Assembly (NCBI RefSeq): GCF_030013595.1
Contig: NZ_CP122769.1
Source of the DNA: Escherichia coli
Lineage (GTDB): Bacteria > Pseudomonadota > Gammaproteobacteria > Enterobacterales > Enterobacteriaceae
Strand: one strand, 5' to 3'
DNA: 64,000 bases
Shown here: piece by piece, positions 1 to 64,000 of the stretch
Layout of the letters: every line of letters starts with the position of its first letter
Numbering within the stretch: the stretch's first letter is position 1
Made by a program: the position numbers and the translations under genes
The notes under the pieces: generated by a model
Told to the model about the DNA's origin: nothing
Seen by the model: the letters and a program-made list of their open reading frames with translations, nothing else
Database searches by the model: none

Positions 1-1206
1 CGTAATCCACAGGAAGTATCTGAACACTTTATTAAACTCGTTCATGCTCGAATTGCTGAAGTGTCTGGCTGGAAGTATATATTCGAAAGAATACCTGCTT
101 TCAAAGACGCTTGTGCAAAAGCCCCGAGCCAGGTTCCTTGCCCGTTTACTGGCGCAGGGAAATCGAAGTTTCGTTTCCGACAAAAAGACCTTTATACCGG
201 ATGTGCGATCCATAATGACTTTCCGGTAAATGAGTTTTGCGACGGAATTGATGTTCTGGCGAAATATTATGAATTAAGTAAAACGCAGACTTGCAAAAAG
301 ATTCTCTCAGATTTTTTCGGGATGGATCTGCATGCTCCGTTAACTGACGCCGACATTGAAAATGAACGACGCTATAAATCAGCAGTTCGTGCCACAGAAA
401 CTCTTGACCGAGAGGAAGTGGCAAAGCGAATGCGAAAACTTGATGTGATGTATCACTATACCGGTGAAATCAAGCCTAATACTCCTGTTGCTTTGTACCT
501 CCGTAATCGTGGGATCTCCCGCTTACTGAGTCACTTACCAAAGGATTTAGGCTTTAATAACCGGATCTACTATTGGGATAAAGATAAGCAGAAATCGATT
601 ATCTATCCGGGAATGATTGCGATCTATCGTGACACCCGAGGTCGGCCTCTGACTATTCATAGAACATACGTAGACAAAAATGGTGATAAGGCACCTGTAG
701 AAAATCCAAAGCTGATGATGAAGCCTCCTGCCGATATGACAGGTGGCTCAATTCAGTTGTTTGACCCTCACTATGATTCAGGTAGTTCGACCTGGACACT
801 GGGAGTGGCTGAAGGGATCGAGAACGCGCTTTCTGTTGTAGAAGCGACTTCAACACCATGCTGGGCAGCCAGCTCCGCATGGTGCCTTGAAAACGTTACT
901 GTTCCTGATTTTTTACTGCCTCCGCCGGATGTAAAATCTATAAACTTTTATATCTGGGCGGATAAGGATATTGCTAACTCACAAGGCACTCGTGCCGGTA
1001 TTGAAGCTGCTCAGCGACTTCAAAGCCGCATGGTTGAGTTTTTGGCTAAACGATATCCCGCATCAAAGCTGACAATTGAAGTCTTCGAACCAGCACAAGA
1101 TATTCCTGATGGGAAAAAGGGTATCGACTGGAACGATGTTCTCCAGTTAACAGGGCAGGATGGATTCCCGATTCACTGGGCTCCTGAATGTCTTAATCAG
1201 CTGTAA
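1..1206 (+). CDS. DNA primase-like protein (degenerate P4-type zinc-ribbon + Toprim), probably 5'-partial
   Basis: Reading frame is open from base 1; the ORF-track start at 61 is GTG with no SD. Motif CPFTGAGKSKFRF resembles the primase zinc-ribbon with Cys replaced; YIWADKDIANSQG is Toprim-like. Confidence 0.45.
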   Translation, partial: RNPQEVSEHFIKLVHARIAEVSGWKYIFERIPAFKDACAKAPSQVPCPFTGAGKSKFRFRQKDLYTGCAIHNDFPVNEFCDGIDVLAKYYELSKTQTCKKILSDFFGMDLHAPLTDADIENERRYKSAVRATETLDREEVAKRMRKLDVMYHYTGEIKPNTPVALYLRNRGISRLLSHLPKDLGFNNRIYYWDKDKQKSIIYPGMIAIYRDTRGRPLTIHRTYVDKNGDKAPVENPKLMMKPPADMTGGSIQLFDPHYDSGSSTWTLGVAEGIENALSVVEATSTPCWAASSAWCLENVTVPDFLLPPPDVKSINFYIWADKDIANSQGTRAGIEAAQRLQSRMVEFLAKRYPASKLTIEVFEPAQDIPDGKKGIDWNDVLQLTGQDGFPIHWAPECLNQL

Positions 1207-1215
1207 CAACGATAA

Positions 1216-1245
1216 CTCCCCCGCTTTTTGCGGGGGGGGTTATCT
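1216..1245 (+). terminator. Rho-independent terminator-like hairpin after primase-like gene
   Basis: ctcccccgc-ttttt-gcgggggg stem-loop followed by T-containing tract. Confidence 0.5.
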
Positions 1246-1476
1246 TATCAATATTATATTTTAAAATTGTATTGATAAGATAACCGCTTTCCTTCGTGAT
1301 AATTACCTGCCTTTAAGGTCTTTTCACGGCTGAGATGCTTGCTCAGTTAAATAAATGTGCGGTACTACTGGCTATGGTCGGTTGTATGACATGGTTATTC
1401 CATAAACTATTAAAACCCATAACGGGAGTATTACCGTTATGGTGATGCTCGTCGTTTTACATCGGAGAGCATTTTA

Positions 1477-1998
1477 ATGAATTTTCAAATTAACGAAGTT
1501 TTTAATAAATTTGCTGCTGTTATAAAATCGCGCATCGTCAATGAACCATCGTCATGCTATTTGCTGCATGATAATGAGATAGATATAACGATTTTGAAAC
1601 ATAGCATATTAGAAAATGACAGAAACCTGTTGTACGTAGTTCGTCCTTCAGGAACGTGTTTGTTGCGTTGTGACAAATATTTCTATCCGAAATATTATCT
1701 TCGTTGCCGTGGAGATTATAAGTCATTCATATATGTCCATCTTGATCTACATAGTGGTGAAGCTAAAGAAATCACATGGGAGCAAGCAGACGATATGCTG
1801 TCTAGTCCAGGAAAACCCCCATTAAAAGGGAATCTTGGACGATTTGAGTATATAAAAGTTGTGGTTGAGGACCTTCGTATTCGAGGTTACGCTGATTATC
1901 TTCCTGCGTATAATCTTGATGACCTTCGCCGTTTTGCCTTACAGGACGACCGCCCATCCCTTGTCAGATACATTGACAATGTCATGGCAACGGTCTGA
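1477..1998 (+). CDS. hypothetical protein
   Basis: 173-codon ORF, no recognisable motif. Confidence 0.5.
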   Translation: MNFQINEVFNKFAAVIKSRIVNEPSSCYLLHDNEIDITILKHSILENDRNLLYVVRPSGTCLLRCDKYFYPKYYLRCRGDYKSFIYVHLDLHSGEAKEITWEQADDMLSSPGKPPLKGNLGRFEYIKVVVEDLRIRGYADYLPAYNLDDLRRFALQDDRPSLVRYIDNVMATV

Positions 1999-2076
1999 TT
2001 GATTGCTAATTGATTTACATATTTTCCCTGATGGCCAACCTGCATCAGGGAGGCCTCAATAACGAATGGAGGCTGT

Positions 2077-2955
2077 ATGAAGTTAGCTACGGACCTGGTA
2101 AAAGCTATTTTGATTAGAAATGGCGTTGAACCAGTAAATATAAGCGAATCATCTAAGTTATCTTTGAAACAACCACTGACAGAACTTAAATTCAGTTTAT
2201 ATTTGCGAACTGAGCATTTATCTCACTTCCTACCCGGTTATGTTTATTCTATAAAAGAATGTCCACTGTCATATGACATCGGGATCGAAATTCAGAAAAT
2301 CTTCGAAAGTTTACATTTGTTAAACGAAGAATTTGAATCCCTCGGTTTTGTTTCTGTATGGATAGAAATGCATCAAAGCATTTTTGAACAAAGTCGGTTT
2401 AAGAAAAGTAACTTTACTTTTCGGGAGGAAGAGGTCGAGCTTGCTAAAGGGCTTGTTTGTTCTCACAATTCACAAATAAGTAATGCGGCTTATTTCTGGC
2501 TTCAGCACTTTGAGGAGTTTATGATTTATGTTCGTAATAAGCTTATCGACCTCTTTCGAGAGGCCTATGACCTGATCCTTGGAATGCAGCAAGTATTTTT
2601 CATTCGGGAAAAGGAAGAGCTGTTGAAAACTATAAGTTATGGCGATGAGCTGTATGAGGTGAAATTCATGGCGGCTGAGCTTTACTCTATCGAACAGAAC
2701 TTAAAGTGTTCTGAATCGATAAGTACAAAATCTCAAGCTTCGGCATATATTAACCGCATCCGTGAGTTTGTGCGTTCGGGGTGGAGGCAGGGCTATATAG
2801 TCTGCCATCATAAGCGAAGTAATCAAATTTCATCATTGTCATTACCGATGTACTTGAAAGATACGTCAGGCCGAAGTGCTCGAAAGCGAGTAAAACGTCT
2901 TATATCTTCTACAGTTTGTGGTAGAAATAAAGATTTAGGTCTTACAGATTTTTAA
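2077..2955 (+). CDS. hypothetical protein, paralogue family member 1
   Basis: 292-aa ORF; N-terminal pattern DLVKAILIRNGV shared with ORFs at 3026, 4030, 7147, 8257; preceded by hairpin ccctgatg/catcaggg at 2027-2051. Confidence 0.55.
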   Translation: MKLATDLVKAILIRNGVEPVNISESSKLSLKQPLTELKFSLYLRTEHLSHFLPGYVYSIKECPLSYDIGIEIQKIFESLHLLNEEFESLGFVSVWIEMHQSIFEQSRFKKSNFTFREEEVELAKGLVCSHNSQISNAAYFWLQHFEEFMIYVRNKLIDLFREAYDLILGMQQVFFIREKEELLKTISYGDELYEVKFMAAELYSIEQNLKCSESISTKSQASAYINRIREFVRSGWRQGYIVCHHKRSNQISSLSLPMYLKDTSGRSARKRVKRLISSTVCGRNKDLGLTDF

Positions 2956-2973
2956 TTAAATTATACCCATGTG

Positions 2974-3009
2974 GGGATCACACCCCATATGGGAGTGATC
3001 CCTTTTTTT
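2974..3009 (+). terminator. GC-rich hairpin plus T7 run (terminator-like)
   Basis: gggatcac ... gtgatccc inverted repeat followed by ttttttt. Confidence 0.55.
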
Positions 3010-3025
3010 ATTGAGAGAGGATCAC

Positions 3026-3961
3026 ATGAAAATTATCGAAAAAATCATTAATGCCTTTTTGGTTGTTCAACATAAAAAAATACAGGTTAAAAACATTACA
3101 TTTTTAGACAATGGGCAGGGCATGTTCTCTGGTATGTCTTTTGATGCTGATGTTTCACTGGAGTTTATGTATGAATCAGCAAAAGCATATAGTTCTTGTT
3201 TCTTTGATATTCCCTTTCCAGGTTTTGAAGATGCAAATCTGGAGGAAATTACGAAATTTCAATTAGATGCTTTGAAGCAAAGAAAGAATCATTCTTTCTT
3301 TGTTAACCATTTGAGGTTTCCTATAGTTTTAAGGGAAGGGTGCAAAATCGAAAGAGGAGAAGTCTATTCAATTTCGAATTGCACTTATAATAAAGAAAGA
3401 TTGCAGTATCTTTTTTCTCAGGATATTTACGGTAAGTTGTATAATTCCTTAGAGAAAGAATTAAGCTCGTTTTTCTCATTTATCAATGTTGAGGTGCACG
3501 AGTTGTTAAAAGATGCTGTATGCTTTGCATTAAAAATCCTGAATAAGATATCTTTGGATACACCTGAAAGACTTATTAAAGCTTTTAATTATCGTGACTG
3601 GTATTGTAGTTACGATGTTGAGCTTTTTAGGAAAGGCTTACCTGGTCATATTCTGGAAGAGCTCATTGCTCCAGATATCTTACTTTCAGACCTTAACGGT
3701 TGTAGAAAAATACTTAGAAATGCAAAACGATTTCTAAATGGACATACACAAACCAATTGTGTTTATATTAAATATGAATGGTGGTTGGGGCCTGTTGATA
3801 CCTCACACTCAGCTAAGTTGATGTCTGACAAAGAAATTAATAACCGAAGTGACTTGAAGAATTTTTCAAAGGTCTTTTTCAAAGAGTGTTTAAGTTCTGG
3901 TAAGTCGGAATATGAAAACCATCTTAGTGAAAAAGAACATGCGCTTCGCTATAATTATTAA
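3026..3961 (+). CDS. hypothetical protein, paralogue family member 2
   Basis: ATG at 3026 with RBS agagagg upstream (ORF-track TTG start at 3011 less likely); N-terminus KIINAFLVVQ fits family pattern. Confidence 0.55.
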   Translation: MKIIEKIINAFLVVQHKKIQVKNITFLDNGQGMFSGMSFDADVSLEFMYESAKAYSSCFFDIPFPGFEDANLEEITKFQLDALKQRKNHSFFVNHLRFPIVLREGCKIERGEVYSISNCTYNKERLQYLFSQDIYGKLYNSLEKELSSFFSFINVEVHELLKDAVCFALKILNKISLDTPERLIKAFNYRDWYCSYDVELFRKGLPGHILEELIAPDILLSDLNGCRKILRNAKRFLNGHTQTNCVYIKYEWWLGPVDTSHSAKLMSDKEINNRSDLKNFSKVFFKECLSSGKSEYENHLSEKEHALRYNY

Positions 3962-3974
3962 TTAAAATTATTTT

Positions 3975-4003
3975 CTCCCATAGGGATTTCTCCCTATGGG
4001 AGA
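3975..4003 (+). repeat. 13-bp-arm perfect inverted repeat (hairpin) between paralogues
   Basis: tctcccataggga-ttt-tccctatgggaga. Confidence 0.6.
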
Positions 4004-4029
4004 AATCCCTCTATTAAGAGGGTATTGAA

Positions 4030-4701
4030 ATGAATGCTATACAAAAGTTAGTTGAATCTATTCTTGTTAAAATGGGTTTTGTTGGCGCTGTAGTGGAAAA
4101 TATATATTTGGATTCAAAACCATTTCGGCATATTCGATTTGTGGCTGATATTCCAGTAATATCTTTTCTACCTCATTTGGTGAAATATCTTAAGGGTGCA
4201 GACCATCTTTACAGTGGTAACGATGATTTGCATCCTCTTTTCATTTATTTTTCCGAAGCGGCTACATTAAAAGCAGGTCCTGTAAATCTCGCGAACTTTC
4301 GTTTTGAAGTTTCTATAGCTTCAACTCATTTACGACTGGTCTCAGAGCAGCCTGATTTGCTTTTCAAAGGATTTAACCGGGATAATCTAGAATACGTTTA
4401 TTACCGCTCAGATTTGGCCTCTAGGGATCTTATACTAGGCCTTGTTGAACACGGTTCTCCTTTCATAAAACATCTACATGGACTTATACAAAAGCGAATT
4501 TTAAACGAGTTCTCTCTGATTTTTTCTGTTCTTGAAAAGATTTTAGAAAGCGCGAAGCCACAAATTCTTGCTTGCTTCCATAGTGTTGATTATGAAATGA
4601 ACGTAAAAATAATAGCCGAAGCTATACCTGAAACTGTATCTAATCAGATAGTCACATCTGATTATATAGTTAATGTTAGCGCCAATGATATAAGACTGTA
4701 A
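4030..4701 (+). CDS. hypothetical protein, paralogue family member 3; 3' end probably truncated by IS insertion
   Basis: N-terminus KLVESILVKMGF fits family; stop codon 4699-4701 abuts the IS21-family terminal inverted repeat. Confidence 0.5.
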   Translation: MNAIQKLVESILVKMGFVGAVVENIYLDSKPFRHIRFVADIPVISFLPHLVKYLKGADHLYSGNDDLHPLFIYFSEAATLKAGPVNLANFRFEVSIASTHLRLVSEQPDLLFKGFNRDNLEYVYYRSDLASRDLILGLVEHGSPFIKHLHGLIQKRILNEFSLIFSVLEKILESAKPQILACFHSVDYEMNVKIIAEAIPETVSNQIVTSDYIVNVSANDIRL

Positions 4702-4774
4702 TTCGCCATTTGGGTTGTCCGCTCCACCCAACATGTTGTTTCCTTGAGGTTCTCACACCAGAAAGGACATCGAC

Positions 4775-6744
<1,970 letters not shown>

Positions 6745-6775
6745 TCAAATAGCGGACATTAAAAATGGCGAAAAC

Positions 6776-7080
6776 CGGCCATAAATCTTGGCGTTGACAT
6801 TAATTCTATATCAGATGCGGACAAGTTTATAAATCATGTTCGTCGCTATTTAGCAGGCAGGGTAATGAAGAGGCGGATATACGCTGAATTAGATGTTTGT
6901 GAAGAAACATCAAGTATTTCACTAGTGAACTTAGGATGCTTTACGTCTCCTCTGCTCGTTACGGAATATCAAATGTTTAAGCCACACTCTTCAGGGTTAT
7001 ATCGAAAAGCTATAAACAACTCCTTAAAACAGTTCAAACCAGAAATGCATGTACCTTCTGAAGAACTCTTTTATAATTAA
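6776..7080 (+). pseudogene. possible 3' remnant of the IS-disrupted paralogue
   Basis: Frame is open from the IS right end (6776) through ORF 6865-7080; followed by the same type of hairpin as other family members. Confidence 0.3.
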
Positions 7081-7090
7081 TCTAACCCAT

Positions 7091-7128
7091 CCGGGAACCT
7101 GCTTCCCGGTGGGAAGCACTTCCTTTTT
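7091..7128 (+). repeat. GC-rich hairpin upstream of paralogue 4
   Basis: ccgggaa/ttcccgg and gcttccc/gggaagc arms, then ttttt; conserved with element at 8197-8235. Confidence 0.5.
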
Positions 7129-7146
7129 AGTCATGAGGTAGTGTAA

Positions 7147-8085
7147 ATGTTTAAAGAATCTGACCACGTGGAATTTGTTAGTGCCTTTCTTTATCAAAAT
7201 TTAGGCCTTAATGTTTCCGCTGACGATATAACCGTTCAATTATCTGATACTTCGTTCGACAAAGTAACCTTTGATTACGATGTAGATATCGATAATTTAA
7301 ATTGTATGTTGGATCTCTACATATCTGAGCTAATAAAGCACAACGCATCTTACTCCGATTCTATTCTTTTGAAACAAAAAATAATTTATTTTCTTGGAGT
7401 ATTTAAGAATTTCGGATTTTTTACGTTTGATATTCGCGGATATAGTAATACTTTAAGCCCAGTTAAAGTTATTGATATTGTTTCAATGATTATTAATGAC
7501 TGTGAAGAGTTATCTAAAGCTAATTCTTCTACTGATGCTATAAGAAATCTTTATCTCGATAAAATGAAGGTGGATGGGAAAGTGTTAGTTGCGAAATTTG
7601 CACTTAAACAGTTTTTTCATTCCGACTTTGGTGACTTTATCTCATTTGTCGAGAAAAGAATTACAGATTGTCTTAATGAAACTTTAAGGATTATCAAAGC
7701 TGTTGAACATGGCTTTGTACGTGTAGGGCAGCATAAGATTAATCGCCGTATTAATGATGACTTAAAGTTATGCATTGATTTCAATACTGATGATTATCCG
7801 GCAAATATGCCAGATATATATATTAAGTTTAACGATACATTTGATGGGAACGGGGCGTTATATTGTGACAATGATGCCCTCATATCCCTCTATACCGATG
7901 TTGCTTCAATTATCAATGTGCCGGTGATGATGGAAGTAAGATTGATCAATAAAAGAGGGCGTGTTGTCTGTGATTCTTCGCATTCAACTTACGTATCTCT
8001 CGAAAGTAATGACCGATACAGAGTAACTGATCGCACATTACTAATAACTGAAGCTTTTGACGATTTTCGTAACGCGTCTCAATGA
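7147..8085 (+). CDS. hypothetical protein, paralogue family member 4
   Basis: 312 aa; clear similarity to ORF 8257 (VDGKVLVAKFALKQFF vs VDGQVMIARFALQQFW; ITEAFDDFRN vs VSEVFDNLRN); RBS context gaggtagtgtaaATG. Confidence 0.6.
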   Translation: MFKESDHVEFVSAFLYQNLGLNVSADDITVQLSDTSFDKVTFDYDVDIDNLNCMLDLYISELIKHNASYSDSILLKQKIIYFLGVFKNFGFFTFDIRGYSNTLSPVKVIDIVSMIINDCEELSKANSSTDAIRNLYLDKMKVDGKVLVAKFALKQFFHSDFGDFISFVEKRITDCLNETLRIIKAVEHGFVRVGQHKINRRINDDLKLCIDFNTDDYPANMPDIYIKFNDTFDGNGALYCDNDALISLYTDVASIINVPVMMEVRLINKRGRVVCDSSHSTYVSLESNDRYRVTDRTLLITEAFDDFRNASQ

Positions 8086-8196
8086 TCCTTTTGCTTCAGT
8101 CCAAAAAAGTAACTTTGGTTGGCTGAAGACACTTGTCTATGACAATGTAAAATCTGTCGCTGGCATCTTCTTTTAGCTTAACCAAATTTTTATCTA

Positions 8197-8235
8197 ACCC
8201 AGTGGGGAAGTCGCTTCCCTTCTGGGGCACTTCCT
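8197..8235 (+). repeat. GC-rich hairpin upstream of paralogue 5
   Basis: gggaag-tcg-cttccc; similar to 7083-7125 (shared taaccca, gcttccc, cacttcc). Confidence 0.5.
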
Positions 8236-8256
8236 CTCAAATTCGAGGTAGTGTAT

Positions 8257-9213
8257 ATGACACATTCATCTGATGATAAAAACTATGTCCGAGCAGTTCT
8301 GAGTTATCTTGGCATAGATTTTGATGAGGCGGATATAGTATTAAGTGTTTGCCATTGTCAAAGTGACGAGCTTTCTTTTACCTGTAATATCAAAGCTATT
8401 GAACTCAAGAATGCTGTTGATTTATATGTCGATAGTATCTCTGAGAATGAAATAGAAGCTTTAAACAGAGAATCTTTAAAATCGCGACTCTGTTACTTTC
8501 TTGAGGTGTTTGACGCAGTCTCTGGTCAGTACCTTGAAATTTCAGGAAAACACTTTGCAACTAGTCGTTTTGAATATGATGATGTTTGTAGTGAAGTTCT
8601 TAGCATGTCTAATGATGTTTCTCAGTCGAAAGGTTATGACCGGGATGAATATAACAGACTGATGCAGGTTGATGGTCAGGTTATGATTGCCCGTTTTGCT
8701 TTGCAACAGTTCTGGGATACTCATTTTATTGGACTAATAACATTTGTATCTGAGTCTATAACATCGAGCCTCTATAAAGCTTATGAAACTTTTAGTGATA
8801 TTAGTTTGGCTTGCTATAAACTGAGTGAATATTCTTATTCACGCTCTATCAACAGTGAATTGACCCTTAATATTTCACTTAAAGAAAATGACTTCTGTGA
8901 GGACCTATCTGATTGCTATATGGAAGATGAGGCTTTACCTTCTGGTAGGGTAATTTCTCGACGCAACAATGACTCCATAATAAGTATTTATGAGAGCTAT
9001 GCTGCGGCTTCTTATATTCCGATGATTGCATCTTTGGAAGTCGTTGATGAATACGGCGAAGTGGTTACTGACCTCTGCCATACCGTTTATGTTTCAGAGT
9101 TAACCGGTGGGCGGATTAAAATCCACGACCGTAATGACTTAGTATCTGAAGTTTTCGATAACCTAAGAAATTTAAATCTTGCAGTTGGAGATTCAGTTTC
9201 ACAAGCTGCTTGA
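8257..9213 (+). CDS. hypothetical protein, paralogue family member 5
   Basis: ATG at 8257 in context gaggtagtgtatATG identical in layout to paralogue 4. Confidence 0.6.
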   Translation: MTHSSDDKNYVRAVLSYLGIDFDEADIVLSVCHCQSDELSFTCNIKAIELKNAVDLYVDSISENEIEALNRESLKSRLCYFLEVFDAVSGQYLEISGKHFATSRFEYDDVCSEVLSMSNDVSQSKGYDRDEYNRLMQVDGQVMIARFALQQFWDTHFIGLITFVSESITSSLYKAYETFSDISLACYKLSEYSYSRSINSELTLNISLKENDFCEDLSDCYMEDEALPSGRVISRRNNDSIISIYESYAAASYIPMIASLEVVDEYGEVVTDLCHTVYVSELTGGRIKIHDRNDLVSEVFDNLRNLNLAVGDSVSQAA

Positions 9214-9252
9214 TTCTTTCCCTGATTTTGATTTTTTCTCACATACTCTTAT

Positions 9253-9276
9253 GGCACGGTTTCCGTGCCTTTTTTT
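9253..9276 (+). terminator. Rho-independent terminator
   Basis: ggcacgg-ttt-ccgtgcc followed by T7. Confidence 0.65.
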
Positions 9277-9475
9277 GCCTCGCTTACAAGCGTCTACTCC
9301 TCTTCTACCTATCCCACCTTACATCACCACTTAAAATCTATCTTTCTAATTCCATTATCCTTTTCGTAGCCTCTAATGCTCTGGTATGAACATACTCTTT
9401 AAACTCAAAAAAGTGCTATTAACGAAAAAAAATCCCTAAAGAGATTTGTATACTGTTCTCAACCAAGGAGAGCTC

Positions 9476-9751
9476 ATGAATGAACTAAAATCCAAAAACG
9501 AGAACAGTACCAAAAGCAACTTTCCCCCGGTTGATAATCAGTTTTGCTTTTACCATGTTGATTTCAGCATAGAACGACTACTTTCTACGGCCGAGGATCT
9601 CCAGCTTGAGTACATCTTCCAGAAACCTGGAAGTGAAGTAAGAAAGGATTTGGTTGAGCGATTTGAACGTGGAGAGCGCTTTGTTACAGCTTCACACTGT
9701 GACAATTTCTGTGAAATCCTTGGTTGTCAAGGCCATCAGGAAAATGCATAA
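9476..9751 (+). CDS. hypothetical protein
   Basis: ORF with internal ATG at 9476 (track start 9446); no recognisable motif. Confidence 0.4.
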   Translation: MNELKSKNENSTKSNFPPVDNQFCFYHVDFSIERLLSTAEDLQLEYIFQKPGSEVRKDLVERFERGERFVTASHCDNFCEILGCQGHQENA

Positions 9752-9795
9752 ACCCATAAACCTACATTTCCACTTTTAAGGATGTTCACTAAAGA

Positions 9796-10386
9796 ATGAT
9801 TGGAGAAAGTATTTTTGACTGGGTAATTTACGGAATATCCATTTTGATATTTGCCTCAGCACTAATTGAAGGAAAGACAACTCGCTACCCAGCACTTTTT
9901 TTCTATGGGAGTTTAATTTTAATGTTAATCCTGATAGTTGCTGGAGGCCTTAACTGGTGGTTCTACAGGTCAAAATATGGCGCAGTAATCGTTATCTTCA
10001 CAGTGGTTTCTTTACTGATGACTCGATTCCGCCTGGTCATATATAAATTAAGATTAAGAAAGTTAGTTTCAGAGATCAGATTTCGTATAAAAACGGGTTT
10101 TCGTATAATTCTTGTTTTGTCGGATAATGAGGATGAGCGTAATGTTCTGCTGTCTATGCTTAGCAACGTATTGCCAGAGCAAACGCTTATTCACACGCGT
10201 GATGCTCTCGGACCTCATTCAGGGCCTATCCTAAAAGCTCTTGAGCTACATCATCAACAGGGAACAGGTTACATACTCGTCTGTGAACAACAAATCTCAG
10301 CGCGTACGTGGTTGAGTATCGTAGAAAATGGGAAACCTGATACATCTATAGCTGTTAATTTTCATTCGATCCCAGAAATGGAGTGA
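9796..10386 (+). CDS. hypothetical membrane protein (about 3 N-terminal TM helices)
   Basis: Hydrophobic segments ISILIFASALI, LILMLILIVAGGL, AVIVIFTVVSLL. Confidence 0.5.
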   Translation: MIGESIFDWVIYGISILIFASALIEGKTTRYPALFFYGSLILMLILIVAGGLNWWFYRSKYGAVIVIFTVVSLLMTRFRLVIYKLRLRKLVSEIRFRIKTGFRIILVLSDNEDERNVLLSMLSNVLPEQTLIHTRDALGPHSGPILKALELHHQQGTGYILVCEQQISARTWLSIVENGKPDTSIAVNFHSIPEME

Positions 10387-10393
10387 TTTTTCA

Positions 10394-10651
10394 ATGAGTA
10401 GAACCGTTTCACAAAGTGTCACAGAAGATTGTCTTTTTGATACCCGCACACAAGTCAGATTACAACTAAGTCGAAGCGTTCATAAAACGCTGGCATCTGC
10501 TAAAGAAATTTTACAGGGAAGGGGGGTTGATTCGGTCTCTATTGAAGATCTTGTGCGAGCCTGTCTTGAAGAGAACCAGCCAATTGATCTCGCCTCACTT
10601 TACCTTGAAAATCTCTTAAAACAGAAAGGTACCAGCATTTGCGATTTTTAG
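10394..10651 (+). CDS. hypothetical protein
   Basis: 85-aa ORF, 8-nt spacing from upstream gene. Confidence 0.4.
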   Translation: MSRTVSQSVTEDCLFDTRTQVRLQLSRSVHKTLASAKEILQGRGVDSVSIEDLVRACLEENQPIDLASLYLENLLKQKGTSICDF

Positions 10652-10724
10652 TGTTTTCAAACCTATTAGATAAAATGCCGGTTGTGTTTATATAACATCA
10701 ATAATTTCATGCAACAGGTAAAAC

Positions 10725-11261
10725 ATGAGTACTCAAAAGCAACTTTCCAGAACAACCGGCACTGAACGTATGTTTAAGGAAGAGCTGGCGTTATCCTTAA
10801 TTTGTTGGGTTTTCACCAGTCCATTTACCAACTGGACCGATAAAGTCTTCAGTGGTATTGAAGTTCCGTCTGAAGGACCGTCAACATTACTGGGTGAGGC
10901 TGAAAAATTCTTTCGTTTTGTCGTTAATGAAGAAGGCTACGACGCAGGAAGGGCTGCTCTTGGTCTTGACCTATGTTGTTTTTCACTTCCGTCGTGTTTG
11001 TTCCCGGACGCTGCCCTGTCTGAGGAAGAGGTTATGAGTAAGTTAACCGGAGAAGTTATCCATGGGATTCTTCTTTCCTTACCTGAATTTATTGATATGC
11101 CAGAAGTGCTCGCTTACCAGGTCAGGGATGAAATTCTTGCTTTTAACACTCGCTGTGGAGACGGGATCTTTCATGGTTGGAACACGGCTTCAGAATTGTG
11201 GAAGTTTGAAATCTTTCCCCGCACCACCATCATGATGCAGCATACTTCGGCAATACATTAA
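10725..11261 (+). CDS. hypothetical protein
   Basis: 178-aa ORF. Confidence 0.45.
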   Translation: MSTQKQLSRTTGTERMFKEELALSLICWVFTSPFTNWTDKVFSGIEVPSEGPSTLLGEAEKFFRFVVNEEGYDAGRAALGLDLCCFSLPSCLFPDAALSEEEVMSKLTGEVIHGILLSLPEFIDMPEVLAYQVRDEILAFNTRCGDGIFHGWNTASELWKFEIFPRTTIMMQHTSAIH

Positions 11262-11277
11262 AATTAGGCGGGGCAGA

Positions 11278-11724
11278 ATGCATAAAAAACTTTTTCTTCT
11301 CGAATGGAAACCCTGTCAGAGCCGCGTATGGGCCGGTTGGATGGCCCTGTGGTTGACTATCAGTTTTCTGATGTTATCTGCCTTGCTTATGACAGATCAT
11401 CTCCTGAACAAAGTCATCCTGCCGCCAACATGGTTGTTGATCTGGTTTTCGCCAATGCTGGGGTTTTTGATAAAAGTTCGCGTCGTCGAAACTCAACATT
11501 TCCTGGAGCATGACCTCTGTGTTGCAGGTTTCTCTTTTTACCGCTGGAAGAGGTTAGTTTCTCCCGGGCTTTGGTCAGTTGACTGTATAAATGGTCGTTT
11601 TCGCCTCAATCGGATCACCCAGGTGGGTAAGACTATCCACTATCCATGGCGTCTCCATTATCATCCTTTGTTCATGAGCCCTATCGAACATAAATCGCAT
11701 GCTGTGAAAGCTGTTTCAAAATGA
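11278..11724 (+). CDS. hypothetical membrane protein
   Basis: Hydrophobic N-terminal half (WMALWLTISFLMLSALLM). Confidence 0.4.
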   Translation: MHKKLFLLEWKPCQSRVWAGWMALWLTISFLMLSALLMTDHLLNKVILPPTWLLIWFSPMLGFLIKVRVVETQHFLEHDLCVAGFSFYRWKRLVSPGLWSVDCINGRFRLNRITQVGKTIHYPWRLHYHPLFMSPIEHKSHAVKAVSK

Positions 11725-11796
11725 CTTCTTTAGAGGTTTACATGACATTTATGTTCTGCAAGGTCAGCCAGGGCAGCAAAATTGATTTGAAATAAC

Positions 11797-12777
11797 ATGA
11801 GCCTGGAGAAACGTATGAGTTATGACGATTTGCCCTATTTTCGTGACCAGATTCTGGAACGTATCGACTCGCTTAAGTGTTTTCTTTCGAACACCCCCCC
11901 GCTGATGGCAAACCTGATGACTGTCTCCACCGTATCTCGAACAGAAGAGCGACTGAAGCAGGTTAAACCCATCAGGGTTAGTGTTAAAGACGATGCTTCG
12001 GTTGAGGAAATTATTCAGGCACTTACTGACATCTGTGTGGATGACATAGAGTCATTAAGTCATGATTCCACCAAAGTGACCACTAAATACCCGGGTCTTA
12101 TCATTGTCCCAGAAAGAGCAGATCTTCTCGAAAGCTTGATCACATCTATAAATGAAGCAAAAAATGATTTTGCTGCGGCAATGAGGCGTATCGATAATAA
12201 AAAGAATGTCCGTTTTGATAAAGTGCACAAGAAGCTCCCGGGCCTTGTCGCTATGCACTCAACAAGAAATGTCCTTTTCATCAAGTCCCAGCTTAAAAAA
12301 GTTACTTTTTCATGGCGGCTAAACCGAAACCAGGAAGTTAAAACAGCAGAGCAACTTGTGAGTTTGTTGGAGCGCAGGAGAGCCTCAGAAGTAAAAAATG
12401 TAGCAACTACCAATTTGAATGTCGTGTCTAATATCGATAAGGCTTTACACCGTCTTGAATTTCACCCACTGAAGCAGGGCGAATCTTATCGCCTTTGTCG
12501 AACTAACTCTTTCCCTGTTCCGATTGCTCACATTTTTGCATTTAGGCCTGAAGGGCAGGAACGAAACGGGAATAAATATGCTGAGACTGATTATTCAGTA
12601 GTAAAAGCATCCTTGCCCATTTTCGCAGCAGGCAACATACCTCAATTAAAAACGCTCTCTGACTGGGCTCCTGAAAACAGCCAGGGCCCGTCCAACCAAC
12701 GGAAGCTGAGCCTGAAATATACAGAACTCGTGCCGGGGGCTGAGCTGGGCATTTTCATTGTCAGCCCCGAAAATTAA
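11797..12777 (+). CDS. Tus-like replication terminus-binding protein homologue
   Basis: Segment FDKVHKKLPGLVAMHSTRNVLFIK..FSWRLNRN recalls the E. coli Tus region [29 protein letters not shown] (from memory); similar length. Confidence 0.5.
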   Translation: MSLEKRMSYDDLPYFRDQILERIDSLKCFLSNTPPLMANLMTVSTVSRTEERLKQVKPIRVSVKDDASVEEIIQALTDICVDDIESLSHDSTKVTTKYPGLIIVPERADLLESLITSINEAKNDFAAAMRRIDNKKNVRFDKVHKKLPGLVAMHSTRNVLFIKSQLKKVTFSWRLNRNQEVKTAEQLVSLLERRRASEVKNVATTNLNVVSNIDKALHRLEFHPLKQGESYRLCRTNSFPVPIAHIFAFRPEGQERNGNKYAETDYSVVKASLPIFAAGNIPQLKTLSDWAPENSQGPSNQRKLSLKYTELVPGAELGIFIVSPEN

Positions 12778-12786
12778 GGAACAACA

Positions 12787-13692
12787 ATGCAATGGATTTC
12801 CACAGCCAGCCAGAAAATCGATGAGCGTCTCTATCGTGTCTGCGTCTGGGTAAAAAAATATCACGCTGATGCGATTAACCGCGTTGTGCTTACCGTTGAT
12901 CTAAGTAAAGCCCGACATGACCCTGACGAGGACCAGGTAAGAGCAGAGCTGCTGTGCGGCCATTATTTTTTGCTTCGTAAGGAAAACGCTTCGAACTCTG
13001 CGCCTGACGATCAAAAGTTTGCTTTCCTGCCTGACGGGCGCAATCTGTGTTGGCAGACCGCAACCCCGGTGCTTCAGCATCTCCTGCTCAATAAAAACGT
13101 TCCTGAGTCGCTGAGGTTGCTTACGGACTACATACATATGCGTCTGGCCAGGCTGACAATGGTACCAATGTCCGGAACCATCATGAACGAGGCTCTGCTG
13201 GACAGCATCAGCTGGGTTAAGGTGGATTTGACCTACTTCTGGCAGTATGAACAGCTCAGCTCTCATCTGGGACCCATCCAGATAACCCACAAGGCACTAG
13301 TACGCTTCGGGCATCTGGCAAAGAATGATGAAAACTCCAGTGCCATAAGAATCCTGCGTCAGCGTCTGTCTTCAGAATTCTTACAAGAATTTCAGATGGC
13401 TGAGGATGAGCTAAAGCGCAAACAGTCGTTGATGGGCACCATGGACGTGAAAATGCTGTTTCATGCTCATTACCCCAGCCAGAAGATGCTGGTGGCTCGA
13501 TATAAAAATGGTTGGGTAATGGTGGATTGTTTTCTGTTTCATCATACCAAACCTAAGAAAAAAGCAAAAAACAAAACTACTGTGGCTAAGCCTCAACTTA
13601 AAGAGACTAAAAGAGAAGGGAGTGAAAATGGAACTGGGCATTATGGTGTGCATCGTGTTGTTACTCTCCGTGGCGGCGGCGTGGATCAGTAA
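12787..13692 (+). CDS. hypothetical protein
   Basis: 301-aa ORF with Lys-rich C-terminus. Confidence 0.5.
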   Translation: MQWISTASQKIDERLYRVCVWVKKYHADAINRVVLTVDLSKARHDPDEDQVRAELLCGHYFLLRKENASNSAPDDQKFAFLPDGRNLCWQTATPVLQHLLLNKNVPESLRLLTDYIHMRLARLTMVPMSGTIMNEALLDSISWVKVDLTYFWQYEQLSSHLGPIQITHKALVRFGHLAKNDENSSAIRILRQRLSSEFLQEFQMAEDELKRKQSLMGTMDVKMLFHAHYPSQKMLVARYKNGWVMVDCFLFHHTKPKKKAKNKTTVAKPQLKETKREGSENGTGHYGVHRVVTLRGGGVDQ

Positions 13693-13972
13693 TAAGACAG
13701 TTGATTTGCTCGAAAGATTCTATTTCAAGCGTCCGCTGAGCATGGAGTACGCGGCATGGCTACGTGTAATGTGTGCAGGCTTGTTATTGGTTTTTATTCA
13801 GGTTGCTCCACAATTTACACTTCTGTATACCCTTAAACTTGTCACGCTTATTAATCTTGGAATCCAGACAATGAAATTAAATGGCGTGTACAAATATAAA
13901 AGAACGGGAATTTTGCCTCCGGGAGGGGCACTCTCTAATCTCACCAGACTTAACCCGTTCAAGAAAAAATAA
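13628..13972 (+). CDS. small hypothetical membrane protein
   Basis: Two hydrophobic helices (MVCIVLLLSVAAAWI, MCAGLLLVFIQ). Confidence 0.35.
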   Translation: MELGIMVCIVLLLSVAAAWISNKTVDLLERFYFKRPLSMEYAAWLRVMCAGLLLVFIQVAPQFTLLYTLKLVTLINLGIQTMKLNGVYKYKRTGILPPGGALSNLTRLNPFKKK

Positions 13973-13993
13973 AGTTATGCGCCCGTGAGGGCG

Positions 13994-15184
13994 CTATTCA
14001 TCAAAGGCATTTCGCATAAGCTTGATCATTGCTTTTTTACCAGCTTCAATATTACGAATGTAGCGCATAACCATTTCTTCATTCGACCAGTTCCCCATTT
14101 CCATAATCTGTGGTAGCGAGTAACCTTCAATATTTAGCTGTATCGCTCCGCCTACACGAACGCTGTGCCCTGTCCAGTAACGAGTTTTAGTCTCATTTGG
14201 ATAAAGCTCATTCCACATCTCTTTAAATGCTCGTAAAAGGGAATTTTTGCTGAGCATACCGGCATCGTCCACAGTGTCTTCTTCATCTTCATCTTCATCG
14301 TTCAGAAGACTTTGCTTAGCACGATAGGGTAGGTTATGCCTTTTAAGAAGTTCAGATAGCTCATTCCCCTTACTCCGAAGCTTCCAGCCGGGTGGCATAT
14401 AGCCTGTATCATGGAAATTTACGGCCTGGAAAAGGAATTCATCCGGATGACTGTGCTGATCCATTTTCACGAGGTTCATCAATCTCAAGAGGCAGTTAGT
14501 TAACTGACGTGTCAGCCGGTAGGTAAGAAGTGTACTAATGTTCGTTTTTGTACGGTATACCGTCAGGTTAAATTCACCGGTCATACTATCCAGAGACAGA
14601 TCTTTCAGACGTATACGTCGAATTTCGGATGAACGGAGCAGTGTTTCAAAGCCTGTCCAGATCAGGCACAGGTCACGAAGTTTACGAACTGAGTTTGTAG
14701 TACTGCGTAACTTTATCAGAGCCTTGAGATCGCCAATAAGAAAGGGAGTTGCCTGTTTAGTCGTCTTTCGCTTCCGGGCTTCCGATTGTTTTAAGGCTTC
14801 CAGCATGTACCATGCTTCAGACGTAATAATCCCGGGCAGGTTAAGCCCTTTTTTATGGATACTATTTAAGGCCTGAAGACAGCTGTTTATGCTGCTTCGT
14901 GACAATTTGCCTTCAAGATGCCCCATAAACGCAAGCAGAGCGTCCTCAGACACGGGGAGCGAACTTACTGGCCAGTCTGTATGCAACCGGGCATTCGCCA
15001 GATACCATTCGTTCCATACTCGTAGCCAGTGCAGATAGGTTTTAGCAGTGTTGTATCTCAGATGGGAAAAGTAACGGATCAAGCGTGAAAGCTGTTTATC
15101 ATGGTTGCCGAACGTTTCCAGCTGCTGATGCAATTCGCTTTCCGAAAACTGTCTGATCACTGATTGATTCTTCATCCTGCTCAC
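13994..15184 (-). CDS. tyrosine site-specific recombinase (phage integrase family)
   Basis: C-terminal catalytic region GHSVRVGGA..LPQIMEMGNWSNEEMVMRYIRN (R..H..R..Y signature). Confidence 0.75.
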   Translation of the reverse strand: MSRMKNQSVIRQFSESELHQQLETFGNHDKQLSRLIRYFSHLRYNTAKTYLHWLRVWNEWYLANARLHTDWPVSSLPVSEDALLAFMGHLEGKLSRSSINSCLQALNSIHKKGLNLPGIITSEAWYMLEALKQSEARKRKTTKQATPFLIGDLKALIKLRSTTNSVRKLRDLCLIWTGFETLLRSSEIRRIRLKDLSLDSMTGEFNLTVYRTKTNISTLLTYRLTRQLTNCLLRLMNLVKMDQHSHPDEFLFQAVNFHDTGYMPPGWKLRSKGNELSELLKRHNLPYRAKQSLLNDEDEDEEDTVDDAGMLSKNSLLRAFKEMWNELYPNETKTRYWTGHSVRVGGAIQLNIEGYSLPQIMEMGNWSNEEMVMRYIRNIEAGKKAMIKLMRNAFDE

Positions 15185-15345
15185 CGGGATACACTGGTTT
15201 TAATTACAGGTCATTTTAGCACTCATGTACCTGGTTATGAACAGGGTGGAAACAACGAAAAAGGTTGTGAAATCGTTAGGCTTAAGTGAAAAATGATATT
15301 AAGATTATCCTTGGCCAGTTGAGGCCTGTCTAAAGAAGGTTGATT

Positions 15346-15558
15346 ATGTCTGACACAAAGCAGTCTTATTTAATGAAATTCCGTAAGTGTAGTTCGTTCG
15401 AAACGCTCGAAAAAGTATTTGAAAGGTTATGTGAAAAAAACTCGGGTGTCGCCTCTCTTGAAATTTCTGGTGCTTATGATCATCGTAAAGCCGAACTGAC
15501 AATGAAAAAGTTATATGACAAAGTTCCTGCGAGTGTGTGGACCTTTGTTCGCGAGTAA
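15346..15558 (+). CDS. hha: Hha/YmoA-family expression modulator
   Basis: YLMKFRKCSSFETLEKVFE ... DHRKAELTMKKLYDKVPASVW closely matches Hha (..LRRC..ETLERV.. ADHRLAELTMNKLYDKIP..VW). Confidence 0.85.
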   Translation: MSDTKQSYLMKFRKCSSFETLEKVFERLCEKNSGVASLEISGAYDHRKAELTMKKLYDKVPASVWTFVRE

Positions 15559-15888
15559 TTATTAATATTGGCACAACAAAAAGACTGTGCCTGGATTTGA
15601 AAATAGTTTATGCCCCTTTCGGGGCTAAAGGCATTGTAATAGCCTGTCTTTTAAAGTTGTTTATTAAGTTCGGAGAAAAACTTTAATCATAAGCCAAGCC
15701 CACTGCTAAATACATCCGATATTCTCCTTCATTTTATTAGAAGTGATAAAAGTTACTTTACCTAAACTTCTCTCTCAATATTTGTAAGGCTCTCATTTGA
15801 TTTTTGTCAAACATTAATCTGGAAGACGGAAAAATCATTTCTTTTAATACGTTTTACAGAAATCCTCCTCCGTTATTTCGGATATAGT

Positions 15889-17001
15889 TTGAATCATTAT
15901 CAAAAACGGGGTGCAGCCATGCGTAAGAGTTATACATTTGGTATTCCATTTGGACTCCAGCGTGAATCAGGACTCTTTTTAGATATTACAGAGGTCAGCC
16001 GGGGTATTGACTGTAACTGCATCTGCCCCGCTTGCAAAACTGATCTGTTAGCAAAGCAGGGGGAGGTCAAGCTTTGGCATTTCTCACACAGTACAGCTGT
16101 AGCCGGTGACTGTGATGGTCTGATGGAAGCCATCCGGGGAAAGATTATTGAAGTCATCAACGAGCACCAGGTTCTTGGTTTCCCAAATCTTCTCGCTGGC
16201 GACGATGGTGGGCCGGTTTCACTGAATGAGGTTAGTGGAAGCGGCAGTATGTTCGGAGGCACAGCTGATCTGTTCGTAAAGGTTAATGATTTATGTGTGG
16301 CCGTCTTTCTGGACAGGGATCGCAGCATTTCAGAGAAGTTAACCTTTGACCATCTTCATCCTTCCGAAAGAGTTGCCGCATTGCGTATCGATCTTCCTGA
16401 TATTGAATATGAAATCAGTCAGGTGCAGCTCGGGCGACGTAAAACAACATACAGTGAGTGCATTGAAAGCCTGATCATTGATGAGACCAGTTCCCGGGAA
16501 TGGCTATATCATCCATTAATGCATGAACTTGAATCTGAACCTCTTCAGGAGTATCGGGGACGGGAGCCTTCAGAGGAAGGGCCTCTTCTTCAGCGCCTTG
16601 CTGACTGTAAGATGAAATTGCCTGATATCCTTCCGGGCAGTCATAACGCGCTAGTCAGGTTACAGCAGGATACGATTGTATGTCTGTGTCGGTTAACGGT
16701 TCGGGCTTATGACATCGCTCAGACCGATGAATTTCCTTTGTTCCTTCGCTATTTCAGGTTGCACTGCCTGGAAAACAGCGAACATGTCAGTTACGAAAGA
16801 CTGATCTGCTGGCAGGAAATGATTTCAAAAACCCAGGAAGGCCAGTCCTTGACACAAAACGAACTTGAATATCTTCATGAGATTGTCCGCATCGCCTTTT
16901 ACAATCACCGGCTTAACAATGTCAGTATTTCAGATGTTAAAAACCATGACACTGGAAAGAAGAGCGGCAGGGTAGAGTCACAAAACTATTCACTTTTATA
17001 A
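15889..17001 (+). CDS. hypothetical protein with CoiA-like N-terminal zinc-finger/nuclease-type motif
   Basis: CNCICPACKTDLLAKQGEVKLWHFSH resembles the CoiA-family C-P-x-C ... HFxH motif. Confidence 0.4.
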   Translation: MNHYQKRGAAMRKSYTFGIPFGLQRESGLFLDITEVSRGIDCNCICPACKTDLLAKQGEVKLWHFSHSTAVAGDCDGLMEAIRGKIIEVINEHQVLGFPNLLAGDDGGPVSLNEVSGSGSMFGGTADLFVKVNDLCVAVFLDRDRSISEKLTFDHLHPSERVAALRIDLPDIEYEISQVQLGRRKTTYSECIESLIIDETSSREWLYHPLMHELESEPLQEYRGREPSEEGPLLQRLADCKMKLPDILPGSHNALVRLQQDTIVCLCRLTVRAYDIAQTDEFPLFLRYFRLHCLENSEHVSYERLICWQEMISKTQEGQSLTQNELEYLHEIVRIAFYNHRLNNVSISDVKNHDTGKKSGRVESQNYSLL

Positions 17002-17167
17002 ATAACTTGGGCTTTGCGCATTAAACCCTTGCCGCAGGCGGTGTACCGCATATCCGGCACAGACAGTCAGTTTTTTCTGGCAGCTTAAATTTGACACTGC
17101 TTAATATAGTGATTCATTAAACAGGTTCAGTATGCTGCCAGAACGTTTTAGTCGTAATGGGCGTCCG

Positions 17168-18721
17168 TTAGTTTTCAACTAACTGAACGACGACCAGCCT
17201 GCCGCCTTCCTCCTTTGACAGAACAAACTGAGCGTTATTCGTCAGTTCAATTTTTTCCCCAATGGCAATCTGTCGTTTATCCGGTAATGACATAAGCCCA
17301 TTTATGCCTTCATTTACTAACCACCACTGATCGTTATGGAAAACAAAATACCCAACTCGTTTCCTTTGTGCATCGGTTGTGCGCTCATTTGGCGCAATGA
17401 GGCGATTCACATGCCACGCATAGATTGACTGCCCGCTCCACACCATCAACCGGTGGTCGTCAGGACGATAACTGCCTTCCTTTCGGGATGAATATAAATT
17501 TAGAACCGGTAATTTACCCTTGTATGGCGTACCGCAGTAGGGACAAACCGGCTTTGTCTTACCTGAGAAAACGTACCATTTCTGTTCACACGCCTTGTTC
17601 TGGCAGGGCTGTATCAGATCGACTGTTTTAACCAGGGCACTTTCCCACTCATCGGCGGTCGGGCGTTTATTGGCATCGTGTAAGCCATCAATAAAGGCGC
17701 GTTCAAACAAAGGCGTCAAATAAGGGCCCATGATGGTGTAAGGAATTTTCTCCGGGTCAGCCCAGGGCAGTGAAAAGGAGGATATCTGACTGACTTTGAC
17801 TGCATTGCTTTTGTCTGTCGGATGTTCAATGAAGAGTGCCTTCTCACCCATAGATAAGGTCTCATCACGTACTTCATCCGACATGTCATGTATTTTTCCG
17901 CCACGTAGCGGATGACGGAAGAACAGATACATGTAGATAAGCACCGACAGCGCATGACGGTCAGTAGAAATGCTTGGCAATACGCGGTTCGGATCCTCTT
18001 TGGAAAGATGGCTGGTTTTCACCACTTCCGGAGCGATAAAATCCGGGGTGCCCACGACGTCGGGAGGATACTTTCCAGGGACAACCAGGCCGTCTACGTC
18101 AATGATGCAGGCATGTCCCATTTCTGGATCGATAAGCACGTTTTTATAGCTTAGATCGCTGTGACAGAGACCTGCCGCATGCATCCTTCTGACGGCTCTT
18201 GTTAGCAGCAGACAGACCTTGAGATAGGTAAGCGTATTGCCTCGTTCACGTGGGTCGAGAAATTTATTCTGGTTGCTGGCGCTGGCAAACCATTTGCCTT
18301 CCTTTTCACGGCCTTTTATGCCAAGAAAATCATCGTTTTTAGAGCCGTATTTAAAGAAAAAGTAGCTTTTGTAGGTTGGAACCACGATGCCGATTTTATC
18401 CCCATGCTCAACAACGTGGGTCGGCCAGCAAAACAGGTCCTTCCAGTATTCACCTCCGGACTGGCCAAAAATGTTTTGCCTGTAGCGTCCGGTGATCATA
18501 TCAATCCGATCCCGGGCCTGCTCGTTCTGCGGTTTATGATAAAAAGCGACGACGTATGATTTATCAGGCGAGAAGTAAACATCCTTCATCGAGCCCGAAC
18601 CAATTACCTCGTCAACATACTGGACTGTTTCGCCGTCCTTTGTTTTGCACGTAACAATATTTGCCATATTGATCACCGAAGAAGCGTATCCCTTACCACA
18701 ACACCGCAATAGTGCGGTCAT
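17168..18721 (-). CDS. Ser/Thr protein kinase with C-terminal zinc ribbon and FHA-like domain (ter-linked)
   Basis: Catalytic loop HSDLSYKNVLI, DVDG (DFG-like), GTPDFIAPE; CQNKACEQ..CPYCG zinc ribbon; WWLVNEGINGL FHA-like; alternative start at 18667 (MANIVT) avoids overlap with phosphatase gene. Confidence 0.8.
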   Translation of the reverse strand: MTALLRCCGKGYASSVINMANIVTCKTKDGETVQYVDEVIGSGSMKDVYFSPDKSYVVAFYHKPQNEQARDRIDMITGRYRQNIFGQSGGEYWKDLFCWPTHVVEHGDKIGIVVPTYKSYFFFKYGSKNDDFLGIKGREKEGKWFASASNQNKFLDPRERGNTLTYLKVCLLLTRAVRRMHAAGLCHSDLSYKNVLIDPEMGHACIIDVDGLVVPGKYPPDVVGTPDFIAPEVVKTSHLSKEDPNRVLPSISTDRHALSVLIYMYLFFRHPLRGGKIHDMSDEVRDETLSMGEKALFIEHPTDKSNAVKVSQISSFSLPWADPEKIPYTIMGPYLTPLFERAFIDGLHDANKRPTADEWESALVKTVDLIQPCQNKACEQKWYVFSGKTKPVCPYCGTPYKGKLPVLNLYSSRKEGSYRPDDHRLMVWSGQSIYAWHVNRLIAPNERTTDAQRKRVGYFVFHNDQWWLVNEGINGLMSLPDKRQIAIGEKIELTNNAQFVLSKEEGGRLVVVQLVEN

Positions 18722-20333
18722 CGTGGTTCCCTGTGGAGAAAAAGTTAAGCCAGTCGCCTAACCTCTCAGGCGCAATACTGGCGTCTGTAAGGACAGGGAT
18801 GAGCTCATCAAGGAGACGGGTCCATTTTTCGTCACTGCGAAGCCCGTTATCTGTCTCAAACAGAGGGTCTGATACGCCATCTGTCATGAGGATCAAGTGA
18901 GATACATCATTCCATTTACCCACGCTGATGCGGCCGCTAAACGAGGGGTCTGCGATAATGCTCTGGTCAAGAAAGCGGGTTTGTCCTGCGTATTCTCCGC
19001 TATCGGGATTTCCCAGTATCCTGACTTTACCGGAAGGGCTGTATGCACCTATCGCACCATCACCAAGCCAGAATGCAGCCGCAAACAGCTCGTTATCAGT
19101 TCGTAGCGCTACAGTTGCCAGTAGGGTTGTTGAATAGGATTTCACAGGTTGTTCTGCACAAATGGCTTCGTTCTGGATACTGTTGACCGCGAGCGTAGCT
19201 GCCTGTTTAAAATGATGAAGCATGGCGTTTATGGTTGCCTGCTGATCGCTCCCTTCCCACGCCGTGATGTGCTGCTTTAGATGGACGCCTTTCAAACCAC
19301 TGAGCTGATTGAAAAGGTAATCGCCAGCCGTTTGGACTGCAATCCGGGAGCCTTCCCGGGAATTTACCGCACTACCGGCCCCGTCTGCGACCAGCATGAC
19401 AGACCATCCTGTTTCCTGGCAGTGGTTGATATAGAAGTCGTCATCTCTGAAGCTCCCGGCATGCTCATGAGATCGTCCCCGGCGACTGGCGGCAGCAATA
19501 CGTATGTCACCCCTGACCAGGCCAGCAGCGTCCAGATGGGACTTAGGGTAGGAAGCGTCTGCTGGTGGCTCTACCACCTTCCACAGGCTTCTCGGATCGG
19601 GATTGACTATAAAAAGCTGTTTTGTTTCGCATTCGTCGTGCGAAGCGCATGACCAGAGTACTGAAAGCTCTATATCGCCGCTTTCGGTGGGTGTACCTGT
19701 CAGCAACTTATGCTCTTTGTCAAAGGTCAGGCCAATGTTCCTGGGAAAGACAACGTCCCTGACAGTAGCCTGCTGGCCCTCATCCAGAACTATAGCAACC
19801 GGCGAAGAGAAACGTTCGCCTGCGCGGGCGTTGGGAATAACTATTTTAGCTCTCGGGGGAACGGCAGGTGGCACAGCTAATCCGGCCCGCTGCTGGCCTG
19901 TCGGTATCTGCCCGGGTTTTAATACCAGGGAAGACAGGTTTTCGTCTTCCCTCTGTGCTGGTTTATCAAATTCGTAATAAGGCATCAGCTTCCAGAACGG
20001 AGGATGAGGTTCATTTTCTGGCAGGGGTTGCAGTAATGGTGTATCGGTAGCGTCAATGCCCGGGTTATCAGCATCACTTACGACCGTTTGTTGCTGATCG
20101 GAAAGGCTGGATGCTGACGAGGGGGCGATCTCTGCGTCGTTATAACCTTCGCTAACCCGCGCAGATAAACCCTGTGCAAGGCTCTCAATCCGCTCTTTAA
20201 GCCGCATAATCTCTTCAGTAAGGGAAGGGTCGTGCGATAGAAGAAAAAGCCGCTCACCTTCTACAGGGTGGCCCAGCTCAGACAGCACTAAGCGGATAAT
20301 CTTCTCTTCAAGTAAAACATTTTGCGACATCAA
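18693..20333 (-). CDS. PP2C-family Ser/Thr protein phosphatase (ter-linked)
   Basis: PP2C motifs RRGRSHEHAGSFRDDDF, VADGAGSA, LILMTDGVSD. Confidence 0.8.
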   Translation of the reverse strand: MMSQNVLLEEKIIRLVLSELGHPVEGERLFLLSHDPSLTEEIMRLKERIESLAQGLSARVSEGYNDAEIAPSSASSLSDQQQTVVSDADNPGIDATDTPLLQPLPENEPHPPFWKLMPYYEFDKPAQREDENLSSLVLKPGQIPTGQQRAGLAVPPAVPPRAKIVIPNARAGERFSSPVAIVLDEGQQATVRDVVFPRNIGLTFDKEHKLLTGTPTESGDIELSVLWSCASHDECETKQLFIVNPDPRSLWKVVEPPADASYPKSHLDAAGLVRGDIRIAAASRRGRSHEHAGSFRDDDFYINHCQETGWSVMLVADGAGSAVNSREGSRIAVQTAGDYLFNQLSGLKGVHLKQHITAWEGSDQQATINAMLHHFKQAATLAVNSIQNEAICAEQPVKSYSTTLLATVALRTDNELFAAAFWLGDGAIGAYSPSGKVRILGNPDSGEYAGQTRFLDQSIIADPSFSGRISVGKWNDVSHLILMTDGVSDPLFETDNGLRSDEKWTRLLDELIPVLTDASIAPERLGDWLNFFSTGNHDDRTIAVLW

Positions 20334-21370
20334 CCTCTCCCTCTGTTTACGTCGAAGTTAGTGTTTCCGCCATCATTGCTGAATGACAGACCTGTTTCAC
20401 ACCACGGGCAGATCACGTCATCCGGGCCGTCAATGCACAGCAATTTTCCGCATGAGCACAGGGCAAACGCACTGGCATTACCGCAGTGAGGGCAACCCGG
20501 TACGCCATGCAGTTCGCTGGTGTTTACCTGCAAACCGGTAGCGGTGGCATCTGACCATGCAAAATAGTCCTCATCGATGGGATAGCATCCGGCAATATTA
20601 AAGCTGTTCAGGTTCAGGCTGAAATCGAGCCCGGAAATCCTTGCTGGTGGCCGTTCATACTTCATCAGATACGGACGACGGGTCTTGCTGCAACGGCCGG
20701 TAAGCGTAACGCAGTTTTCGTCGTACGCTTTTACTGGCTCGTCCTTGGCCAGCCGGACTATGTATTCAGTCTGGCTGAGCTCAGGTTGTTTGTCGTCTCC
20801 GACGCTGCGGCTGTGCGCCGTAACCGAGGCTGTGATCCATTTGATGAAGCGGGTAAAGTCCCCTTCCTGAGACTCGGTGAACAGCATGACATTCTCTGTC
20901 AGTTGCCGCAGGGTATTCAGGTCCGCTGACGGCCCCAGGCCAACGGCAATGAGATTCACTTTACTCGCGTAGTGATCCTTCCAGCGCTTCACTTCTGCGG
21001 TTGTGTCGTCAGTCGGACGTCCGTCGGTAAGGAGATACACGACGGGTTTCCAGTCGCCTTTAGCCTCATGAGTGGTTTTTCTGACCTGGGTATCAATTTG
21101 TACGGTCAGCTCACGCAATGCGGCCCCAAGGCTCGTACCGCCGCCAACGGGAAGGCGGGGAGGGTAGAACGAGGCAATTTCGTGAAGAGGTACAATCGTA
21201 CGGGCTACACCGGCAAATGCGATTACCGAAACCCAGGCTGTTTCAAGTGCGTGTGGATCCTTTCTTAAATCTCCGATGATCATTTGCAGACCATCAGTCA
21301 TTTTTTTCAGGTTTTCACCAATCATGGACTCTGAACAGTCCAGGACAAAAAACACGGGAAGGCGTCTCAT
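20330..21370 (-). CDS. TerY-like vWA domain protein with C-terminal zinc ribbon
   Basis: MRRLPVFFVLDCSESM (vWA MIDAS motif) ... CPHCGNASAFALCSCGKLLC..CPWC; start assigned to internal ATG (21370) by analogy with the other TerY paralogues. Confidence 0.75.
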   Translation of the reverse strand: MRRLPVFFVLDCSESMIGENLKKMTDGLQMIIGDLRKDPHALETAWVSVIAFAGVARTIVPLHEIASFYPPRLPVGGGTSLGAALRELTVQIDTQVRKTTHEAKGDWKPVVYLLTDGRPTDDTTAEVKRWKDHYASKVNLIAVGLGPSADLNTLRQLTENVMLFTESQEGDFTRFIKWITASVTAHSRSVGDDKQPELSQTEYIVRLAKDEPVKAYDENCVTLTGRCSKTRRPYLMKYERPPARISGLDFSLNLNSFNIAGCYPIDEDYFAWSDATATGLQVNTSELHGVPGCPHCGNASAFALCSCGKLLCIDGPDDVICPWCETGLSFSNDGGNTNFDVNRGRG

Positions 21371-21455
21371 AATTTTCCTCGTACGGCTGGTACGGCCAGC
21401 AGAAAACGTTGCTGTACAGAAAGGTGCTGCCCGGAAAGCAGCACCTTTCTGTCTG

Positions 21456-22097
21456 TCAGAGCACCAGCTGGATTTCTGGTGGAGGAGGGGGAAGGGTATC
21501 AGTTCCGTTATTGATCCCCGCGCTTGTGCTGCCGGAAGACACGCTGGCCGATACCCATTTAAAGAAACCTGCAAACGCGGTTGAATCTAGCGTCTCCAGA
21601 GACACAACCTTATCGGTGAGCTGTTTTAAGTGCTCATGGCCTGCTTTAGGACCAACGGCGCAGGCAATGATGGATCCGAATCCCCGGCCGCGAATCGCTT
21701 TTACCGCTTCACCGTACGCCAGGGCATCAGAAGGGGTTCCATCAGTCATCAGGAATACCAGAGGACGCCAGTCTCCTTTTGTATCACCATCTGAGCGACG
21801 TACATCCCGTTCAACACACTGCATCAGACATTCAAGGGCAGCACCGGTGAACGTCCCGCCTGCGCTTGGCACAACGATGTCAGAAAACTGGAAGTCTTCC
21901 AGCGGCGTGAGAGGAATGAACTCACGCGCCTCATTGTCATAGGTGATAATGGAGATATGAACGCTTTCGAGGGCGTAGGGATCCTGGCGAAGAGCGCTAA
22001 GCATCGCCTGAATTCCAACGTTAACGGAATGGATGGACTCACCGCGCATCGAGCCGGATGTGTCGATAACAAGGTAAACAGGCAGGCGGCGCATCAC
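21456..22097 (-). CDS. terY: TerY (vWA domain) tellurite-resistance-associated protein
   Basis: MRRLPVYLVIDTSGSM MIDAS motif; 213 aa. Confidence 0.85.
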   Translation of the reverse strand: MMRRLPVYLVIDTSGSMRGESIHSVNVGIQAMLSALRQDPYALESVHISIITYDNEAREFIPLTPLEDFQFSDIVVPSAGGTFTGAALECLMQCVERDVRRSDGDTKGDWRPLVFLMTDGTPSDALAYGEAVKAIRGRGFGSIIACAVGPKAGHEHLKQLTDKVVSLETLDSTAFAGFFKWVSASVSSGSTSAGINNGTDTLPPPPPEIQLVL

Positions 22098-22735
22098 ATG
22101 TAATTCCTCAGGTGCGAGACAAACGAATCTGATTCTGAAGGCTCACCAATTGCCCTGAGTTTCCAGCCTGTAGCCTCGCGTATCAGCTCGGCAAAAACCA
22201 TGGAGCGCTGGCTGGCGAAGGCGGGTCCGCCAGAAAGATCGAATCGTGCCATTTCAATATTACGGGCATCTACTGCCCGGATGAAGGCATTCTGAACTTT
22301 ACCAAAGTGCTGCTGGAGCTTTTCACCATTGTAGATCTGAACGATGAACACAATTTTCTCGTACTGAGCGTCAAGGGAATTCAGGCGCACAATAATTTGC
22401 TCATCGTCACCATCACCGGCTCCGGTTCGGTTATCGCCCGTCAGCCAGATATTTCCTGACTTATGGCGAAGGCTGTTGAAAAAGATGATATCGCCATTCA
22501 CAAGCGTTGGTTTACCATTTTCCACATTGCCGAGATCGGTCACCTTTCCGGCTGAATTACACAGGAAAGCGATCACATCAAGGTCGTATTCTTCTTCTTT
22601 TTTACCAAAGATCCCGCCGAGGAAACCTTTCTTTTCCTCATTAATATCCCAACCCAGGCCGATAGTAACGGACGAGAGATCGTATTCATTTTTTTTCAGG
22701 CTTACGCCCTGGCCTTTGCTCAGACTGACAGACAT
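22094..22735 (-). CDS. terX: TerX (TerD-family) protein
   Basis: TerD-domain signature GDNRTGAGDGDDEQI; 213 aa. Confidence 0.85.
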   Translation of the reverse strand: MSVSLSKGQGVSLKKNEYDLSSVTIGLGWDINEEKKGFLGGIFGKKEEEYDLDVIAFLCNSAGKVTDLGNVENGKPTLVNGDIIFFNSLRHKSGNIWLTGDNRTGAGDGDDEQIIVRLNSLDAQYEKIVFIVQIYNGEKLQQHFGKVQNAFIRAVDARNIEMARFDLSGGPAFASQRSMVFAELIREATGWKLRAIGEPSESDSFVSHLRNYM

Positions 22736-22757
22736 GACATCCCCTTAATTAATAAAA

Positions 22758-23396
22758 TTATAAGACCACGTTTACTTCTGGCGGCGGCGGTGGCAGGTCT
22801 TCAAGACCGATCACTTCTTTTTTGCTGGACTCCACTTTCTGACTGCCTACCGAAATGCTCGCACTGACCCATTTAAAGAAAGCTTTAATCGTCGAACTGT
22901 CAGCTGTATCGAGCTGAACCACGATTTCAGTGATTTCTTTGAGGACGCTGGTATCGGCATCATGCCCGGCTGCACATGCCACAACAACGCCGGTTCTGGC
23001 CGCTTTAAAGTCATTCAGGCCTTTACGCCAGTCATCATTCGGACTTCCATCCGTCATCAGGAATACAAGGGGACGCCAGTCACCTTTAGTGTCAGCCGTC
23101 GTTTTCTGTACTTCTTTGGCAATGGAGCTGGCCGTCAGGGTAAGCGCTGCGCCAAGAGAGGTGGTGCCGCTGGCTGTTAGTGCTGGCATCTGGAAACTCA
23201 GGAGGTCTGTCAGGGGGACTGCCTGTCGGGCTGAAGAATCAAAGGTGATCACTGACACGTAAGCCGTTTCGAGTGCATACGGATCCTGTTTCAGCGTGGT
23301 AAGCAGCGTCTGAACGCCATTCTTAACCGCTTCGATAGGCTCTCCGTGCATAGAGCCGGACGTGTCGAGTAGCAGATATACGGGTAAGCGTCTCAA
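22758..23396 (-). CDS. terY: TerY (vWA domain) protein; probable TTG start
   Basis: LRRLPVYLLLDTSGSM; TTG at 23396 preceded by aaggaa RBS gives an N-terminus like the paralogues (the ATG-based ORF extends to 23477). Confidence 0.75.
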   Translation of the reverse strand: MRRLPVYLLLDTSGSMHGEPIEAVKNGVQTLLTTLKQDPYALETAYVSVITFDSSARQAVPLTDLLSFQMPALTASGTTSLGAALTLTASSIAKEVQKTTADTKGDWRPLVFLMTDGSPNDDWRKGLNDFKAARTGVVVACAAGHDADTSVLKEITEIVVQLDTADSSTIKAFFKWVSASISVGSQKVESSKKEVIGLEDLPPPPPEVNVVL

Positions 23397-23859
23397 ATGT
23401 AATTCCTTCTTAAGAGATCGGAAGAGGAGAGTAGTTTCAGGAAGAGGCCAGAGTTTGTAGATTTGATAAAACGGCACGACATCTGTCGGGTGGAGATTAA
23501 ATACTCAGAAGCGGCATTAAAGAAATAAGTTAACCACCATTGAATTACCGACATGTGAATGGCCTCTTATCAGAGAAAAAAATTCAGACCGTACTGGAAT
23601 ATAAAATTTCTGAAAAAAACTCCGGCAAAAATAAACTTTCTTATGTATGAAAATCATCATACATCACAGATCTGCATGAATGGAGTGTAAATCGCCCAAA
23701 GATTGATGTGTAGCACAAGAGGATGTCAAGACACCAGGTTTTGTAGGCAGAAAGGCGCTGCTGACATTGCGGGAGGAGAATAGATCAAAACTCCGTCACG
23801 CAGATACAGAGGTGAAATATGACAAAACCGGGGTTTTCACCCCGGTCTGAGATTTAGCG

Positions 23860-24327
23860 TCAGGACTTTTTAGCGCTGTATTCTTTTATCAGTTCATCAA
23901 CGGAGTGCAGAGCCAGCTTCTCTACCGCTTCACTTCGGGTCGAGCCACTCAGCGCAGCCAGACGGTCAATTTTTCTTAAAATCCGCATGCGTAGCGATAA
24001 TGACACGGCTGTTTTTTTATCCTTATCGAGTACGACCTTCCCTGTGGACTCACCGGTTTTCAGTTCAGCATTCTGTGCGAGCGCTTCATTCATCCGGCGA
24101 AGGGTCTTTTTATCCAGCTGGCCCGGATTAACGAGATGGTAGGAATGACCTGCCTTGCTGTATTTGATCTCCGCAGAATATGACTCGCGTAGCTCTTTGA
24201 GTGCCCGGGTTAATGTCGGCTCTGAGCATTCCAGACTGGTTATAATGTCGGCAGCGGAAACGGGCTTGCCGGTGCCCAGTAAGTTGGCAAGCTTAAAAAT
24301 CCGGGCCTGTCTGGTATTTAATTGCAT
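23860..24327 (-). CDS. terW: TerW-like DNA-binding protein
   Basis: 155 aa, position downstream of terY-terX-terY matches terW; predicted wHTH N-terminus. Confidence 0.65.
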   Translation of the reverse strand: MQLNTRQARIFKLANLLGTGKPVSAADIITSLECSEPTLTRALKELRESYSAEIKYSKAGHSYHLVNPGQLDKKTLRRMNEALAQNAELKTGESTGKVVLDKDKKTAVSLSLRMRILRKIDRLAALSGSTRSEAVEKLALHSVDELIKEYSAKKS

Positions 24328-24344
24328 CGTAAGATTTAGCCTGC

Positions 24345-25553
24345 TTAAAGGGTTAGTGGTTCAATAGGCTGAAAAATGAAGGTACTGCTCATCTTTCGAA
24401 TAACCGGGTGATCGCCTAACGCTTCAACCGGATCAATGTGTTCTAAGCCTGCAAAATTTACTGACGACATCTGGCTGCGACTGCATTTGCAGGACAGGAT
24501 ATACTCATCCTCCAGATAGCCGGTCCGCTTACTGACCCGTTGCGTAAAGCCTGACACAATCACGTTGTCGAACGGTAGCGTATGTAAAACGATACCGACC
24601 AGGCGGAACAAGCAGCCATGGACGTGGCGGGCATAGTTTTCGCGTACGGCTTTTTGCGTCATGGCTTTTTCCGTCAGCTCCGTGCCCCGGGCATTAACGC
24701 CGTAAATCTTATCAGGGAAATCTTCAATCTCAGCTAAATCAACATCCAGCAGGACTGCTGATAGCTCCGGCTTTACTTCAAATGCAACAAGCGTTTCACG
24801 CGGCCATTCAGTTTCTGCCAGCACACCCGCCAGGTATGATTCGAAAAACGCGGCGTCTGTCCGGAACTGCTGCCGGGCATCTGCCTGAGCCGTGGCGAGC
24901 CGTTTTTCATGTTCTTCAGCCTCAAACTTCCAGTTTGCATACTGTTCGGCCCAGGCCGTCCGTTGTTGCTGGTACCGGTGCTGTCGAAGGGTATTCTCAC
25001 GCTCCACATCAATCAGCTCCTGCTGCCACCGGCGAAGATTTTCGGCGTGGCGCTCAGCTTTAGCTGATTCCGATTCAAACCATTTACCCAGAAAACTAAT
25101 GCCTTCGCTCTCGGCAGGCTTTTCCGGCAATGCAAGATAGTCTGGCTTTTCTGGACGCACCGGTGCCGGAACCTGAAAAGGCGACGTTCTGTTATGCAGG
25201 TATACTGCTTCCAGCTCTGCCCAGCTGATGCCTGTTTTAGGATCCGGCGTCAGCTCGTGAATATTACGGATTGCGGTCACCGCTGACATGAGATCAGCGG
25301 CTTCCTCCTCAAGCGCCTGTCTGAGCCCCGGGTCGGTAGCCGTCCGGTTCCCACCTCCGGAACGCGCGGCCCGATCAAGCCGGGTACGGTAACTCAGCCC
25401 GGTACCGGGCAAGCCCAGATTGGCATAGGTCCCCCGGCTTCCAAAAGAAACGGAAGCACCTCTCGGCCCGACACTCAGGCTCGGTGCACCGTTACTCAGG
25501 TTGAGGCGAACACCAGGAATAATGTTGATCGACTTTCTGAATCTGAACCCCAT
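24345..25553 (-). CDS. ter-linked hypothetical protein with DUF4236-like N-terminus
   Basis: N-terminus MGFRFRKSINIIPGVRLNLSNGAPSLSVGPRG characteristic Gly/Ser-rich beta-rich start; acidic/coiled C-terminal half. Confidence 0.5.
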   Translation of the reverse strand: MGFRFRKSINIIPGVRLNLSNGAPSLSVGPRGASVSFGSRGTYANLGLPGTGLSYRTRLDRAARSGGGNRTATDPGLRQALEEEAADLMSAVTAIRNIHELTPDPKTGISWAELEAVYLHNRTSPFQVPAPVRPEKPDYLALPEKPAESEGISFLGKWFESESAKAERHAENLRRWQQELIDVERENTLRQHRYQQQRTAWAEQYANWKFEAEEHEKRLATAQADARQQFRTDAAFFESYLAGVLAETEWPRETLVAFEVKPELSAVLLDVDLAEIEDFPDKIYGVNARGTELTEKAMTQKAVRENYARHVHGCLFRLVGIVLHTLPFDNVIVSGFTQRVSKRTGYLEDEYILSCKCSRSQMSSVNFAGLEHIDPVEALGDHPVIRKMSSTFIFQPIEPLTL

Positions 25554-25563
25554 TATGATTTCC

Positions 25564-26523
25564 TTAATGATGCTGGGTCACGGTAAGTAATCTGATTCCA
25601 TCAGCGCTTTGCTCGTTCTGTAACCCATAAAAACGAGCTCTGTCCAGAATGCCAGCCGCCCAGCGGCGATGTGTGGCGGGTTCACACATTGCTCCCTGCG
25701 ACTTAAACACGGCCTGGGTAGAGTTCAGGATCCGCAGAGCGTCAGAATGCTCACCCTGAGTGACCATCAGCGCGTTTTGAATGACCTCTATCTGACCCGG
25801 GTGAATGGCCGTTTTCCCAACAAGCCCATGTGCCATATCAAGAGCCAGCTCTCTGGCCATTACGGCATGATCGTCAATATGCTCACATACGGGCGCGGTC
25901 AGGGCAAAATCACGCGGGCCGAAGACCGAAACGAGCATTTTGATGACGTAGCCCATCGGGCTGTCATACAGCGTCAGGTCCCGGGGACGGCGAAGCGACA
26001 CAACGTTCATAAGATCGTTGCCGCCGATTCGAAGCGCAATAATGCGGTCGTGGCAGGGATGTTCCACCAGACGGGTGGCCAGCTCCCGCATCTGAACCAC
26101 GTCAAAGACGTCTTCTGTTTCCAGCGTTGGCATCATGCACAGGTGAGTCCCGCCCATGATATCCCACCATTCAGCTAACGAACTGAGGGTAAATTTCGGC
26201 AACACAAACCCGTCGACAGCGGAAAGATCATAATGCGCTTTTAACCATCTGCCCATTTCGGCATGCCGGGGGCGAATGAACACCAGAGGCCAGTCATTTT
26301 TACCCAGGCTATGCATGCTGTTACTGAGCTCGTGCAGCAGGTGCTCCAGATTTTTGAGGGCGACGGGGATGTCTGCTTCACTGACAGCATCCTCCAGGCA
26401 AATCACCAGAGAGCGCAAACCCGGGATTTTCCCGTGCAGGACGGCATCAGCAATATCTTCCCGTGTTGCAGGCATGTATAGCGTGGCTCCCAGATTCCAG
26501 GGAGAAAGACGATTTTTCATCAA
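25564..26523 (-). CDS. HpcH/HpaI aldolase / citrate-lyase beta (CitE)-like TIM-barrel enzyme
   Basis: Overall CitE-like pattern (..FIRPRHAEMG.., ..LETEDVFD.., ..RIGGNDL..); ATGA overlap with upstream gene. Confidence 0.65.
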   Translation of the reverse strand: MMKNRLSPWNLGATLYMPATREDIADAVLHGKIPGLRSLVICLEDAVSEADIPVALKNLEHLLHELSNSMHSLGKNDWPLVFIRPRHAEMGRWLKAHYDLSAVDGFVLPKFTLSSLAEWWDIMGGTHLCMMPTLETEDVFDVVQMRELATRLVEHPCHDRIIALRIGGNDLMNVVSLRRPRDLTLYDSPMGYVIKMLVSVFGPRDFALTAPVCEHIDDHAVMARELALDMAHGLVGKTAIHPGQIEVIQNALMVTQGEHSDALRILNSTQAVFKSQGAMCEPATHRRWAAGILDRARFYGLQNEQSADGIRLLTVTQHH

Positions 26524-27599
26524 AGTACCTTCTTGATAATGGTTACAGCCCGATACTGGCCGAGGGTTCCCCCCATTTCTGTAACAACTATTCCCTTTTC
26601 ACGAGCAAGCCCTACAAGCAAGGCAACGTCCGGGTCGTCAATAGAACGCACAAATACATGGTCCGGTACCCGACGTAATACAGCCCGGGTTGCTTCAGCA
26701 ATACCGGGTTTTATACGATTGACGCTGTCCACTTTAAATTCATCGGCCAGGAACGCGATAACGTCGCGACTTGTCTGCCATAAGATCCGGGCTGACTCCG
26801 TATTCCAGCTCAGGGGAGCGAGGGATGACGGGGTTAACTTCTTACGGAAATGAGCGACGGTATCGACAAGCATCCGGCTGCATTCGAATTCACTGAGATG
26901 CTCGCAAACCATGCACCCGTGTAATCCTTCAGAGGACCACACTGACCGGGAGATCAGGCCTGACACCGGCGCACCCATGATGCCAAAAGGAATGAGCCAG
27001 TCATCATCACTGGCTGCAAGCCAGGAGCAGCCACAGGGATCGGCCAGGACAACCAGTCGCGGCTGCTCAGGATAGCCCGGGCGATCTTTCAGTGCGCGTA
27101 CAAGCTCTCCGGTAATTGCGCCTTTACCTGTCCATCCGTCAACAAAGACAATACCGCTGGTACCATGCCGCTCTTCAATGACGTCGAGGGCTGCACCGTC
27201 AATTCCACGATCCCGGATAATGCTGATACCGTAATGCCATGAGGTTTTCCCCATGTCACGCAGGGCCTGGTGCAGCATAACGCCGAGCGGCACGCCAGCC
27301 CTGACAAGACTGGCCAGTACAATGGGCTCATCACCAAAGCGTTTGGCCAGAGCAATAGCGAGCTGTGTGACTTCTTTTGCAAGTCTCTCTGCGCCCCGAT
27401 CCAGCGCCCGGTGAAACAAATCAAGATGCCATTGTGTTGGCGCTGGCTCCTGACTGAGCATGTCCGAATAATGTTTCTTCCCTGACTGAATCAGCTCTTC
27501 TTTTTGCTCAACCGGCGTCATCTCAATGACAACCGGCTTTAGCAGAAATTCCACGTCACCGGGCTGGTATGAGCCGGTAAATGTGTCATGTGGCTGCAT
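26520..27599 (-). CDS. ter-linked PRTase-like / StiP-like protein
   Basis: Member of the ter biosynthetic operon; start placed at internal ATG (27599) adjacent to HAD stop. Confidence 0.45.
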   Translation of the reverse strand: MQPHDTFTGSYQPGDVEFLLKPVVIEMTPVEQKEELIQSGKKHYSDMLSQEPAPTQWHLDLFHRALDRGAERLAKEVTQLAIALAKRFGDEPIVLASLVRAGVPLGVMLHQALRDMGKTSWHYGISIIRDRGIDGAALDVIEERHGTSGIVFVDGWTGKGAITGELVRALKDRPGYPEQPRLVVLADPCGCSWLAASDDDWLIPFGIMGAPVSGLISRSVWSSEGLHGCMVCEHLSEFECSRMLVDTVAHFRKKLTPSSLAPLSWNTESARILWQTSRDVIAFLADEFKVDSVNRIKPGIAEATRAVLRRVPDHVFVRSIDDPDVALLVGLAREKGIVVTEMGGTLGQYRAVTIIKKVL

Positions 27600-27600
27600 T

Positions 27601-28374
27601 TTAATTTTCTCCAAAAATTCGCTGTGAAATGGCATCTGCAAACTGACTCTGACGCGGGATGCCAAACCAGCTGCACAGTTTCATAAAACGATGATCGCTC
27701 AGGCTGTCGCCCAGGCCAATTACGGGGAAGACTCCGCGTTCAGCCCGAAGTTTTTCAAGCAGCCATCTGACTGCCAGCCCTTTCTCAACCGGGGTGGGAA
27801 GCCAGGCCACGTTATTACTGTTGCGGTGGATGTAGAAGCCCTCGGTCGGAAACACCGTTTCTATCTCATCTGCAATGGCATTGAGCTCGTCAAGGCGGGT
27901 GCTGTCGCGGTGCTTCATCACCATATAAACCGCCGTTTCACAGTATTCGAAGTTCAGCCTTGCCCAGGCATTGATCCCTTTTGCGTCCATCATTTCAGTG
28001 ATCAGACGCTGCATCGATGTCAGCTTTTCCTGGTAGGGAGCCAGCTGGCCAAGCATATGGGCCTTCCACTCCTCGTCGGGTTTGCCTTCAGGCGTGAGAA
28101 TGACGGCCCCGTGCGTGGTGATTGCCCAGGAGTGGAAAGGGATCCGGACGCGGCTGATTTCTTCAGTTCCCCGGGCGGTAACAGGTATGAGTTCAGCCTG
28201 CTCCAGGAGCCAGTCCACCAACATGGACTGTTCTTCCGTCATAAAGCTTCGTGGATTCAGGGTGCGATCAACGGCACCGGTACGGAATGGCTCCAGGGCC
28301 AGCTCGTCCACCATTTTACGACGGGTCTGAAAGAGCGTGTCGTCAAGGTCGCTCAGAACAACGGGTTTATTCAT
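27601..28374 (-). CDS. HAD-superfamily phosphatase
   Basis: HAD motif I VVLSDLDDTLF; start at internal ATG (MNKPVV) because the longer ORF overlaps the upstream PRTase by about 340 nt. Confidence 0.7.
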   Translation of the reverse strand: MNKPVVLSDLDDTLFQTRRKMVDELALEPFRTGAVDRTLNPRSFMTEEQSMLVDWLLEQAELIPVTARGTEEISRVRIPFHSWAITTHGAVILTPEGKPDEEWKAHMLGQLAPYQEKLTSMQRLITEMMDAKGINAWARLNFEYCETAVYMVMKHRDSTRLDELNAIADEIETVFPTEGFYIHRNSNNVAWLPTPVEKGLAVRWLLEKLRAERGVFPVIGLGDSLSDHRFMKLCSWFGIPRQSQFADAISQRIFGEN

Positions 28375-29515
28375 AGGTAACAATCTCCACGACGGGCGCA
28401 ACCTCAGCCAGGGCTTTAAGAAGCTGCGTGTCAATACTTTCTGCGGGTGTCTCAGTACACACAAGAATACGGTCAAACTGCTGGTGGGCGACGTTATAGA
28501 CAAAATTGGGGATGCCCAGCCCGTAGTTATCCGTAAAGGAAATGGCGGACTCAATGGCATAACCAACGGCGATAGGGGAGCGGGTGGTCGAACCATAAAG
28601 TGCCTGTGCTCCGGCAGCTTCGAGCCGTTCAGCAAGCAGGAACGGCTCCCAGACGAATTCCCCGGTCCCGAGAACCAGAATACGTTCCCCCTTGCGGACG
28701 GAGACCTCATGGCCGAGATCGGCCGCAGGTGCGAGCATCCCCAGTCGACCCCAGGACTGTTTTCCCAGGATGTCCCATTCTCCGCGTGAAGTTACGTTGA
28801 CTTTCGGCATGTCCGGGACAGGTGCATCAGGTAATGGGGTCCATCCCCACTGACCGCTTACAAGCGAAACCGAAGTGACGGGCAAGGATGTGCGCTCCGA
28901 CAGGGCGTTGCTACTCCAGTCGGTAAGCGTAACGGCGATAACCTGTTCAATATGTTGAAGCTTGCCGGTATTACGCAGGGCAGAAAGCAGGTTAATAAAG
29001 GTATTACCGGTGGTTGCCTCGTCATCAATCAAAACCAGCGTTCGTGCGTTGGTAACACGACGTCTTTTCTCTTCATCATCTGGCAGATAGATCAGATGAT
29101 CGGTGGCGTGGCTGTGTTCTTCCTTGAACTCGCAAAGTAACGTGCCATCAACCGGGTGACGGGTAGAGGTCAGATAGACAGATTCACGATGCTGGTGGCG
29201 CACTTCATCAAACACACCGGCCCCTAGCCCAACGGCGGTTTCAGCCATACCGATAAAAAGTACGGGCCCTGTCAGCGTTGCGGGGAACTGGCTGGCAAGC
29301 TGTCTGTAGGCCTGCCGCATGACTGAGGGTGGCACGGGAATGTGCCTGCCGAGTACTTTGCTGACAAACAGAAAGGCGCGTTTCGGGTTACGTCTTTCAG
29401 CGATATCAAACAGGTCATCGAGCGAAACATCACCCTGGTCGCGGGTTACCTGTATCGTACCGCATGAGAGGGTACGGCGATAAATCATATCTTCGAGGGT
29501 ATCAGACATAAACAC
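28367..29515 (-). CDS. phosphoribosyltransferase (PRTase) domain protein
   Basis: PRPP-binding motif LVLIDDEATTGNT. Confidence 0.7.
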   Translation of the reverse strand: MFMSDTLEDMIYRRTLSCGTIQVTRDQGDVSLDDLFDIAERRNPKRAFLFVSKVLGRHIPVPPSVMRQAYRQLASQFPATLTGPVLFIGMAETAVGLGAGVFDEVRHQHRESVYLTSTRHPVDGTLLCEFKEEHSHATDHLIYLPDDEEKRRRVTNARTLVLIDDEATTGNTFINLLSALRNTGKLQHIEQVIAVTLTDWSSNALSERTSLPVTSVSLVSGQWGWTPLPDAPVPDMPKVNVTSRGEWDILGKQSWGRLGMLAPAADLGHEVSVRKGERILVLGTGEFVWEPFLLAERLEAAGAQALYGSTTRSPIAVGYAIESAISFTDNYGLGIPNFVYNVAHQQFDRILVCTETPAESIDTQLLKALAEVAPVVEIVTYE

Positions 29516-29518
29516 GCC

Positions 29519-30577
29519 TTAATTCAGATGGTTAGAGAGTGATTCCGGGTAAACGATGACATCTGTGATGGATCTCACTGCAACCGGAGAAAAGGTATTT
29601 CTGGCGCTCTGGATCACCGCATCTTCAGACATCAGACCGAGCTTAAAGGCAGCAAACAACCCGGGAAGGTTCACCCCGCTGTGAAGGGTATAACCCACCC
29701 CGCCTGACGGACGCATGTTGGTTTCAAGCAGCACCGGGTTGCCATTCACATCGTTTCGCGTCTGAACATTCACCAGCCCGTCGGCCTTCATAACCCGGGC
29801 GCAGTCACAAGCCAGTTCCCAGGCGCTTCCTTCGTTTACCAGATACTGGATAGCCCCTTCCTTACGGCGTCCCACGGCTGCGAGTATTTCGCCCTTATCC
29901 GCGAGGATATCGACGGAAAATTCCGGGCCTGGCAGGTACGGCATCAAAACAAGGGGTTTAAACGACTCAGAAGCCGATGCTGCTGCAATATACTGTTGCG
30001 GACTGACCAGACGATGTTCGGGATGATTAAAGACGGCCATGGGCGAAGCACTGTCATCAAAGCGCCAGAATCCCATGCCATAGATACCCGTCACCGGCTT
30101 CACGCATACCGGGCTGTCCGAGAACGGCGGGGCCGCGAGGTGCGTCTTTAATTCTGCCAGCGTATTCACCCGCCAGGACGGTACGACCGGGAGCCCGTTT
30201 TGCTCCATAAACTGAGCAAAAGTAACTTTTTCGTCAGCCAGAGTTAACCAGTCGACGCCTGTTGCACCGGTAGTAAGGGTGGCTCCGGTCGATTCAATGG
30301 CTGAACGGTGTTCTTCAAACCACTGGCTGTTACGGCCAGTATGAATATGGTGGATGCCGTAGGTCTGAATGGTTTCCTGAATAAACTGAAGACGTTTTTG
30401 AGGATCTTCAGGTTCAGTCAAAGAATAATCGGCAACGGAAAGAATTTCATGTCTTTCGTTACGGTGGGAGGCAAATACGGTAATAGCAAAATTATTTTTT
30501 TGTGCAAATGATTTTACCCCCTGAATAATATCTCGCTGGGAGGACAAACCTTCCATAAACCAAATTTTCTTGTTCAT
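29519..30577 (-). CDS. ATP-grasp family ligase
   Basis: First gene of the ter-linked operon; ATP-grasp-like C-terminal region (..PVLLETNMRPSGG..). Confidence 0.6.
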   Translation of the reverse strand: MNKKIWFMEGLSSQRDIIQGVKSFAQKNNFAITVFASHRNERHEILSVADYSLTEPEDPQKRLQFIQETIQTYGIHHIHTGRNSQWFEEHRSAIESTGATLTTGATGVDWLTLADEKVTFAQFMEQNGLPVVPSWRVNTLAELKTHLAAPPFSDSPVCVKPVTGIYGMGFWRFDDSASPMAVFNHPEHRLVSPQQYIAAASASESFKPLVLMPYLPGPEFSVDILADKGEILAAVGRRKEGAIQYLVNEGSAWELACDCARVMKADGLVNVQTRNDVNGNPVLLETNMRPSGGVGYTLHSGVNLPGLFAAFKLGLMSEDAVIQSARNTFSPVAVRSITDVIVYPESLSNHLN

Positions 30578-30899
30578 TTTTTTTAATTATCCGGAACGCC
30601 ATGCAAATTTATGATTGAGAAGTGAGTCTATGAGTGTCTACGCTACATGTCAATCATAATATGATTAATAACTTCAGTGGTTATGGAGTGCGTCAGTGTT
30701 TTTTTAGTACCTTATAACGTATTGATATTTAAATTAAAAATAGAAAAATGAACACCATGAAAAGGATTTATTTTTGTGTTTTTGAAGAAAACTACCAAAA
30801 TTTCCCTTGTCAGAGAACTTCATCATGATATGATTTTCTTCGTCAGTTACTAAATATACCTTTGATTGTCTCGGTCATTACCATTTTAAGGAATAAAAC
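30578..30899. promoter_or_regulatory. AT-rich divergent promoter region between biosynthetic operon and terZ
   Basis: 322-bp AT-rich non-coding spacer between divergently oriented operons. Confidence 0.5.
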
Positions 30900-31481
30900 A
30901 TGGTTTCATTAGTTAAGAACCAGACGGTATCACTCAGCAAAGAATCAGCTGCATTAAGCCAGCTTCATTTCGGTCTCGGTTGGGATCCGGTTAAGAAAAA
31001 AGGTCTTCTTGGAGGATTGTTTGGAGGCAACGACTCAATCGATCTCGATGCTGGCTGCGTATTAATGGACAGCACCGGTAAAACAATTGACACCATCTGG
31101 TTCCGCAAACTGGAATCCACCTGCGGCGCTGTTGTGCACAGTGGCGATAACCTGACCGGTGAGGGTGACGGTGACGATGAGGTGATTAAGGTCAACCTCT
31201 CCCGACTGCCTGCAAACGTTGAATACCTGGCGTTTACGGTAAACAGCTTCCGTGGTCAGTCGTTCAATGACGTCGAAAACGCGTTCTGCCGCGTTGTCGA
31301 TCAAACCGGCAAAGAGCTGGCTCGCTACAAGCTGACTGAGCAGGGCTCACATACCGGGATCGTTATTTCTTCGCTGCGCCGTAATAACGGCAACTGGGAC
31401 TTTACCGCCCTTGGCCATGCCTGTCGCGGCCGCACAATTGACGATATGCACTCCGATATCGTTTCAGCGGTTATTCGCTAA
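30900..31481 (+). CDS. terZ: TerZ tellurite resistance protein (TerD family)
   Basis: 193 aa; [13 protein letters not shown] motif. Confidence 0.9.
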   Translation: MVSLVKNQTVSLSKESAALSQLHFGLGWDPVKKKGLLGGLFGGNDSIDLDAGCVLMDSTGKTIDTIWFRKLESTCGAVVHSGDNLTGEGDGDDEVIKVNLSRLPANVEYLAFTVNSFRGQSFNDVENAFCRVVDQTGKELARYKLTEQGSHTGIVISSLRRNNGNWDFTALGHACRGRTIDDMHSDIVSAVIR

Positions 31482-32638
31482 TGAACCTGACGCCGGGGGG
31501 CAATGCCCCCGTTCCAGCCCAGGAGTTGCGGGTCCGGATCACCTCGGGCGGCCAGGTGGATGCTTCGGCGTTTCGCCTGTATGCCGACGGGAAGGTGCAG
31601 GGTGATGCGGACATGGTGTTTTATGGTCAGCCACGTAACGATGATGGTACCGTCAGCCTGGTCAGTGAAGGCCAGTACTCAACCTTTACTGTCGCGCTCA
31701 ACCGGCTGAAACCTGATGTCCAGAAAATTGCGTTCACCGTGACCTGTGACGGTGGGCAGACGGTGTCCGGTCTTCGTAATCTTTCCATCGACGTGGAGCA
31801 AGGGGCTACCGGCCTGGTTAGCGGCAGTGTCGAACTGAGCGGCCGTCAGGAAGCAGCCTTAATTCTGGGTGAATTTTACCGTCGTAATAATGACTGGAAA
31901 TTCCGCTTCGTTGCGCAGGGGTTCAACGGTGGACTTAAACCGCTGGCAGAGCATTTCGGCGTAAATATTGCCGACGAACCGGCTCCCGCAGCCCCGACTC
32001 CTCCGGTTGTAACCCCTCCGCCAGTTGAGACAAAAATCAGCCTGAGCAAGGTATCGCTGACAAAAGAGAAGCCTGCAATCAGCCTGACCAAACGGGATAA
32101 CTTCGGTGAAATCCGGATCAACCTGAACTGGCACCGGGGCAGCGGCAAATCAGGCTTTGCAGGCATGTTCGGCTCCAAAGGAATCGACCTGGATCTGGGG
32201 GCCTTTGTTGAGCTTCAGGACGGGTATAAATCGGTCATTCAGGCGCTCGGTAATGCATTCGGTAATTATCGCGATGAACCGTATGTTCAGCTCAAGGGCG
32301 ATGACCGGACGGGTGATGTATCAGACGGCGAGTGGCTGCATATCAATGGACGTGAATGGAAGCATATCCGCGAAGTGCTGATTTACGCCTTTATTTATGA
32401 AGGTGTTCCCAGCTGGGACAAGACTGATGGTGTGGTCACCATTCATGTGCCGGATCAACCGCCCATTGAGACCCGCCTGACCGAAGGTGAAAACCGTCGC
32501 ACATTGTGCGCCATTGCCAGACTCGTAAACGAAAACGGCGCAATTAAAGTCGAGCGAATTAACCAGTACTTCAAAGGCCAGGACGAAATGGACCGGGCAT
32601 TTGGCTGGGGATTTCGCTGGAGCGCCGGTTCTAAATAA
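31481..32638 (+). CDS. terA: TerA tellurite resistance protein
   Basis: 385 aa with tandem TerD-like domains; 1-nt overlap with terZ stop. Confidence 0.9.
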   Translation: MNLTPGGNAPVPAQELRVRITSGGQVDASAFRLYADGKVQGDADMVFYGQPRNDDGTVSLVSEGQYSTFTVALNRLKPDVQKIAFTVTCDGGQTVSGLRNLSIDVEQGATGLVSGSVELSGRQEAALILGEFYRRNNDWKFRFVAQGFNGGLKPLAEHFGVNIADEPAPAAPTPPVVTPPPVETKISLSKVSLTKEKPAISLTKRDNFGEIRINLNWHRGSGKSGFAGMFGSKGIDLDLGAFVELQDGYKSVIQALGNAFGNYRDEPYVQLKGDDRTGDVSDGEWLHINGREWKHIREVLIYAFIYEGVPSWDKTDGVVTIHVPDQPPIETRLTEGENRRTLCAIARLVNENGAIKVERINQYFKGQDEMDRAFGWGFRWSAGSK

Positions 32639-32660
32639 CACAGCAACAAAGGAAACAGGT

Positions 32661-33116
32661 ATGAGCTTTTTCGACAAGGTAAAAGGTGCCATTAACTCTG
32701 GCCGGGACGAACTGACCCGCCAGGTTGGTCGTTTCAAAAACAAAAAATTTATGCACGGCACCGTTGCTGTATGTGCCCGTATTGCCGTATCGAGTGACGG
32801 CGTGAGTTCGGAAGAAAAGCAGAAAATGATGGGCTTTCTTCGCTCTTCAGAAGAGCTGAAGGTCTTCGATACCAATGAGGTGATCGAGTTCTTCAATAAA
32901 CTGGTTTCAAGCTTCGATTTCGATGTTGAAATCGGCAAGGGCGAAACCATGAAATACATCCTGGCGCTGAAAGATCAGCCTGAGGCCGCTCAGCTGGCCT
33001 TACGTGTTGGTATTGCCGTTGCGAAAAGTGACGGTAACTTCGATCAGGACGAGAAACTGGCCTCCCGCGAGATCGCTATCGCGTTGGGCTTCGACCCGGC
33101 TGAATTTGGCCTCTGA
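32661..33116 (+). CDS. terB: TerB tellurite resistance protein
   Basis: 151 aa from ATG at 32661 (MSFFDKVKGAINSG); the ORF-track start at 32601 is an upstream extension. Confidence 0.9.
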   Translation: MSFFDKVKGAINSGRDELTRQVGRFKNKKFMHGTVAVCARIAVSSDGVSSEEKQKMMGFLRSSEELKVFDTNEVIEFFNKLVSSFDFDVEIGKGETMKYILALKDQPEAAQLALRVGIAVAKSDGNFDQDEKLASREIAIALGFDPAEFGL

Positions 33117-33138
33117 TCCACATCCCTAAGGGTAAAAT

Positions 33139-34179
33139 ATGGTTTCCACACACATCGGCTTCCCGACTGAAACGGTCATTGTTTTCATTGCGCTTTCAGT
33201 CGGTGCCATCTTTATTGACCTGTTTATGCACCGTGATGACAAGCCCATTTCCCTGAAGAGTGCGGCGCTCTGGTCCGTATTCTGGGTTGTGGTTGCGATG
33301 GCATTTGCCGGTTTCCTCTACATCCACCACGGTGCTGAGGTTGCCAGCCTGTTTGTAACGGGTTATGCGCTGGAGAAAGTGCTGTCGGTCGACAACCTGT
33401 TTGTCATGATGGCCATCTTCTCCTGGTTCGCCGTTCCTGATCGTTACCGCCACCGTGTTCTCTACTGGGGGATCATTGGTGCCATCGTCTTCAGGGGCAT
33501 CTTTGTCGCCATCGGTACGAGCCTGCTGAGTCTGGGGCCGTATGTTGAAGTTGTCTTCGCTATCATCGTCGCCTGGACGGCGGTCATGATGCTTAAAAGC
33601 GGTGATGACGATGATGAAATTGAGGATTATTCCCAGCATCTGGCTTACCGCATGGTTAAACGCTTCTTCCCTATCTGGCCGAAGCTCAGAGGTCATGCTT
33701 TCCTGCTTAACCAGAAGGAAGTGGATGCCGAACTGGCGAAACCAGAAAACAGCGATGTCACCATTGGCCGTGGTAAAAAGGCGGCGCTGTATGCGACCCC
33801 TCTGTTCCTGTGTGTGGCCGTGGTTGAACTCTCGGATGTTATGTTTGCGTTTGACTCGGTACCGGCAATCATTGCCGTCAGTCGTGAACCGCTTATCGTC
33901 TATAGTGCCATGATGTTTGCTATCCTGGGCCTGCGTACTCTGTACTTTGTCCTTGAAGCACTGAAACAGTACCTGGTTCATCTGGAGAAGGCCGTTATCG
34001 TGCTGCTGTTCTTCATCGCGGCAAAACTGGGCCTGAATGCGACCGATCACATTTGGCATCATGGTTACAGCATCGCGGCGACAACCAGCCTGTATGTTGT
34101 ACTGGGTGTTTTGGCGCTGGGCATTCTCGCAAGCGTCATGTTCCCGGGCAAACCTGAATCTGAGGAAAAGGGGAGCTGA
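33139..34179 (+). CDS. terC: TerC integral membrane protein
   Basis: 346 aa, multiple TM helices. Confidence 0.9.
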   Translation: MVSTHIGFPTETVIVFIALSVGAIFIDLFMHRDDKPISLKSAALWSVFWVVVAMAFAGFLYIHHGAEVASLFVTGYALEKVLSVDNLFVMMAIFSWFAVPDRYRHRVLYWGIIGAIVFRGIFVAIGTSLLSLGPYVEVVFAIIVAWTAVMMLKSGDDDDEIEDYSQHLAYRMVKRFFPIWPKLRGHAFLLNQKEVDAELAKPENSDVTIGRGKKAALYATPLFLCVAVVELSDVMFAFDSVPAIIAVSREPLIVYSAMMFAILGLRTLYFVLEALKQYLVHLEKAVIVLLFFIAAKLGLNATDHIWHHGYSIAATTSLYVVLGVLALGILASVMFPGKPESEEKGS

Positions 34180-34227
34180 TCCCCTGAAGTGTTAACCTGA
34201 ACAATTACTAATCGAAGAGGTTATTTT

Positions 34228-34806
34228 ATGAGTGTTTCTCTTTCCAAAGGCGGGAACGTCTCCCTGAGTAAAGCAGCTCCGTCAATGAAAAACGTCCTGG
34301 TGGGCCTTGGCTGGGATGCGCGTTCAACAGACGGTCAGGACTTTGACCTGGATGCTTCAGCATTCCTGCTGGCCGCAAATGGCAAAGTGCGCGGCGATTC
34401 AGATTTCATCTTCTATAACAACCTGACGTCATCTGACGGTTCCGTAACCCATACCGGTGATAACCGTACCGGTGAAGGTGATGGTGATGATGAATCGCTG
34501 AAAATTAAACTGGACGCCGTCCCGTCTGATGTTGACAAGATCATCTTCGTTGTCACTATCCATGATGCTCAGGCTCGTCGCCAGAGCTTTGGTCAGGTAT
34601 CCGGTGCGTTTATTCGCCTGGTCAATGACGATAACCAGACTGAAGTCGCTCGCTACGATCTGACCGAAGATGCGTCCACTGAGACTGCCATGCTGTTCGG
34701 CGAGCTGTATCGCCACAATGGTGAGTGGAAATTCCGCGCAGTGGGCCAGGGTTATGCTGGTGGTCTGGCATCTGTATGTGCTCAGTACGGCATTAACGCG
34801 TCCTGA
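34228..34806 (+). CDS. terD: TerD tellurite resistance protein
   Basis: 192 aa; [13 protein letters not shown]. Confidence 0.95.
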
Positions 34807-34873
34807 TCGAAAAGTAACTTTTCACCCGGGGCTGTTAATGCAGCCCTCATTCAACTGTTTGCAGGAGCTAAAA

Positions 34874-35449
34874 ATGGCAGTTTCTCTCGTAAAAGGCGGC
34901 AACGTATCTCTGACCAAAGAAGCACCAACCATGAATATCGCTATGGTTGGCCTCGGCTGGGATGCCCGTGTAACTGACGGTCAGGCTTTTGACCTGGACG
35001 CTTCCGTGTTCGCAGTAGGCGAAGACGGTAAAGTGCTGTCAGATGCGCATTTCATTTTCTTCAATAACAAAACCAGCCCTGATGGCGCGGTAGAGCACCA
35101 GGGCGACAACCGTACCGGTGAAGGCGACGGTGACGATGAGCAGGTCAAAATCGATCTGACCAAAGTCTCAGCAGATATCAAAAAACTGGTGTTTGCCGTT
35201 ACCATCTATGATGCAGAAGCGCGTAAACAAAACTTCGGCATGGTGAGCAACAGCTTCATGCGCGTTTACAACAACGACAACGGCACGGAAATTGCCCGTT
35301 TCGATCTGTCTGAAGATGCCTCAACCGAAACCGCTATGGTCTTCGGTGAACTGTATCGTCATGGCGCTGAGTGGAAGTTTAAAGCTGTCGGTCAGGGCTT
35401 TGCCGGTGGCCTGGCGGCTCTTGCCTCCCAGCACGGCGTTAACATCTAA
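34874..35449 (+). CDS. terE: TerE tellurite resistance protein
   Basis: 191 aa from ATG 34874 ([13 protein letters not shown]), RBS ggagc upstream; the ORF-track start at 34670 is an extension. Confidence 0.95.
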
Positions 35450-35466
35450 AACAACGCTGAATCATA

Positions 35467-35491
35467 CCCCGGCAATGCCGGGGTTTTTTTT
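35467..35491 (+). terminator. Rho-independent terminator after terE
   Basis: ccccggca-a-tgccgggg followed by T8. Confidence 0.8.
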
Positions 35492-35877
35492 GGTTGCGAT
35501 CCGCTTTCAGGAGGGAGTAGTAGAAAGGGGACTGGAAATTTCAGAAAGCAGGTCATGTTAATTCAGACCTGAGCCTTTTAAAGGCAGGAAACGGATTTAT
35601 CTCTGGTTGCTGGTTAAAGCCGGTATTCCGTGCCTTTTATCAACAGAATGCCCCTCTGATATATGTTACTTTTGCGGTTTATGAAGGAACGGGATCTGGA
35701 ACATAAGATACCCGGTCAATCAAAATTCCAGTTCAACAGGTATAGAAACTTCAGCGTGATGAAATATGGTGTCACACCATATATACGCCTCACCAGAAAT
35801 CCAGCGTCCTGAACTAAGCCTGGGGAACATATATAAGCGCTGCGCTTTAAAAATAATCAAAAATCAGGAGAGTTAAT

Positions 35878-37119
35878 GTGAATCTACAATCCGGACAAAA
35901 CATACCGCTTCAGCAATCTGCGATCAGGCTGAATCTTCAGTACCCTGCCAAATCCGGCTTTAAAGGCGAACCCGATACCTGCCTCTTCCTGCTTAATGCT
36001 CAGGGAAAGGTAACCGGCGATTCTGACTTTATCTTTTATAATAATCTGTCTTCTCCTGAAGGGGCAGTAAAGCTCGTTACCGGTTCTCAGCAGTCCAGCA
36101 TTGAGATAGCACTGGATCGTGTTCCGGCGAACGTCAGTAAGATTGCGATCACCGTTGTCATTGATGGTGAAGATACTATCAGTGGGCTCAGTTTATTGAG
36201 CATTCAGGCTCCTGGTATCGCTGATTTTCAGGCTGAGACTCAGGGCCGCAGTGAGAAAGCAATCATCCTGGGTGAAGTATATCGGCACAATGGCGCCTGG
36301 AAGCTTCGTGCGCTCGGGCAGGGTTTCAACGGTGGTCTTGAGCCTCTGGCCATTAGCTTTGGCGTTGATGTCGCACAGCCAGCTCCGCAGCCAGCAAAGC
36401 CCGCTCGTATCAGTCTGGAAAAGAAACTTGAAACCAGATCTCCGCGCCTCGTAAGCCTCGCTAAAAAAGCCTCGGTCAGTCTCACTAAAAATAAACTGGA
36501 CACCCTTGAGGCAGCGGTTGCATTTGTACTTGACGCATCCGGCTCAATGAGTGGCCAGTTCAGTAAGGGCAACGTTCAGTCTGTGCTGGACCGCATCGCC
36601 GTTCTTGCCGCCCAGTTCGACGACGACGGTGAAATGGATGTCTGGGGATTTGGAGAGAAGCACAAGAAGTATCCAAACGTCACACTGGACAACCTGGACA
36701 CATATATTCAGTCCATTCGCGGGTCTGGAAAGCGTTCAGCCTGGGAGAACCTGCCGGGACTTGGTGGGACAAACAATGAGCCCCCTGTGATGGAAGAAAT
36801 TGTCGACTACTTTAAGGACTCGAAAATCCCGGTATATGTTGTATTTATTACCGATGGCGGGATCAGCAAGACCCGGGCGATTAAAGATGCAATCCGGCGT
36901 TCTGCCAACTACCCCATCTTCTGGAAGTTTGTCGGCCTGGGTGGTTCAAGCTACGGTATCCTCAAAAATCTGGATGACTTTACTGACCGCCGGGTTGATA
37001 ACACCCACTTCTTTGCCATGGATGATTTCGGTTCGATCAGCGATGAAAAGTTATATGATAATTTACTGGAAGAATTCAGACCGTGGATCGATGAAACAAA
37101 AAGGTTAGGCATCCTGTAA
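35878..37119 (+). CDS. terF: TerF (TerD-domain + vWA domain) protein
   Basis: 413 aa; N-terminal TerD-like domain, C-terminal vWA (VLDASGSM); GTG start with aggag RBS. Confidence 0.8.
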
Positions 37120-37681
37120 TACGCACAGTTTTCGCATGGTTAAAGGAGCTCTACAGCAGCTTAATACTGTAGAGCCTTTGTTCACTGGAAATCGTACAGG
37201 GAGGAGCATATGGACCGCATCAAGTACCTGAAATGGATAGCTGAAGAATCACCAACTGATGATGAAATCGACAACTACGATAGTATCATTAGTCGGGGCG
37301 CAGAAAGGGCCGAGAAGGTTCAGTTGTCTTTAAGACGTTAATATACGGGAGTTTAAATGTTCGCAGAAATCAAAGATAATTATTCGTTAGGTGGATAAAG
37401 AAAGGTTGCCATTACCAGCTTTCGACGAGTCGAAAATAAAAACCTTATTTATAGTGACAGGGAGTATGAGCTGACGCTTGCCAATGGAACAATAATTAAA
37501 AATGTACTTAGAAAAGAAGAGTGGGAACTGTTAGAAAGCAATTCAATTAAGGTTATATTATAACGAAAATATATTTACAGTTTTGGATAGGTTTCAAACG
37601 AGTCCGGACATTTGTACCTGAAGTATCTGACATTACAGTTAAGTGACGATTATGTCAGCACGTCTGTTGCTGGCAGCTTAG

Positions 37682-37963
37682 CTATCGGTCTAAAAGCTGA
37701 TCCATTAATAATTCTTCGTAAAGCCCAGAGGTATCGGGCTTTATTACAATATCCGTTATTTCGAAGCGTTCAAGTACAAATTGCAGATATTCCGGAGTAA
37801 CGTAGTAGGGATCAGGTTCAGCCAGATTAGTATAGAGTGGGTCTTCTGCTGCATTAATGTCATAATCAATGCACATATGAAACCACTGCAAAGGTGGATC
37901 CCAGCCTAACATCACCTGAACAATTCCCTGATTGCTTTTCACCTCATACCAGTGCTGGCTCAT
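37682..37963 (-). CDS. hypothetical protein
   Basis: 93-aa ORF. Confidence 0.35.
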   Translation of the reverse strand: MSQHWYEVKSNQGIVQVMLGWDPPLQWFHMCIDYDINAAEDPLYTNLAEPDPYYVTPEYLQFVLERFEITDIVIKPDTSGLYEELLMDQLLDR

Positions 37964-38012
37964 ACTTAGTCCTTAAGAAAATTTGTCATCGGAAAATAAC
38001 ACGAAGCCTGCA

Positions 38013-38204
38013 TCATCGAGGCGCATAACCTTCTTCCCTTAACGCCTGTTGTAATTTATCAACTGCGCTTTTCATTACCCAGGCTTCTTCGTCACTCACA
38101 GCACAACCACGTAGATCGCTCCAGCTCAGACGTTTAACAAATTGAGCAAGGGCCATAGTTTCGTTCTCATCAAGCCGCAAACTCAGTGTCTCAATACCTT
38201 CCAC
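38013..38204 (-). CDS. small hypothetical protein
   Basis: 63-aa ORF. Confidence 0.3.
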   Translation of the reverse strand: MEGIETLSLRLDENETMALAQFVKRLSWSDLRGCAVSDEEAWVMKSAVDKLQQALREEGYAPR

Positions 38205-38295
38205 TATCTAACCTCCCTTATAATGAAAAATGGCGCTTTACTTCTGACCAGATGCCGAAGCCTTGAATGCAGCCGGAACTGTCGTTGTTTCTACT

Positions 38296-38667
38296 TTACA
38301 GAAATGGAATTAAAAAGTGGTGATGCTGGGCACGTTTCTTTTCCAGCCGGGGTTTAAGCCAGAGCTGAAACTCATTCAACTTCTCAGCAGCCAAAACCGC
38401 TTCAACGGGGAAAACTTTATATTTACCCTGTTGCTGAGGTTCACCCAGCCATCGCCTGATGGCTCCGTCAGTCCATAAACGAGTCTCTTTTAGCCTAGTT
38501 ACAGTGACCCATTTTCTGGACCATTCATCAAATTGTCGCTGGCGATCCCGATAACGTTGTTCTTCCTGCTGCCGAAGCCACTCGCGATCAACAGCAAATT
38601 TTCGGTATCCAACAAAGAGCCCTTGTACTTTGGCCATGTCATATTCCGGTTGCTTAGAGTTACTCAT
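38296..38667 (-). CDS. hypothetical protein (basic, Arg/Gln-rich)
   Basis: 123-aa ORF. Confidence 0.4.
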   Translation of the reverse strand: MSNSKQPEYDMAKVQGLFVGYRKFAVDREWLRQQEEQRYRDRQRQFDEWSRKWVTVTRLKETRLWTDGAIRRWLGEPQQQGKYKVFPVEAVLAAEKLNEFQLWLKPRLEKKRAQHHHFLIPFL

Positions 38668-38970
38668 TCAACCAAAACCTAAACGTCGATACAAACTCTG
38701 TTTCATAACCAGGGTTTTATCCTTACCGCGACAGTAAGTAACAGGGGCTGCATAAACCGGTCATTTAGTCCGTTATGCAAAAATTATTGAGGATCCGGGC
38801 TGTTAAACTGTTCTTCCTCTTTCGCTTCCGGTGAAAAGGGGAGGTGTCACCCTGCGAGCCCGTGTAGTGAAAGGGATTCGTCGTAATACAGGCCAAAGGC
38901 TAACATGACCGCAAAGGACGCCCGGGCGACCGGATACCTGCCGGGTTGTGCGATGTAAAATCCGGAAGCA

Positions 38971-39402
38971 GTGATAACACAAACAGGCCCCTACAGCGTA
39001 AGGATTGTGATGGACGATAAAGAGCAGTTTACGAATCTTGTGGCAAAGCATGCCTCCGGACTCACCGAAGAGCAGCTGGCCGGGTACGATGCCTGTTCCC
39101 TGGATGGTGAATGCGTCACGCCTTCATACGAGGTTTTCCGGGGGTATCGTACCCGCCACACACTGGATGAATTTCTGGAGATGGCCATATCGCTGAATGC
39201 CATCCACCCGGATGAATATTTAACGGATATGCTGCTGAAGCCTCATGAGGTGATCGGCGCTCTGGCCGATGAAGGCGACCAGCTGAACAACGCCACCCCG
39301 GTTTATTTCTTTCCGGATACCGGCGTCTATGCAGCGGCCGTTAGTGAAACCCGGGTGCTCGATGCCTGGCTTTGCTGGCCATGCTACCCGGCGAACTGGT
39401 AA
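38971..39402 (+). CDS. hypothetical protein
   Basis: 143-aa ORF; likely start at internal ATG about 39010 (MDDKEQ). Confidence 0.4.
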   Translation: MITQTGPYSVRIVMDDKEQFTNLVAKHASGLTEEQLAGYDACSLDGECVTPSYEVFRGYRTRHTLDEFLEMAISLNAIHPDEYLTDMLLKPHEVIGALADEGDQLNNATPVYFFPDTGVYAAAVSETRVLDAWLCWPCYPANW

Positions 39403-39876
39403 CGCGGCCGTTGGAATTGCACCGGCCGGATACGAATTTAACCGACCCCGTGGCGGGAAGGCTATCAGAGTTGCATGTCCTCATCCCTCAAGCCCCCTGC
39501 CAGGCCCCAACGTGCTGTCAGGCTTCGCCTGATTCCCGATCTGCGCCGATACTTCAGCCGATAACTTTTTGTTTTCTTTTTATTTTCTTCCCATCTCCTC
39601 AAAAATCGCGGGCGGCGTGGACAGGGCACCATTGCCGCATGTGGGGTCTTAATAAGGGCAGGGTGGTCAGTTTTGCTCGATGCCAGGGGTAGGCCCTCCC
39701 CTTCATGGGATGAGGACATGCAAGTAAGCTAACTATCTGAAATGACGAAGGTTCATTTGGTGAATGTCGCTTCATATTAATGTTGTGTCACTTATGATCG
39801 TATGTAGCTGGTTGCAAAGAGGAGCGATGAGACAATAAAGTTGTATCGCTAACAAGATTTATGCTGCCACATAGTA

Positions 39877-39975
39877 ACAGCCTAAAAGTTGTACGCCCTA
39901 TTTAACAGCTTTTAGGCTGTTAATTTGATATTACAGCTTTTAGGGTGTATGTTTAGGAAACAGCCTGCAAGGTGT
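39877..39975 (+). promoter_or_regulatory. hipBA promoter with four phased operator-like inverted repeats ACAGC-N6-GYTGT
   Basis: Sites at 39877-39892, 39905-39920, 39933-39948, 39960-39975 (27-28 bp spacing). Confidence 0.55.
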
Positions 39976-40002
39976 ATCAGAGGAAACTACTGAGGCCAGC
40001 TT

Positions 40003-40299
40003 ATGATCAATAATGATTACCCGTTAAACACGCTCAACCAGCTGCGTCCCTTGCTCATTGGTTTTCGCAAGGCGAATGGCCTGACGCAAAAAGACCTGTC
40101 CGAAAGGTTAGGCGTCACTCAACAGACATACTCACGTCTGGAAGCCAACCCTGCCAGTGCGAGCATTGAACGGCTATTCAAGGTGTTTTCCATCCTGGGC
40201 GTAAAAATCAGCTTCTCCTCGGCAACCACCTCTTCAGAGAGGAAGCAGACGGAAGAAATGCTTAAATCAAACTCACCTGCACGACAGGAGGATTGGTAA
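40003..40299 (+). CDS. hipB: HipB-like HTH (XRE family) antitoxin
   Basis: HTH GLTQKDLSERLGVTQQTYSRLE; directly upstream of hipA. Confidence 0.85.
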   Translation: MINNDYPLNTLNQLRPLLIGFRKANGLTQKDLSERLGVTQQTYSRLEANPASASIERLFKVFSILGVKISFSSATTSSERKQTEEMLKSNSPARQEDW

Positions 40300-40303
40300 C
40301 GAT

Positions 40304-41629
40304 ATGAGCCGGAAACAGCAACGTCTGGTAATTTGGATGAACGGCATCAAAGTCGGGTACTGGGAAAAAAGCAAAGGGGTAGACAGCTTAGAATACCTTC
40401 CTGAATGGGTTGCTGACGAACAGGGAAGGCCGCTGTCATTGTCCCTTCCTTTTACTCCCGGGAACCAGGTCTGGCGTGGAAATGTGGTACGTGACTATTT
40501 TGATAATTTACTGCCGGACAGCGAAGGCATACGCAGACGTCTGGCAATGCGTTACAAGGCCGATAGCCTGGAGCCTTTTGATCTGCTGACGGAGCTGGGA
40601 AAAGACTGCGTGGGCGCGATACAGCTGCTTCATGACGGAGATGAACCCACTGATTTATATTCCGTGAAGTATCACCCGCTTACTGAATCAGAAATTGCGG
40701 CAACTTTGCGTAATACCACGGAGACATTGCTACCGGGCAGGCCAGAAGATAACGACGACTTACGTTTATCTATTGCCGGTGCTCAGGAGAAAACAGCCCT
40801 ACTGTGGCATGAAGATCGGTGGTGTATGCCGGAGGGTAATACACCAACGACGCATATATTCAAGCTACCGCTCGGACTTGTGGGGAACATGAAAGCCGAC
40901 ATGAGCTCGTCGGTTGAAAATGAATGGCTCTGCTCGGTACTTCTCGGCCAGTACGGGCTCCCCGTGGCAAGAACGCAGATTGCTCACTTTGAAGATCAGA
41001 AAGCGCTGGTGGTAGAACGTTTTGACCGAAAATGGTCAGGAGACGGACAATGGATCATTCGTTTACCCCAGGAGGATATGTGTCAGGCCCTGGGCGTTTC
41101 GCCATTACGAAAATATCAGGCGGACGGCGGGCCAGGTATATCGGAAATTATGGAGGTTCTGAGTAATTCAGACCGTGCTGAGCGTGACAAAGCGCAGTTT
41201 TTTATGACGCAGATAATTTTCTGGATGATGGCCGCAACAGATGGCCACGCTAAAAATTTCAGTATTTCTATTGGGCCACAGGGACGTTATCACCTTACAC
41301 CAAACTATGATGTGTTGTCGGCATGGCCGGTGATCGGTCATGGGAACAATCAGATATCCTGGCAGAAGTGCAAACTGGCGATGGCCGTACGTGGCAGTAG
41401 CAACTATTACCAGATATATCGAATACAACGACGCCACTGGATCAGGCATGGTGAGATAACCGGCCTGAGTAAACAGCAGACAGAGGCGATGATAGAGGAA
41501 ATCATCGCCAGAACCCCGGGTGTCATTGAACGTGTTAGCGGGCTTCTTCCGGACCAGTTCCCCCAGCAGCTTGCGGAAAGTATTTTTGATGGAATGAGGC
41601 AGCAATGCAGGCGCCTGGCTGAGAAATGA
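40304..41629 (+). CDS. hipA: HipA-family Ser/Thr kinase toxin
   Basis: 441 aa; motifs SIAGAQEK and DGHAKNFSI. Confidence 0.9.
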   Translation: MSRKQQRLVIWMNGIKVGYWEKSKGVDSLEYLPEWVADEQGRPLSLSLPFTPGNQVWRGNVVRDYFDNLLPDSEGIRRRLAMRYKADSLEPFDLLTELGKDCVGAIQLLHDGDEPTDLYSVKYHPLTESEIAATLRNTTETLLPGRPEDNDDLRLSIAGAQEKTALLWHEDRWCMPEGNTPTTHIFKLPLGLVGNMKADMSSSVENEWLCSVLLGQYGLPVARTQIAHFEDQKALVVERFDRKWSGDGQWIIRLPQEDMCQALGVSPLRKYQADGGPGISEIMEVLSNSDRAERDKAQFFMTQIIFWMMAATDGHAKNFSISIGPQGRYHLTPNYDVLSAWPVIGHGNNQISWQKCKLAMAVRGSSNYYQIYRIQRRHWIRHGEITGLSKQQTEAMIEEIIARTPGVIERVSGLLPDQFPQQLAESIFDGMRQQCRRLAEK

Positions 41630-41689
41630 CAGCCGCAATTTATAGTGTGCATGTTTTCAGAATAGCTGATGTAAGCGTGAGGATTCAGT

Positions 41690-41896
41690 ATGACTGAAGA
41701 ACAAAAAAGAATAGAGCGGGCTATTGAGTTGGCTTGTCGTTACGGCGGAACCGATGAAATGCATCATCTGCAATGGGTCGTGGATCAGATGGTAAGAGAA
41801 CTTGCTGGAGAACGTTATGCACAGATTGTAGCTGATGCCACCAGCGGAGAAGATGGGCCTGATACTTACAAATGGAGTGTTGGGATCGCGCCTTAA
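41690..41896 (+). CDS. small hypothetical protein
   Basis: 68-aa ORF. Confidence 0.3.
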   Translation: MTEEQKRIERAIELACRYGGTDEMHHLQWVVDQMVRELAGERYAQIVADATSGEDGPDTYKWSVGIAP

Positions 41897-41997
41897 CAGC
41901 TGTCGGTCTGGGGGTGAAAACGTATTCTTCATTCAGCGAATTCCCAGGCTTCACATTAAGACTAAAGCGGCGGCCGCAGTAACGTAAGAGAAAATAA

Positions 41998-42408
41998 ATG
42001 GCTATTTTAGCAATCATTGCAGTTATCGCCCTGGGTGGGTACGCCTACGGATTTATTAAAACCCGTGAGCTGAGCGCTTTGCGTAAAGAAATGAAACTAT
42101 ACGTGGATCGCATGGAAGCGGCGGAGCTGGACTTACACGCAATCAGAAGTGTAGCGGAGCACCGGTTGCACGGTGCAGGTAAACAGTTTGCCGACCTTTA
42201 CAGCCGTATCGACGGTGCAACTGTGACGCTGACACCCGAAGATCAGCTGTTACTGGCAACGATGCCATTTAATATTCAGGATGTAGAAGACATCGTAAAC
42301 GAGCGCGGTCCAAAGACAATTAGCGGCCGTCCATTCTGGGAAGTTGAGCCAGGCCTGCATGATTATGAATATGGCCCGCAATATCCGTATTTCCCAGACC
42401 AGCGCTAG
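41998..42408 (+). CDS. hypothetical membrane-anchored protein
   Basis: N-terminal TM helix MAILAIIAVIALGGYAYGFI. Confidence 0.45.
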   Translation: MAILAIIAVIALGGYAYGFIKTRELSALRKEMKLYVDRMEAAELDLHAIRSVAEHRLHGAGKQFADLYSRIDGATVTLTPEDQLLLATMPFNIQDVEDIVNERGPKTISGRPFWEVEPGLHDYEYGPQYPYFPDQR

Positions 42409-42420
42409 GAAGAGATCAAG

Positions 42421-43236
42421 ATGAGAGAGCCAAGACCACGCCATACCTTGCAGGTCATTCGTGTACCTTCTCTGGAGGTTCAGGACCTGGGGCTGACCAG
42501 CTTTGATAGCTGGCTTGACGAGCACGGGTATGACAAAACGAATGCCAGAAATAACCGTACCATCTGGGCGAGAGAAGGCGGATGGCATCTGAAACGTTGC
42601 AGAAATCTTGAAACTGGCACGGACGATTTCTGGTTTATCGCTTTCGATGGTAAAGGCGGGAAGATTTACCCGCTGAAAACCCAAAGAGACTACCGGGCTG
42701 CATATCGTAAGCTGGAAGCAGAAGGTTATGCGCCTGCGGTCATCGAGCAAATGACCACAGGCGCAGCATATAACCTGGCCTATCCACGTTCCACCCTAAA
42801 ACAAGCTGAGACGGCCACCAGCGAGCCAATTCGGAAACCTGACGTAGATATCCAGGGTGAGCACTGCGAGCGCGTAGTGACGCAACGTAGTGGCGTGGCA
42901 CAGGGTAAATTCAAAGCTCTGCTCATCGAGAATTTCGCAGGCCGTTGTGCGGTAACCGGTTGGGTTAATGGAGGTGTCCTGGATGCGGCACACATTGAAC
43001 ATGGAACCCGGTACAATCCGTCTAATGGCATCCTGATGACTCCAACAATGCATGCGCTGTTTGATGCCGATCTTATGGGCATAGATCCGGCCACCCTGAC
43101 CGTTCATTTTAAGCCAGGCATTGAGGTGGGCGAGCTGTTTGAAGGCCGTAAAATCACACCGCTGGTGTACGATCTGGACTTAGAGCGGCTGGCCGTACGC
43201 TGGGCAGAATACCAGGGCCTTGCTCAGGACCAATGA
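42421..43236 (+). CDS. HNH endonuclease-domain protein
   Basis: C-terminal motif FAGRCAVTG..LDAAHI..NGILMTPTMHALFD (HNH_2-type). Confidence 0.7.
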   Translation: MREPRPRHTLQVIRVPSLEVQDLGLTSFDSWLDEHGYDKTNARNNRTIWAREGGWHLKRCRNLETGTDDFWFIAFDGKGGKIYPLKTQRDYRAAYRKLEAEGYAPAVIEQMTTGAAYNLAYPRSTLKQAETATSEPIRKPDVDIQGEHCERVVTQRSGVAQGKFKALLIENFAGRCAVTGWVNGGVLDAAHIEHGTRYNPSNGILMTPTMHALFDADLMGIDPATLTVHFKPGIEVGELFEGRKITPLVYDLDLERLAVRWAEYQGLAQDQ

Positions 43237-43489
43237 AGGGTGACAGCCAGGTTGTGCCTAAACCTGGCAGTAAAACCTGCATGCCACAAACCTTTAAATT
43301 CTGACTCAAGAGCCTGGCACAAGATAAAAGCGAAATGAAAAGGTTAAAACCGGTGCACCAGACCTCTTAGGTTTAATACCTGAGCCAGTATACTGGCAGT
43401 CTCAGGTAAGTGGGTATCATACACTTCAGAAATATCCACACCGAGATAACCGCAACAGTTAAAGAGCTAAAAAGGACGGTTTTAATTTT

Positions 43490-43611
43490 ATGAATAAAAC
43501 AGCTTTAATTATGATTCTGGGAATCCTCGGATGTGGTAAAGCATTTGCAGCCACTGAATTACAGCTCCAGCAAAAACGCGTTATGCATTTCTGTGCCAAT
43601 GCCAGCCTTCC
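43490..43611 (+). pseudogene. small secreted/lipoprotein-like gene truncated by IS1
   Basis: ATG with aaggacgg RBS, signal-peptide-like MNKTALIMILGILGCGKAFAA; reading frame runs into IS1 inverted repeat. Confidence 0.4.
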
Positions 43612-43667
43612 GGGTGATGATGCCAACTTACTGATTTAGTGTATGATGGTGTTTTTGAGGTGCTCCA

Positions 43668-43943
43668 GTGGCTTCTGTTTCTATCAGCTGTCCCTCCTGT
43701 TCAGCTACTGACGGGGTGGTGCGTAACGGCAAAAGCACCGCCGGACATCAGCGCTATCTCTGCTCTCACTGCCGTAAAACATGGCAACTGCAGTTCACTT
43801 ACACCGCTTCTCAACCCGGTACGCACCAGAAAATCATTGATATGGCCATGAATGGCGTTGGATGCCGGGCAACCGCCCGCATTATGGGCGTTGGCCTCAA
43901 CACGATTTTCCGCCATTTAAAAAACTCAGGCCGCAGTCGGTAA
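43668..43943 (+). CDS. insA: IS1 InsA
   Basis: 91 aa, [23 protein letters not shown]. Confidence 0.95.
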
Positions 43944-44365
43944 CCTCGCGCATACAGCCGGGCAGTGACGTCATCGTCTGCGCGGAAATGGACGAACAGT
44001 GGGGATACGTCGGGGCTAAATCGCGCCAGCGCTGGCTGTTTTACGCGTATGACAGGCTCCGGAAGACGGTTGTTGCGCACGTATTCGGTGAACGCACTAT
44101 GGCGACGCTGGGGCGTCTTATGAGCCTGCTGTCACCCTTTGACGTGGTGATATGGATGACGGATGGCTGGCCGCTGTATGAATCCCGCCTGAAGGGAAAG
44201 CTGCACGTAATCAGCAAGCGATATACGCAGCGAATTGAGCGGCATAACCTGAATCTGAGGCAGCACCTGGCACGGCTGGGACGGAAGTCGCTGTCGTTCT
44301 CAAAATCGGTGGAGCTGCATGACAAAGTCATCGGGCATTATCTGAACATAAAACACTATCAATAA
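43862..44365 (+). CDS. insB: IS1 InsB (expressed as InsAB' by -1 frameshift)
   Basis: 167-aa ORF overlapping insA in the -1 frame. Confidence 0.9.
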
Positions 44366-44523
44366 GTTGGAGTCATTACCGGCAGCATCAACTACATCGC
44401 AAGCAGTAAGAGTAAGTGACGATGCCACAGCAAGACACAATAAAGAAAATCTGTTTTTGAACATATTTGAGACCTTTTATAAAAATAAAATAACAGGAGA
44501 ATTGTATCATTAACAGTCTAGTT

Positions 44524-45189
44524 CTAACGACTACCACTTTTAAGTATGTATTGAGCCAGTTTTATATTCAGGCACACCATATTGCACTCTAGCTCTTTCA
44601 TCATTCTTGAAGAACTCTTAATTAAGTATTCTTCAAGTGGGCCAGCATATGCCCCTGATGTCACGATCGTTAGTTGCGTAAGAGGATGAGTCAAACTCTC
44701 AATGCCCTTCAGGATGTCATTCTGGACAGCAGCAATATAAACAGGCGAAGCCGCAATCAAATATTCATCATTCGGGCTGGACTGCATTAACTGGCTTATA
44801 GTTGCGCAACGGTTATGCTTACCTAGTGATTTTGTGATGGCTTTCCACCAGAGATCATGCCTGAATGGTACTTGATGAAATGTCGCCTCGTAAGAGGGCA
44901 CCCGATCTCGACTATTTAAAAACCCCATCCCGGCAGAGATTATCCACAACTCCAGATTTCTGGTTGAGTTTAAAATTTCCTTTGCCGTAGACCAGTGATT
45001 ACCTGAATACAAGGACAATGCCGGTACCGCCTGATTACTTCTGGCGTCGTCTACAATGTTACTCCAGGCATATGCTGCGTCGTCCGGGGTTTGTTTTGGA
45101 TCTATGTCCAATGTCGGCCAGACGTGGCCCTGATGATTCTTGCCCTTTGTACAGGAAGTGATTAAGTGTACTGAGCGTTCAGAGAACAT
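44524..45189 (-). CDS. hypothetical protein
   Basis: 221-aa ORF, no recognisable motif. Confidence 0.5.
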   Translation of the reverse strand: MFSERSVHLITSCTKGKNHQGHVWPTLDIDPKQTPDDAAYAWSNIVDDARSNQAVPALSLYSGNHWSTAKEILNSTRNLELWIISAGMGFLNSRDRVPSYEATFHQVPFRHDLWWKAITKSLGKHNRCATISQLMQSSPNDEYLIAASPVYIAAVQNDILKGIESLTHPLTQLTIVTSGAYAGPLEEYLIKSSSRMMKELECNMVCLNIKLAQYILKSGSR

Positions 45190-45246
45190 TATCTTCCTTA
45201 CATACCCATAGAACAGCTTTCTAAGAACGGTGGGCTCGCCTGAAAA

Positions 45247-45627
45247 TTACAAATCAGCCCCTTTCACGGCATCATTTTGATTCTTCGCGTCTGCCCCCAG
45301 TAAGATGACCGGTTTTCTGCATGACAGTGTTATTCCTAACAAACGCAACACAAAACCACGCCAGCCAGAGCAAATTTTTTCATTTGCTGCGTAAAGCCTA
45401 TTGTTTTCTCTTTTAAGCTTCGCCCACTCGTTACAGAGGGTAACATCATCAAGCGCTGTTATATGCTTCGCCTCACCTTCGACGATAACGGTATGGATAC
45501 CGTATGCTGTAAATCTCATACTATTTTCCAGAACCCAGTTGCGGTATTCGTCGAGTCCACCTTCGGAACCGGTAGCTCTGCGCCACATTTCAATTTGCTT
45601 GTGTGATGGGTCAAGTGTACTTGTCAT
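45247..45627 (-). CDS. hypothetical protein
   Basis: 126-aa ORF upstream of and co-directional with 44524-45189. Confidence 0.45.
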   Translation of the reverse strand: MTSTLDPSHKQIEMWRRATGSEGGLDEYRNWVLENSMRFTAYGIHTVIVEGEAKHITALDDVTLCNEWAKLKRENNRLYAANEKICSGWRGFVLRLLGITLSCRKPVILLGADAKNQNDAVKGADL

Positions 45628-45895
45628 TGAAGCCTCGTCTCAGCGATAACGCTTGAAATAGCCCGCTTTGGTCATCATGAAATTAGCCATCTGACTGGCG
45701 ATTTGATTGTATCTTACTCATAGTGCCCTACCTATAGGTTAAAAAGGGGCATTTTCGCTTTATAGCGTGTTCAGCAGCATCAATCCTCCCAAGAAAGGCT
45801 GGCTTATTAAGCCGGTCCATCATTTTCTGTATATCTCTCATCAATTTTTATATCCGCCCTGGAGTGCACCGTTCAAGCACACCGATTAGGCAGAT

Positions 45896-45954
45896 AGTCA
45901 CTAGTTAACTCTTTACTAGTGACTAAATTCCATTGATATACGTGACAACGTCAC
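45896..45954. repeat. palindromic elements in intergenic region
   Basis: agtcactagt-taactcttt-actagtgact (10-bp arms) and gtgac-aac-gtcac. Confidence 0.5.
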
Positions 45955-46220
45955 GTCATGAAAGCTTTTAAATGCCTATTTTTCATACAATGGGATTTAA
46001 TTAGGAGTAAATCCCATAGGCTTACATAAGGATGACAATTAAAAGCGTTAAATATCAACCAGATAGAATGATTACCCCCAATTAATGGGCTCATCACATT
46101 ATTTCACTGGCTGGGGTTATTGCTGGCATATCTGAAAGTGCTAATATGTTAGTCATTAGTAATTAGTAAAGCCTTTACTAAACGCGTTTCTACGTAAATT
46201 CTATAGGTTTTATAGGGTCC

Positions 46221-46301
46221 TGTCCGAGGACAATAAAGTTGTACACAAAGCACTAAAGTTGTAACCATTCTCAAAAAACGACGCTAATGTTGTATACTTA
46301 C
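46221..46301 (+). repeat. Tn7-like right-end terminus with TnsB-binding-site-like repeats
   Basis: TGTCCGAG-GACAATAAAGTTGTA... parallels the Tn7R terminus TGTGGGCG-GACAATAAAGTCTTA (from memory); further AAGTTGTA/ATGTTGTA repeats at 46251-46270 and 46282-46301; about 80 bp upstream of tnsA. Confidence 0.55.
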
Positions 46302-46378
46302 TGAATGTGTGGTTATAGGGTTGGAGACTATAAAATGCACATATAGGTACGTATCAATGTCGTTTTTAGGGTACGATC

Positions 46379-47221
46379 ATGGCTAGGGGTAGGCGTCTCA
46401 AATCCTATTTGGATTATGAAAATGCGCTAGGTGACGGCATAGGAGTGGGCTATGGCCAAAGTTATCAGCCCTGGCTTAGAGCTCAGGACGTTAAATCCCG
46501 TGGAAACCGTTCGATAGTCTTTGGCCTTAAGACGTTTCGAAACCATCATCTCCTTTCTTCTGTCGAAAGTAACTTTTTCTATCTGGCTGAGTTTAATGAC
46601 TCGGTGATTGATATCCGGGAACAATTCCCACTCTTTCCTCTCCGGCTTACCCAACAAATAGCAAATCATCTACATTTTCAACATCCTATGGTGAGGGGAG
46701 TAAGAGGAGTACCTGTCGAAGTTCTGAATGTTATGACAACCGATTTTTTACTGACCTTGAGAACTCCTGAAGGCGGACTTCGATACAAAGCTATAGCAGT
46801 AAAACATAACGAGAGCATACCTGAACGCGAAGCCCAAAAACTTGAAATAGAGAGGATGTTTTGGCAGTTGATTGATGTTGAGTTTCAAATTTATGTTGGC
46901 TCGGAACTCAATAACGTCGTCGGTAAAAACATTTGCTGGGCTACTTCTGTATTAAGAGATGGTTCTGAATTTTATGATAAATATCCTCTTGATAAAATCC
47001 TATGGAAGCTTAAACCAGATGTTTATCCCATAGTAGGACTACGTGCAATGATTTCATCAATCTTTGGGGTAGATGCACAAGAAGCGATGATGTTATTGCA
47101 GGCAATGATTGGATTAAAAATGATAAATGTTGATTTATCATATCCAATACTCGAAACCGGTCTGATAAAGATAATTTCCAATGACCACTATATAGGACTG
47201 AACGCAAATGGATATTATTAG
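46379..47221 (+). CDS. tnsA: Tn7-like transposase subunit TnsA
   Basis: 280 aa, position and size; overlaps tnsB start. Confidence 0.75.
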   Translation: MARGRRLKSYLDYENALGDGIGVGYGQSYQPWLRAQDVKSRGNRSIVFGLKTFRNHHLLSSVESNFFYLAEFNDSVIDIREQFPLFPLRLTQQIANHLHFQHPMVRGVRGVPVEVLNVMTTDFLLTLRTPEGGLRYKAIAVKHNESIPEREAQKLEIERMFWQLIDVEFQIYVGSELNNVVGKNICWATSVLRDGSEFYDKYPLDKILWKLKPDVYPIVGLRAMISSIFGVDAQEAMMLLQAMIGLKMINVDLSYPILETGLIKIISNDHYIGLNANGYY

Positions 47222-49331
47222 GAATTCAGTCTGGCTCTCTCAAGGCACTGATTTGCTTGCAGAGGGACTTTACCGTGTTTTGGATTTTGACAGAAAGGTC
47301 GATTTGTTAATTTTGTTTAAAATAAAATCAGAAAGAACGGGTAAGCCAATCCCTTTCTCATTTTCAATGTTTAAATATTATATTGAATCAAATAGCATAA
47401 CTTGTAAAGATTATATATATCCTTCATATATGTTAGTAGATGAGAAAGAATTAACAGATAAAGACAGAGGAAGGCGAGATGAAAATTACAATATCATTAA
47501 AGATCTTGTAGATGACAGAATGTTTCTGTTCGACTATGCATTACATAAAAAGTCGCACCTTTTAATGGATTACTCAAGAAATAAAAAAATATCACAATAT
47601 ACTATCAGAACGCTTCTGGCGTTGTATTGGCGACATGGGCAGGATATTTATGCATTGCTACCCGCATTCTCGAACTGTGGCGCCGCTGGGAAAAGTAGAA
47701 TCAAACATGAAATTAAACTTGGGAATTCCAAAAAAAACAGAGCATTACCTAATGAACGATCACGTGTTTTCATTCTTAATGAAAGAGATATAAATAATAT
47801 TAGAAAATCTCTCATTACGTATCATTATAAAGTTAACGGAGATACGATAAAGAAAACATTAGAGAGACATATTGATTTGTATTTTAGGGATGAAATTAAA
47901 ACAGCAAACCTAGAAAATAGAGCTCCATATGTTCCTTCTTTAAAACAATTTTCATACTGGAATAAAAAACTCTTCACTAAAGATTTCTCGATAAATAAGA
48001 AGAACACGAAAAAAGAAATAGACCTCAAAATGCGGGCGCTTTTAGGTAGTGTGGCTAATACAACTGTTTTGCCGGGTGATGTTTTCGAAATAGACTCAAC
48101 TGTCGCTGATGTACATCTTATTTCGAGTTTAAACAGACGAAAAGTCATTGGGCGTCCTACTATTTATACAGTGGTGGATCGTGCAACAAGAATGATTGTT
48201 GGCCTTCATGTTTCTTTATACCATGCTTCATGGCGAGCCGCCCGACAAGCGTTAGCAAATTGCTTTATGCCAAAAAAAGAATATTGTAGATTATTTGGAA
48301 TCTCTATTACTGATGATGATTGGCCTTGTTCTCACATTCCATTAACATTGATGTGTGACAACGGGGAGATGATTGGTCTTAAACCTCAGGAAGAGATGAC
48401 CCCCCTGACAAAACTTGAGTTTGCGCCAGTCGGTAGAGGCGACAGAAAAAGCATTGTTGAACGCTGTTTCGGCATTCTGAATGATGAGGTTATTCATAGG
48501 CTTATTGGAACAACACGAAGGGGAAAGATTGTTAAAGGAGAGCCAACACCGCAATCCAGGGCTTGTTTAACGATTCAGGAGGTCACGTCTTTACTGATTC
48601 GGGAGATACTTGCACATAATCAGAGAACGTATGAGGAACTGGCTTATATCAATCCCTTACTGATTGAAAATGATCTCGTAATATCACCAAAAAATAGTTG
48701 GATGATAAGCTTAAAGCACGGGAGATTCAGCGCAAGAGCCGTTGGGGCCGACGAAGTGATCGCACGATTGTTAATCCCTGTGAACGCTAACATTACCGCC
48801 GGTGGGATTCAGTACAATAATCTTTTTTATGAATGTGATCCTGAAATTGCATCAGGTGTCAGAGTATTTGGAAGAACCACTTGTGAAGCAAGAATAGATG
48901 ACAATTGCGTAGATTATATATATGTAAGATTTGACAAAAATAGCATTTTCAAAAAACATTACCTACTTAAGAAAAGAGATGTATTTAAAGGGAAAGCTCA
49001 TCTTGATACAGATGTAATGGCTGATTGGGTAGATACTCAAAAAGAAATTAATTTATTTACTCTGGATTCGCTCAGCAATATCAATAATAAAGATGAATTT
49101 AACAGGAAAGGTAACGAAAGATTAAATGAAATATACGAATCTCGCCGGGTACATGGTAAAGATATTAAAAAGAACAGAAAAAATGAACTTGATTCATTAG
49201 GGCGAACTCATGTTGCTAATGGAAGATCTGAACCCCTACTTCCTTCATCCAGTAATGTTCTGCTTTTGCCTGGCCGGGAGGAGAAACAAAGATGGTTAAA
49301 AGGTAAGAAGAAGACTGAGGACGCAGAATAA
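47208..49331 (+). CDS. tnsB: Tn7-like DDE transposase TnsB
   Basis: 707 aa; DDE core region (EIDSTVADV..VVDRATRMIVG..MCDNGEM). Confidence 0.85.
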   Translation: MDIIRNSVWLSQGTDLLAEGLYRVLDFDRKVDLLILFKIKSERTGKPIPFSFSMFKYYIESNSITCKDYIYPSYMLVDEKELTDKDRGRRDENYNIIKDLVDDRMFLFDYALHKKSHLLMDYSRNKKISQYTIRTLLALYWRHGQDIYALLPAFSNCGAAGKSRIKHEIKLGNSKKNRALPNERSRVFILNERDINNIRKSLITYHYKVNGDTIKKTLERHIDLYFRDEIKTANLENRAPYVPSLKQFSYWNKKLFTKDFSINKKNTKKEIDLKMRALLGSVANTTVLPGDVFEIDSTVADVHLISSLNRRKVIGRPTIYTVVDRATRMIVGLHVSLYHASWRAARQALANCFMPKKEYCRLFGISITDDDWPCSHIPLTLMCDNGEMIGLKPQEEMTPLTKLEFAPVGRGDRKSIVERCFGILNDEVIHRLIGTTRRGKIVKGEPTPQSRACLTIQEVTSLLIREILAHNQRTYEELAYINPLLIENDLVISPKNSWMISLKHGRFSARAVGADEVIARLLIPVNANITAGGIQYNNLFYECDPEIASGVRVFGRTTCEARIDDNCVDYIYVRFDKNSIFKKHYLLKKRDVFKGKAHLDTDVMADWVDTQKEINLFTLDSLSNINNKDEFNRKGNERLNEIYESRRVHGKDIKKNRKNELDSLGRTHVANGRSEPLLPSSSNVLLLPGREEKQRWLKGKKKTEDAE

Positions 49332-50779
49332 TGAATCTTATACGGCGCGTTTCAGCGATATATAAAGAACAGGAGTTACCTGAGTATCGTGGCAATCCCT
49401 TAATTGAAGCACTTCCTGAAGCGCTTACGGAAGATGAAGTACTTCTGGAAATGAGTTATTTCCCCGAAATTGACGAAAAAATCCGCTGGACTGCCCCGGC
49501 GAATGTTAGAGAGCAGTATGTCGAACGTATAAAGAAATTCCGTTGCCCTCAAACCAATCTTATCCAGGCTTATAAGATGATCTTACGGGCACTTAGGGAA
49601 AGCTATGCAGCTCGTAATCCTTTAAAAAGCGGAACAATTCAATATCTTCATTACTATGGAAATGAGCGTCCTGATATTGAGCCAGAAAGTGGATATTTTA
49701 AATCCCAGGCTGAAACTATTACGATAGTTGGAATGAGTGGTTCTGGAAAAACTACCATGATTGAGCAAGTCATGGAACATTTCCCTCAGATTATAGAACA
49801 CAGCAGCTATAAAGGAGTTTTTCCCGGCTTCAGTAAGCAAATTGTATGGGTAAAGATTAATTGTCCATACAATTCAAGTGTGAGAGACCTTTGTGAAGAG
49901 ATTTTACAAAAATTAGATGATGCAATTGGTATTGAACGAACTACACCTGAGATTAGAAATGGTGCTCTGGCTCGCCAGATTGCACAAAGAATTAAATCAT
50001 CATTTTTGGGTATCCTTGTTATTGATGAAATGCAGAGGCTTAAATTTTCAAGAACCGGGGGTGAGAGTAAGTTGATTGATTTTTTACATGAAATTGTAGA
50101 TTCCATGGGGGTATCTATGGTTTTTTGTGGAAATCATCCTTTTGACGAGACGCTGACAAAGAAAATGAGAATTGCCAGGCGGGCAGAGTCTGGTGGTTAC
50201 ATGAAAATTAAGAATGTTAGATACGATTCACAAGACTGGCAATCGTTTATTCATTATTTATGGCCATTACAATGGACAAATGTTGAAACTCCATTAAATG
50301 ATGAGTTAAACGAAAAATTATTCATTTTATCTAAAGGCAATATTGGATTGGCTCAGATGATTTATCGGGGGGCACAATTAAAGGTTATCGGTAGCGGCAA
50401 TGAAATCATCACTGGCGCAGTCTTGTCGGCCTCTGTACCGGTACTCGTGAGTCATACGGAGGAATATAAGGATACTCCACTCCCGGGGGCCGCGACTGAA
50501 GATGAGGAAGCTAAATGGCTCTCTGCATCTAATGAGGGTGATGCTTCGGCTAAAATCATGGCAGAGAAGTCCCTAAAGTCTTTGATCCCTGGGGATATAG
50601 ACAGGCCACAGCACAAGGAATTCGTAGGAAAAATAGACGAGGTTTTGCGCAATTTCGACGAGAAAATACTGTCTCTTGACCACGATCTTGTTATCAACAG
50701 AACAGCTGAAAAGAAAAATACCTACGATGCTCTTCAGCGTTGCGGGCTTATAAATATAGATCCACTTAATAAATTGTAA
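49331..50779 (+). CDS. tnsC: Tn7-like AAA+ ATPase TnsC
   Basis: Walker A GMSGSGKTT, Walker B VIDEMQ. Confidence 0.85.
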   Translation: MNLIRRVSAIYKEQELPEYRGNPLIEALPEALTEDEVLLEMSYFPEIDEKIRWTAPANVREQYVERIKKFRCPQTNLIQAYKMILRALRESYAARNPLKSGTIQYLHYYGNERPDIEPESGYFKSQAETITIVGMSGSGKTTMIEQVMEHFPQIIEHSSYKGVFPGFSKQIVWVKINCPYNSSVRDLCEEILQKLDDAIGIERTTPEIRNGALARQIAQRIKSSFLGILVIDEMQRLKFSRTGGESKLIDFLHEIVDSMGVSMVFCGNHPFDETLTKKMRIARRAESGGYMKIKNVRYDSQDWQSFIHYLWPLQWTNVETPLNDELNEKLFILSKGNIGLAQMIYRGAQLKVIGSGNEIITGAVLSASVPVLVSHTEEYKDTPLPGAATEDEEAKWLSASNEGDASAKIMAEKSLKSLIPGDIDRPQHKEFVGKIDEVLRNFDEKILSLDHDLVINRTAEKKNTYDALQRCGLINIDPLNKL

Positions 50780-50819
50780 TGAGGTAACAGTTCGTAACGG
50801 TCAAAGAGAGGTGTGGGAA

Positions 50820-52376
50820 ATGAGAATGTTGCCTGTTTTGCCTGATGAATCCTTGTTCAGCCGGTTTTGTCGGACAACTACCGTGTACGGTATGTCCCCA
50901 TCTTCTCTGTTAACGATCATTTTCAACAAACCTGATATGAACGTCCATCCAATTCTCAATTCAGGATTAAAGGCTATTTCTCTTCATACATCCGAAAGTG
51001 CAGATCAGCTCTGGCATGAACAGACTTTACTCCCTCTTTTTGCCTGGGCACTACCAATCAGTCGTAATGAAATTATGGATTTCAACACGACCCCTGCCAG
51101 GCTTAATCGATTGTGCCGCCTTAGTAATTTTTCACTAGGGCAGCGCACACTATTGAAGTTTTGCCCGGTTTGCGCTCGTGAAGATACTTTTCATTATGGT
51201 GTTACTTATTGGCATCTGGCGCATCAGCTTCATGGGGTTACAACCTGCCATCGGCATCCGGTAGCGCTTGAAAGCATCCATGTCCCTTCTTCACCGCACA
51301 TACGTATTGGACTGATGCCTCCTGTTTCGTATACAGAACAACTTAGCAATGAGATAGACTTCGATTTTGCTAAGTTTTGTTATGAGTCCCTAAATATAAT
51401 CAGAAGAAAAGATATTACACACCCCAATTACATGGATGTACTTAAAAAGTTGAATTTATTATCATTGGATGGAAATTTAAAGAAAAATGTATTCTACGCA
51501 CATGTTTATGCTAAGTGCCAGTTATTTGGGGAGGGTTCATCGGGACTTATACCAACATCCCTAACTGATTATCATTACTGGGAGCCTATACTCAAAGACA
51601 AATGTTGTCAGCATCCCACAAAGCATCTTTTGCTTTGTTATTGTTTGTTAAATACTTGCTGGCCAACGTATGCAGGAAGTCGTACTAATAAAAAGAAAGA
51701 AATCTTTAAAAGTCATAAGAAATACAGTTTTCATATAGTTGAAAATAATACTAGTGTTAGCAACCTTGGGAAGGAATTTAGTCGCAGCAGATGTTACATT
51801 AAAACACTTATTTATAAAAAATACCTGAGGGCGTTTAAGCGAAACACAAAAATTAATATATTCACTGAATTGCTTATCAAGTCTATGGCTGTAAGGGGGT
51901 TTAGTCTGGCATCCATAGCTGAGAAAAACTCATTATCGGAAGGAGCTGTATCCTCTGTAATTTCATCTTGTTACGGTTTATGCTCATGGCGTAAAAAATG
52001 TAAAAAAGATTCTTTAAGACGGCGTCATAAGCAGAAAATATTAAGATTTATACATAATCAATCCGTTTCTATAACACGAAAGTTAGTCAAAGAAAGTTGT
52101 TATGCAAGTTTCTATTGGCTAAATAAACATGAATGTGACTGGCTTAATTCCTGTCTTCCTAAAACAATACGATGCTATAAAAATAAAAGAGTAGACTGGA
52201 GCGAGAGAGATATTATCTCATCATCATTAATAAATGATGTTTTATCTCAGGGGCAGTACTCGATGTCACTTACAAGTCTAGATGCTTTACTGGGAGGGCA
52301 TGGCTGGCTTTTGAAATACAGAGATAAACTACCAATGACAATGATACTTCTCAGAAAAATGGAACTAATTAAATAA
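50820..52376 (+). CDS. tnsD: TnsD/TniQ-family target-selection protein
   Basis: N-terminal LPDESLFSRF and zinc finger CPVC..H..CHRH; ATG 50820 with gagagg RBS. Confidence 0.7.
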   Translation: MRMLPVLPDESLFSRFCRTTTVYGMSPSSLLTIIFNKPDMNVHPILNSGLKAISLHTSESADQLWHEQTLLPLFAWALPISRNEIMDFNTTPARLNRLCRLSNFSLGQRTLLKFCPVCAREDTFHYGVTYWHLAHQLHGVTTCHRHPVALESIHVPSSPHIRIGLMPPVSYTEQLSNEIDFDFAKFCYESLNIIRRKDITHPNYMDVLKKLNLLSLDGNLKKNVFYAHVYAKCQLFGEGSSGLIPTSLTDYHYWEPILKDKCCQHPTKHLLLCYCLLNTCWPTYAGSRTNKKKEIFKSHKKYSFHIVENNTSVSNLGKEFSRSRCYIKTLIYKKYLRAFKRNTKINIFTELLIKSMAVRGFSLASIAEKNSLSEGAVSSVISSCYGLCSWRKKCKKDSLRRRHKQKILRFIHNQSVSITRKLVKESCYASFYWLNKHECDWLNSCLPKTIRCYKNKRVDWSERDIISSSLINDVLSQGQYSMSLTSLDALLGGHGWLLKYRDKLPMTMILLRKMELIK

Positions 52377-52387
52377 GAGGGAGTTAT

Positions 52388-53314
52388 ATGGTTTACGAAA
52401 ATGAATTGTGGCACAGTTTTCTTCTGCGTTCACAGATAATGTATAACTTATCCAATTGCAGGAACATAATATCAAAGCATGGCGCACTAAGGTACGATGC
52501 CTTTCCTCGTTTCGAACTGATTGATATGTACAAATTGCATAGCTTGCAGGATATATATGACATTCTTGCCACTAGAAATGGTTATATACTAACTTCCAAT
52601 ATAGTGTCGTTATCTTCTGGTGTTTACGGGTATTTTAACGCTGTTGAAGATGCCTGTCGGAAAAATTTTCACATAACTAATTCATATCCATTGGTAAACA
52701 TCTCAAACATTCGTTACTGTCACAAATGTATTGTTGAAGATATACACTCTAAAGGCATTGGTTATCTGCGTCATAGATGGTTGTTTGAATCTAAATGTGC
52801 AGTTCATAGTACCAGTTTATATGAGGTTTGTTTTGATAACTATTTGAATGCAGTGAAAGGACTTAGTGACTTAATTATAAGTGGAATAAATCCTCATGGT
52901 TATTGTTCCCTTGTGGTTGACGTTTCAAACCCTTTCAAAAATCCAGTGTATATATTACCATGTGCACGTAATAAAATTTTAAAATGGATTTCGGACAATA
53001 AAAATATGCTGATTTACTTTCTCTTTGATCTCTTCAAATGTAAGTCGCATTCAAGTTTATCTAAGGTTATCGAAGTCAAGATAATGCATGATAGATATAT
53101 TTCTGCGGTGTTCAAGATGTTAAGTGAAGTTAATTTTTGTAATTTCAACTCATTTATTTCTGATATTTTTGAGGACGTAAGTTATGCCTCTATCGGACTT
53201 GATGATTATTCTGTTAATGTGCATTTTCTCAGGCTAAGGGCTGCAGATTGTAAATTTTGCCAGTTGAATGGTAAATATTTTTGCTCACTTTACAATGTAA
53301 AATTTCTTCGCTAA
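52388..53314 (+). CDS. second TniQ-like protein (short)
   Basis: N-terminal ENELWHSFLLRS and C-x2-C-x22-C-x2-H motif (CHKC...CAVH). Confidence 0.5.
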   Translation: MVYENELWHSFLLRSQIMYNLSNCRNIISKHGALRYDAFPRFELIDMYKLHSLQDIYDILATRNGYILTSNIVSLSSGVYGYFNAVEDACRKNFHITNSYPLVNISNIRYCHKCIVEDIHSKGIGYLRHRWLFESKCAVHSTSLYEVCFDNYLNAVKGLSDLIISGINPHGYCSLVVDVSNPFKNPVYILPCARNKILKWISDNKNMLIYFLFDLFKCKSHSSLSKVIEVKIMHDRYISAVFKMLSEVNFCNFNSFISDIFEDVSYASIGLDDYSVNVHFLRLRAADCKFCQLNGKYFCSLYNVKFLR

Positions 53315-53586
53315 TTTCACTTCATTTATAAAATACTAAGAAAGCTAGTTAGATAAGGTTTTATATTTTGACTGGGGCAGGAATAAATTATCACTCATAG
53401 AGTTTCCCTGGGGGTTACCACCTGTGTATGATGCCGGTTAGCAACAACGTCTAAAAGACCTGCGATCACGTGGGTCCCTCTCCAGCAAAGGGGCAAGGGG
53501 TGCTATATAACGGTGTACTGCTTACCCAATACGGCCTTGTATTTGAAAGATGCCGCATCTTGGCAGGATTCGTATTACAGCCTATA

Positions 53587-53629
53587 GTCTGTTAATGAGC
53601 ATTACAGCCTATATGCTGTAAATCCCTGC
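53587..53629 (+). promoter_or_regulatory. operator-like inverted repeats upstream of hipB paralogue
   Basis: ACAGC-N6-TCTGT at 53587-53602 and ACAGC-N6-GCTGT at 53614-53629, same type as hipBA operators. Confidence 0.45.
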
Positions 53630-53666
53630 GTTATGCTTGTTAACTCGTCGATACGGAAGGTCACTT

Positions 53667-53966
53667 ATGAACACTCAATACGCTTTGAAGACTTTGAATC
53701 AGTTACGTCCTGTTTTAATCGGCTTTCGCAAAGCCAATGGACTGACGCAAAAAGATGTTTCTGAACGTTTGGGTATAACACAGCAAACTTATGCCCGACT
53801 AGAGGCCAACCCTGCAAGTGCGGGTTTTGAGCGTTTGTTTAGGGTGTTCAGCGTCCTTGGAGTGGAGATCGTACTTTCATCCAGGGAACCATTGTCAGAT
53901 GCAAAGCCCGAATACGGAGCTATGCACAATTATTCTTCACTTCCAGCCAGGCGGGAGAAATGGTGA
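53667..53966 (+). CDS. HipB-like HTH regulator (orphan paralogue, no adjacent hipA)
   Basis: MNTQYALKTLNQLRPVLIGFRKANGLTQKDVSERLGITQQTYARLE closely parallels hipB at 40003. Confidence 0.75.
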   Translation: MNTQYALKTLNQLRPVLIGFRKANGLTQKDVSERLGITQQTYARLEANPASAGFERLFRVFSVLGVEIVLSSREPLSDAKPEYGAMHNYSSLPARREKW

Positions 53967-54529
53967 CGCCTGGCGCTTCCCGGTCTAATTTTTCTTCAAC
54001 AAGATTAACCCCTTAGCGGCCTGAAGTATCAGGTTGCGATAGAGCCTTTCATTTCTTCTGTTATGTTAAATACACCATTTTGAGCTATTTCGCTCGGCCT
54101 TAAATTATCTCTTCATTCTTCAGTGAAAATTTTATGTCGATCACATTATCGATGAATTTAGGAAATAATCCGTAAATGAAAATCTATCTTCTTTTAAATT
54201 CATCAGTGTCAGTAGCAAATATTACGCATAAAAGAATGGTTATTATTATCATTTAAATTATAAAGCTCATGAGTCAATTCCAAAAAATATAATAAGCATT
54301 GAAATCATTACCCGTGATTCTGGAGTTTTAACTTTGCCATGTAACCAACCACAAGTTAGTTTCCGGTGTTTTGAGGGGCAGTAAAGTTCTGAAAGCGCGA
54401 CCAGATCATAATCCCGAAATGTCGTTAAGATATTCTGAATAACGGTTATCCCTGCTTGTTGGCAGGCATTTGAAAATATATTTTGTATTCAGGTTGCAGC
54501 AAAACGCTTTCTTACACACAGGACTTCAT

Positions 54530-56355
54530 ATGCGGCTCAGAAAATTAAAACTGAAAAACTTCAGAGGCTACAGAAACTCTACTGAAATCATTATTGATGA
54601 AAGCATGACGGGTATTGTCGGTCGTAATGACTTTGGGAAATCAACGCTTCTGGAAGCGCTGGCTATTTTTTTTGAAACAGAAGGAATGAAGGCTGACAAG
54701 AATGACATGAACTGTTTCAGCCTAAGAGAAGGGGACGGCCGTTTTGAAATAGCCTGTGAATTTGATGACCTGCCCGATTTTATCATGATCGACGACAGGG
54801 TGCAGACCACGCTCGCCTCAGAACATCTGCTGAATGAGGACGGCAATTTTGAAATCGTCAAAACGTTTAAAGCAACGACCTCAGGAAAACCGGAGCAGAC
54901 CTGCATCCGCTGCATCCACCCGGATGAGGAGCCCCTGAGAAATTTACTGGGCATGAAAATTTCTGAGCTCAAGGCGGTGGGAAAAGAAGTTGAAAAAAAT
55001 GTGGCGGATAAACGCACTGCATCGTTATGGCGTCAGGCCATCAGGGAAGCCGCAGCCCCCTATACCTGTTCGGAAATTATGCTGGATGTCGATAAAGAGT
55101 TCGGAACCGACACAAAATCATTATGGGGTAAGATCCTCGATTTGCTGCCCACGTATGCGATTTTCAAAGCCGACAGGGAAAGCAGCGACGGGGATTCCGA
55201 AGCTAAAAACCCCTTACAGCAGGCCGTAAAAGACGCTCAGGCTGCGCTGCAGGACAAAATTACAGCGCTGGAAAATGAGATTCAGGACAGCGTCCTGGAT
55301 GTCGCACAGAGAACGCTGGATAAATTACGTGAAATGGCCCCCGAACTCGCCAGTGAACTGACTCCACGATTTAAGGAGAAACCCAAGTGGACCTTCAATT
55401 TCACCCTGGACGGGGAAAATGGCATCCCCATCAATAAGCGCGGCAGCGGGATAAGGAGGCTTATCCTGTTGAATTTTTTCGGGCTGAGGCTGAAAAGAAT
55501 GTCGCGGGGACGCCCAGAAATGTGATTTATGCCATAGAGGAGCCTGAAACGTCACAGCATCCGAACTATCAGATGATGCTGATGAAAGCGTTACTGGCAC
55601 TGGCAGGCCAGCCGCACCGTCAGATTATCGTCACCACCCATGTCCCGGCGCTGGCCGGATTAATCCCTGTCGAAGGCGTACGTTATGTTACCCGAAATGA
55701 GGCGGGTGAACCCGTAGTAAAAATGCCGGATGACGCAGTGCTGAAGGAAGCCACTGAAAGCCTGGGGGTGCTGCCAGAGACCGGTATGGAAAGGGCGCAG
55801 GGGATTGTTCTGGTAGAGGGAAAGTCGGATGTTACTTTCCTGAGGCATGCGGCCAGTTCATTAAAACAGTCAGGTGCGCTGCCAGCCTCTCTGGAGGACG
55901 TGAAAATAGTGCCAGTCCTCATAGGAGGGTGTGGTAGCGTCAAACACTGGGTTACATTGAATCTGGCCAAAGATCTGGGGCTTCCCTGGTGCGTATTTCT
56001 GGACTCCGATATTGGGGGAGACCCTGCACAGGTTCTGTCCATCCAGAAGCGTAAAAAAGAAGTAGAGGAGGCCGGTAAGGTATTTTTCGCTACGCGCAAA
56101 CGTGAGATAGAAAACTATCTGTGCCCGGATCTTATCGAGGAAATTACTGGTGTAGCCGTCACGTTTACGGACACCTGTGACGCTAAAAAAATAATCGGCC
56201 GGGCTGTGGGAATGAAACCCGATAATGTACTAGATAAATTCTGGCCTCAGATGACATCAGAAAGAATCATCTCAAGATCAACCTATCATGACGGAACGCA
56301 GGAGAGAAGCGAGCTGGTTGAGATCCTGAGCGACATTGTATCCATGACGAGATAA
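54530..56355 (+). pseudogene. OLD-family ATP-dependent nuclease (AAA ATPase + Toprim), apparent frameshift
   Basis: Walker A GRNDFGKST; downstream frame has IEEPETSQHP and Toprim VLVEGKSDV / VFLDSD; frames switch at the T6C run 55474-55480. Confidence 0.65.
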
Positions 56356-56453
56356 TGTATTAAATAAGCATCTCAGGTGCATATATTCCGGTCCTCAACA
56401 AAGGACCGGAGTACAGAGTAGTAAAAACCCGAAATTAAGGTAATGACTCCAAC

Positions 56454-56957
56454 TTATTGATAGTGTTTTATGTTCAGATAATGCCCGATGACTTTGTCAT
56501 GCAGCTCCACCGATTTTGAGAACGACAGCGACTTCCGTCCCAGCCGTGCCAGGTGCTGCCTCAGATTCAGGTTATGCCGCTCAATTCGCTGCGTATATCG
56601 CTTGCTGATTACGTGCAGCTTTCCCTTCAGGCGGGATTCATACAGCGGCCAGCCATCCGTCATCCATATCACCACGTCAAAGGGTGACAGCAGGCTCATA
56701 AGACGCCCCAGCGTCGCCATAGTGCGTTCACCGAATACGTGCGCAACAACCGTCTTCCGGAGCCTGTCATACGCGTAAAACAGCCAGCGCTGGCGCGATT
56801 TAGCCCCGACATAGCCCCACTGTTCGTCCATTTCCGCGCAGACGATGACGTCACTGCCCGGCTGTATGCGCGAGGTTACCGACTGCGGCCTGAGTTTTTT
56901 AAGTGACGTAAAATCGTGTTGAGGCCAACGCCCATAATGCGGGCGGTTGCCCGGCAT
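56454..56957 (-). CDS. insB: IS1 InsB
   Basis: Near-identical to copy 1 InsB. Confidence 0.9.
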
Positions 56958-57151
56958 CCAACGCCATTCATGGCCATATCAATGATTTTCTGGTGCGTAC
57001 CGGGTTGAGAAGCGGTGTAAGTGAACTGCAGTTGCCATGTTTTACGGCAGTGAGAGCAGAGATAGCGCTGATGTCCGGCGGTGCTTTTGCCGTTACGCAC
57101 CACCCCGTCAGTAGCTGAACAGGAGGGACAGCTGATAGAAACAGAAGCCAC
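56876..57151 (-). CDS. insA: IS1 InsA
   Basis: Near-identical to copy 1 InsA (one substitution F to L). Confidence 0.95.
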
Positions 57152-57299
57152 TGGAGCACCTCAAAAACACCATCATACACTAAATCAGTAAGTTGGCAGC
57201 ATCACCGAAATTAATCGGGTTTGAATTGTATAAAGATTAACCGACTCCCGCGCCCAGGAACGATGTAAAATCACGCTTGTCGTGACATTTCTACAATGT

Positions 57300-57650
57300 T
57301 TACTTTTGACTATCAAGCCATTTATTCATCTGCTCAATTTCACCTTTTTGAGCTTTAATGATGTCCTGCGCGAGCTTTCTCATTTTCGGATCTTTTCCGT
57401 ATTTGAGCTCGGTCTCAGCCATTGCTATTGCCCCTTCATGGTGCGCTACCATGCCTTTCGCAAAAGCCTTGTCGGGATCGGACTCATTTACGGCAGCCAT
57501 CATTTTGTCATGCATGTCTTTCATGCCAGCCATATATTCCTGTGACGAAGCCGAGGTAGACATATCAGTCATTTTCATTTCTGAATGTTCTGCTGAAATC
57601 GCTGGCAGGGATAACATTAATACTGCAAATAAAGTGTTTCTGGCTTTCAT
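57300..57650 (-). CDS. DUF305-like periplasmic Met/His-rich protein
   Basis: Signal peptide; MVAHHEGAIAMAE..LAQDIIKAQKGEIEQMNKWL resembles DUF305. Confidence 0.6.
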   Translation of the reverse strand: MKARNTLFAVLMLSLPAISAEHSEMKMTDMSTSASSQEYMAGMKDMHDKMMAAVNESDPDKAFAKGMVAHHEGAIAMAETELKYGKDPKMRKLAQDIIKAQKGEIEQMNKWLDSQK

Positions 57651-57797
57651 AAAAAATATCCTTTTAGCGTTGATGCCCGTTAACTGTAGCAGAATCTGAT
57701 AAAAATGCCCCCTGTAGGGGGCAAAGATGTTGCCATATATCCGGTTACGGAAAAATCTATCAAGGAAATAAGGACAGCACAGATACTTCCCTCGCCG

Positions 57798-58229
57798 TCA
57801 GCCTGCACTGAGCATGCGACGATGCGCTTCGGCCATGGCCTGATGTGGGCCAGACTGACCGTTATTCATAAATTCATGGGCAACTGCAGCTCTTTCATGC
57901 TCATTCATTGCCGCTAATGACTTCGACGGCCCGGTAGGGGAAACGGTCTGACTTCCCATCATCCTCTGATGACTTTCCACCATTTTCTGGTGCGCATCCG
58001 CCGACCCGTTCGTCATGGTTTCATGAGCAATAATGGCCTGTTCATGCTGGTCCATACCGGTCATACGAGGAGCAGTCCCCTGGATCCCGACAGGAGCCGC
58101 AGCAGACTGCATCTGGTGAGCAGGAGCCTGTGCATTGTTGACGCGATCATGGATATTCACGGTTTCAGTGGCCCAGGCCGATGAAATTAAACCAAAGCCC
58201 AGCAAAGATGCTAATACGATATTTTTCAT
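57798..58229 (-). CDS. silE: SilE periplasmic silver-binding protein
   Basis: 143 aa from MKNIVLASLLGF..; His/Met-rich repeats; the ORF-track start at 58346 is an upstream extension. Confidence 0.9.
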   Translation of the reverse strand: MKNIVLASLLGFGLISSAWATETVNIHDRVNNAQAPAHQMQSAAAPVGIQGTAPRMTGMDQHEQAIIAHETMTNGSADAHQKMVESHQRMMGSQTVSPTGPSKSLAAMNEHERAAVAHEFMNNGQSGPHQAMAEAHRRMLSAG

Positions 58230-58448
58230 GATAACTCTCCATTTCTGAATTAGTGATGTCCGGGGAAGTACAACCGGTGTTTTCAGTTCCATAACTGAAA
58301 CAAGTTCGGCAGCGTTTATTTCTCCGGAAGAGGGCTGGATATTCATTTCCTGGCGTACTCTGACGCCGGGTATTGATGAAGCAATCCAGCCTTCCTGATA
58401 AGTTGCACTAATTATATCGAATGGCTTCTGTTTGCTGCATGACAGGCT

Positions 58449-58466
58449 AATGACATCTTTGTCATT
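58449..58466 (-). promoter_or_regulatory. SilR/CusR-type box upstream of silE
   Basis: aATGACAtctTTGTCATt palindrome. Confidence 0.55.
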
Positions 58467-58479
58467 TACATCTTTATTT

Positions 58480-59955
58480 TCAGCATTGGGTTTCCGGGAT
58501 CATTTTCTCCAGTCTGGGCACGGATAAGATAAAACGCGTGGAGCGTACGTCTGATTCCACCTGCACTCTTCCGTGATGTGCTTCCACGATTGACTTCACA
58601 ATCGCAAGGCCGATGCCGCTGCCTTCTCCTTTGCGTTGTCTGGATGGATCCACCCGATAAAAACGGTCAAACAGCCTTGATAAATGTTCTTCAGGGATCG
58701 GTTTCCCCGGATTTTCAATCACAAGGTCAAAAAAGCTCTCCTGCTCTCTTATTGAGACGGTGATTGCCTGTCCCTCCGGGGTATAACGCAGGGCATTGGA
58801 TAACAGATTATTGATCGCCCTTCTGAACATTTGTGGATCTCCCTCAACCAGGCAGGGCATCCCGTTAAATTTGAGCGTGATATTGCGTTCTTCGGCCCAG
58901 GCTTCGAAAAACTCGAAGACTTTCATGACTTCCGCTCTGAGGTCAAACATGACCCTGTCAGGTATCAGCTGATTATTATCTGCCTGTGCCAGGAACAGCA
59001 TATCGCTGACCATTTTGGTCATCCGGTTATACTCTTCAAGACTGGAATAGAGGACATCCTCAAGTTCCCTCTGTGTTCGATCCTGACTCAGTGCGATTTC
59101 AGTCTGCGTCACCAGATTGGTGATGGGCGTTCTGATCTCATGCGCGATATCGGCAGAGAAATTGGCCTGGCGGGTAAAGACATCCTCAATCTTTCCAATC
59201 ATATGATTGAACGAGATAACCAGTTGCTCCAGCTCAATGGGAACGCGTGTCGGTTCCAGTCGCGCATCAAGATTCTCGGAGGTGATGTTTTTAATGGCAT
59301 TGCTGACATTACGAAGGGGCAGGTGCCCCTGACGGACAGCGATTCGAATGATCAGAACAATCAACAGGCTTATCACGACGGCAATCGCAATCAGGTTCTT
59401 TTTCAGCGCATCGAGGTAATGGAGATGGAAATTAATGGATAGGCCAGTCAGCATGACATAGTTCTGCTGTTTGCCCTGAAATATCGCCTGACCAGAGGAG
59501 GCGATAATCCTGTATGTTTCCATCTTCATTTCGGACCCGGTATCCATCGGTCCCGCAGGATCCTCCACCGTCCAGAGAAAGACATCCCGTGCGCGGCTGT
59601 GCTCGCTAAAATCTGCTGAATTCACTGCCGGGCGTAGTGCCGCCCCCTGAGCTGAGCTAAAGAGCACTTCACCCCTGGGATTGAGGAGCAAAAGGGCAAC
59701 GTTGCGGTAGCTGGCAATTGATTCCTTTATTTTGCTTATTTTTTTATCATCCGGATCCACCGGGGACTGCAGTATACGGTTCAGTGTGGTGCTGATTTGT
59801 TGAAGATCGCTGACATCCTGCTCGGCAAAATGATTTTCAACAGAATGCAGCATAAACCAGGTGAAGGCGATAAAAGCCAGTATCGTGGACAGGCTGATAA
59901 AAAAGGTCAGCCGCAGAGCGAGTGAGAAAGGGCGTCTGGAAGGTTTGCTATGCAT
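58480..59955 (-). CDS. silS: SilS sensor histidine kinase (CusS-like)
   Basis: Two TM segments, H-box [10 protein letters not shown], ATPase motifs. Confidence 0.9.
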
Positions 59956-60628
59956 CCGGGACCTCCAGCATGTAGCCCACGCCCCGGACTGTCTGGATCA
60001 GCTTTGTCCCGTAATCGTTGTCTATTTTAGCGCGGAGTCGCTTTACTGCGACATCGATCGCATTAGTGTCGCTGTCAAAATTCATGTCCCAGACCTGAGA
60101 GGCAATCAGGGAGCGGGGAAGAACCTCTCCCTGATGGCGAATGAAGAATTCCAGCAGGCTGAACTCTTTACTGGTGAGTACAATGCGGTTTCCGGCGCGA
60201 CTGACTTTTCTGGATACGAGATCAATCGAGAGGTCAGCCACCTTAAACTGGCTTTCCGTGATCATCGTGTTTCCCCGCCTCAGAAGGGTTCTCACCCGGG
60301 CGAGCAGTTCGGCAAACGCAAAGGGTTTAACCAGATAATCGTCCGCACCCAGTTCCAGTCCTTTGACCCTGTGTTCGATCGTGCCGAGGGCTGTCAGCAG
60401 TAAGACCGGCATACCCTTTCCGGCAGTGCGCAGCATGCGGATGATATCCCAGCCGTTCACATCAGGTAGCATGATATCCAGAATGACTAAATCATACTCG
60501 GCTGTCATGGCGAGATGATATCCGGTAAGACCATTATCAGCGTGATCCACTACGAACCCTGCCTCTGTAAGCCCTTTGCTGAGATATTCACCTGTTTTAA
60601 TTTCGTCTTCGACGATCAATATTTTCAT
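59948..60628 (-). CDS. silR: SilR response regulator (CusR-like, OmpR family)
   Basis: MKILIVEDE receiver domain, winged-helix C-terminus. Confidence 0.9.
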
Positions 60629-60695
60629 CTTGCTCCCCGGCTGGCTGCTAATGTCATTCTATTGCGCCCACGATCGTTATCAACGGATTACAGCA

Positions 60696-60716
60696 AAAAT
60701 GACAACATTGTCATTA
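60696..60716 (+). promoter_or_regulatory. SilR/CusR box in silRS-silCFB divergent promoter
   Basis: aaaATGACAAcaTTGTCATta. Confidence 0.65.
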
Positions 60717-60817
60717 TCCTGTCACCCGGCAAACAGAGAGCGTTAGGTAAAGTACCCCTATCAATACTCTGGACTTCGTTTGAACCATTTACCAGGTCTG
60801 CCTGTACGAGAAGCGTT

Positions 60818-62203
60818 ATGTTCAAATTAAAATTACTCAGCATCAGTACCATATTCATCCTGGCTGGTTGTGTTTCTCTGGCACCTGAATATCAGCGTCC
60901 GCCAGCTCCGGTTCCCCAGCAGTTTTCATTGTCTAAAAACAGTCTGACGCCTGCGGTAAACAGCTATCAGGATACGGGCTGGCGAAACTTTTTTGTCGAT
61001 CCCCAGGTCAGCAGGCTGATCGGTGAAGCCCTGAATAATAACCGTGATTTGAGAATGGCTGCCCTGAAGGTTGAAGAGGCCCGGGCCCAGTTCAACGTCA
61101 CGGATGCAGATCGTTATCCCCAACTGAATGCCTCATCCGGGATCACATACAACGGTGGTCTGAAAGGTGACAAGCCGACCACACAGGAGTACGACGCGGG
61201 TCTGGAGCTCAGCTATGAGCTCGATTTTTTTGGCAAACTTAAGAACATGAGTGAGGCTGATCGCCAGAACTACTTTGCCAGCGAAGAAGCCCGTCGTGCC
61301 GTACACATCCTGCTGGTCTCCAACGTTTCACAGAGCTATTTCAGCCAGCAACTGGCGTACGAACAACTCCGTATTGCGCGGGAAACGCTGAAAAATTATG
61401 AACAGTCCTATGCTTTCGTTGAGCAACAGCTCGTGACCGGGAGTACGAACGTTCTGGCACTTGAACAGGCGAGAGGACAAATCGAAAGTACCCGCGCCGA
61501 AATAGCCAAACGAGAAGGCGATCTGGCTCAGGCAAACAATGCCCTGCAACTGGTGCTGGGAACGTACCGCGCACTTCCGTCAGAAAAAGGGATGAAAGGC
61601 GGGGAGATCGCACCAGTAAAATTGCCACCAAATCTATCTTCACAAATTTTGCTGCAGCGACCGGATATTATGGAAGCGGAATATCAGCTGAAAGCGGCTG
61701 ATGCCAATATTGGCGCAGCGCGAGCGGCCTTTTTCCCCTCCATTACCCTGACCAGTGGTCTTTCCGCAAGCAGTACGGAGCTGTCAAGCCTGTTTACGTC
61801 AGGAAGTGGAATGTGGAATTTTATCCCTAAAATTGAAATTCCTATTTTTAATGCTGGCAGGAATAAAGCCAATCTGAAGCTGGCTGAAATTCGCCAGCAA
61901 CAATCGGTGGTTAATTACGAACAAAAAATTCAGTCAGCCTTTAAGGATGTTTCCGACACGCTTGCGCTGCGCGACAGCCTTAGCCAGCAACTTGAGTCAC
62001 AGCAGCGTTATCTTGATTCACTTCAGATAACTCTCCAGCGTGCCAGAGGATTATATGCAAGTGGTGCTGTCAGTTACATCGAAGTGCTGGATGCAGAACG
62101 TTCCCTCTTCGCTACGCAGCAAACCATTCTCGATCTTACCTATTCCCGACAGGTTAACGAAATTAATCTGTTTACCGCGCTGGGTGGCGGTTGGGTAGAG
62201 TAA
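60818..62203 (+). CDS. silC: SilC outer-membrane efflux channel (CusC-like)
   Basis: 461 aa from MFKLKLLSISTIFILAGC lipoprotein signal; the ORF-track start at 60515 is an extension. Confidence 0.9.
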   Translation: MFKLKLLSISTIFILAGCVSLAPEYQRPPAPVPQQFSLSKNSLTPAVNSYQDTGWRNFFVDPQVSRLIGEALNNNRDLRMAALKVEEARAQFNVTDADRYPQLNASSGITYNGGLKGDKPTTQEYDAGLELSYELDFFGKLKNMSEADRQNYFASEEARRAVHILLVSNVSQSYFSQQLAYEQLRIARETLKNYEQSYAFVEQQLVTGSTNVLALEQARGQIESTRAEIAKREGDLAQANNALQLVLGTYRALPSEKGMKGGEIAPVKLPPNLSSQILLQRPDIMEAEYQLKAADANIGAARAAFFPSITLTSGLSASSTELSSLFTSGSGMWNFIPKIEIPIFNAGRNKANLKLAEIRQQQSVVNYEQKIQSAFKDVSDTLALRDSLSQQLESQQRYLDSLQITLQRARGLYASGAVSYIEVLDAERSLFATQQTILDLTYSRQVNEINLFTALGGGWVE

Positions 62204-62230
62204 ATTTATTTAATTAATCAGGAAATTAAA

Positions 62231-62584
62231 ATGCGTAATTCACTTAAAGCCGTTTTATTTGGTGCCTTCTCTGTCATGTTTTCTGCCGGTCTTCATGCTG
62301 AAACACATCAGCATGGCGATATGAATACTGCCAGTGATGCTTCGGTACAGCAAGTTATCAAGGGCACCGGTGTCGTTAAAGACATTGATATGAATACTAA
62401 GAAAATCACCATTTCGCATGAAGCAATTCCAGCGGTGGGCTGGCCTGCAATGACCATGCGCTTTACTTTTGTTAATGCAGACGATGCTATTAATGCCCTG
62501 AAAACAGGCAACCATGTCGATTTCTCGTTTATTCAGCAGGGCAATATCTCCTTACTCAAAAGCATTAACGTGACGCAGTCCTGA
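62231..62584 (+). CDS. silF: SilF periplasmic metallochaperone (CusF-like)
   Basis: 117 aa with signal peptide and MTMRF motif. Confidence 0.85.
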   Translation: MRNSLKAVLFGAFSVMFSAGLHAETHQHGDMNTASDASVQQVIKGTGVVKDIDMNTKKITISHEAIPAVGWPAMTMRFTFVNADDAINALKTGNHVDFSFIQQGNISLLKSINVTQS

Positions 62585-62697
62585 TTGGCTGTCCGGAGCG
62601 ATTACATCCTGTGCGCCTGTACATTCACATAGGTATATGTGTGAGTTAACCGTCAGGCGCATATGCCAGGTGTTTTGATTTTTTAGCGGAAAATTGT

Positions 62698-63990
62698 ATG
62701 GCTTCTTTAAAGATAAAATATGCTGCAATAATTATCAGCAGCCTCATAGCAGGGGGGCTGATATCGGTTACTGCCTGGCAGTATGTAAACTCATCACAAA
62801 AAACAGTACAAACCGAACAAAAGGCACCGGAGCGAAAGGTACTTTTCTGGTATGACCCGATGAAACCGGATACCAAATTTGATAAACCCGGAAAATCGCC
62901 CTTTATGGATATGGACCTGGTGCCAAAATATGCTGATGACAGTGGCGATAAAAGCAGTGGCGGGATCCGTATCGACCCAACCCAGGTTCAGAATCTGGGA
63001 TTAAAAACGCAAAAAGTCACGCGAGGAATGCTGAATTATTCTCAGACAATCCCGGCTAATGTCAGCTATAACGAGTATCAGTTTGTTATTGTGCAGGCGC
63101 GTTCTGACGGGTTTGTCGAAAAAGTCTACCCCATGACGATTGGCGATCATGTGAAGAAGGGGACGCCACTTATCGATATTACCATTCCGGACTGGGTGGA
63201 AGCACAGAGTGAATTCCTTCTGTTATCCAGCACCGGTGGTACTTCCACGCAAATTAAAGGCGTTCTGGAACGGCTTCGCCTGGCAGGTATGCCGGAAGAG
63301 GATATTCAGAGACTGCGTTCTACCCGGAGCATTCAGACCCGTTTTACCATTAAAGCACCTATTGATGGTGTCATTACTGCATTTGACCTGCGCACCGGCA
63401 TGAATATTTCGAAAGATAAGGTGGTGGCTCAGATTCAGGGAATGGACCCGGTCTGGATCAGCGCTGCAGTGCCAGAATCTATTGCCTATCTGCTGAAAGA
63501 TACGTCGCAGTTTGAAATTTCGGTACCGGCTTATCCGGATAAAACATTCCATGTCGAAAAATGGAATATTCTTCCCAGCGTGGATCAGACAACCCGTACG
63601 CTTCAGGTCCGTCTCCAGGTTTCTAATAAGGATGAGTTTCTCAAGCCGGGCATGAATGCCTATCTGAAACTGAATACCAGAAGCCAGGAGATGCTGCTGA
63701 TACCAAGCCAGGCCGTTATCGATACCGGCAAAGAACAGCGCGTGATTACTGTTGATGATGAAGGCAAGTTTGTGCCGAAACAGATCCACGTTCTGCATGA
63801 GTCACAGCAACAGTCCGGCATCGGCTCCGGCCTGAATGAAGGCGATACCGTGGTGGTCAGTGGCCTGTTCCTCATTGACTCTGAAGCCAATATTACGGGC
63901 GCACTGGAACGTATGCGCCACCCTGAAAAAACAGAAAGCAGTATGCCAGCAATGTCTGACCAGCCTGTAAATATGCATTCAGGGCACTGA
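62698..63990 (+). CDS. silB: SilB membrane fusion protein (CusB-like)
   Basis: 430 aa; N-terminal TM anchor. Confidence 0.9.
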   Translation: MASLKIKYAAIIISSLIAGGLISVTAWQYVNSSQKTVQTEQKAPERKVLFWYDPMKPDTKFDKPGKSPFMDMDLVPKYADDSGDKSSGGIRIDPTQVQNLGLKTQKVTRGMLNYSQTIPANVSYNEYQFVIVQARSDGFVEKVYPMTIGDHVKKGTPLIDITIPDWVEAQSEFLLLSSTGGTSTQIKGVLERLRLAGMPEEDIQRLRSTRSIQTRFTIKAPIDGVITAFDLRTGMNISKDKVVAQIQGMDPVWISAAVPESIAYLLKDTSQFEISVPAYPDKTFHVEKWNILPSVDQTTRTLQVRLQVSNKDEFLKPGMNAYLKLNTRSQEMLLIPSQAVIDTGKEQRVITVDDEGKFVPKQIHVLHESQQQSGIGSGLNEGDTVVVSGLFLIDSEANITGALERMRHPEKTESSMPAMSDQPVNMHSGH

Positions 63991-64000
63991 GGAGACGACG

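Follow-up and report, generated by a model that had tools for sequence, protein, structure and literature searches.

The DNA between an IS1 copy and the right end of a Tn7-like transposon in a 64,000-nt stretch of Escherichia coli DNA (contig NZ_CP122769.1; the window) was identified as IncHI2 plasmid backbone (44524 to 46220). Its left border is a deletion mediated by IS1, and its right border is a Tn7-like sil/pco transposon of the Tn6230 family. A single explanation probably covers the region as a whole: backbone genes, one of them for a DpdC homologue, adjoin a spacer carrying operators, and one palindromic block of this spacer (block D) is an attachment site at which the transposon enters IncHI plasmids by a second pathway. 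This site would be distinct from the known site in yhiN.

The first-pass annotation of the window placed two minus-strand ORFs of 221 and 126 aa between IS1 and the tnsA-proximal right end of the Tn7-like element. Both ORFs are present in the ORF list and in RefSeq, as hypothetical proteins, and their position is as described (Table 1). The IS1 copy stands in place of ~7.8 kb of IncHI2 backbone, including a plasmid hns paralogue, as judged from the annotated region without the deletion. Where plasmids are intact, the cluster extends further on the same strand through the gene for a 151-aa lipoprotein, two genes of 78 and 97 aa and the hns paralogue, and the gaps within the extended cluster are 25–177 bp. 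The lipoprotein gene is the third of the cluster, and the IS1 cut falls after its codon 28. The 221-aa and 126-aa genes are thus the first two of a longer backbone cluster that is shortened by IS1 in the window. Of the two-gene operon proposed at first, the adjacent genes on one strand stand, but the unit is incomplete, the cluster being longer in intact plasmids and the two genes not a conserved pair. In the uninterrupted plasmid, the spacer separates this cluster from a divergent DUF4942 operon, which now lies beyond the transposon.

Both reading frames are undisrupted and under purifying selection, with dN/dS values of 0.155 (221-aa gene) and 0.32 (126-aa gene). The values were computed against a ~90%-identical variant because the genes of pFL4V14 are nearly identical and hence uninformative.

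Table 1. Coordinates of the features of the region in the window.
Feature	Position	Strand	Basis or description
IS1 copy	43613–44380	+	BLAST comparison of the window with pEC244_1 and the 180-PT54 plasmid; insA/insB ORFs
Lipoprotein gene remnant	44381–44464	-	First 28 codons; signal peptide and lipobox LTAC
Gene for 221-aa DUF6884 protein	44524–45189	-	WP_000490638.1; Pfam DUF6884 and PADLOC DpdC matches
Gene for 126-aa protein	45247–45627	-	WP_001426317.1; uncurated small-protein family of conjugative plasmids
Spacer	45628–46220		A+T-rich (39% GC), densely palindromic; defined from empty-site plasmid, repeats and conservation
Palindrome A	45895–45925		11-bp perfect arms, TAGTCACTAGT (45895–45905) and ACTAGTGACTA (45915–45925), 9-bp spacer; candidate operator for the cluster led by the 126-aa gene
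Palindrome B	45940–45956		ACGTGAC-aac-GTCACGT
Palindrome C	45990–46017		ATGGGATTTA N8 TAAATCCCAT; 10-bp arms
Block D	46150–46181		TAGTCATTAGTAATTAGTAAAG C CTTTACTAA; perfect palindrome at 46163–46181, 9-bp arms
Target-site duplication GGTCC	46216–46220		Second copy at left end on pEC244_1; single copy in empty site
Transposon right end	46221–46335	+	Starts TGTCCGAGGACAATAAAGTTGT; Tn6230-family Tn7-like sil/pco element
Transposition gene block	46379–53966	+	Six genes
tnsA	46379–47221	+	
tnsB	47208–49331	+	
tnsC	49331–50779	+	
tnsD	50811–52376	+	TniQ and TnsD domains
Second, weak TniQ-like gene (308 aa)	52388–53314	+	Pfam TniQ match below cut-off (20.9 vs 27 bits)
Xre-type HTH gene (109 aa)	53637–53966	+	

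Insertions beside block D and choice of selector

The right end of the transposon contains three direct repeats (46229–46246, 46249–46266 and 46280–46297) placed as expected for TnsB-binding sites, and Fang et al. 2016 (PMC4855149) also described the GGTCC duplication that flanks the element. Comparison of plasmids revealed that Tn6230-family elements have inserted beside block D in at least three, and probably four, independent events. The insertion in the lineage of the window (IncHI2) has the duplication GGTCC, a diverged element in IncHI2A has CCTAC, 3 bp from the GGTCC point, and the element in the IncHI1A plasmid p1902-MDR has GGTGG, as checked against the empty site of pHCM1. The probable fourth event is another element variant in an IncHI1B plasmid, at the position used in the IncHI1 insertion. 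Relative to block D, the insertion points lie within 5 bp of one another across the IncHI2, IncHI2A and IncHI1 backbones. The right end is always the end turned towards block D, the centre of the palindrome being 47–52 bp from the first transposon base, and at every insertion compared, the conserved core is on the right-end side only.

From this spacing and conservation, block D is proposed as the sequence that determines recognition of the attachment site on the plasmid, and such a defined target would explain why the transposon is always at one place in IncHI plasmids. The two ORFs had been suggested as an attachment-site locus recognised by TniQ-family proteins; given the oriented independent insertions at block D, the suggestion applies to the non-coding flank (block D) and not to the genes. 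An early view in the present analysis that the flank is not an attachment site, based on the chromosomal site in yhiN and the unrelated flanks, was overturned by the junctions in diverged backbones.

The main chromosomal site of the Tn6230-family element is yhiN (PMC8417528). In E. coli chromosomes the element lies in the 3' end of this gene, and the yhiN flank was present in all but one sampled chromosomal row, from 697 E. coli chromosomal places. The plasmid site is unrelated to it in sequence: the in-register identity of the two flanks is 15/60 (25%), and no place in the spacer gives a match better than 25/60. As the plasmid flank shares no recognition sequence with yhiN, a separate recognition mode is implied, and thus the element is expected to have two sequence-specific homing pathways. 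TnsD would serve yhiN, and the second, small TniQ-like protein would serve the IncHI site, possibly in concert with the neighbouring HTH protein or through recognition of a plasmid regulator that occupies block D.

Alternatively, TnsD could recognise the IncHI site as well as yhiN, with the genes for the small TniQ-like protein and the HTH protein as irrelevant cargo. Of the candidate selectors in the element, only the tnsD product has a domain assigned with confidence, and a 2024 review (PMC11406308) lists Tn6230 as yhiN-targeting with 'molecular details unknown', which leaves room for such a dual role. However, it would require one protein to act on flanks that show no similarity in register, and dual TniQ/TnsD arrangements are generally taken as two separate pathways (PMC10293859). 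Recognition of both sites by TnsD is therefore regarded as unlikely, though it is the strongest of the alternatives considered, and assignment of the IncHI site to the TniQ-like protein is preferred.

The IncHI site resembles attTn7 (glmS), recognised by TnsD, and the yhiN site in the single orientation with the right end beside the recognised side, the 5-bp duplications, the fixed distance to a conserved sequence and the small positional scatter. It differs in that the target is a non-coding palindromic block, whereas attTn7 and the yhiN site each lie at the 3' end of a conserved gene on the chromosome. Homing of a Tn7-like element onto plasmids is known from the Tn5053-family 'res-site hunters', in which a TniQ protein locates a specific cis-site on a plasmid where the cognate protein is bound (PMC11406308), and from the TnsE pathway of Tn7. 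The palindromic, operator-like target is analogous to that of Tn5053, but Tn5053 targets resolvase res sites, and TnsE is directed to replication structures and has no sequence specificity. In the present case, one specific block within the DUF4942/DUF6884 spacer on IncHI plasmids is targeted, and a site on the chromosome is retained as well.

Palindromic spacer

The two palindromes noted earlier upstream of the ORFs (A and B) are real, A having perfect 11-bp arms, and the list was extended by two more, palindrome C and the one in block D. In 1000 dinucleotide shuffles of 45628–46220, the mean number of perfect inverted repeats with arms of at least 9 bp was 0.04, as compared with three distinct repeats observed, and a maximum arm of at least 11 bp arose in 0.2% of shuffles. 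The four palindromic blocks are 71–93% identical between IncHI2 and IncHI1-type plasmids, as compared with 43–50% for the rest of the spacer. The best conserved is palindrome C, with 93% identity to the IncHI1-type plasmids, and the arms GTGAC/GTCAC of palindrome B are invariant in 5/5 aligned plasmids. A 16-bp motif, CTTTACTAGTGACTAA, is common to palindrome A (45911–45926, plus strand) and block D (46156–46171, minus strand), the two copies being in inverted orientation 245 bp apart.

The earlier proposal of a candidate operator gains from this footprint-like conservation of all four blocks in IncHI1-type plasmids. The spacer would be a shared control region of the two divergent gene clusters, with the four conserved palindromes as candidate protein-binding operators. 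A consensus promoter scan found no sigma-70 site beside palindrome A.

The palindromes might instead act as single-stranded DNA or RNA structures, for example as a single-strand initiation site, an ssDNA promoter in conjugation, a structured leader or an sRNA. The 341-nt stretch 45880–46220 folds better than its shuffles on both strands (z -6.65 and -5.36), hairpin loops vary while stems are kept, and one stem change, A-T to G-T, is wobble-compatible. No pair shows a compensatory change, however, and Rfam covariance models gave no match at E≤1 in 45500–46400. Since the arms are invariant across the aligned plasmids in the RNAalifold analysis, there is no covariation to tell protein binding from hairpin formation; yet the arms are kept in sequence and not merely in pairing, and the inverted 16-bp motif in palindrome A and block D is as for sites of one DNA-binding protein. 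In addition, the locus is ~50 kb away from the relaxase region of pEC244_1. A role as single-stranded structures is accordingly considered improbable, and duplex operators remain the preferred reading of the palindromes. An extended conserved hairpin around palindrome C was also considered and was rejected, as RNAalifold kept only two invariant hairpins, with no covariation.

The two backbone genes and their products

The 221-aa protein was described initially as having no recognisable domains, which is incorrect. It matches Pfam DUF6884 (PF21818) with an E value of 5e-7 and 30.4 bits (cut-off 30) and seven DpdC models of PADLOC (best E 4e-59), the best model being the same as that of the Tolumonas and Rheinheimera DpdCs. 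The CxxxK and (L)SAxxG motifs that define the DUF6884/DpdC family (PMC11701544) are found as C13-T-K-G-K17 and I84-S-A-G-M-G89, and in the alignment both are invariant across the plasmid homologues and the DpdCs of three dpdC-dpdA-dpdB operons. DpdC of the Salmonella Montevideo Dpd system has the same DUF6884 core, with the CxxxK, WxxSAGxG and Y-x-x-T positions invariant. Identity to DpdCs is 21–35% across almost all 221 aa, the protein being 35% identical to Tolumonas DpdC, and in a neighbour-joining tree the plasmid clade is the sister of Tolumonas DpdC.

The protein stops at position 233 of 319 in the PADLOC DpdC model. DpdC proteins have 312–326 aa, and alignment with the Tolumonas, Rheinheimera and Geomonas DpdCs showed that the last ~90 aa, as well as a ~10-aa insertion, are absent from the 221-aa protein, which thus falls short of the full-length architecture of ~310–325 aa with a C-terminal domain. 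Dpd-system DpdC is encoded in dpdC-dpdA-dpdB operons, three bona fide examples of which were found as positive controls for linkage, whereas the 221-aa gene is on conjugative plasmids and is unlinked to dpdA or dpdB or to preQ0 synthesis genes. The linkage to dpdA (TGT-like) and dpdB by which a Dpd system is recognised is thus absent: neither gene is annotated anywhere on the 199.7-kb reference IncHI2 plasmid pEC244_1, and neither is next to the other plasmid DUF6884 homologues in the contexts examined. From its sequence, the 221-aa product is a shortened, stand-alone DpdC homologue.

As the annotation of the reference plasmid includes neither dpdA nor dpdB, the protein is expected to work independently of DpdA/B. 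DpdC, whose characteristic reaction turns preQ0-DNA into ADG-DNA, acts on preQ0-DNA in vitro without DpdA/B (PMC10164549). By extrapolation from DpdC, the 221-aa protein would bind DNA, flip out a base and act on it through Cys13, and the likeliest substrate would be a 7-deazaguanine-type or damaged base. The source of preQ0-DNA for it is not obvious. Other DUF6884 members or relatives are YaaA and B. subtilis YfjM. The protein is only 13% identical to YaaA (PDB 5CAJ) and has no PDB match at the sequence level, and a role in oxidative stress or repair finds no support here.

DUF6884 homologues occur on 2,990 PLSDB plasmids, 85% of which are predicted to be conjugative. In the examples examined, the genes are near hns, SNase or umuDC, and in IncFII-type plasmids the DUF6884 gene and the SNase nuclease gene overlap by 4 bp. 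A conserved partner of DUF6884 was sought among the adjoining ~400-aa genes and was rejected, those of IncHI2, IncFII-type and pOXA-48 plasmids being mutually non-homologous.

The 126-aa protein gave no match in Pfam or PHROG. Its family has 78 representatives at E<1e-3 in an exhaustive phmmer search and is present on 3,398 PLSDB plasmids. The core of the family, at residues ~37–105, has the consensus GINTVxIxGEVKHITxLD...GWRGxxLRLxGV in the alignment. The AF2 model (pLDDT 78.6) consists of a beta-hairpin and a long helix, and a fold search with it found no match. Family members are near hns, hha or kfrA in the five contexts examined, and the Hha-fusion P0069 is among the relatives; a nucleoid-associated or regulatory accessory role is weakly suggested. 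A 214-aa gene that follows one family member was considered as a DUF6884 homologue and ruled out.

Pairing of the two genes is not conserved. The DUF6884 gene occurs without the 126-aa gene in IncHI1-type plasmids, pOXA-48, IncFII-type plasmids and Klebsiella MOBH plasmids, and the 126-aa family is also found without DUF6884. This bears on the suggestion that the ORFs form a self-contained two-gene module, either toxin–antitoxin (addiction) or a small anti-phage defence system. The ORFs are same-strand neighbours 57 bp apart, the DNA upstream of them is palindromic, the 221-aa protein matches defence-database models (DpdC and, weakly, the candidate PDC-M57A), and the DUF6884–SNase overlap would suit a modification-dependent nuclease pair. 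Nevertheless, each gene occurs without the other, toxin–antitoxin and NCBIfam families gave no match to either, no complete defence-system signature was found for the two genes, DpdA, DpdB and DpdD–K are absent, and the ~400-aa neighbours show no relationship from one plasmid to another. The defence or addiction module is therefore unsupported and is held to be quite improbable, and membership of a longer backbone cluster is the preferred reading.

Distribution among plasmids and implications

The transposon right end is carried by 599 PLSDB plasmids, of which 549 have the IncHI2-type and 51 the IncHI1-type junction; these counts are approximate, being based on an 80%-coverage criterion and sampled junctions, and many copies descend from the same few events. 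Within the same approximation, nearly no plasmid copies are left over for other places. The weakest alternative, a position that is not targeted at all but reflects a single ancient insertion, or a permissive hotspot, later passed through IncHI plasmids by descent and homologous recombination, would agree with the descent of most of the ~600 copies from few events, with the mosaic structure of IncHI2 plasmids here (spacer alleles 87% identical, adjacent genes ~100% identical) and with a 2026 survey (PMC13049778) that has orf159–orf819 simply among 18 'insertion hotspots', but it is very improbable in view of the three different 5-bp duplications and points (GGTCC, CCTAC at +3 and GGTGG), the backbone flank of the GGTGG insertion that is only ~60% identical, the near-identical elements in very diverged flanks, the one orientation throughout, the lack of copies left over for other sites, and the vanishing rarity of three chance events within 6 bp on a ~200-kb plasmid.

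The preferred reading is therefore a targeted position at block D. A more specific proposal, made tentatively and with rather less confidence than the joint explanation given at the outset, is that the TniQ-like protein is dedicated to homing into IncHI plasmids, reading block D and directing insertion ~50 bp away, and that the plasmid DpdC clade acts on modified or damaged DNA. The ~30-bp candidate plasmid target, the predicted spacing and the two candidate selectors would make the second pathway directly testable.

Two 'hypothetical' genes that are widespread on plasmids, each present on about 4–5% of those in PLSDB, are now placed in families. The clade of short orphan DpdC proteins on ~3,000 conjugative plasmids may have a role in plasmid establishment or an anti-phage function, and a DpdC homologue unlinked to DpdA/B raises the question of which DNA base chemistry travels with conjugative plasmids.

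Plasmids of the IncHI2 and IncHI1 groups are prominent vehicles of multidrug, colistin (mcr-9) and metal resistance, and much of this cargo (sil/pco and, in relatives, mcr-9) is borne by Tn6230-family elements. If the block D pathway is true, it would provide a Tn7-like family that has neither TnsE nor CRISPR with the 'mobile-plasmid pathway' that it has been missing and, if confirmed, would be a natural protein-guided, sequence-specific plasmid-homing Tn7 system.

Backbone setting and gene content

The region around both ORFs is IncHI2 plasmid backbone. Positions 44400-46350 are 99-100% identical to many E. coli plasmids of 200-290 kb, and the reference plasmid pEC244_1 includes repHI2, the ter cluster and the trh/htd transfer genes. 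The two minus-strand ORFs of 221 and 126 aa reported in the first-pass annotation are both present, and they adjoin the right end of the Tn7-like element, as it had placed them.

Features of the region between IS1 and the Tn7-like element
Feature	Coordinates	Strand	Remarks
IS1	43613-44380		left of 221-aa gene
Lipoprotein-gene remnant	44381-44464		151-aa gene cut by IS1 after codon 28
221-aa ORF	44524-45189	-	RefSeq: hypothetical protein
126-aa ORF	45247-45627	-	RefSeq: hypothetical protein
Palindrome A	45895-45925		11-bp arms
Palindrome B	45940-45956		7-bp arms
Palindrome C	45990-46017		10-bp arms
Palindrome D	46163-46181		9-bp arms; inside conserved block 46150-46181 (block D)
Tn7-like element, first base	46221		end sequence TGTCCGAGG...

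Each gene was compared with a ~90% identical variant on a metagenome contig. The frames are intact. The 221-aa gene differs by 12 synonymous and 7 non-synonymous changes (dN/dS 0.155), and the 126-aa gene by 12 and 15, respectively (dN/dS 0.32). As judged from these substitution counts, the values show that purifying selection acts on both.

Relative to pEC244_1, ~7.8 kb of backbone (cf. L001 4173-11981) has been replaced by IS1. Intact plasmids carry a same-strand cluster with intergenic gaps of 25-177 bp, in which the 126-aa and 221-aa genes are followed by genes for the 151-aa lipoprotein, a 78-aa and a 97-aa protein, and an hns paralogue. Thus, the proposed two-gene operon holds as an adjacent same-strand pair but is the IS1-truncated head of a longer cluster. 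As the deletion took the hns paralogue, the window plasmid is without that hns copy; also lost were an HNH gene and a UvrD-type helicase gene (PADLOC GajB, E 1e-51) with its 284-aa partner. Left of IS1 lie genes for a HipA-family toxin and a 271-aa protein with an HNH_2 endonuclease domain (40304-41629 and 42421-43236); in the reference plasmid, the former is preceded by a gene for an HTH partner. A second IS1 copy is found at 56439-57207 within the transposon cargo, and pEC244_1 instead has an IS1 interrupting tnsC.

The 221-aa and 126-aa proteins

The 221-aa protein matches Pfam DUF6884, barely over threshold, and seven PADLOC models for DpdC (best E 4e-59, covering positions 3-233 of a 319-position model). 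Within the Dpd DNA modification system, DUF6884 is represented by DpdC (bioRxiv 10.1101/2025.02.24.639861), an enzyme that turns DNA-borne preQ0 into the amide ADG without need of DpdA or DpdB (PMC10164549). Both motifs singled out by the Pfam curators, CxxxK and LSAxxG (PMC11701544), are present at C13-K17 and I84-G89, respectively. The earlier statement that no domains are recognisable therefore fails for this protein. The 126-aa protein has no match in curated libraries.

A genome scan gave three bona fide dpdC-dpdA-dpdB operons (Tolumonas, Rheinheimera and Geomonas), which PADLOC confirmed (E<1e-110 for both DpdA and DpdB). Their DpdC proteins are 312-326 aa long and share 35%, 27% and 21% identity, respectively, with the 221-aa protein over its full length, with invariant residues common to all. 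The C-terminal ~90 aa of these DpdCs are missing from the 221-aa protein, and nowhere on pEC244_1 is dpdA or dpdB annotated. Hence, on sequence grounds, the 221-aa protein is an orphan, shortened DpdC homologue.

Homologues were found by tblastn on 2,990 of 72,556 PLSDB plasmids, 85% of these predicted conjugative, including IncHI1, IncL/M pOXA-48 and Klebsiella MOBH plasmids. The neighbours of the DUF6884 gene differ; SNase nuclease genes (some overlapping by 4 bp), umuDC and hns recur, and no conserved single partner was found among the neighbourhoods compared. In IncFII-type plasmids (L003 8001-9172; L006 1105-2332; L037 8184-9328), a gene of the staphylococcal nuclease family either overlaps the DUF6884 gene or lies directly against it, an arrangement that suggests translational coupling. 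The umuDC genes adjoin the DUF6884 gene in pOXA-48 and three other loci. A few kb from it in IncHI1-type plasmids is a gene for a 523-aa protein (L007 9135-10706) with a TnsA-like endonuclease domain at its N-terminus and, in addition, a sigma-70 region-4 domain.

An exhaustive phmmer search for the 126-aa family gave 78 cluster representatives, most of 70-100 aa, that align to residues ~37-105 and begin at a Met equivalent to M37; GWRG and LxLxG are among the near-invariant positions. In the predicted structure (pLDDT 78.6), a β-hairpin leads into a long helix; no structural relative was found. PLSDB has the family core on 3,398 plasmids, of which 87% are predicted conjugative. Members were near genes for nucleoid-associated proteins in five contexts examined: immediately 3' of hns; two genes after an hha-domain gene, with a DNA-binding protein gene in the same cluster; immediately 3' of kfrA; joined to an Hha N-terminus in a single chimeric member (P0069); and in the window-type cluster, with hns ~2 kb downstream. 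The association is thus a recurring one; the members beside hns, hha and kfrA are from loci L014, L022 and L030.

A small defence or addiction module had also been suggested. IncHI1-type plasmids carry the DUF6884 gene at the same position with the 126-aa gene absent, so the two are not an obligate pair, which counts against a toxin-antitoxin or two-component defence system and leaves the suggestion unsupported. The two are ordinary backbone genes without assigned function, one of them with an informative family assignment. No description of either the orphan short DpdC clade or the 126-aa family was found in the searchable literature.

Palindromes in the spacer

The 593-bp spacer upstream of the 126-aa gene (45628-46220) includes four perfect inverted repeats. 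Three of them (A, C and D) have arms of 9 bp or longer, of which its dinucleotide shuffles contain 0.04 on average. In alignment with IncHI1-type plasmids (DUF6884 protein identity just ~58%), the palindromic blocks are 71-93% identical and the remaining spacer 43-50%. Across the 64-kb window, a 16-bp motif, CTTTACTARTNACTAA, is present exactly twice: palindromes A and D each contain a copy, and the two copies are inverted relative to each other. We read the blocks as candidate protein-binding sites between the divergent DUF4942 operon and the cluster led by the 126-aa gene; block conservation backs the candidate operator proposed earlier. A single strand of the region folds unusually well, and a structural role of that kind is a less likely alternative; the arms are invariant in the aligned plasmids and show no covariation, and no Rfam match was found for the palindrome region.

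Among IncHI2 plasmids the spacer has two alleles, at least 99% identical to that of the window in 659 PLSDB records and ~87% identical in 442. Yet the neighbouring 126-aa and 221-aa genes of pFL4V14 are nearly identical to those of the window (alleles compared: L013, L020). This combination suggests that recombination breakpoints lie where the genes meet the spacer. The region's only sigma-70-like match, in a scan that found fewer sites than in shuffles, is CGGACA N17 TAGAAT (46198-46226, minus strand). It spans the junction of transposon end and flank and, by consensus match alone, would be a hybrid outward-reading promoter made by the insertion.

Proposed attachment site of the Tn7-like element

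Published work already covers the transposon in IncHI2 plasmids, including the ends and the duplications (PMC4855149); the prototype Tn6230 is the copy in R478, and its location is counted among insertion hotspots (PMC13049778). In reviews, the att site is yhiN, with the molecular details described as unknown (PMC11406308), and movement of the element from pMG101 to yhiN has been observed in the laboratory (PMC8417528). E. coli chromosomes carry the same element at 697 places; of the chromosomal copies sampled, all but one lie in the last codons of yhiN. The yhiN and plasmid flanks are unrelated (in-register identity 25%), and an attachment site next to the ORFs was therefore rejected at first. 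Comparison of junctions across diverged backbones reversed this.

By comparison with an empty-site plasmid, the window-type insertion is upstream of the DUF4942 start codon, at a distance of 49 bp. Its duplication, GGTCC, is confirmed by the left end on pEC244_1 and was given previously by Fang et al. (PMC4855149). In IncHI2A plasmids, an R478-type Tn6230 with diverged ends (TGTCCGAAG...) is inserted 3 bp further on, with duplication CCTAC. IncHI1A p1902-MDR has a window-type element at the homologous place (duplication GGTGG, checked against the empty site of pHCM1), and in an IncHI1B plasmid the same IncHI1 position is taken by the R478-type variant. In all cases, the right end faces block D, with the palindrome centre 47-52 bp from the first transposon base; the sole contiguous core near the insertion point conserved between IncHI2 and IncHI1 is on this side (TCATTAGTnATTAGTAAAGnCnTTACTA). 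Among 599 PLSDB plasmids with the right end of the element, 549 IncHI2-type and 51 IncHI1-type junctions were counted, so practically no copies remain for other plasmid positions. In pFL4V14, the Tn3-family TnAs1 cuts the Tn6230 right end after 43 bp (L013 5001-5043), so that a scar marks the same attachment position.

The junction pattern is the signature of site-specific targeting. The IncHI geometry matches that of Tn7-like selectors, whose binding sites lie on the side of the right end, some tens of bp away from where the element inserts. The first-pass annotation had proposed an attachment-site locus and a comparison of insertion sites of related elements; the IncHI2, IncHI2A, IncHI1A and IncHI1B junctions compared, from three or probably four independent insertions in the same orientation, all point to intergenic block D and not to the two ORFs.

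The element encodes TnsD (TniQ and TnsD domains). Two further genes downstream of tnsD (52388-53966) encode a 308-aa protein whose TniQ match is below threshold (20.9 bits) and an Xre-type HTH protein of 109 aa. In general, dual TniQ/TnsD arrangements are read as serving two pathways (PMC10293859), and the 308-aa and 109-aa proteins are candidate parts of a second one. We infer that TnsD would target yhiN and that the small TniQ-like protein, perhaps with a DNA-binding partner, would target the IncHI site. No mention of a second, sequence-specific attachment site on IncHI plasmids was found in the searchable literature, and the IncHI targeting result is the part of this analysis that merits follow-up.

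What the first reader, a model, noticed from the sequence alone, without database searches (positions are those of the whole stretch)
46221..53314. Tn7-like element with recognisable right end and two TniQ-family genes
The sequence TGTCCGAG-GACAATAAAGTTGTA at 46221 parallels the Tn7 right terminus and is followed by two more AAGTTGTA-type repeats. tnsA, tnsB and tnsC are intact, followed by a 518-aa TnsD/TniQ protein and a 308-aa second TniQ-like protein with its own C-x2-C...C-x2-H finger. Two target selectors imply dual target pathways; no tnsE-like gene is seen.
Basis: partly seen in the sequence, partly recalled or inferred. Interest (0 to 1): 0.55.

Follow-up and report, generated by a model that had tools for sequence, protein, structure and literature searches.

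The report
Tn6230 silver/copper transposon, two TniQ selectors
This is the right end and transposition module of Tn6230, an already named Tn7-like transposon that carries silver and copper resistance on IncHI2 plasmids. Its unannotated fifth gene is a divergent small TniQ, and the element repeatedly lands in one specific IncHI plasmid site as well as at chromosomal yhiN.

Summary
A Tn7-type right end starts at 46221, followed by intact tnsA, tnsB, tnsC, a 518-aa TnsD and a 308-aa ORF.

The window is 99.97-99.99% identical to IncHI2 plasmid NZ_CP117034.1. There the left end lies 33,186 bp downstream, outside the window, with a 5-bp duplication (GGTCC). A related plasmid has the empty site.

The element is Tn6230, the known sil/pco transposon of R478 and pMG101. 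It occurs in about 1,180 plasmid records and 938 of 5,426 complete E. coli genomes.

The 308-aa protein is a divergent TniQ:
- hhalign to the TnsD family gives 96.5% probability.
- The CxxC...CxxH residues are invariant among homologues.

Dual TniQ/TnsD loci are already a described common architecture.

All insertions I read in full fall into two target classes. One is the 3' end of chromosomal yhiN. The other is a conserved intergenic site of IncHI1/IncHI2 plasmids, hit independently several times (duplications GGTCC, CCTAC, GGTGG), with the right end 39-44 bp from a conserved palindrome.

Assigning TnsD to yhiN and the small TniQ to the plasmid site is inference. Verdict: a known element, correctly read. 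The plasmid attachment site is the only possibly new point.

The parts
46165..46179 (.). Palindrome AGTAAAGCCTTTACT in the IncHI backbone, 41 bp outside the right end. Candidate recognition element of the plasmid attachment site.
   Evidence: Conserved between the IncHI2 and IncHI1 sites (AGTAAAGGCGTTACT in IncHI1), although the 80-bp flanks are only 58% identical. It lies 39-44 bp from every independent insertion. Its role is inferred.
46216..46220 (.). Right-hand copy of the 5-bp target-site duplication, GGTCC.
   Evidence: The same 5 bp follow the left end in NZ_CP117034.1. There is a single copy in the empty site of p14EC029b.
46221..46294 (+). Tn6230 right end: terminal TGT plus three TnsB-site-like repeats at offsets 10, 30 and 61.
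   Evidence: The motif recurs, inverted, only at the left end.
46379..47221 (+). tnsA, the endonuclease subunit of the heteromeric transposase (280 aa).
   Evidence: E = 2.5e-31 to Tn7 TnsA 1f1z. The REQ, TDF and VK motifs are conserved.
47208..49331 (+). tnsB, the DDE transposase (707 aa).
   Evidence: E = 1.5e-49 to Tn7 TnsB 7pik. The EID, CDNGE and IVER motifs are conserved.
49331..50779 (+). tnsC, the AAA+ adaptor/regulator (482 aa).
   Evidence: E = 4e-37 to Tn7 TnsC 7mbw. Walker A and Walker B are conserved.
50820..52376 (+). tnsD, the large target selector (518 aa). Inferred to be the yhiN selector.
   Evidence: Pfam TniQ 1.7e-19 plus TnsD 8.8e-15. Homologues at 31-33% identity in Yersinia and Vibrio sit directly downstream of yhiN.
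52388..53314 (+). Small second TniQ (308 aa), probably the gene called tnsF by Peters 2014 (inferred). Annotated as a hypothetical protein.
   Evidence: Conserved next to tnsD/tniQ in divergent relatives.
53637..53966 (+). XRE/HipB-like helix-turn-helix gene; cargo or regulator.
   Evidence: NCBIfam couple_hipB 3.4e-10. It is not conserved next to the small TniQ in relatives.
54530..56355 (+). OLD-family ATPase-TOPRIM cargo gene (AriA/GajA-like), frameshifted in the window.
   Evidence: PADLOC AriA 4.9e-57, GajA and Old. A T-run one base shorter at 55473 splits it.
56438..57206 (-). IS1 inserted in the cargo.
57300..64000 (.). Start of the sil cargo: a DUF305 gene, then silE, silS, silR, silC, silF and silB, which is cut by the window end.
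   Evidence: Annotation of the 99.97%-identical record; ORFs.

Best explanation
Window 46221 onward is the right end and transposition module of Tn6230. This is a 33-kb Tn7-like cut-and-paste transposon whose cargo is the sil/pco silver and copper resistance island. Here it sits in an IncHI2 plasmid.

Inferred by homology to Tn7:
- TnsA plus TnsB cut both ends and join them to the target, leaving a 5-bp duplication.
- TnsC, an AAA+ protein, couples the transposase to a target selector.

Shown by comparative data:
- Identical or near-identical copies occupy only two kinds of site, always with the right end nearest the conserved sequence.
- Site (i) is the last codons of chromosomal yhiN, 59-62 bp from the start of the conserved sequence encoding GGYNFQWAW.
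- Site (ii) is one intergenic site of IncHI1/IncHI2 plasmids, upstream of a DUF4942 gene, 39-44 bp from a conserved palindrome.

Inferred assignment of selectors:
- The 518-aa TnsD, with its C-terminal TnsD domain, binds the yhiN coding sequence directly, as Tn7 TnsD binds glmS.
- The 308-aa protein has the size and domain order of a core-only TniQ with no large C-terminal extension. It would bridge TnsC to the plasmid site, possibly through a partner DNA-binding protein.
- This would give the element a chromosomal safe site and a plasmid route for horizontal spread.
For: Identity of the element:
- The window is 99.97-99.99% identical to NZ_CP117034.1.
- The left-end junction is 100% identical to that of R478.
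- The terminal repeats nearly match the published Tn6230 repeats, and R478 is named there as the reference (PMC13049778).
- The cargo is sil/pco.

Core machinery.

Ends, duplication and empty site.

Chromosomal site:
- The right end abuts yhiN in essentially all chromosomal rows of a spread sample of 971 E. coli records.
- The duplication there is ATTGC.
- Transposition from a plasmid to the yhiN-yhiM interval has been observed in the laboratory (PMC8417528).
- Relatives with 31-33% identical TnsD also sit at yhiN, at the same distance from the conserved motif.

Plasmid site, independent events:
- IncHI2, duplication GGTCC.
- IncHI2 of Enterobacter, duplication CCTAC, offset by 3 bp, with a 7%-diverged element variant.
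- IncHI1A, duplication GGTGG. The element's right-end 500 bp are 100% identical to the window's while the flank is only 58% identical.
- The reconstructed empty IncHI1 site is 100% identical to pHCM1, and 220 plasmids cover at least 80% of it.
- The diverged variant is also at the IncHI1B site.
- A third variant is at both yhiN and IncHI2.

The yhiN and plasmid flanks are unrelated: 15-32% identity at any offset.

Small TniQ. The order of elements in its predicted structure (N-terminal helices, zinc-finger region, a connecting helix, a second helical block) agrees with the roughly 300-aa TniQ core described in PMC10293859. That paper predicts that small TniQs in dual loci act through a partner.
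Against: - No experiment or computation here links either selector to either site. The assignment could be reversed, or TnsD could serve both sites.
- Pairwise BLASTP between the two selectors is not significant (E = 0.16).
- No partner protein was identified. The neighbouring HTH gene is not syntenic in relatives.
- Some same-position plasmid insertions could reflect recombination between element variants rather than new transposition.
- The left end of the copy in this window is not visible.
Confidence: 0.7

Rival explanations
1. The plasmid location is one ancient insertion in an IncHI ancestor, inherited vertically and shuffled by recombination. There is then no plasmid attachment site, and the 308-aa protein need not be a plasmid selector.
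For: Most IncHI2 records share the same junction. The flank and element co-diverge at about 93% in the Enterobacter lineage. Homologous recombination between plasmids is common.
Against: - The Enterobacter-lineage copy has a different 5-bp duplication, CCTAC, offset 3 bp from GGTCC.
- IncHI1 copies have their own duplication, GGTGG. Their flanks are 58% identical while the element's right-end 500 bp are 100% identical to the window's.
- Pristine empty sites exist in both plasmid groups.
Confidence: 0.07
2. TnsD alone, perhaps with host or plasmid factors, directs both the yhiN and IncHI insertions. The small TniQ is then a regulator, an inhibitor, a decayed paralogue, or serves a third target not yet seen.
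For: No direct link was found between the small TniQ and the plasmid site. It lacks an obvious DNA-binding extension. Tn7 TnsD is known to use host factors (title of PMC12372198, seen).
Against: - The two target sequences show no similarity.
- The small TniQ family keeps invariant zinc ligands at 17-27% identity (one closer member at 59%) and stays next to tnsD/tniQ in divergent elements. This argues for a selected function of the TniQ type.
- Dual loci are generally read as two pathways (PMC10293859, PMC11406308).
Confidence: 0.2
3. The fifth gene is a TnsE-type selector that targets replicating conjugal DNA non-specifically. The pMG101 paper labels the module tnsABCDE.
For: The gene occupies the position of tnsE in Tn7, and that is its label in PMC8417528.
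Against: - No TnsE match appeared in the PDB sequence or fold searches; the top hits are TniQ/TnsD.
- It is 308 aa, against roughly 540 aa for TnsE (my own knowledge).
- Plasmid insertions are at one site, not scattered.
Confidence: 0.03

Closest known systems
Tn6230 (Peters et al. 2014; prototype in plasmid R478; also called Tn7/sil/pco or the CHASRI-associated Tn7-like element)
   Same: It is the same element.
- The left-end junction is 100% identical to R478.
- It has the same tnsABCD plus fifth gene, the same sil/pco cargo and the same yhiN attachment site.
- The published terminal repeats differ by 1 nt on the tnsA-proximal side and 4 nt on the other.
   Different: Nothing essential. This copy has an IS1 in the cargo and a frameshifted OLD-family ATPase gene. 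It represents the 'A' sequence variant, about 7% diverged from the Enterobacter and Leclercia variant.
Tn7 (tnsABCDE; attTn7 at glmS)
   Same: - Heteromeric TnsA/TnsB transposase, TnsC, and TnsD with a TniQ N-terminal domain.
- TGT ends with closely spaced sites on the right and wider spacing on the left.
- 5-bp duplication, with the right end next to the recognised gene and insertion tens of bp from the recognised sequence.
- The terminal 23 bp match Tn7-R at 18 of 23 positions. The Tn7 sequence is recalled from memory.
   Different: - The attachment site is yhiN, not glmS, and the insertion removes the last yhiN codons.
- There is no TnsE. The second selector is a small TniQ.
- Plasmid insertions are at a single sequence-defined site rather than in replication structures.
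Dual TniQ-TnsD Tn7-like loci (Faure et al. 2023, PMC10293859), including type I-B, I-D and Tn7017 CASTs
   Same: A large TnsD (over 400 aa) sits next to a much smaller core-only TniQ. The pair is interpreted as two target pathways.
   Different: No Cascade, Cas12k or CRISPR array is present. The partner of the small TniQ, if any, is unknown.
Tn5053/Tn402 family ('res hunters')
   Same: A TniQ-dependent transposon that homes to a specific plasmid-borne site. This is the conceptual match to the IncHI site targeting (PMC11406308, Table 1).
   Different: Those elements lack TnsA and target resolution sites. The IncHI site is an intergenic palindrome-containing region with no known res function.
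Tn6022 (TniQ plus TnsF at comM, plus TnsE)
   Same: A small TniQ works through a separate DNA-binding partner (PMC11014353). This is a possible model for the 308-aa protein.
   Different: No XerH-like TnsF homologue is present here. PMC11014353 states that the TnsF-encoding gene of the Tn6230 element is not the same gene as Tn6022 tnsF.

Membership tests
Tn7-like heteromeric-transposase transposon | TnsA endonuclease with the catalytic E/D/K | tested here: met
   E = 2.5e-31 to 1f1z; the motifs are conserved in the alignment.
Tn7-like heteromeric-transposase transposon | TnsB DDE transposase | tested here: met
   E = 1.5e-49 to 7pik; the D, D and E positions are conserved.
Tn7-like heteromeric-transposase transposon | TnsC AAA+ regulator | tested here: met
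   E = 4e-37 to 7mbw; Walker A and B are conserved.
Tn7-like heteromeric-transposase transposon | TGT/ACA termini with multiple TnsB-binding repeats at both ends | tested here: met
   The right end is in the window. The left end is in the 99.97%-identical plasmid.
Tn7-like heteromeric-transposase transposon | 5-bp target-site duplication | tested here: met
   GGTCC, CCTAC, GGTGG and ATTGC at four independent sites. Empty sites. The left copy for this window lies outside it.
Tn7-like heteromeric-transposase transposon | Demonstrated transposition | not testable with these tools
   The literature reports movement from pMG101 to the E. coli J53 yhiN-yhiM interval (PMC8417528).
Tn6230 subfamily | Attachment site at the 3' end of yhiN, right end proximal | tested here: met
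   Identical copies in E. coli chromosomes. Also in Enterobacter asburiae and in the Yersinia and Vibrio relatives. The window copy itself is at the plasmid site.
Tn6230 subfamily | Published terminal inverted repeats and the R478 prototype junction | tested here: met
   1 and 4 mismatches to the published repeats. The left-end junction is 100% identical to R478.
TniQ family (PF06527), for the 308-aa protein | Significant match to TniQ profiles | tested here: met
   The single sequence is borderline with Pfam (i-E 0.0016, 19.5 bits). PADLOC TniQ gives 1.2e-5. Of the 46 aligned sequences, 24 match Pfam TniQ at E <= 0.1 and 7 at E <= 1e-3. hhalign to the TnsD family gives 96.5% probability, E = 8.7e-10.
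TniQ family (PF06527), for the 308-aa protein | Zinc finger CxxC...CxxH after an N-terminal helical domain | tested here: met
   C111, C114, C137 and H140 are invariant in 46 sequences and align to the Tn7 TnsD finger.
TniQ family (PF06527), for the 308-aa protein | TniQ fold | tested here: inconclusive
TniQ family (PF06527), for the 308-aa protein | Interaction with TnsC and a role in target selection | not testable with these tools
   Needs genetics or biochemistry.
TnsE | Sequence or fold similarity to TnsE | tested here: not met
   No TnsE match.
CRISPR-associated transposon (CAST) | cas effector genes and a CRISPR array inside the element | tested here: not met
   No Rfam hit. No tandem repeats in 45000-64000. 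No cas genes in the annotation of the whole element.

The most novel reading that the evidence does not exclude
Tn6230 has a second, sequence-defined attachment site on the backbone of IncHI1/IncHI2 conjugative plasmids. The site lies upstream of the DUF4942 gene, 39-44 bp from a conserved palindrome. It would be recognised through the small 308-aa TniQ, alone or with an unidentified DNA-binding partner.

This would be a plasmid-family-specific homing pathway. It differs from TnsE replication-structure targeting and from CAST guide RNAs. It would explain why sil/pco travels so consistently with IncHI plasmids.

I could not read Peters et al. 2014, which named a TnsF gene in a Tn6230 element, so part of this may already be proposed there.
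Probability: 0.45. Interest if true: 0.5.

Novelty: already known. Interest (0 to 1): 0.3.

Why it matters
Tn6230 is the main vehicle of silver and copper resistance in Enterobacteriaceae, and the platform into which mcr-9 inserts (PMC13049778). A 2024 review still lists its targeting as 'molecular details are unknown' (PMC11406308).

Three points from this work give a concrete, testable model for how the element moves between a chromosomal safe site and conjugative plasmids:
- the unannotated fifth gene is a small TniQ;
- independent insertions converge on one IncHI site;
- that site has the same geometry as TnsD at attTn7.

A defined small TniQ with a defined DNA target could also interest people who engineer Tn7-type insertion systems. 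For the genome scan itself, this is a correct call of an already described element.

Tried and rejected
- NCBIfam gave no family for TnsA, TnsB, TnsD or the 308-aa protein, and only sub-threshold AAA hits for TnsC. I used PDB sequence searches instead.
- Pairwise BLASTP of the two selectors was not significant (E = 0.16). Profiles were needed.
- The word-indexed homologue search found only close relatives. The exhaustive search found 79.
- The full 23-mer right end does not recur at the left end within 3 mismatches. The left end was found through the 8-mer repeat.
- A scan of species-representative genomes for the exact right end gave only 3 loci: one at yhiN and two at IncHI2. This is too few for a census.
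- The first E. coli chromosome I examined carries an IS66-degraded copy, but its ends were still usable.
- One IncHI1B/IncP plasmid matched only one flank. It turned out to be a rearranged, tns-less sil region and was not informative.
- I considered the downstream XRE-type HTH gene as the DNA-binding partner of the small TniQ. I set this aside because it is not syntenic in relatives.
- I considered a CAST. I rejected it because there are no cas genes or arrays.
- Peters et al. 2014 could not be retrieved.
Full report
**Observation**

The sequence TGTCCGAGGACAATAAAGTTGTA begins at 46221. Two further copies of the same motif follow, at offsets 30 and 61 from the terminus.

Five co-directional ORFs follow:
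- tnsA, 46379-47221
- tnsB, 47208-49331
- tnsC, 49331-50779
- tnsD, 518 aa from the ATG at 50820
- a 308-aa ORF, 52388-53314

TnsA, TnsB and TnsC match the solved Tn7 proteins at E = 2.5e-31, 1.5e-49 and 4e-37. The nuclease, DDE and Walker motifs are conserved in the alignments. The large selector is TniQ plus TnsD by Pfam.

**What the window is**

The window is 99.97-99.99% identical over its whole length to the IncHI2 plasmid NZ_CP117034.1. Its backbone carries the ter operon, hipBA and other IncHI2 genes.

In that plasmid the octamer AAGTTGTA occurs only four times in 49 kb: twice at the right end and twice, inverted, just after pcoE. The left terminus, read inward, is TGTGTAGAGACATTAAAGTTGTA. 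GGTCC flanks both ends. The element is 33,186 bp, so its left end corresponds to window position 79,406, outside the window.

A related plasmid, p14EC029b, has the uninterrupted site with one copy of the pentamer.

The cargo consists of:
- an HTH gene
- an OLD-family ATPase-TOPRIM gene
- an IS1
- silESRCFBA(G)P
- pcoABCDRSE

**Identity**

This is Tn6230.
- The left-end junction is 100% identical to plasmid R478. A 2026 paper names R478 as the Tn6230 reference. That paper's published terminal repeats differ from these by 1 and 4 bases (PMC13049778).
- The 7.4-kb module occurs in 1,181 plasmid records and in 938 of 5,426 complete E. coli genomes, mostly at 99% identity or more.
[quoted passage not shown] - A TnsF-encoding gene of a Tn6230 element was named by Peters et al. 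2014, according to PMC11014353. I infer that this is the fifth gene. I could not obtain the 2014 paper.

**The 308-aa protein**

RefSeq calls it hypothetical, and no Pfam domain is precomputed for it.

Taken alone it is a borderline TniQ:
- Pfam i-E 0.0016, but covering model positions 7-142 of 142
- PADLOC TniQ 1.2e-5
- BLASTP to the neighbouring TnsD not significant

An exhaustive search found 79 relatives. In an alignment of the query with 45 of them, C111, C114, C137 and H140 are invariant. C192 is also invariant, and C288, C291 and C299 nearly so. Of the 46 aligned sequences, 7 match Pfam TniQ at E <= 1e-3 and 24 at E <= 0.1.

The family profile gives:
- Tn7 TnsD among solved chains at E = 5.9e-4, and V. 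cholerae TniQ at 0.049
- hhalign against an alignment of the TnsD family: 96.5% probability, E = 8.7e-10, over residues 1-154

The order of elements in the model is N-terminal helices, zinc-finger region, a connecting helix and a second helical block. That agrees with the roughly 300-aa TniQ core described by Faure et al. (PMC10293859). I conclude it is a divergent, core-only TniQ, not a TnsE. The pMG101 paper's label tnsABCDE is a misnomer.

Homologues at 25-31% identity sit next to tnsC-tnsD, or convergent to tnsD/tniQ, in other Tn7-like elements of Buttiauxella, Yersinia and others. The pairing is therefore conserved.

**Targets**

A spread sample of 971 matching E. coli records shows two kinds of right-end junction. 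The chromosomal rows begin at the transposon terminus and overlap yhiN. The others carry the IncHI2 flank.

*At yhiN:*
- The element replaces the last codons of yhiN and supplies its stop codon. The duplication is ATTGC.
- Relatives whose TnsD is only 31-33% identical, in Yersinia ruckeri and Vibrio splendidus, also sit right after yhiN.
- In all of these cases, and in Enterobacter asburiae, the insertion point is 59-62 bp from the start of the conserved GGYNFQW coding motif.

*In plasmids,* the junctions I read in full all lie in one homologous intergenic region, and they are not one event:
- The window type has duplication GGTCC.
- The Enterobacter IncHI2 lineage carries a 7%-diverged element variant, inserted 3 bp further on, with duplication CCTAC.
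- IncHI1A plasmids carry an element whose right-end 500 bp are 100% identical to the window's, with duplication GGTGG, in a flank only 58% identical to the IncHI2 flank.
- The reconstructed empty IncHI1 site is 100% identical to pHCM1, and 220 plasmids cover at least 80% of it.
- The diverged variant is also at the IncHI1B site.
- A third variant, whose small TniQ is 81% identical, is found both at yhiN and at the IncHI2 site.

In every case the right end faces a conserved palindrome: AGTAAAGCCTTTACT at window 46165-46179, and AGTAAAGGCGTTACT in IncHI1. The palindrome lies 39-44 bp from the junction.

This is the geometry known for TnsD at attTn7, where the binding site is roughly +23 to +58 on the right-end side. 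That figure is established knowledge about Tn7, not something tested here.

The yhiN and plasmid flanks are unrelated, at 15-32% identity at any offset.

**Mechanism**

Shown here:
- The machinery is complete and Tn7-like.
- Two unrelated sequence-defined targets are used by the same element, each with a 5-bp duplication and a fixed orientation.
- There are two TniQ-family selectors.

Inferred:
- TnsD, with its DNA-binding C-terminal domain, reads yhiN.
- The small TniQ couples TnsC to the IncHI site, perhaps through a partner. Faure et al. predict this for small TniQs in dual loci, and Tn6022 TniQ does it with its TnsF.
- I found no partner. The adjacent HTH gene is not conserved with the small TniQ.

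**Comparison and novelty**

The element is already known. Tandem TniQ/TnsD loci number about a thousand in Faure et al. 2023. The two-TniQ, two-pathway logic is stated in the 2024 review.

Two points may be new. The first is the explicit evidence that the fifth gene is a TniQ. The second is that IncHI plasmids carry a second attachment site hit repeatedly. The closest concept is the Tn5053 family, which homes to plasmid res sites. I could not check Peters et al. 2014, so I give this only moderate weight.

**Verdict**

The finding is a re-identification of Tn6230. Interest is 0.3, novelty 'already known', with one testable lead.

Noticed in passing
window 54470-56355 (frameshift at 55473): The OLD-family ATPase-TOPRIM cargo gene matches PADLOC AriA at 4.9e-57, plus GajA and Old. 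It is a single 608-aa CDS in NZ_CP117034.1. In the window it is split into two ORFs by a T-run one base shorter. This is either a pseudogene or a homopolymer sequencing error.
   Followed up: partly
L003 2380-2520 (E. coli chromosome NZ_CP025840.1): At the chromosomal site the Tn6230 right end replaces the last yhiN codons (...QDLIAAKSS* becomes ...QDLIAVRGQ*). The transposon terminus supplies the stop codon, so yhiN stays open.
   Followed up: partly
window 45895-46017: The 600-bp IncHI intergenic region upstream of the insertion holds hairpins conserved between IncHI1 and IncHI2 despite low overall identity. These are TAGTCACTAGTTAA/TTTACTAGTGACTA, GTGACAACGTCAC, and ATGGGATTTA-N8-TAAATCCCAT. 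Their function is unknown and there is no Rfam match.
   Followed up: partly
window 43613-44380 and 56438-57206: There are two IS1 copies, about 99.2% identical to each other, in opposite orientation. One is in the backbone about 1.8 kb outside the right end. The other is inside the transposon cargo, between the ATPase gene and the DUF305 gene. Recombination between them could invert the whole tns module.
   Followed up: no
L029 4498-8056; L012 7093-12045: Distant Tn7-like relatives that carry homologues of the small TniQ have defence-type cargo. One has a Gabija-like pair (OLD-like ATPase plus UvrD helicase). Another has a 1,650-aa NERD/kinase/helicase protein.
   Followed up: no
window 4775-6744 and 17000-37000: The backbone holds an IS21 (istAB) insertion and the full IncHI2 tellurite-resistance region (terZABCDE, terW, terY-like). 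hipBA lies at 40006-41629.
   Followed up: no
L016 10754-11904 (Vibrio splendidus): In this yhiN-inserted relative an IS3-type transposase gene directly follows tnsD, where the small TniQ would be. Its tnsA and tnsB are also shortened, so the element looks decayed.
   Followed up: no

Follow-up and report, generated by a model that had tools for sequence, protein, structure and literature searches.

The HipB protein of Escherichia coli K-12 (PDB 2WIU, 3DNV, 4YG1, 5K98) combines an Xre-type helix-turn-helix (HTH) core with a flexible C-terminal tail that ends in tryptophan, and the K-12 hipBA operon carries hipA in cis behind four repeated palindromic operators that lie over its own promoter. 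The K-12 operator has the form TATCC-N8-GGATA. The HipAB system of Shewanella oneidensis (PDB 4PU3; Wen et al. 2014, PMC4150777) has both genes of the module. Its operators, with half-sites GTGTA/TACAC and a 6-bp central spacer, are repeated at a constant spacing, and the C-terminal tryptophan of its HipB was seen inserted in a hydrophobic pocket of HipA. For HipB proteins more generally, the C-terminal tryptophan has been seen in, or proposed to enter, the HipA pocket (PMC4150777, PMC10627512), and the unstructured C-terminal stretch of E. coli HipB is required for degradation by Lon (PMC3376134, as described in PMC4150777).

Orphan antitoxins, orphan hipB included, have been found in genome surveys and on plasmids (Horesh et al. 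2020, PMC7192599; Samuel et al. 2024, PMC11541004), and the roles proposed for them are anti-addiction, cross-regulation of other toxin-antitoxin (TA) loci and anti-defence. A trans-acting orphan hipB on plasmids was proposed earlier (PMC11541004). On IncHI2 plasmids, the hipBA operon is regarded as one of the stabilisation modules (PMC4855149).

The gene described here lies in a 64-kb stretch of E. coli DNA (the window) and encodes a HipB-family protein without hipA in cis. It shares with K-12 HipB the HTH core, which gives its best structural and profile matches, as well as the Trp-ending tail and the repeated palindromic operators over its own promoter, and it differs in its low identity (~25%, below the NCBIfam equivalog cut-off), in the operator itself (ACAGC-N6-GCTGT) and in having two operators rather than four. 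The 6-bp central operator spacer, the constant repeat spacing and the terminal tryptophan recall S. oneidensis HipB, yet that protein is a distant relative (profile E 6e-3). The HipB of IncHI2 plasmids and its chromosomal relatives in Salmonella, Citrobacter, Serratia, Rahnella and Brenneria belong to the same subfamily (65-72% identity) and have in common with the solo protein the operator consensus, the 27-28-bp operator spacing, the recognition helix and the PAR-x-E-x-W tail; unlike the solo gene, they are followed within 4-8 nt by a HipA of ~441 aa and preceded by 3-4 operators. As in the reported orphan antitoxins, an antitoxin homologue stands without its toxin on a mobile element. Those reports are at survey level. 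The window gene is carried by a Tn7-like transposon instead of a plasmid leading region, and its lineage has conserved the solo state together with the two-operator promoter and the HipA-docking tail.

An intact HipB-family protein carried by a Tn7-like transposon

The solo HipB is 65% identical and 77% similar to the plasmid HipB encoded at 40003-40299 (BLASTP E 3e-45), in agreement with the paralogy that the original prediction had claimed for the two proteins. The Pfam HTH_3 domain was matched above its cut-off (E 1.4e-12), and the protein consists of an Xre-type HTH core (approximately residues 10-64), a variable, disordered linker (approximately residues 73-91) and the C-terminal tail P-A-R-x-E-x-W. 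In the AF2 model, four helices at residues 10-64 were predicted with pLDDT values of 84-94 and the linker, at residues 75-93, was predicted to be disordered; the modelled core matched solved HipB structures with a target-normalised TM score of 0.87 and an rmsd of 1.7 Å, and the top 17 Foldseek matches in the PDB were all HipB chains. A profile of the subfamily retrieved HipB of E. coli (1.2e-9), Legionella (2e-5) and S. oneidensis (6e-3). The HipB/Y4mF models were the best matches for the solo protein, yet under their cut-offs, and with 33 bits against a cut-off of 79 for NF007271, the K-12 HipB equivalog model, it is not the K-12 equivalog. Identity to the HipB proteins of at least 20 complete hipBA operons, with hipA 4-8 nt downstream, is 64-72%. 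The protein ends in LPARREKW, and across an alignment of 15 sequences, solo proteins included, P93, A94, R95, E97 and W99 are invariant and the linker varies; one solo HipB in a wider survey has Val in place of the tail Ala. The predicted recognition helix, TQQTYARLEANP, is nearly identical to that of the plasmid HipB, TQQTYSRLEANP. By its Xre-type HTH, its fold and sequence similarity and its paralogy, the solo HipB is an intact member of the HipB family, and the annotation 'helix-turn-helix transcriptional regulator' could be refined to 'solo HipB-family repressor'.

The two hipB genes of the window sit in different genetic surroundings (Table 1). The solo hipB gene lies inside a Tn7-like silver/copper-resistance (sil/pco) transposon, the terminal sequence of which was reported by Fang et al. 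2016 (PMC4855149), and hipBA is part of the IncHI2 backbone; the solo gene entered the IncHI2 plasmid on this transposon. The backbone hipA, the only hipA in the window, starts 4 nt after its hipB and encodes 441 aa with Couple_hipA and HipA_C domains. Of 5426 complete E. coli genomes, 677 (~12%) contain the transposon with the solo hipB. In these genomes the locus occupies 704 places, 48 on plasmids and 656 chromosomal, the latter therefore without the IncHI2 hipBA alongside, and the solo hipB is at least 99% identical in 683 E. coli records.

Table 1. Features of the solo hipB locus and of the related backbone locus (positions in the 64-kb window)
Feature	Position	Strand	Basis or remark
Four hipBA promoter operators, starting at 39877, 39905, 39933 and 39960	39877-39975	+	PWM 20.0-24.2 bits
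Backbone hipB (40003-40299) and hipA (40304-41629)	operon 40003-41629	+	HipA vs E. coli HipA structures, E 1e-100
28-bp right end of Tn7-like sil/pco transposon	46221-46248	+	exact match to reported terminal sequence
-35-like hexamer TTGGCA	53560-53565	+	consensus match; putative promoter element
Operator O1, ACAGCCTATAGTCTGT	53577-53592	+	PWM 23.9 bits; predicted site
Operator O2, ACAGCCTATATGCTGT	53604-53619	+	PWM 23.8 bits; predicted site
Shine-Dalgarno-like GGAAGG	53655-53660	+	6 nt before the ATG of solo hipB; read off the sequence
Solo hipB-family gene	53667-53966	+	ATG start, 99 aa
AT-rich non-coding spacer	53967-54357		found only in copies of the sil/pco Tn7-like element
9-bp hairpin GCGGCCUGA-AGUA-UCAGGUUGC	54016-54037	+	50 nt after the hipB stop, no U-tract
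Upstream region travelling with the OLD gene	54358-54529	+	homology with IncF plasmids
OLD-family ATPase-TOPRIM nuclease gene	54530-56355	+	AAA_15 4e-67; OLD-like TOPRIM; AriA/GajA/Old models

Predicted operators at two hipB promoters

A consensus scan predicted the solo hipB promoter as TTGGCA-17-TATAGT, with 10 of 12 consensus matches, and the TTGGCA hexamer is kept in the diverged Tn7-like lineage (L003) and in the solo-clade relative L010. Both ACAGC-N6-(G/T)CTGT operators previously noticed upstream of the gene are present, O1 beginning 10 bp before the segment that had been singled out. The -10-like TATAGT (53583-53588) lies inside O1, and O2, with perfect palindromic half-sites, follows O1 by 27 bp as a direct repeat, downstream of the predicted transcription start. 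O1 is unchanged in L003, with an equivalent site at about -90 in all solo-clade loci, and O2 in L003 has two changed spacer bases with both half-sites retained.

Within the window, the motif ACAGC-N6-KCTGT occurs at O1, at O2 and at 39905-39920, giving 5 strand-matches against 0.14 expected, a number reached in none of 100 shuffles. A position weight matrix (PWM) was built solely from the operators of other loci and then run on the 64-kb window, where six sites scored 20-24 bits (O1, O2 and the four hipBA operators) and the next best 9.3; across the window, including OLD, the tns genes and sil, no operator sites were found beyond the two hipB promoters. As a single operator consensus fits both promoters and the predicted recognition helices are near-identical, recognition of the hipBA promoter by the solo HipB is plausible, and the four backbone operators, 13.7 kb away, are candidate targets in trans.

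The arrangement of the predicted sites sets the solo genes apart. Operators are placed at about -90 and -63 in both solo clades (see below) and in L007, with one strict operator and a degenerate second in L011, compared with 3-4 operators at -128/-100/-73/-46 in hipBA operons. The predicted solo hipB promoter is overlapped by repeated palindromic operators as in hipBA, with two sites, not 3-4. In L028 and L029, where hipA has been lost, the -74/-46 positions are retained; as these loci are nested within hipBA-bearing clades, their losses of hipA are apparently recent.

Absence of hipA and conservation of the solo lineage

The solo hipB is not followed by hipA in an operon. Downstream lies the AT-rich gap of about 560 bp that the original prediction had described, 563 bp long (53967-54529) with 35.7% GC compared with 46.3% in the window and a trough of 24.5% at 54100-54299. 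In a blastn search of 72,556 plasmids, this spacer matched copies of the same element only, together with its OLD-proximal ~170 bp on IncF plasmids, and in the diverged transposon lineage the 53967-54357 portion has the same length and ~90% identity. The partner gene had been called absent, and a search for its fragments had been suggested. A tblastn search of HipA (word size 2) against 53900-54600 returned noise only (best E 0.51 in a tiny search space), and a HipA profile HMM (23 proteins, filters off) gave no match at E<=10 in six frames of 53967-54529, the same run detecting hipA remnants of 22-35 aa in other loci with E-values of 6e-17 to 8e-5. With no fragment found, the absence of a hipA partner was borne out, and the spacer should not be labelled a hipA pseudogene.

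The solo hipB is closer to chromosomal HipB proteins (72-78%) than to the plasmid HipB (65%). In a neighbour-joining (NJ) tree it falls in a clade with L003, L010, L011 and L017, all without hipA, that received a moderate bootstrap of 128/200 (64%), and the solo relatives that group with it come from Enterobacter. A second clade made up of solo genes (L009, L043, L048) was recovered in 200 of 200 replicates. The union of both clades was unsupported (47/200), so the solo genes may derive from one ancient loss of hipA or from several. Within the first clade, dS runs from 0.57 up to saturation, with dN/dS of 0.16-0.35, and between the two transposon lineages the solo hipB differs by 3% and the flanking spacer by ~10%. 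V16, L92 and the linker SSREPLSDAKPE are features of the window gene specific to its clade. Judged by these comparisons of sequence, the solo hipB comes from a lineage of HipB genes that have long stood alone under purifying selection and, being intact, selected and free of a toxin or toxin remnant nearby, corresponds to an orphan antitoxin.

No hipA scars were found by the HipA HMM after solo-clade genes; scars were found in L019, L030, L038 and L039. Across 49 species representatives, hipA scars are present at 5 loci and hipA is absent from 8, and some leftover hipB genes are decaying (L042 is truncated at 28 codons and the tail is altered in L045). No second locus of the subfamily was returned in the genomes with solo-clade genes by the species-representative scan. 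The original prediction had offered a local deletion of hipA as one origin for the solo gene. This does not hold: as the two hipB genes have different origins (transposon and IncHI2 backbone), the solo relatives are scarless and the promoter has been rebuilt with two operators, hipA was not deleted at the window locus.

Proposed function and alternative explanations

We consider it somewhat probable that the gene encodes a functional, autorepressed solo HipB, carried as transposon cargo, whose expected targets in trans are hipBA modules of its own subfamily. Dimers of the protein would bind the two palindromic operators, and, with the -10 hexamer covered by O1 and with O2 placed just past the predicted start, we propose that it represses its own promoter. 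Although toxin-less in cis, the protein retains the flexible, invariant Trp-ending tail that docks into HipA in characterised HipB proteins, and action in trans on hipBA is expected because this tail is retained. The solo HipB may occupy the operators of same-subfamily hipBA modules, the four backbone operators among them, and could possibly bind the HipA kinase of those modules. The outcome would be an orphan antitoxin, or 'anti-addiction' factor, for any replicon bearing the transposon. DNA binding, autorepression and any action on HipA or hipBA are what we infer for this protein.

IncHI2 plasmids play a major part in carrying mcr, ESBL and metal-resistance genes. Should their HipBA be cross-repressed or neutralised by the solo HipB, retention of such plasmids would be altered and the locus would provide a clean natural example of anti-addiction; if the solo HipB has no action on the IncHI2 HipBA, it would simply add to the autoregulated orphan antitoxins, which are already known in abundance. 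A broader and more doubtful proposal is that the solo HipB lineage constitutes a mobile 'anti-HipA immunity' that would silence the promoters and neutralise the HipA of same-subfamily hipBA modules, the IncHI2 backbone module among them, the two-operator promoter being an adaptation to HipA-independent autoregulation. Carriers could in that case lose or tolerate plasmids with hipBA of the same subfamily.

Alternatively, the protein may be a former antitoxin that has become a HipA-independent transcription factor, autoregulated and with other targets outside the window, either in the host or elsewhere on the transposon, and with a tail that serves only as a Lon turnover signal. We regard this explanation as rather unlikely. 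It would account for the persistence of the solo lineage where the scan found no subfamily hipBA, for its mostly chromosomal location in E. coli and for a promoter rebuilt from four operators to two, and the conserved tail could be retained only as a Lon degron, given the requirement for the C-terminal stretch of E. coli HipB described above. However, the high-scoring sites in the window are confined to its own promoter and that of hipBA, the exact P-A-R-x-E-x-W motif is retained rather than just a disordered tail, and no candidate target gene is conserved beside solo-clade members. As the locus is mostly chromosomal and no second subfamily locus was returned, retention of the gene does not depend on a resident HipA target, and it fits immunity against incoming elements and HipA-independent regulation equally well.

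Some CRISPR-associated Tn7-like transposons carry Xre genes as core regulators. A comparable role for the solo hipB in its own Tn7-like family was rejected, as a related IncHI1 element (L070; TnsD 66% and TniQ-like protein 60% identical) is without a HipB-like gene and no operator lies near the transposon end or tnsA.

The neighbouring OLD-family nuclease gene and the spacer

The solo hipB gene stands next to a nuclease gene, and the original prediction had proposed that the regulator controls this downstream OLD gene. Such control, whether direct or through an autoregulated transcript that reads through the 563-nt spacer, is improbable. The two genes are adjacent on the same strand, the terminator scan called no canonical intrinsic terminator between them, and the slot beside the solo HipB of one Enterobacter relative (L068) is filled by a defence-type gene cluster. 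Nevertheless, no operator was found in 53967-54529 or in OLD, the best PWM score outside the two hipB promoters being 9.3 compared with 20-24 within them, and the two genes do not consistently occur together. Homology to IncF plasmids starts at window position 54358 in L005 and 54378 in L006, both of which have OLD with its own ~150-170 bp of upstream DNA and are without the HTH gene; this upstream region presumably holds the promoter of OLD itself. Relatives of the solo HipB are in turn found without OLD, adjoining unrelated genes (TetR, IS elements, an autotransporter gene, ubiquitin-like Bub-type genes) or nothing, and the related Tn7-like element L070 is without the HTH gene. The OLD gene, 608 aa in R478, has in the window lost 1 nt from a T7 run near 55473 and is frameshifted; an IS disrupts it in L072 and, judged by its position, a group II intron interrupts it in L004. 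The HTH gene is intact throughout. OLD is described here as a neighbour rather than as part of the hipB unit.

It is highly improbable that the solo HipB is the antitoxin of an unrecognised partner nearby, be it a small toxic peptide or RNA in the spacer or the TniQ-like protein encoded upstream. The spacer is unusually long and AT-rich and contains a fully conserved block of 65 nt (~54134-54200), and a distant TniQ-like gene of ~305 aa (25% identity) is also present near a solo HipB in an Enterobacter chromosomal islet, whether by ancestral linkage or by coincidence. Against a partner in the spacer, blastn and tblastx comparisons among the downstream regions of the window gene, L010, L011, L007 and L009 revealed no shared similarity, and no small ORF of the spacer has a Shine-Dalgarno sequence or is conserved in L003. 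The only hydrophobic one, a 26-codon ORF at 54176-54256, is without a Shine-Dalgarno sequence and, as read from the alignment, is cut to 16 codons in L003. The spacer had no Rfam match at E<=1, and its folding z-scores of -0.81 and -0.14 indicate no excess RNA structure. Against the TniQ-like protein, no copy of its gene lies within 4-5 kb of L010 or L011, and L070 has the gene without HipB.

A decaying relic of hipBA with no current function is just as remote an explanation: loss of hipA with hipB kept is common in the subfamily and certain leftover genes are decaying, as counted above, but here two transposon lineages and four further diverged relatives all keep the ORF, Shine-Dalgarno sequence, promoter and both operators intact, the low dN/dS extends across saturated dS, the flanks have diverged three times as much as the gene, and the gene is near-invariant across the E. 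coli records.

Finally, the hairpin downstream of the solo hipB stop codon (Table 1) is present in both the MFE and centroid folds and identical in L003 and L004. The terminator scan did not call it as a terminator; more speculatively, it might form the 3' end of the hipB transcript or stabilise it.

Identity and setting of the HTH gene

The HTH gene encodes a 99-aa protein with an Xre-type HTH, 65% identical (E 3e-45) to the HipB at 40003, after which a canonical 441-aa HipA starts 4 nt on; the proposed paralogy of the two genes is therefore upheld. A profile of the subfamily searched against the PDB ranked E. coli, Legionella and Shewanella HipB at the top. In the AF2 model the four-helix core is confident, residues 75-93 form a disordered linker and the tail has low confidence; all 17 of the model's best PDB matches were HipB chains. 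In a 15-sequence alignment, all but one position of the recognition helix and the whole terminal P-A-R-x-E-x-W were invariant, with a freely variable linker before the latter; in a wider survey, Val replaced the Ala of this motif in one solo sequence (a hipB-family gene without hipA). The C-terminal Trp of HipB has been seen in a HipA pocket in S. oneidensis and is proposed to enter one in E. coli (PMC4150777; PMC10627512), and the C-terminal stretch of HipB is reported to be required for Lon degradation (PMC3376134).

The window belongs to an R478-like IncHI2 plasmid, and 187 plasmid records, including R478, match 53300-54600 at 99.9-100% identity. The HTH gene and the spacer following it lie inside a Tn7-like transposon bearing the sil/pco metal-resistance cluster. 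As the published 28-bp right end of this transposon (Fang et al. 2016, PMC4855149) was found at 46221-46248, the hipBA operon is part of the plasmid backbone and not of the transposon.

Features of the Tn7-like transposon and neighbouring backbone in the window
Feature	Coordinates	Remark
hipBA operators	39877-39975	Four sites
hipB	40003-40299	Backbone
hipA	40304-41629	Backbone
Transposon right end	46221-46248	28 bp
tnsA, tnsB, tnsC		First in transposon gene order, before tnsD
tnsD	50811-52376
TniQ-like gene	52388-53314	308 aa; between tnsD and HTH gene
Operator O1	53577-53592	HTH gene promoter
Operator O2	53604-53619	HTH gene promoter
HTH gene	53667-53966 (+)	After TniQ-like gene
Spacer	53967-54529	563 bp; between HTH gene and OLD
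U-less hairpin	54016-54037	Conserved, after HTH gene
OLD-family ATPase-TOPRIM nuclease gene (OLD)	54530-56355	After spacer
IS1, DUF305/CopM-type gene, silE, silS, remaining sil		In this order after OLD

Absence of hipA and age of the solo state

A tblastn search of the spacer with HipA found nothing, and a profile HMM built from 23 HipA sequences gave no match there at E<=10 even with every filter switched off; the same run detected hipA scars of 22-35 residues in four control loci (E 6e-17 to 8e-5), confirming that no hipA follows the HTH gene. The AT-rich gap in its place is also real, at 35.7% GC vs 46.3% for the window, with a trough of 24.5%. Its first ~390 bp are specific to this Tn7-like transposon and contain no conserved ORF, Rfam family or excess RNA structure, and are treated here as a putative AT-rich, non-coding junction where two cargo modules meet. 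Within the spacer, a 65-nt block (about 54134-54200) containing the palindrome TCGAT-CACATT-ATCGA is 100% identical between transposon lineages, the rest differing by ~10%.

The option of a local hipA deletion in the original prediction was not borne out, as the HTH gene groups with solo genes lacking any hipA scar. We scored 49 species-representative loci of the subfamily, together with plasmid and metagenome loci, for hipA: about 20 complete operons were present among Enterobacterales loci, and across the whole set five loci kept short hipA scars and eight lacked hipA entirely. The window gene clustered in a neighbour-joining tree (bootstrap 128/200) with four others, every one solo: a transposon variant from a diverged lineage of the same element (L003) and genes of Enterobacter sp. 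22452 (L010, 78% identity to the window gene), E. wuhouensis (L011, 72%) and Enterobacter sp. MGH 24 (L017, 72%, with 192 blocks of the contig index containing it). A second clade made up only of solo genes (L009, L043, L048) had a bootstrap of 200/200, and the union of the two only 47/200. Within the first clade, synonymous divergence started at 0.57 and reached saturation, dN/dS was 0.16-0.35, the HipA HMM found no scar after any of the genes, and the downstream DNA was unrelated between loci. Between the two transposon lineages the HTH gene differs by 3% (9 substitutions) and the flanking spacer by ~10%. This sequence evidence points to a solo state that is old and under selection.

Elsewhere in the set, three loci (L019, L030, L038; about 3298-3422 in each), from Silvania confinis, an Enterobacteriaceae MAG and strain RIT693, have a hipB after which just the final 20-30 codons of hipA remain, reflecting either recurrent near-complete deletion or one deletion common to them, with hipB kept each time. 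In the second solo clade (L009 1672-3264; L043 1718-3297; L048 1706-3297), from an IncF E. coli plasmid, K. grimontii and Enterobacter sp. 10-1, a divergent 110-aa HTH gene and a ~186-aa protein without Pfam family always precede the solo hipB, and the three could form an uncharacterised cassette.

A two-operator promoter shared by solo lineages

The strict pattern ACAGC-N6-KCTGT occurs at 53577, 53604 and 39905 (0.14 matches expected), so the two operators proposed upstream of the HTH gene are present. The operators of complete hipBA operons number 3-4 and sit near -128, -100, -73 and -46; those of both solo clades and of comparison locus L007 sit near -90 and -63, L011 having one strict site and a degenerate second. 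Two hipA losses (L028, L029), apparently recent because they are nested within hipBA-bearing clades, keep the -74/-46 positions. In the window, the -10 hexamer of a promoter-like TTGGCA-17-TATAGT falls inside O1, and O2 follows 27 bp after O1; in L003, two spacer bases of O2 are changed with both half-sites intact. The layout has the appearance of an autorepressed promoter to which the protein would bind, and its being common to solo lineages is newly added by this analysis.

Relation to the OLD nuclease gene

The alternative that the HTH gene controls OLD is opposed by the lack of a nearby operator, by separate occurrence, by differing neighbours and by OLD disruptions. A position weight matrix built from 117 operators of other loci and scanned over the whole window returned six sites at 20-24 bits, four at hipBA and two at the HTH gene; the next best scored 9.3 bits, with no high-scoring site in the spacer, near OLD or near tnsA. 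OLD occurs on two IncF plasmids (L005, L006; 90-94% protein identity) from which the HTH gene is absent. Homology of these plasmids to the window starts at 54358 and 54378, so that the last ~150-170 bp of the gap belong to the OLD module, and the OLD promoter presumably lies there. Relatives of the HTH gene neighbour a TetR gene, IS elements, an autotransporter gene, an empty slot or ubiquitin-like (Bub-type) genes. Compared with R478 and CP117034, OLD in the window lacks 1 nt in a T7 homopolymer (55467-55473) and is thereby split into two ORFs (54470-55525 and 55522-56355), so that it is a pseudogene unless the deletion is a homopolymer sequencing error; in an E. coli chromosome (L072) OLD is disrupted by ISEc47/ISCro1, and in L004 a group II intron, judged by its position, interrupts it. 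The HTH gene stays intact in each of these three cases. Between the HTH gene and OLD the terminator scan returned no canonical site, the conserved U-less hairpin at 54016-54037 being the only candidate, and transcription may read through.

Probable function and distribution of the solo HipB

The best-supported reading of the sequence is that the HTH gene encodes an autorepressed solo HipB. Its sequence features keep the operator specificity and HipA-docking tail of the HipB family, and thus those needed for predicted trans action on same-subfamily hipBA, among them the operon at a distance of 13.7 kb. The originally predicted orphan status and possible cross-talk with hipBA hold, and it is the co-residence on this plasmid that looks incidental. 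The locus was found in 677 of 5426 complete E. coli genomes (656 places chromosomal, one example adjoining yhiN, and 48 on plasmids), and species-representative genomes with solo-clade genes returned no second locus of the subfamily. This distribution fits a role in anti-addiction or in immunity against incoming elements that bear hipBA, and equally a HipA-independent regulatory role in which the tail is only a degron.

Klebsiella and E. coli are rich in orphan antitoxins, and >80% of K. pneumoniae genomes have one antitoxin group of a HipA-domain toxin in unpaired form (PMC7192599; PMC10790755); for an orphan hipB located in the leading region of a plasmid, a role against the TA systems of hosts or of competing elements has been proposed (PMC11541004). 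The solo HipB is a well-defined addition to these, to which this analysis adds its placement on the Tn7-like sil/pco element and the evidence for an old, selected solo state.

Related elements and islets

The core of the Tn7-like right end, GACAATAAAGTTGTA (46229-46243), is repeated exactly at 39831-39845, 32 bp upstream of the first hipBA operator, and was not found upstream of chromosomal hipBA relatives. Regions 39823-39850 and 39765-39792 were compared with the right end (46221-46300), and 21/28 positions of the 28-mer 39823-39850 agree with the published left-end 28-mer in reverse complement. The motif could be what is left of a TnsB-binding site or of a Tn7-like end.

Four Enterobacter chromosomes (L066-L069) share a conserved islet, at about 8686-13143 or up to 17691 by locus, consisting of a BURPS668_1122-type toxin-deaminase gene, a solo HipB, a variable slot and a TniQ-like 305-aa gene 25% identical to window 52388-53314, with a truncated second HipB-like fragment about 1.9 kb upstream. 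The slot is empty, or holds an IS or a five-gene cluster (L068) including BubE, JAB/ThiF and E2-like ubiquitin-type genes. A related Tn7-like element on an IncHI1 plasmid (L070, NZ_CP044968.1, 992-14915; TnsD 66% and TniQ-like 60% identical) lacks HipB and instead has, at the equivalent position, MPN/ThiF ubiquitin-like genes and an Xre/ParS-type antitoxin gene. This suggests that TA and defence cargo is exchanged at the site directly following the TniQ-like gene.

Follow-up and report, generated by a model that had tools for sequence, protein, structure and literature searches.

OLD-family nucleases have been divided into classes according to genetic context, i.e., the presence of a UvrD/PcrA-like helicase, of a retron RT/ncRNA or of a separate Toprim gene (PMC12392090, PMC10568477). 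Class 1 members such as P2 Old, the Thermus scotoductus enzyme (TsOLD, structure 6P74), Vc OLD of Vibrio cholerae and E. coli YbjD/OldB are encoded by a single gene without a conserved partner. For P2 Old, both the ATPase residues and the Toprim acidic residues are required, and YbjD requires its ATPase domain (PMC10568477, PMC12392090, PMC13261556). The stretch of E. coli DNA analyzed here (64,000 nucleotides, hereafter the window) carries at positions 54530-56355 a gene of the same kind, interrupted by a one-base contraction of a coding run of seven T (T7) to six (T6). This is an ordinary change in a known and common OLD gene. Judged on its neighbor genes, the gene is a Class 1-type, single-gene OLD nuclease. 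It differs from the Class 1 genes cited above in that it rides a Tn7-like metal-resistance island and not a prophage, and in that the copy of the window is frameshifted.

The structure 6P74, which is the structural archetype of Class 1, was the closest solved relative of the repaired protein by both profile and fold, with about 17% sequence identity, an alignment covering residues 297-513 and a length of 528 aa vs. 608 aa. A profile built on 70 diverse representatives of the family, which were also used to score conservation, gave 6P74 as top match among solved structures (E 1.7e-25), followed by GajA (about 1e-19), PtuA (1.6e-16) and AriA (2.6e-8). The AlphaFold2 model (mean pLDDT 89.6) also retrieved 6P74 as first Foldseek match (E 1.3e-18), then GajA; the TM-scores were low (0.34-0.39), which we attribute to a differing domain orientation. 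In PADLOC, the first match was the AriA model (E 4.9e-57, residues 1-375), followed by the GajA and Old models at about 1e-23. This AriA match adds little, as its span is the same as that of the Pfam AAA_15 domain.

Two other OLD classes deserve comparison. GajA of the Gabija system (Class 2 OLD) has the same two-domain architecture, which is reflected in its PADLOC and PDB chain matches, but it scores below TsOLD. Unlike in Gabija, no GajB/UvrD-like helicase gene adjoins the gene in the island or in 3 of the 4 orthologous loci, and in the Pseudomonas locus a UvrD-like gene lies two genes away, past another AAA_15 gene. The likeness to PARIS (AriA/AriB, Class 4 OLD, including fused forms) is superficial: an ATPase-like ORF is found with a Toprim-containing ORF, but the split of the window gene at residue 316 falls inside the ATPase and not at the domain boundary (about 375-420), and it is a derived one-base deletion. 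A PARIS reading, prompted by the AriA match in PADLOC, was rejected, since solved AriA scored far below TsOLD (2.6e-8 vs. 1.7e-25) and since the C-terminus gave a PADLOC E of 0.0027 with AriB vs. 5.9e-6 with GajA, the OLD-like_TOPRIM and GajA/Old models being preferred. Also, the Pfam scan of the protein listed no match to DUF4435 (AriB-type). Our literature search found no experimental work on the intact protein, WP_001239419.1. From its family membership and from the restriction-modification (R-M) neighbors of 2 of the 4 orthologues, we infer that it would defend against phage.

Reading frames, domains and position of the break

Two overlapping frames cover positions 54530-56355 of the window, and their meeting point is a run of six T followed by C55480:

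54530..55525, + strand: ORF1, N-terminal fragment, from ATG 54530 to TGA 55523-55525; 331 codons plus stop
55474..55479, + strand: T6 run, -1 frameshift site; T7 in the intact allele, codons N315-F316-F317 (AAT TTT TTT)
55480..56355, + strand: rest of the OLD frame, shifted by -1 from ORF1, without a stop between the junction and TAA 56353-56355

Residues 1-316 of ORF1 are authentic OLD ATPase sequence, and they are followed by an out-of-frame tail of 15 aa (GLRLKRMSRGRPEM) ending at the stop codon. In the -1 frame, the earliest possible start is GTG 55522, which overlaps the stop of ORF1 (ATGTGA, 55520-55525). The exact 331-aa product of ORF1 (P0001) is recorded on 144 contigs, and the 277-aa product of the downstream frame (P0017) on 299.

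By megablast, the region matched 696 complete E. coli genome records. The best full-length matches correspond to the query plus one base and bear the annotation 'AAA family ATPase' for one undivided gene. The sequence-only reading had described two frames joining at a T6C run (55474-55480) and a continuous protein of about 608 aa once one base is restored, and had proposed a comparison with intact homologues, which confirmed both points. The ORF coordinates and an alignment with the intact copy of E. coli E308 (L001 6131-7957, WP_001239419.1, 608 aa) place the junction at this run, the missing T (T7 to T6) being the sole difference between the two alleles, and adding one T to the window gene gives exactly the 608-aa protein WP_001239419.1. 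The T6 allele is already known as a frameshifted pseudogene from the RefSeq annotation of other genomes: in E. coli ETEC1730, CX21, NCTC_86 and FCI54, PGAP annotates it as 'ATP-binding protein, frameshifted' plus 'TOPRIM domain-containing protein', and such copies differ from that of the window only in replicon and in the downstream IS1.

With the repaired T7 sequence, Pfam showed an AAA_15 match at residues 1-375 (E 5.4e-67) and an OLD-like_TOPRIM match at residues 423-494 (E 3.7e-6). The motifs, with their conservation in the family, are as follows:

54620..54646, + strand: Walker A / P-loop GRNDFGKST, residues 31-39; G36 and K37 invariant
55442..55459, + strand: ABC signature motif GSGIRR, residues 305-310; G305, S306 and G307 invariant
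55531..55548, + strand: Walker B AIEEPE, residues 335-340; E337, E338, P339 and E340 invariant
55630..55641, + strand: H-loop VTTH, residues 368-371; T370 and H371 invariant
55810..55830, + strand: Toprim catalytic glutamate motif LVEGKSD, residues 428-434; E430, G431 and D434 invariant
55996..56010, + strand: Toprim DxD motif FLDSD, residues 490-494; D492 invariant, D494 at least 90% conserved

By its ATPase motifs, its Toprim motifs and its overall fold, the repaired gene is an OLD-family nuclease; the complete ATPase domain belongs to the repaired T7 sequence, the window copy being interrupted at codon 316/317. The Pfam domains and the profile and fold matches to 6P74 thus bear out the assignment to an OLD-family ATPase-Toprim gene made from the sequence alone. 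LVEGKSD (E430) and FLDSD (D492/D494) had also been rightly taken as Toprim motifs. The assignment of IEEPE to the Toprim part must be corrected: it belongs to the ATPase as its Walker B motif (A335-E340), which aligns to IEEPE of TsOLD and lies inside AAA_15.

The frameshift site itself (F316/F317; F316 invariant and F317 at least 90% conserved among the 70 representatives) lies between the signature motif (G305-R310) and Walker B. In the AlphaFold model, residues 316-317 are within helix 306-325, directly ahead of the Walker B strand (332-337), and the shift therefore cuts the ATPase core and not a domain boundary. Thus, the frameshift does not part the ATPase from the Toprim domain, as had been proposed, since Walker B and the H-loop also fall after the shift, inside the ATPase. 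As the Class 1 OLD proteins characterized so far depend on an intact ATPase, the T6 allele, if real, should be null.

Plasmid context and distribution of the T6 allele

The window is part of an IncHI2 plasmid and can be aligned over its full length with the Salmonella plasmid CP117034.1 (99.986% identity), which together with OY754830.1 is its nearest record. Over the 64 kb, the window and CP117034.1 differ by 8 substitutions, 5 of which fall in IS1, and by a single indel, which is the T run of the OLD gene. This gene is a cargo of a Tn7-like element (tnsABCD plus a 308-aa TniQ-like ORF) with a sil/pco copper/silver resistance cluster. Its surroundings include the following features:

53667..53966, + strand: HipB/XRE-like helix-turn-helix gene, about 560 bp upstream of OLD
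56388..56409, no strand assigned: inverted repeat CCGGTCCT...AGGACCGG, between the OLD stop and IS1, read from the sequence
56439..57206, - strand: IS1, inserted 84 bp past the OLD stop

The helix-turn-helix gene was found in every annotated island copy examined and is absent beside the orthologues elsewhere. Downstream of OLD lie IS1 and copM, and the inverted repeat probably serves as a shared terminator of the convergent OLD and copM genes. The IS1 insertion is unrelated to the frameshift, because it is shared by E308 and CP117034.1, which both carry T7.

Orthologues with 71-79% identity were found in Xenorhabdus, Marinomonas, Pseudomonas and Roseateles. In each of the four genes inspected, a single ORF of 608-610 codons runs without interruption; no neighboring gene is common to the four loci, and 2 of them adjoin type I R-M genes. 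The intact protein thus represents a highly conserved and widely transferred Class 1-type OLD lineage, extending from Enterobacteriaceae to Pseudomonas, Marinomonas and Roseateles, and is a reasonable candidate for study independently of the frameshift.

With a 91-bp query spanning the run, which tells T6 from T7, T6 was detected in 11 of 681 records of complete E. coli genomes and in 7 of 292 plasmids of PLSDB (1.6-2.4%). The corresponding T8 query detected no T8 allele in either set (0/681 and 0/292). In a broad assembly collection, the truncated product was present in 192 index blocks and the intact protein in 40,668, so that T6 represents about 0.5% of blocks. For 184 of these 192 blocks, the longest carrying contig was below 200 kb, as is usual for short-read assemblies. 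The use of contig-length classes of T6 and T7 carriers as a signal of sequencing platform was rejected: blocks are classed by their longest contig, which biases the abundant intact allele to long classes, and the two distributions are therefore not comparable. Finally, a 4.9-kb region was compared in 29 copies (19 T6, 10 T7). Of the 20 flank haplotypes, 13 included T6 copies and 5 contained both alleles; for the haplotype of the window, the T7 twin is CP117034.1. As T6 is present on many haplotypes, it arose, or was called, many separate times.

Mutation or miscall in this record

The sequence-only reading had left three alternatives for the missing base, i.e., a recently inactivated gene, a homopolymer sequencing error or a slippage-prone, phase-variable site. 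The first two both occur at this site, and the third did not withstand the comparisons described in the next section. For the record analyzed here, we consider that there is about an even chance that T6 is a real and recent knockout. It is also quite possible, albeit short of an even chance, that the plasmid truly has T7, with OLD intact, and that a long-read basecaller or consensus step undercalled one base.

Several observations speak for such an undercall. The records of strain NCTC86 disagree at the run, with T6 in OZ489144.2 and T7 in LR217818, LT601384, CP019778 and the near-identical B-2207 record, which shows that a T6 call can be an artefact; over 42 kb, the sole differences between OZ489144.2 and LR217818 are three one-base homopolymer deletions. 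Other T6 carriers are noisy: E. fergusonii 40A shows 46 one-base deletions and no insertion in 14 kb, and NCYU-24-74 and CX21 present additional homopolymer indels. The deletion bias is strong, with T6 in 18 complete records and T8 in none, as undercalling predicts, and the T7 run of silC likewise shows 151 contracted vs. 1 expanded products, which points to a generic process. T6 is also commoner in the complete, long-read-era collections than in the broad one, the units (records and blocks) being not strictly comparable. As two IS1 copies and an IS21 are included in the window, a long-read origin is probable, and none of the closest relatives of this record shares its T6. More generally, homopolymer errors which fragment genes in long-read assemblies are a recognized problem (PMC12007338, PMC8011154).

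The quality of the window itself tells against this explanation. Runs of 6, 7 and 8 bases in the window number 69, 19 and 7, respectively. A noisy assembly would be expected to show many homopolymer indels, but the whole-window census against CP117034.1 found one, and the other 94 runs of at least 6 bases agree with CP117034.1, which argues against a generally noisy assembly. With about 26 runs of at least 7 bases at risk, no other indel was present in the 64 kb, whereas an error rate of the NCTC86 type (3 per 42 kb) predicts about 4-5. Moreover, T6 is present in numerous contigs of short-read size and passes down within lineages, which indicates that the allele exists in nature. It is common to lineages which are clean in the regions compared, namely Belgian ETEC chromosomes and plasmids, FCI54 and ERR7225265, and pSE_AH228, pSE228A and GCA_974498655. 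Such sharing within clean and related assemblies from different projects points to a real mutation. Six Logan run assemblies (26-62 kb) were inspected and showed no further indel in the OLD gene. Our literature search for the platform used to sequence the Belgian ETEC17xx genomes found nothing.

If the knockout is real, we propose that replication slippage deleted one T from the coding T7 run in this plasmid. Ribosomes would then go out of frame midway through the ABC signature helix and meet a stop 15 codons on. The N-terminal product would keep Walker A and the signature motif and would be devoid of Walker B, the H-loop and the Toprim domain, and any downstream product would be devoid of Walker A. 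The outcome would be a recent pseudogene private to this plasmid, and the change would be a homopolymer indel at background rate, neither regulated nor programmed. The IncHI2 plasmid would thereby have lost a probable anti-phage nuclease kept by almost all its relatives, and the case would be a further example of the decay of an accessory defence gene through homopolymer slippage. Whatever the status of this copy, at least one RefSeq record that otherwise looks clean contains a miscall of the T7 run, and further T6 carriers are long-read assemblies with obvious noise. Because of such miscalls, censuses of defence systems which count pseudogenes in complete genomes mix knockouts and artefacts.

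Possible residual expression and switching at the run

We also considered that the T6 allele could still be expressed, either by a -1 slip on T_TTT_TTC (55474-55480) or by reinitiation at the GTG codon, giving two fragments which would reassemble. The frame-0 sequence of the T6 allele, AA[T TTT TTC], formally fits the X_XXY_YYZ pattern of a slippery heptamer, on which tRNA-Phe can re-pair, and a -1 slip would be followed by CGG GCT GAG, as in the wild type, which restores the peptide LNFFRAEAEK exactly. An AGGAGG motif 6 nt upstream of the run would suit recoding, and the overlap between the ORF1 stop and the GTG start (ATGTGA) would suit reinitiation. However, the 88-nt sequence downstream did not show any stimulatory structure (fold z-score of -0.17 vs. 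shuffled sequence), and slippage without stimulation would yield very little product. The near-full-length family matches listed were all single polypeptides of roughly 580-680 aa with both domains, without any conserved two-frame layout, and the nucleotide features invoked for recoding are not kept in the orthologues. For reassembly, the T6 fragments would be without residues 317-331, which are part of an invariant segment. The heptamer exists solely through the deletion, and the site does not present the features of a programmed -1 frameshift. We therefore regard this explanation as scarcely credible and treat any read-through of the T6 allele as incidental and very low. The following structure lies directly 5' of the run:

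55444..55471, + strand: imperfect hairpin, GGGATAAG-GAGG-CTTATCC core; AGGAGG at 55462-55467

As a terminator, this hairpin is a candidate by pattern only and was rejected, 3 such sites being found in the region vs. 2.8 expected from shuffled controls.

Defence genes are plausible targets of on/off variation, and this counts for a contingency locus, in which a slippage-prone T run would let a costly defence nuclease alternate within populations between an off state (T6) and an on state (T7). The recurrence of T6 on many haplotypes would fit this view. Also, the OLD gene contains five runs of at least 6 bases, each of which has recorded frameshift alleles. For these runs, and for the runs of at least 7 bases in neighboring genes of the island, we counted the contigs which carry the exact truncated product predicted after loss (-1) or gain (+1) of one base:

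OLD T8, codon 46: -1, 381; +1, 93
OLD A7, codon 155: -1, 1; +1, 357
OLD T7, codon 315 (frameshift site): -1, 144; +1, 2
OLD A6, codon 509: -1, 1; +1, 0
OLD A7, codon 553: -1, 13; +1, 23
tnsB A7, nt 376: -1, 253; +1, 300
tnsB A8, nt 523: -1, 515; +1, at least 1000
tnsB A7, nt 1065: -1, 51; +1, 1
silS A7, nt 211: -1, 74; +1, 76
silC T7, nt 408: -1, 151; +1, 1

The T7 run of OLD behaves like that of silC, and neither an excess particular to this gene nor any hint of targeted switching is seen. Runs of equal length in tnsB, silS and silC show the same or higher frameshift counts, and for the same reason selection for losing the defence gene was rejected. The expanded state is nearly absent, with 2 T8 contigs vs. 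144 T6 contigs and none in the 973 complete records, and T7 is present in about 98-99.5% of copies. The run is just 7 bases long. Besides, the peptide NFF is invariant and the tract is not: Pseudomonas reads AAC TTC TTC CGC, and Xenorhabdus and Marinomonas have T6. The suggestion of a phase-variable site thus fails on the missing T8, on the unconserved tract and on the counts in tnsB, silS and silC, and we hold a contingency locus to be highly improbable. The same small likelihood is given to a version in which T7 and the other coding homopolymers form a low-rate on/off switch, the leaky T6 state keeping a trace of defence through T_TTT_TTC slippage and being able to revert. Phase variation and programmed frameshifting are, even taken together, very unlikely.

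More broadly, the peptide LLNFFRAEAE is invariant in the orthologues and its codons differ, and the GC-rich orthologues of Pseudomonas and Roseateles have zero runs of at least 6 bases anywhere in the gene. The T7 run is an accident of codon choice.

Homopolymer-length differences in paired records and in tnsB

Two RefSeq records of the same strain, NCTC86, were compared over 42 kb (positions 233000-275000 in each). The differences between LR217818.1 and OZ489144.2 were exactly three one-base homopolymer deletions, all of them in OZ489144.2:

Deletion 1 of 3: T7 run of the OLD gene
Deletion 2 of 3: C6 run of silS, in the context CCCCCCTGG
Deletion 3 of 3: A8 run of the DUF2933 gene

Each of these three genes is annotated as a pseudogene by PGAP in OZ489144.2, and the three pseudogenes are probably artefactual.

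A homopolymer also occurs in the transposase gene of the Tn7-like element that carries the OLD gene as cargo:

47208-49331, tnsB, with an A8 run at nucleotide 523 of the gene

Since the truncated TnsB product predicted from an A8 to A9 frameshift was found on at least 1000 contigs, and that predicted from an A8 to A7 frameshift on 515, our data suggest that the transposase gene is broken, really or only as called, in a large share of the Tn7-like sil/pco islands.

The hairpin beside the T-run

We also observed that, at 55444-55480 within the OLD coding sequence, a hairpin with the sequence GGGATAAG-GAGG-CTTATCC and the T-run after it form an intrinsic-terminator-like pattern. A shuffled-sequence control indicated that sites combining a terminator-like hairpin and a T-run were present at the level expected by chance. 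The hairpin, which includes a perfect AGGAGG, derives from the AGG AGG codons for two conserved arginines (RR) in the signature helix.

Genes around OLD in the island and in Pseudomonas

Open reading frames between tnsD and the OLD gene include:

52388-53314, + strand, 308-aa ORF directly 3' of tnsD
53667-53966, + strand, orphan HipB/XRE-like helix-turn-helix gene, with the OLD gene 560 bp downstream

The 308-aa product had no NCBIfam match, and its similarity to the TniQ model of PADLOC was weak (E 1.2e-5, over residues 3-144). The Tn7-like element may thus have in it a second target-selection protein of the TniQ family. The HipB/XRE-like gene, which has no adjoining toxin gene, was found in all annotated island copies examined and was missing next to the OLD orthologues of other genera. 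Its role could be that of a local regulator, or the gene could be what remains of a toxin-antitoxin pair.

In the orthologous locus of Pseudomonas sp. MBLB4123 (L037 5001-11724, CP196711.1), hsdM and hsdS precede the OLD gene. The genes after it encode another AAA_15 protein of 577 aa, a protein of 309 aa and a NERD/UvrD-like helicase. This region looks like a defence island, possibly with an additional ATPase-helicase system.

IS1 copies and plasmid backbone

Two IS1 copies are present in the window:

56439-57206, IS1 adjoining the OLD gene
43613-44380, IS1

Between the copy adjoining OLD and its counterpart at this site in the Salmonella plasmid CP117034.1 there are 5 differences, compared with only 3 in the rest of the 64 kb. 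This could be due to gene conversion involving the IS1 copies, or to repeats having been mixed when the assembly was polished.

Judged from the corresponding annotation of CP117034.1, the window also holds a complete HipA-family toxin gene (40304-41629) with its HTH partner upstream. The large ter cluster for tellurite resistance, together with its VWA, kinase and phosphatase genes, lies at 17168-37119 on the same basis. Both are standard IncHI2 backbone content.
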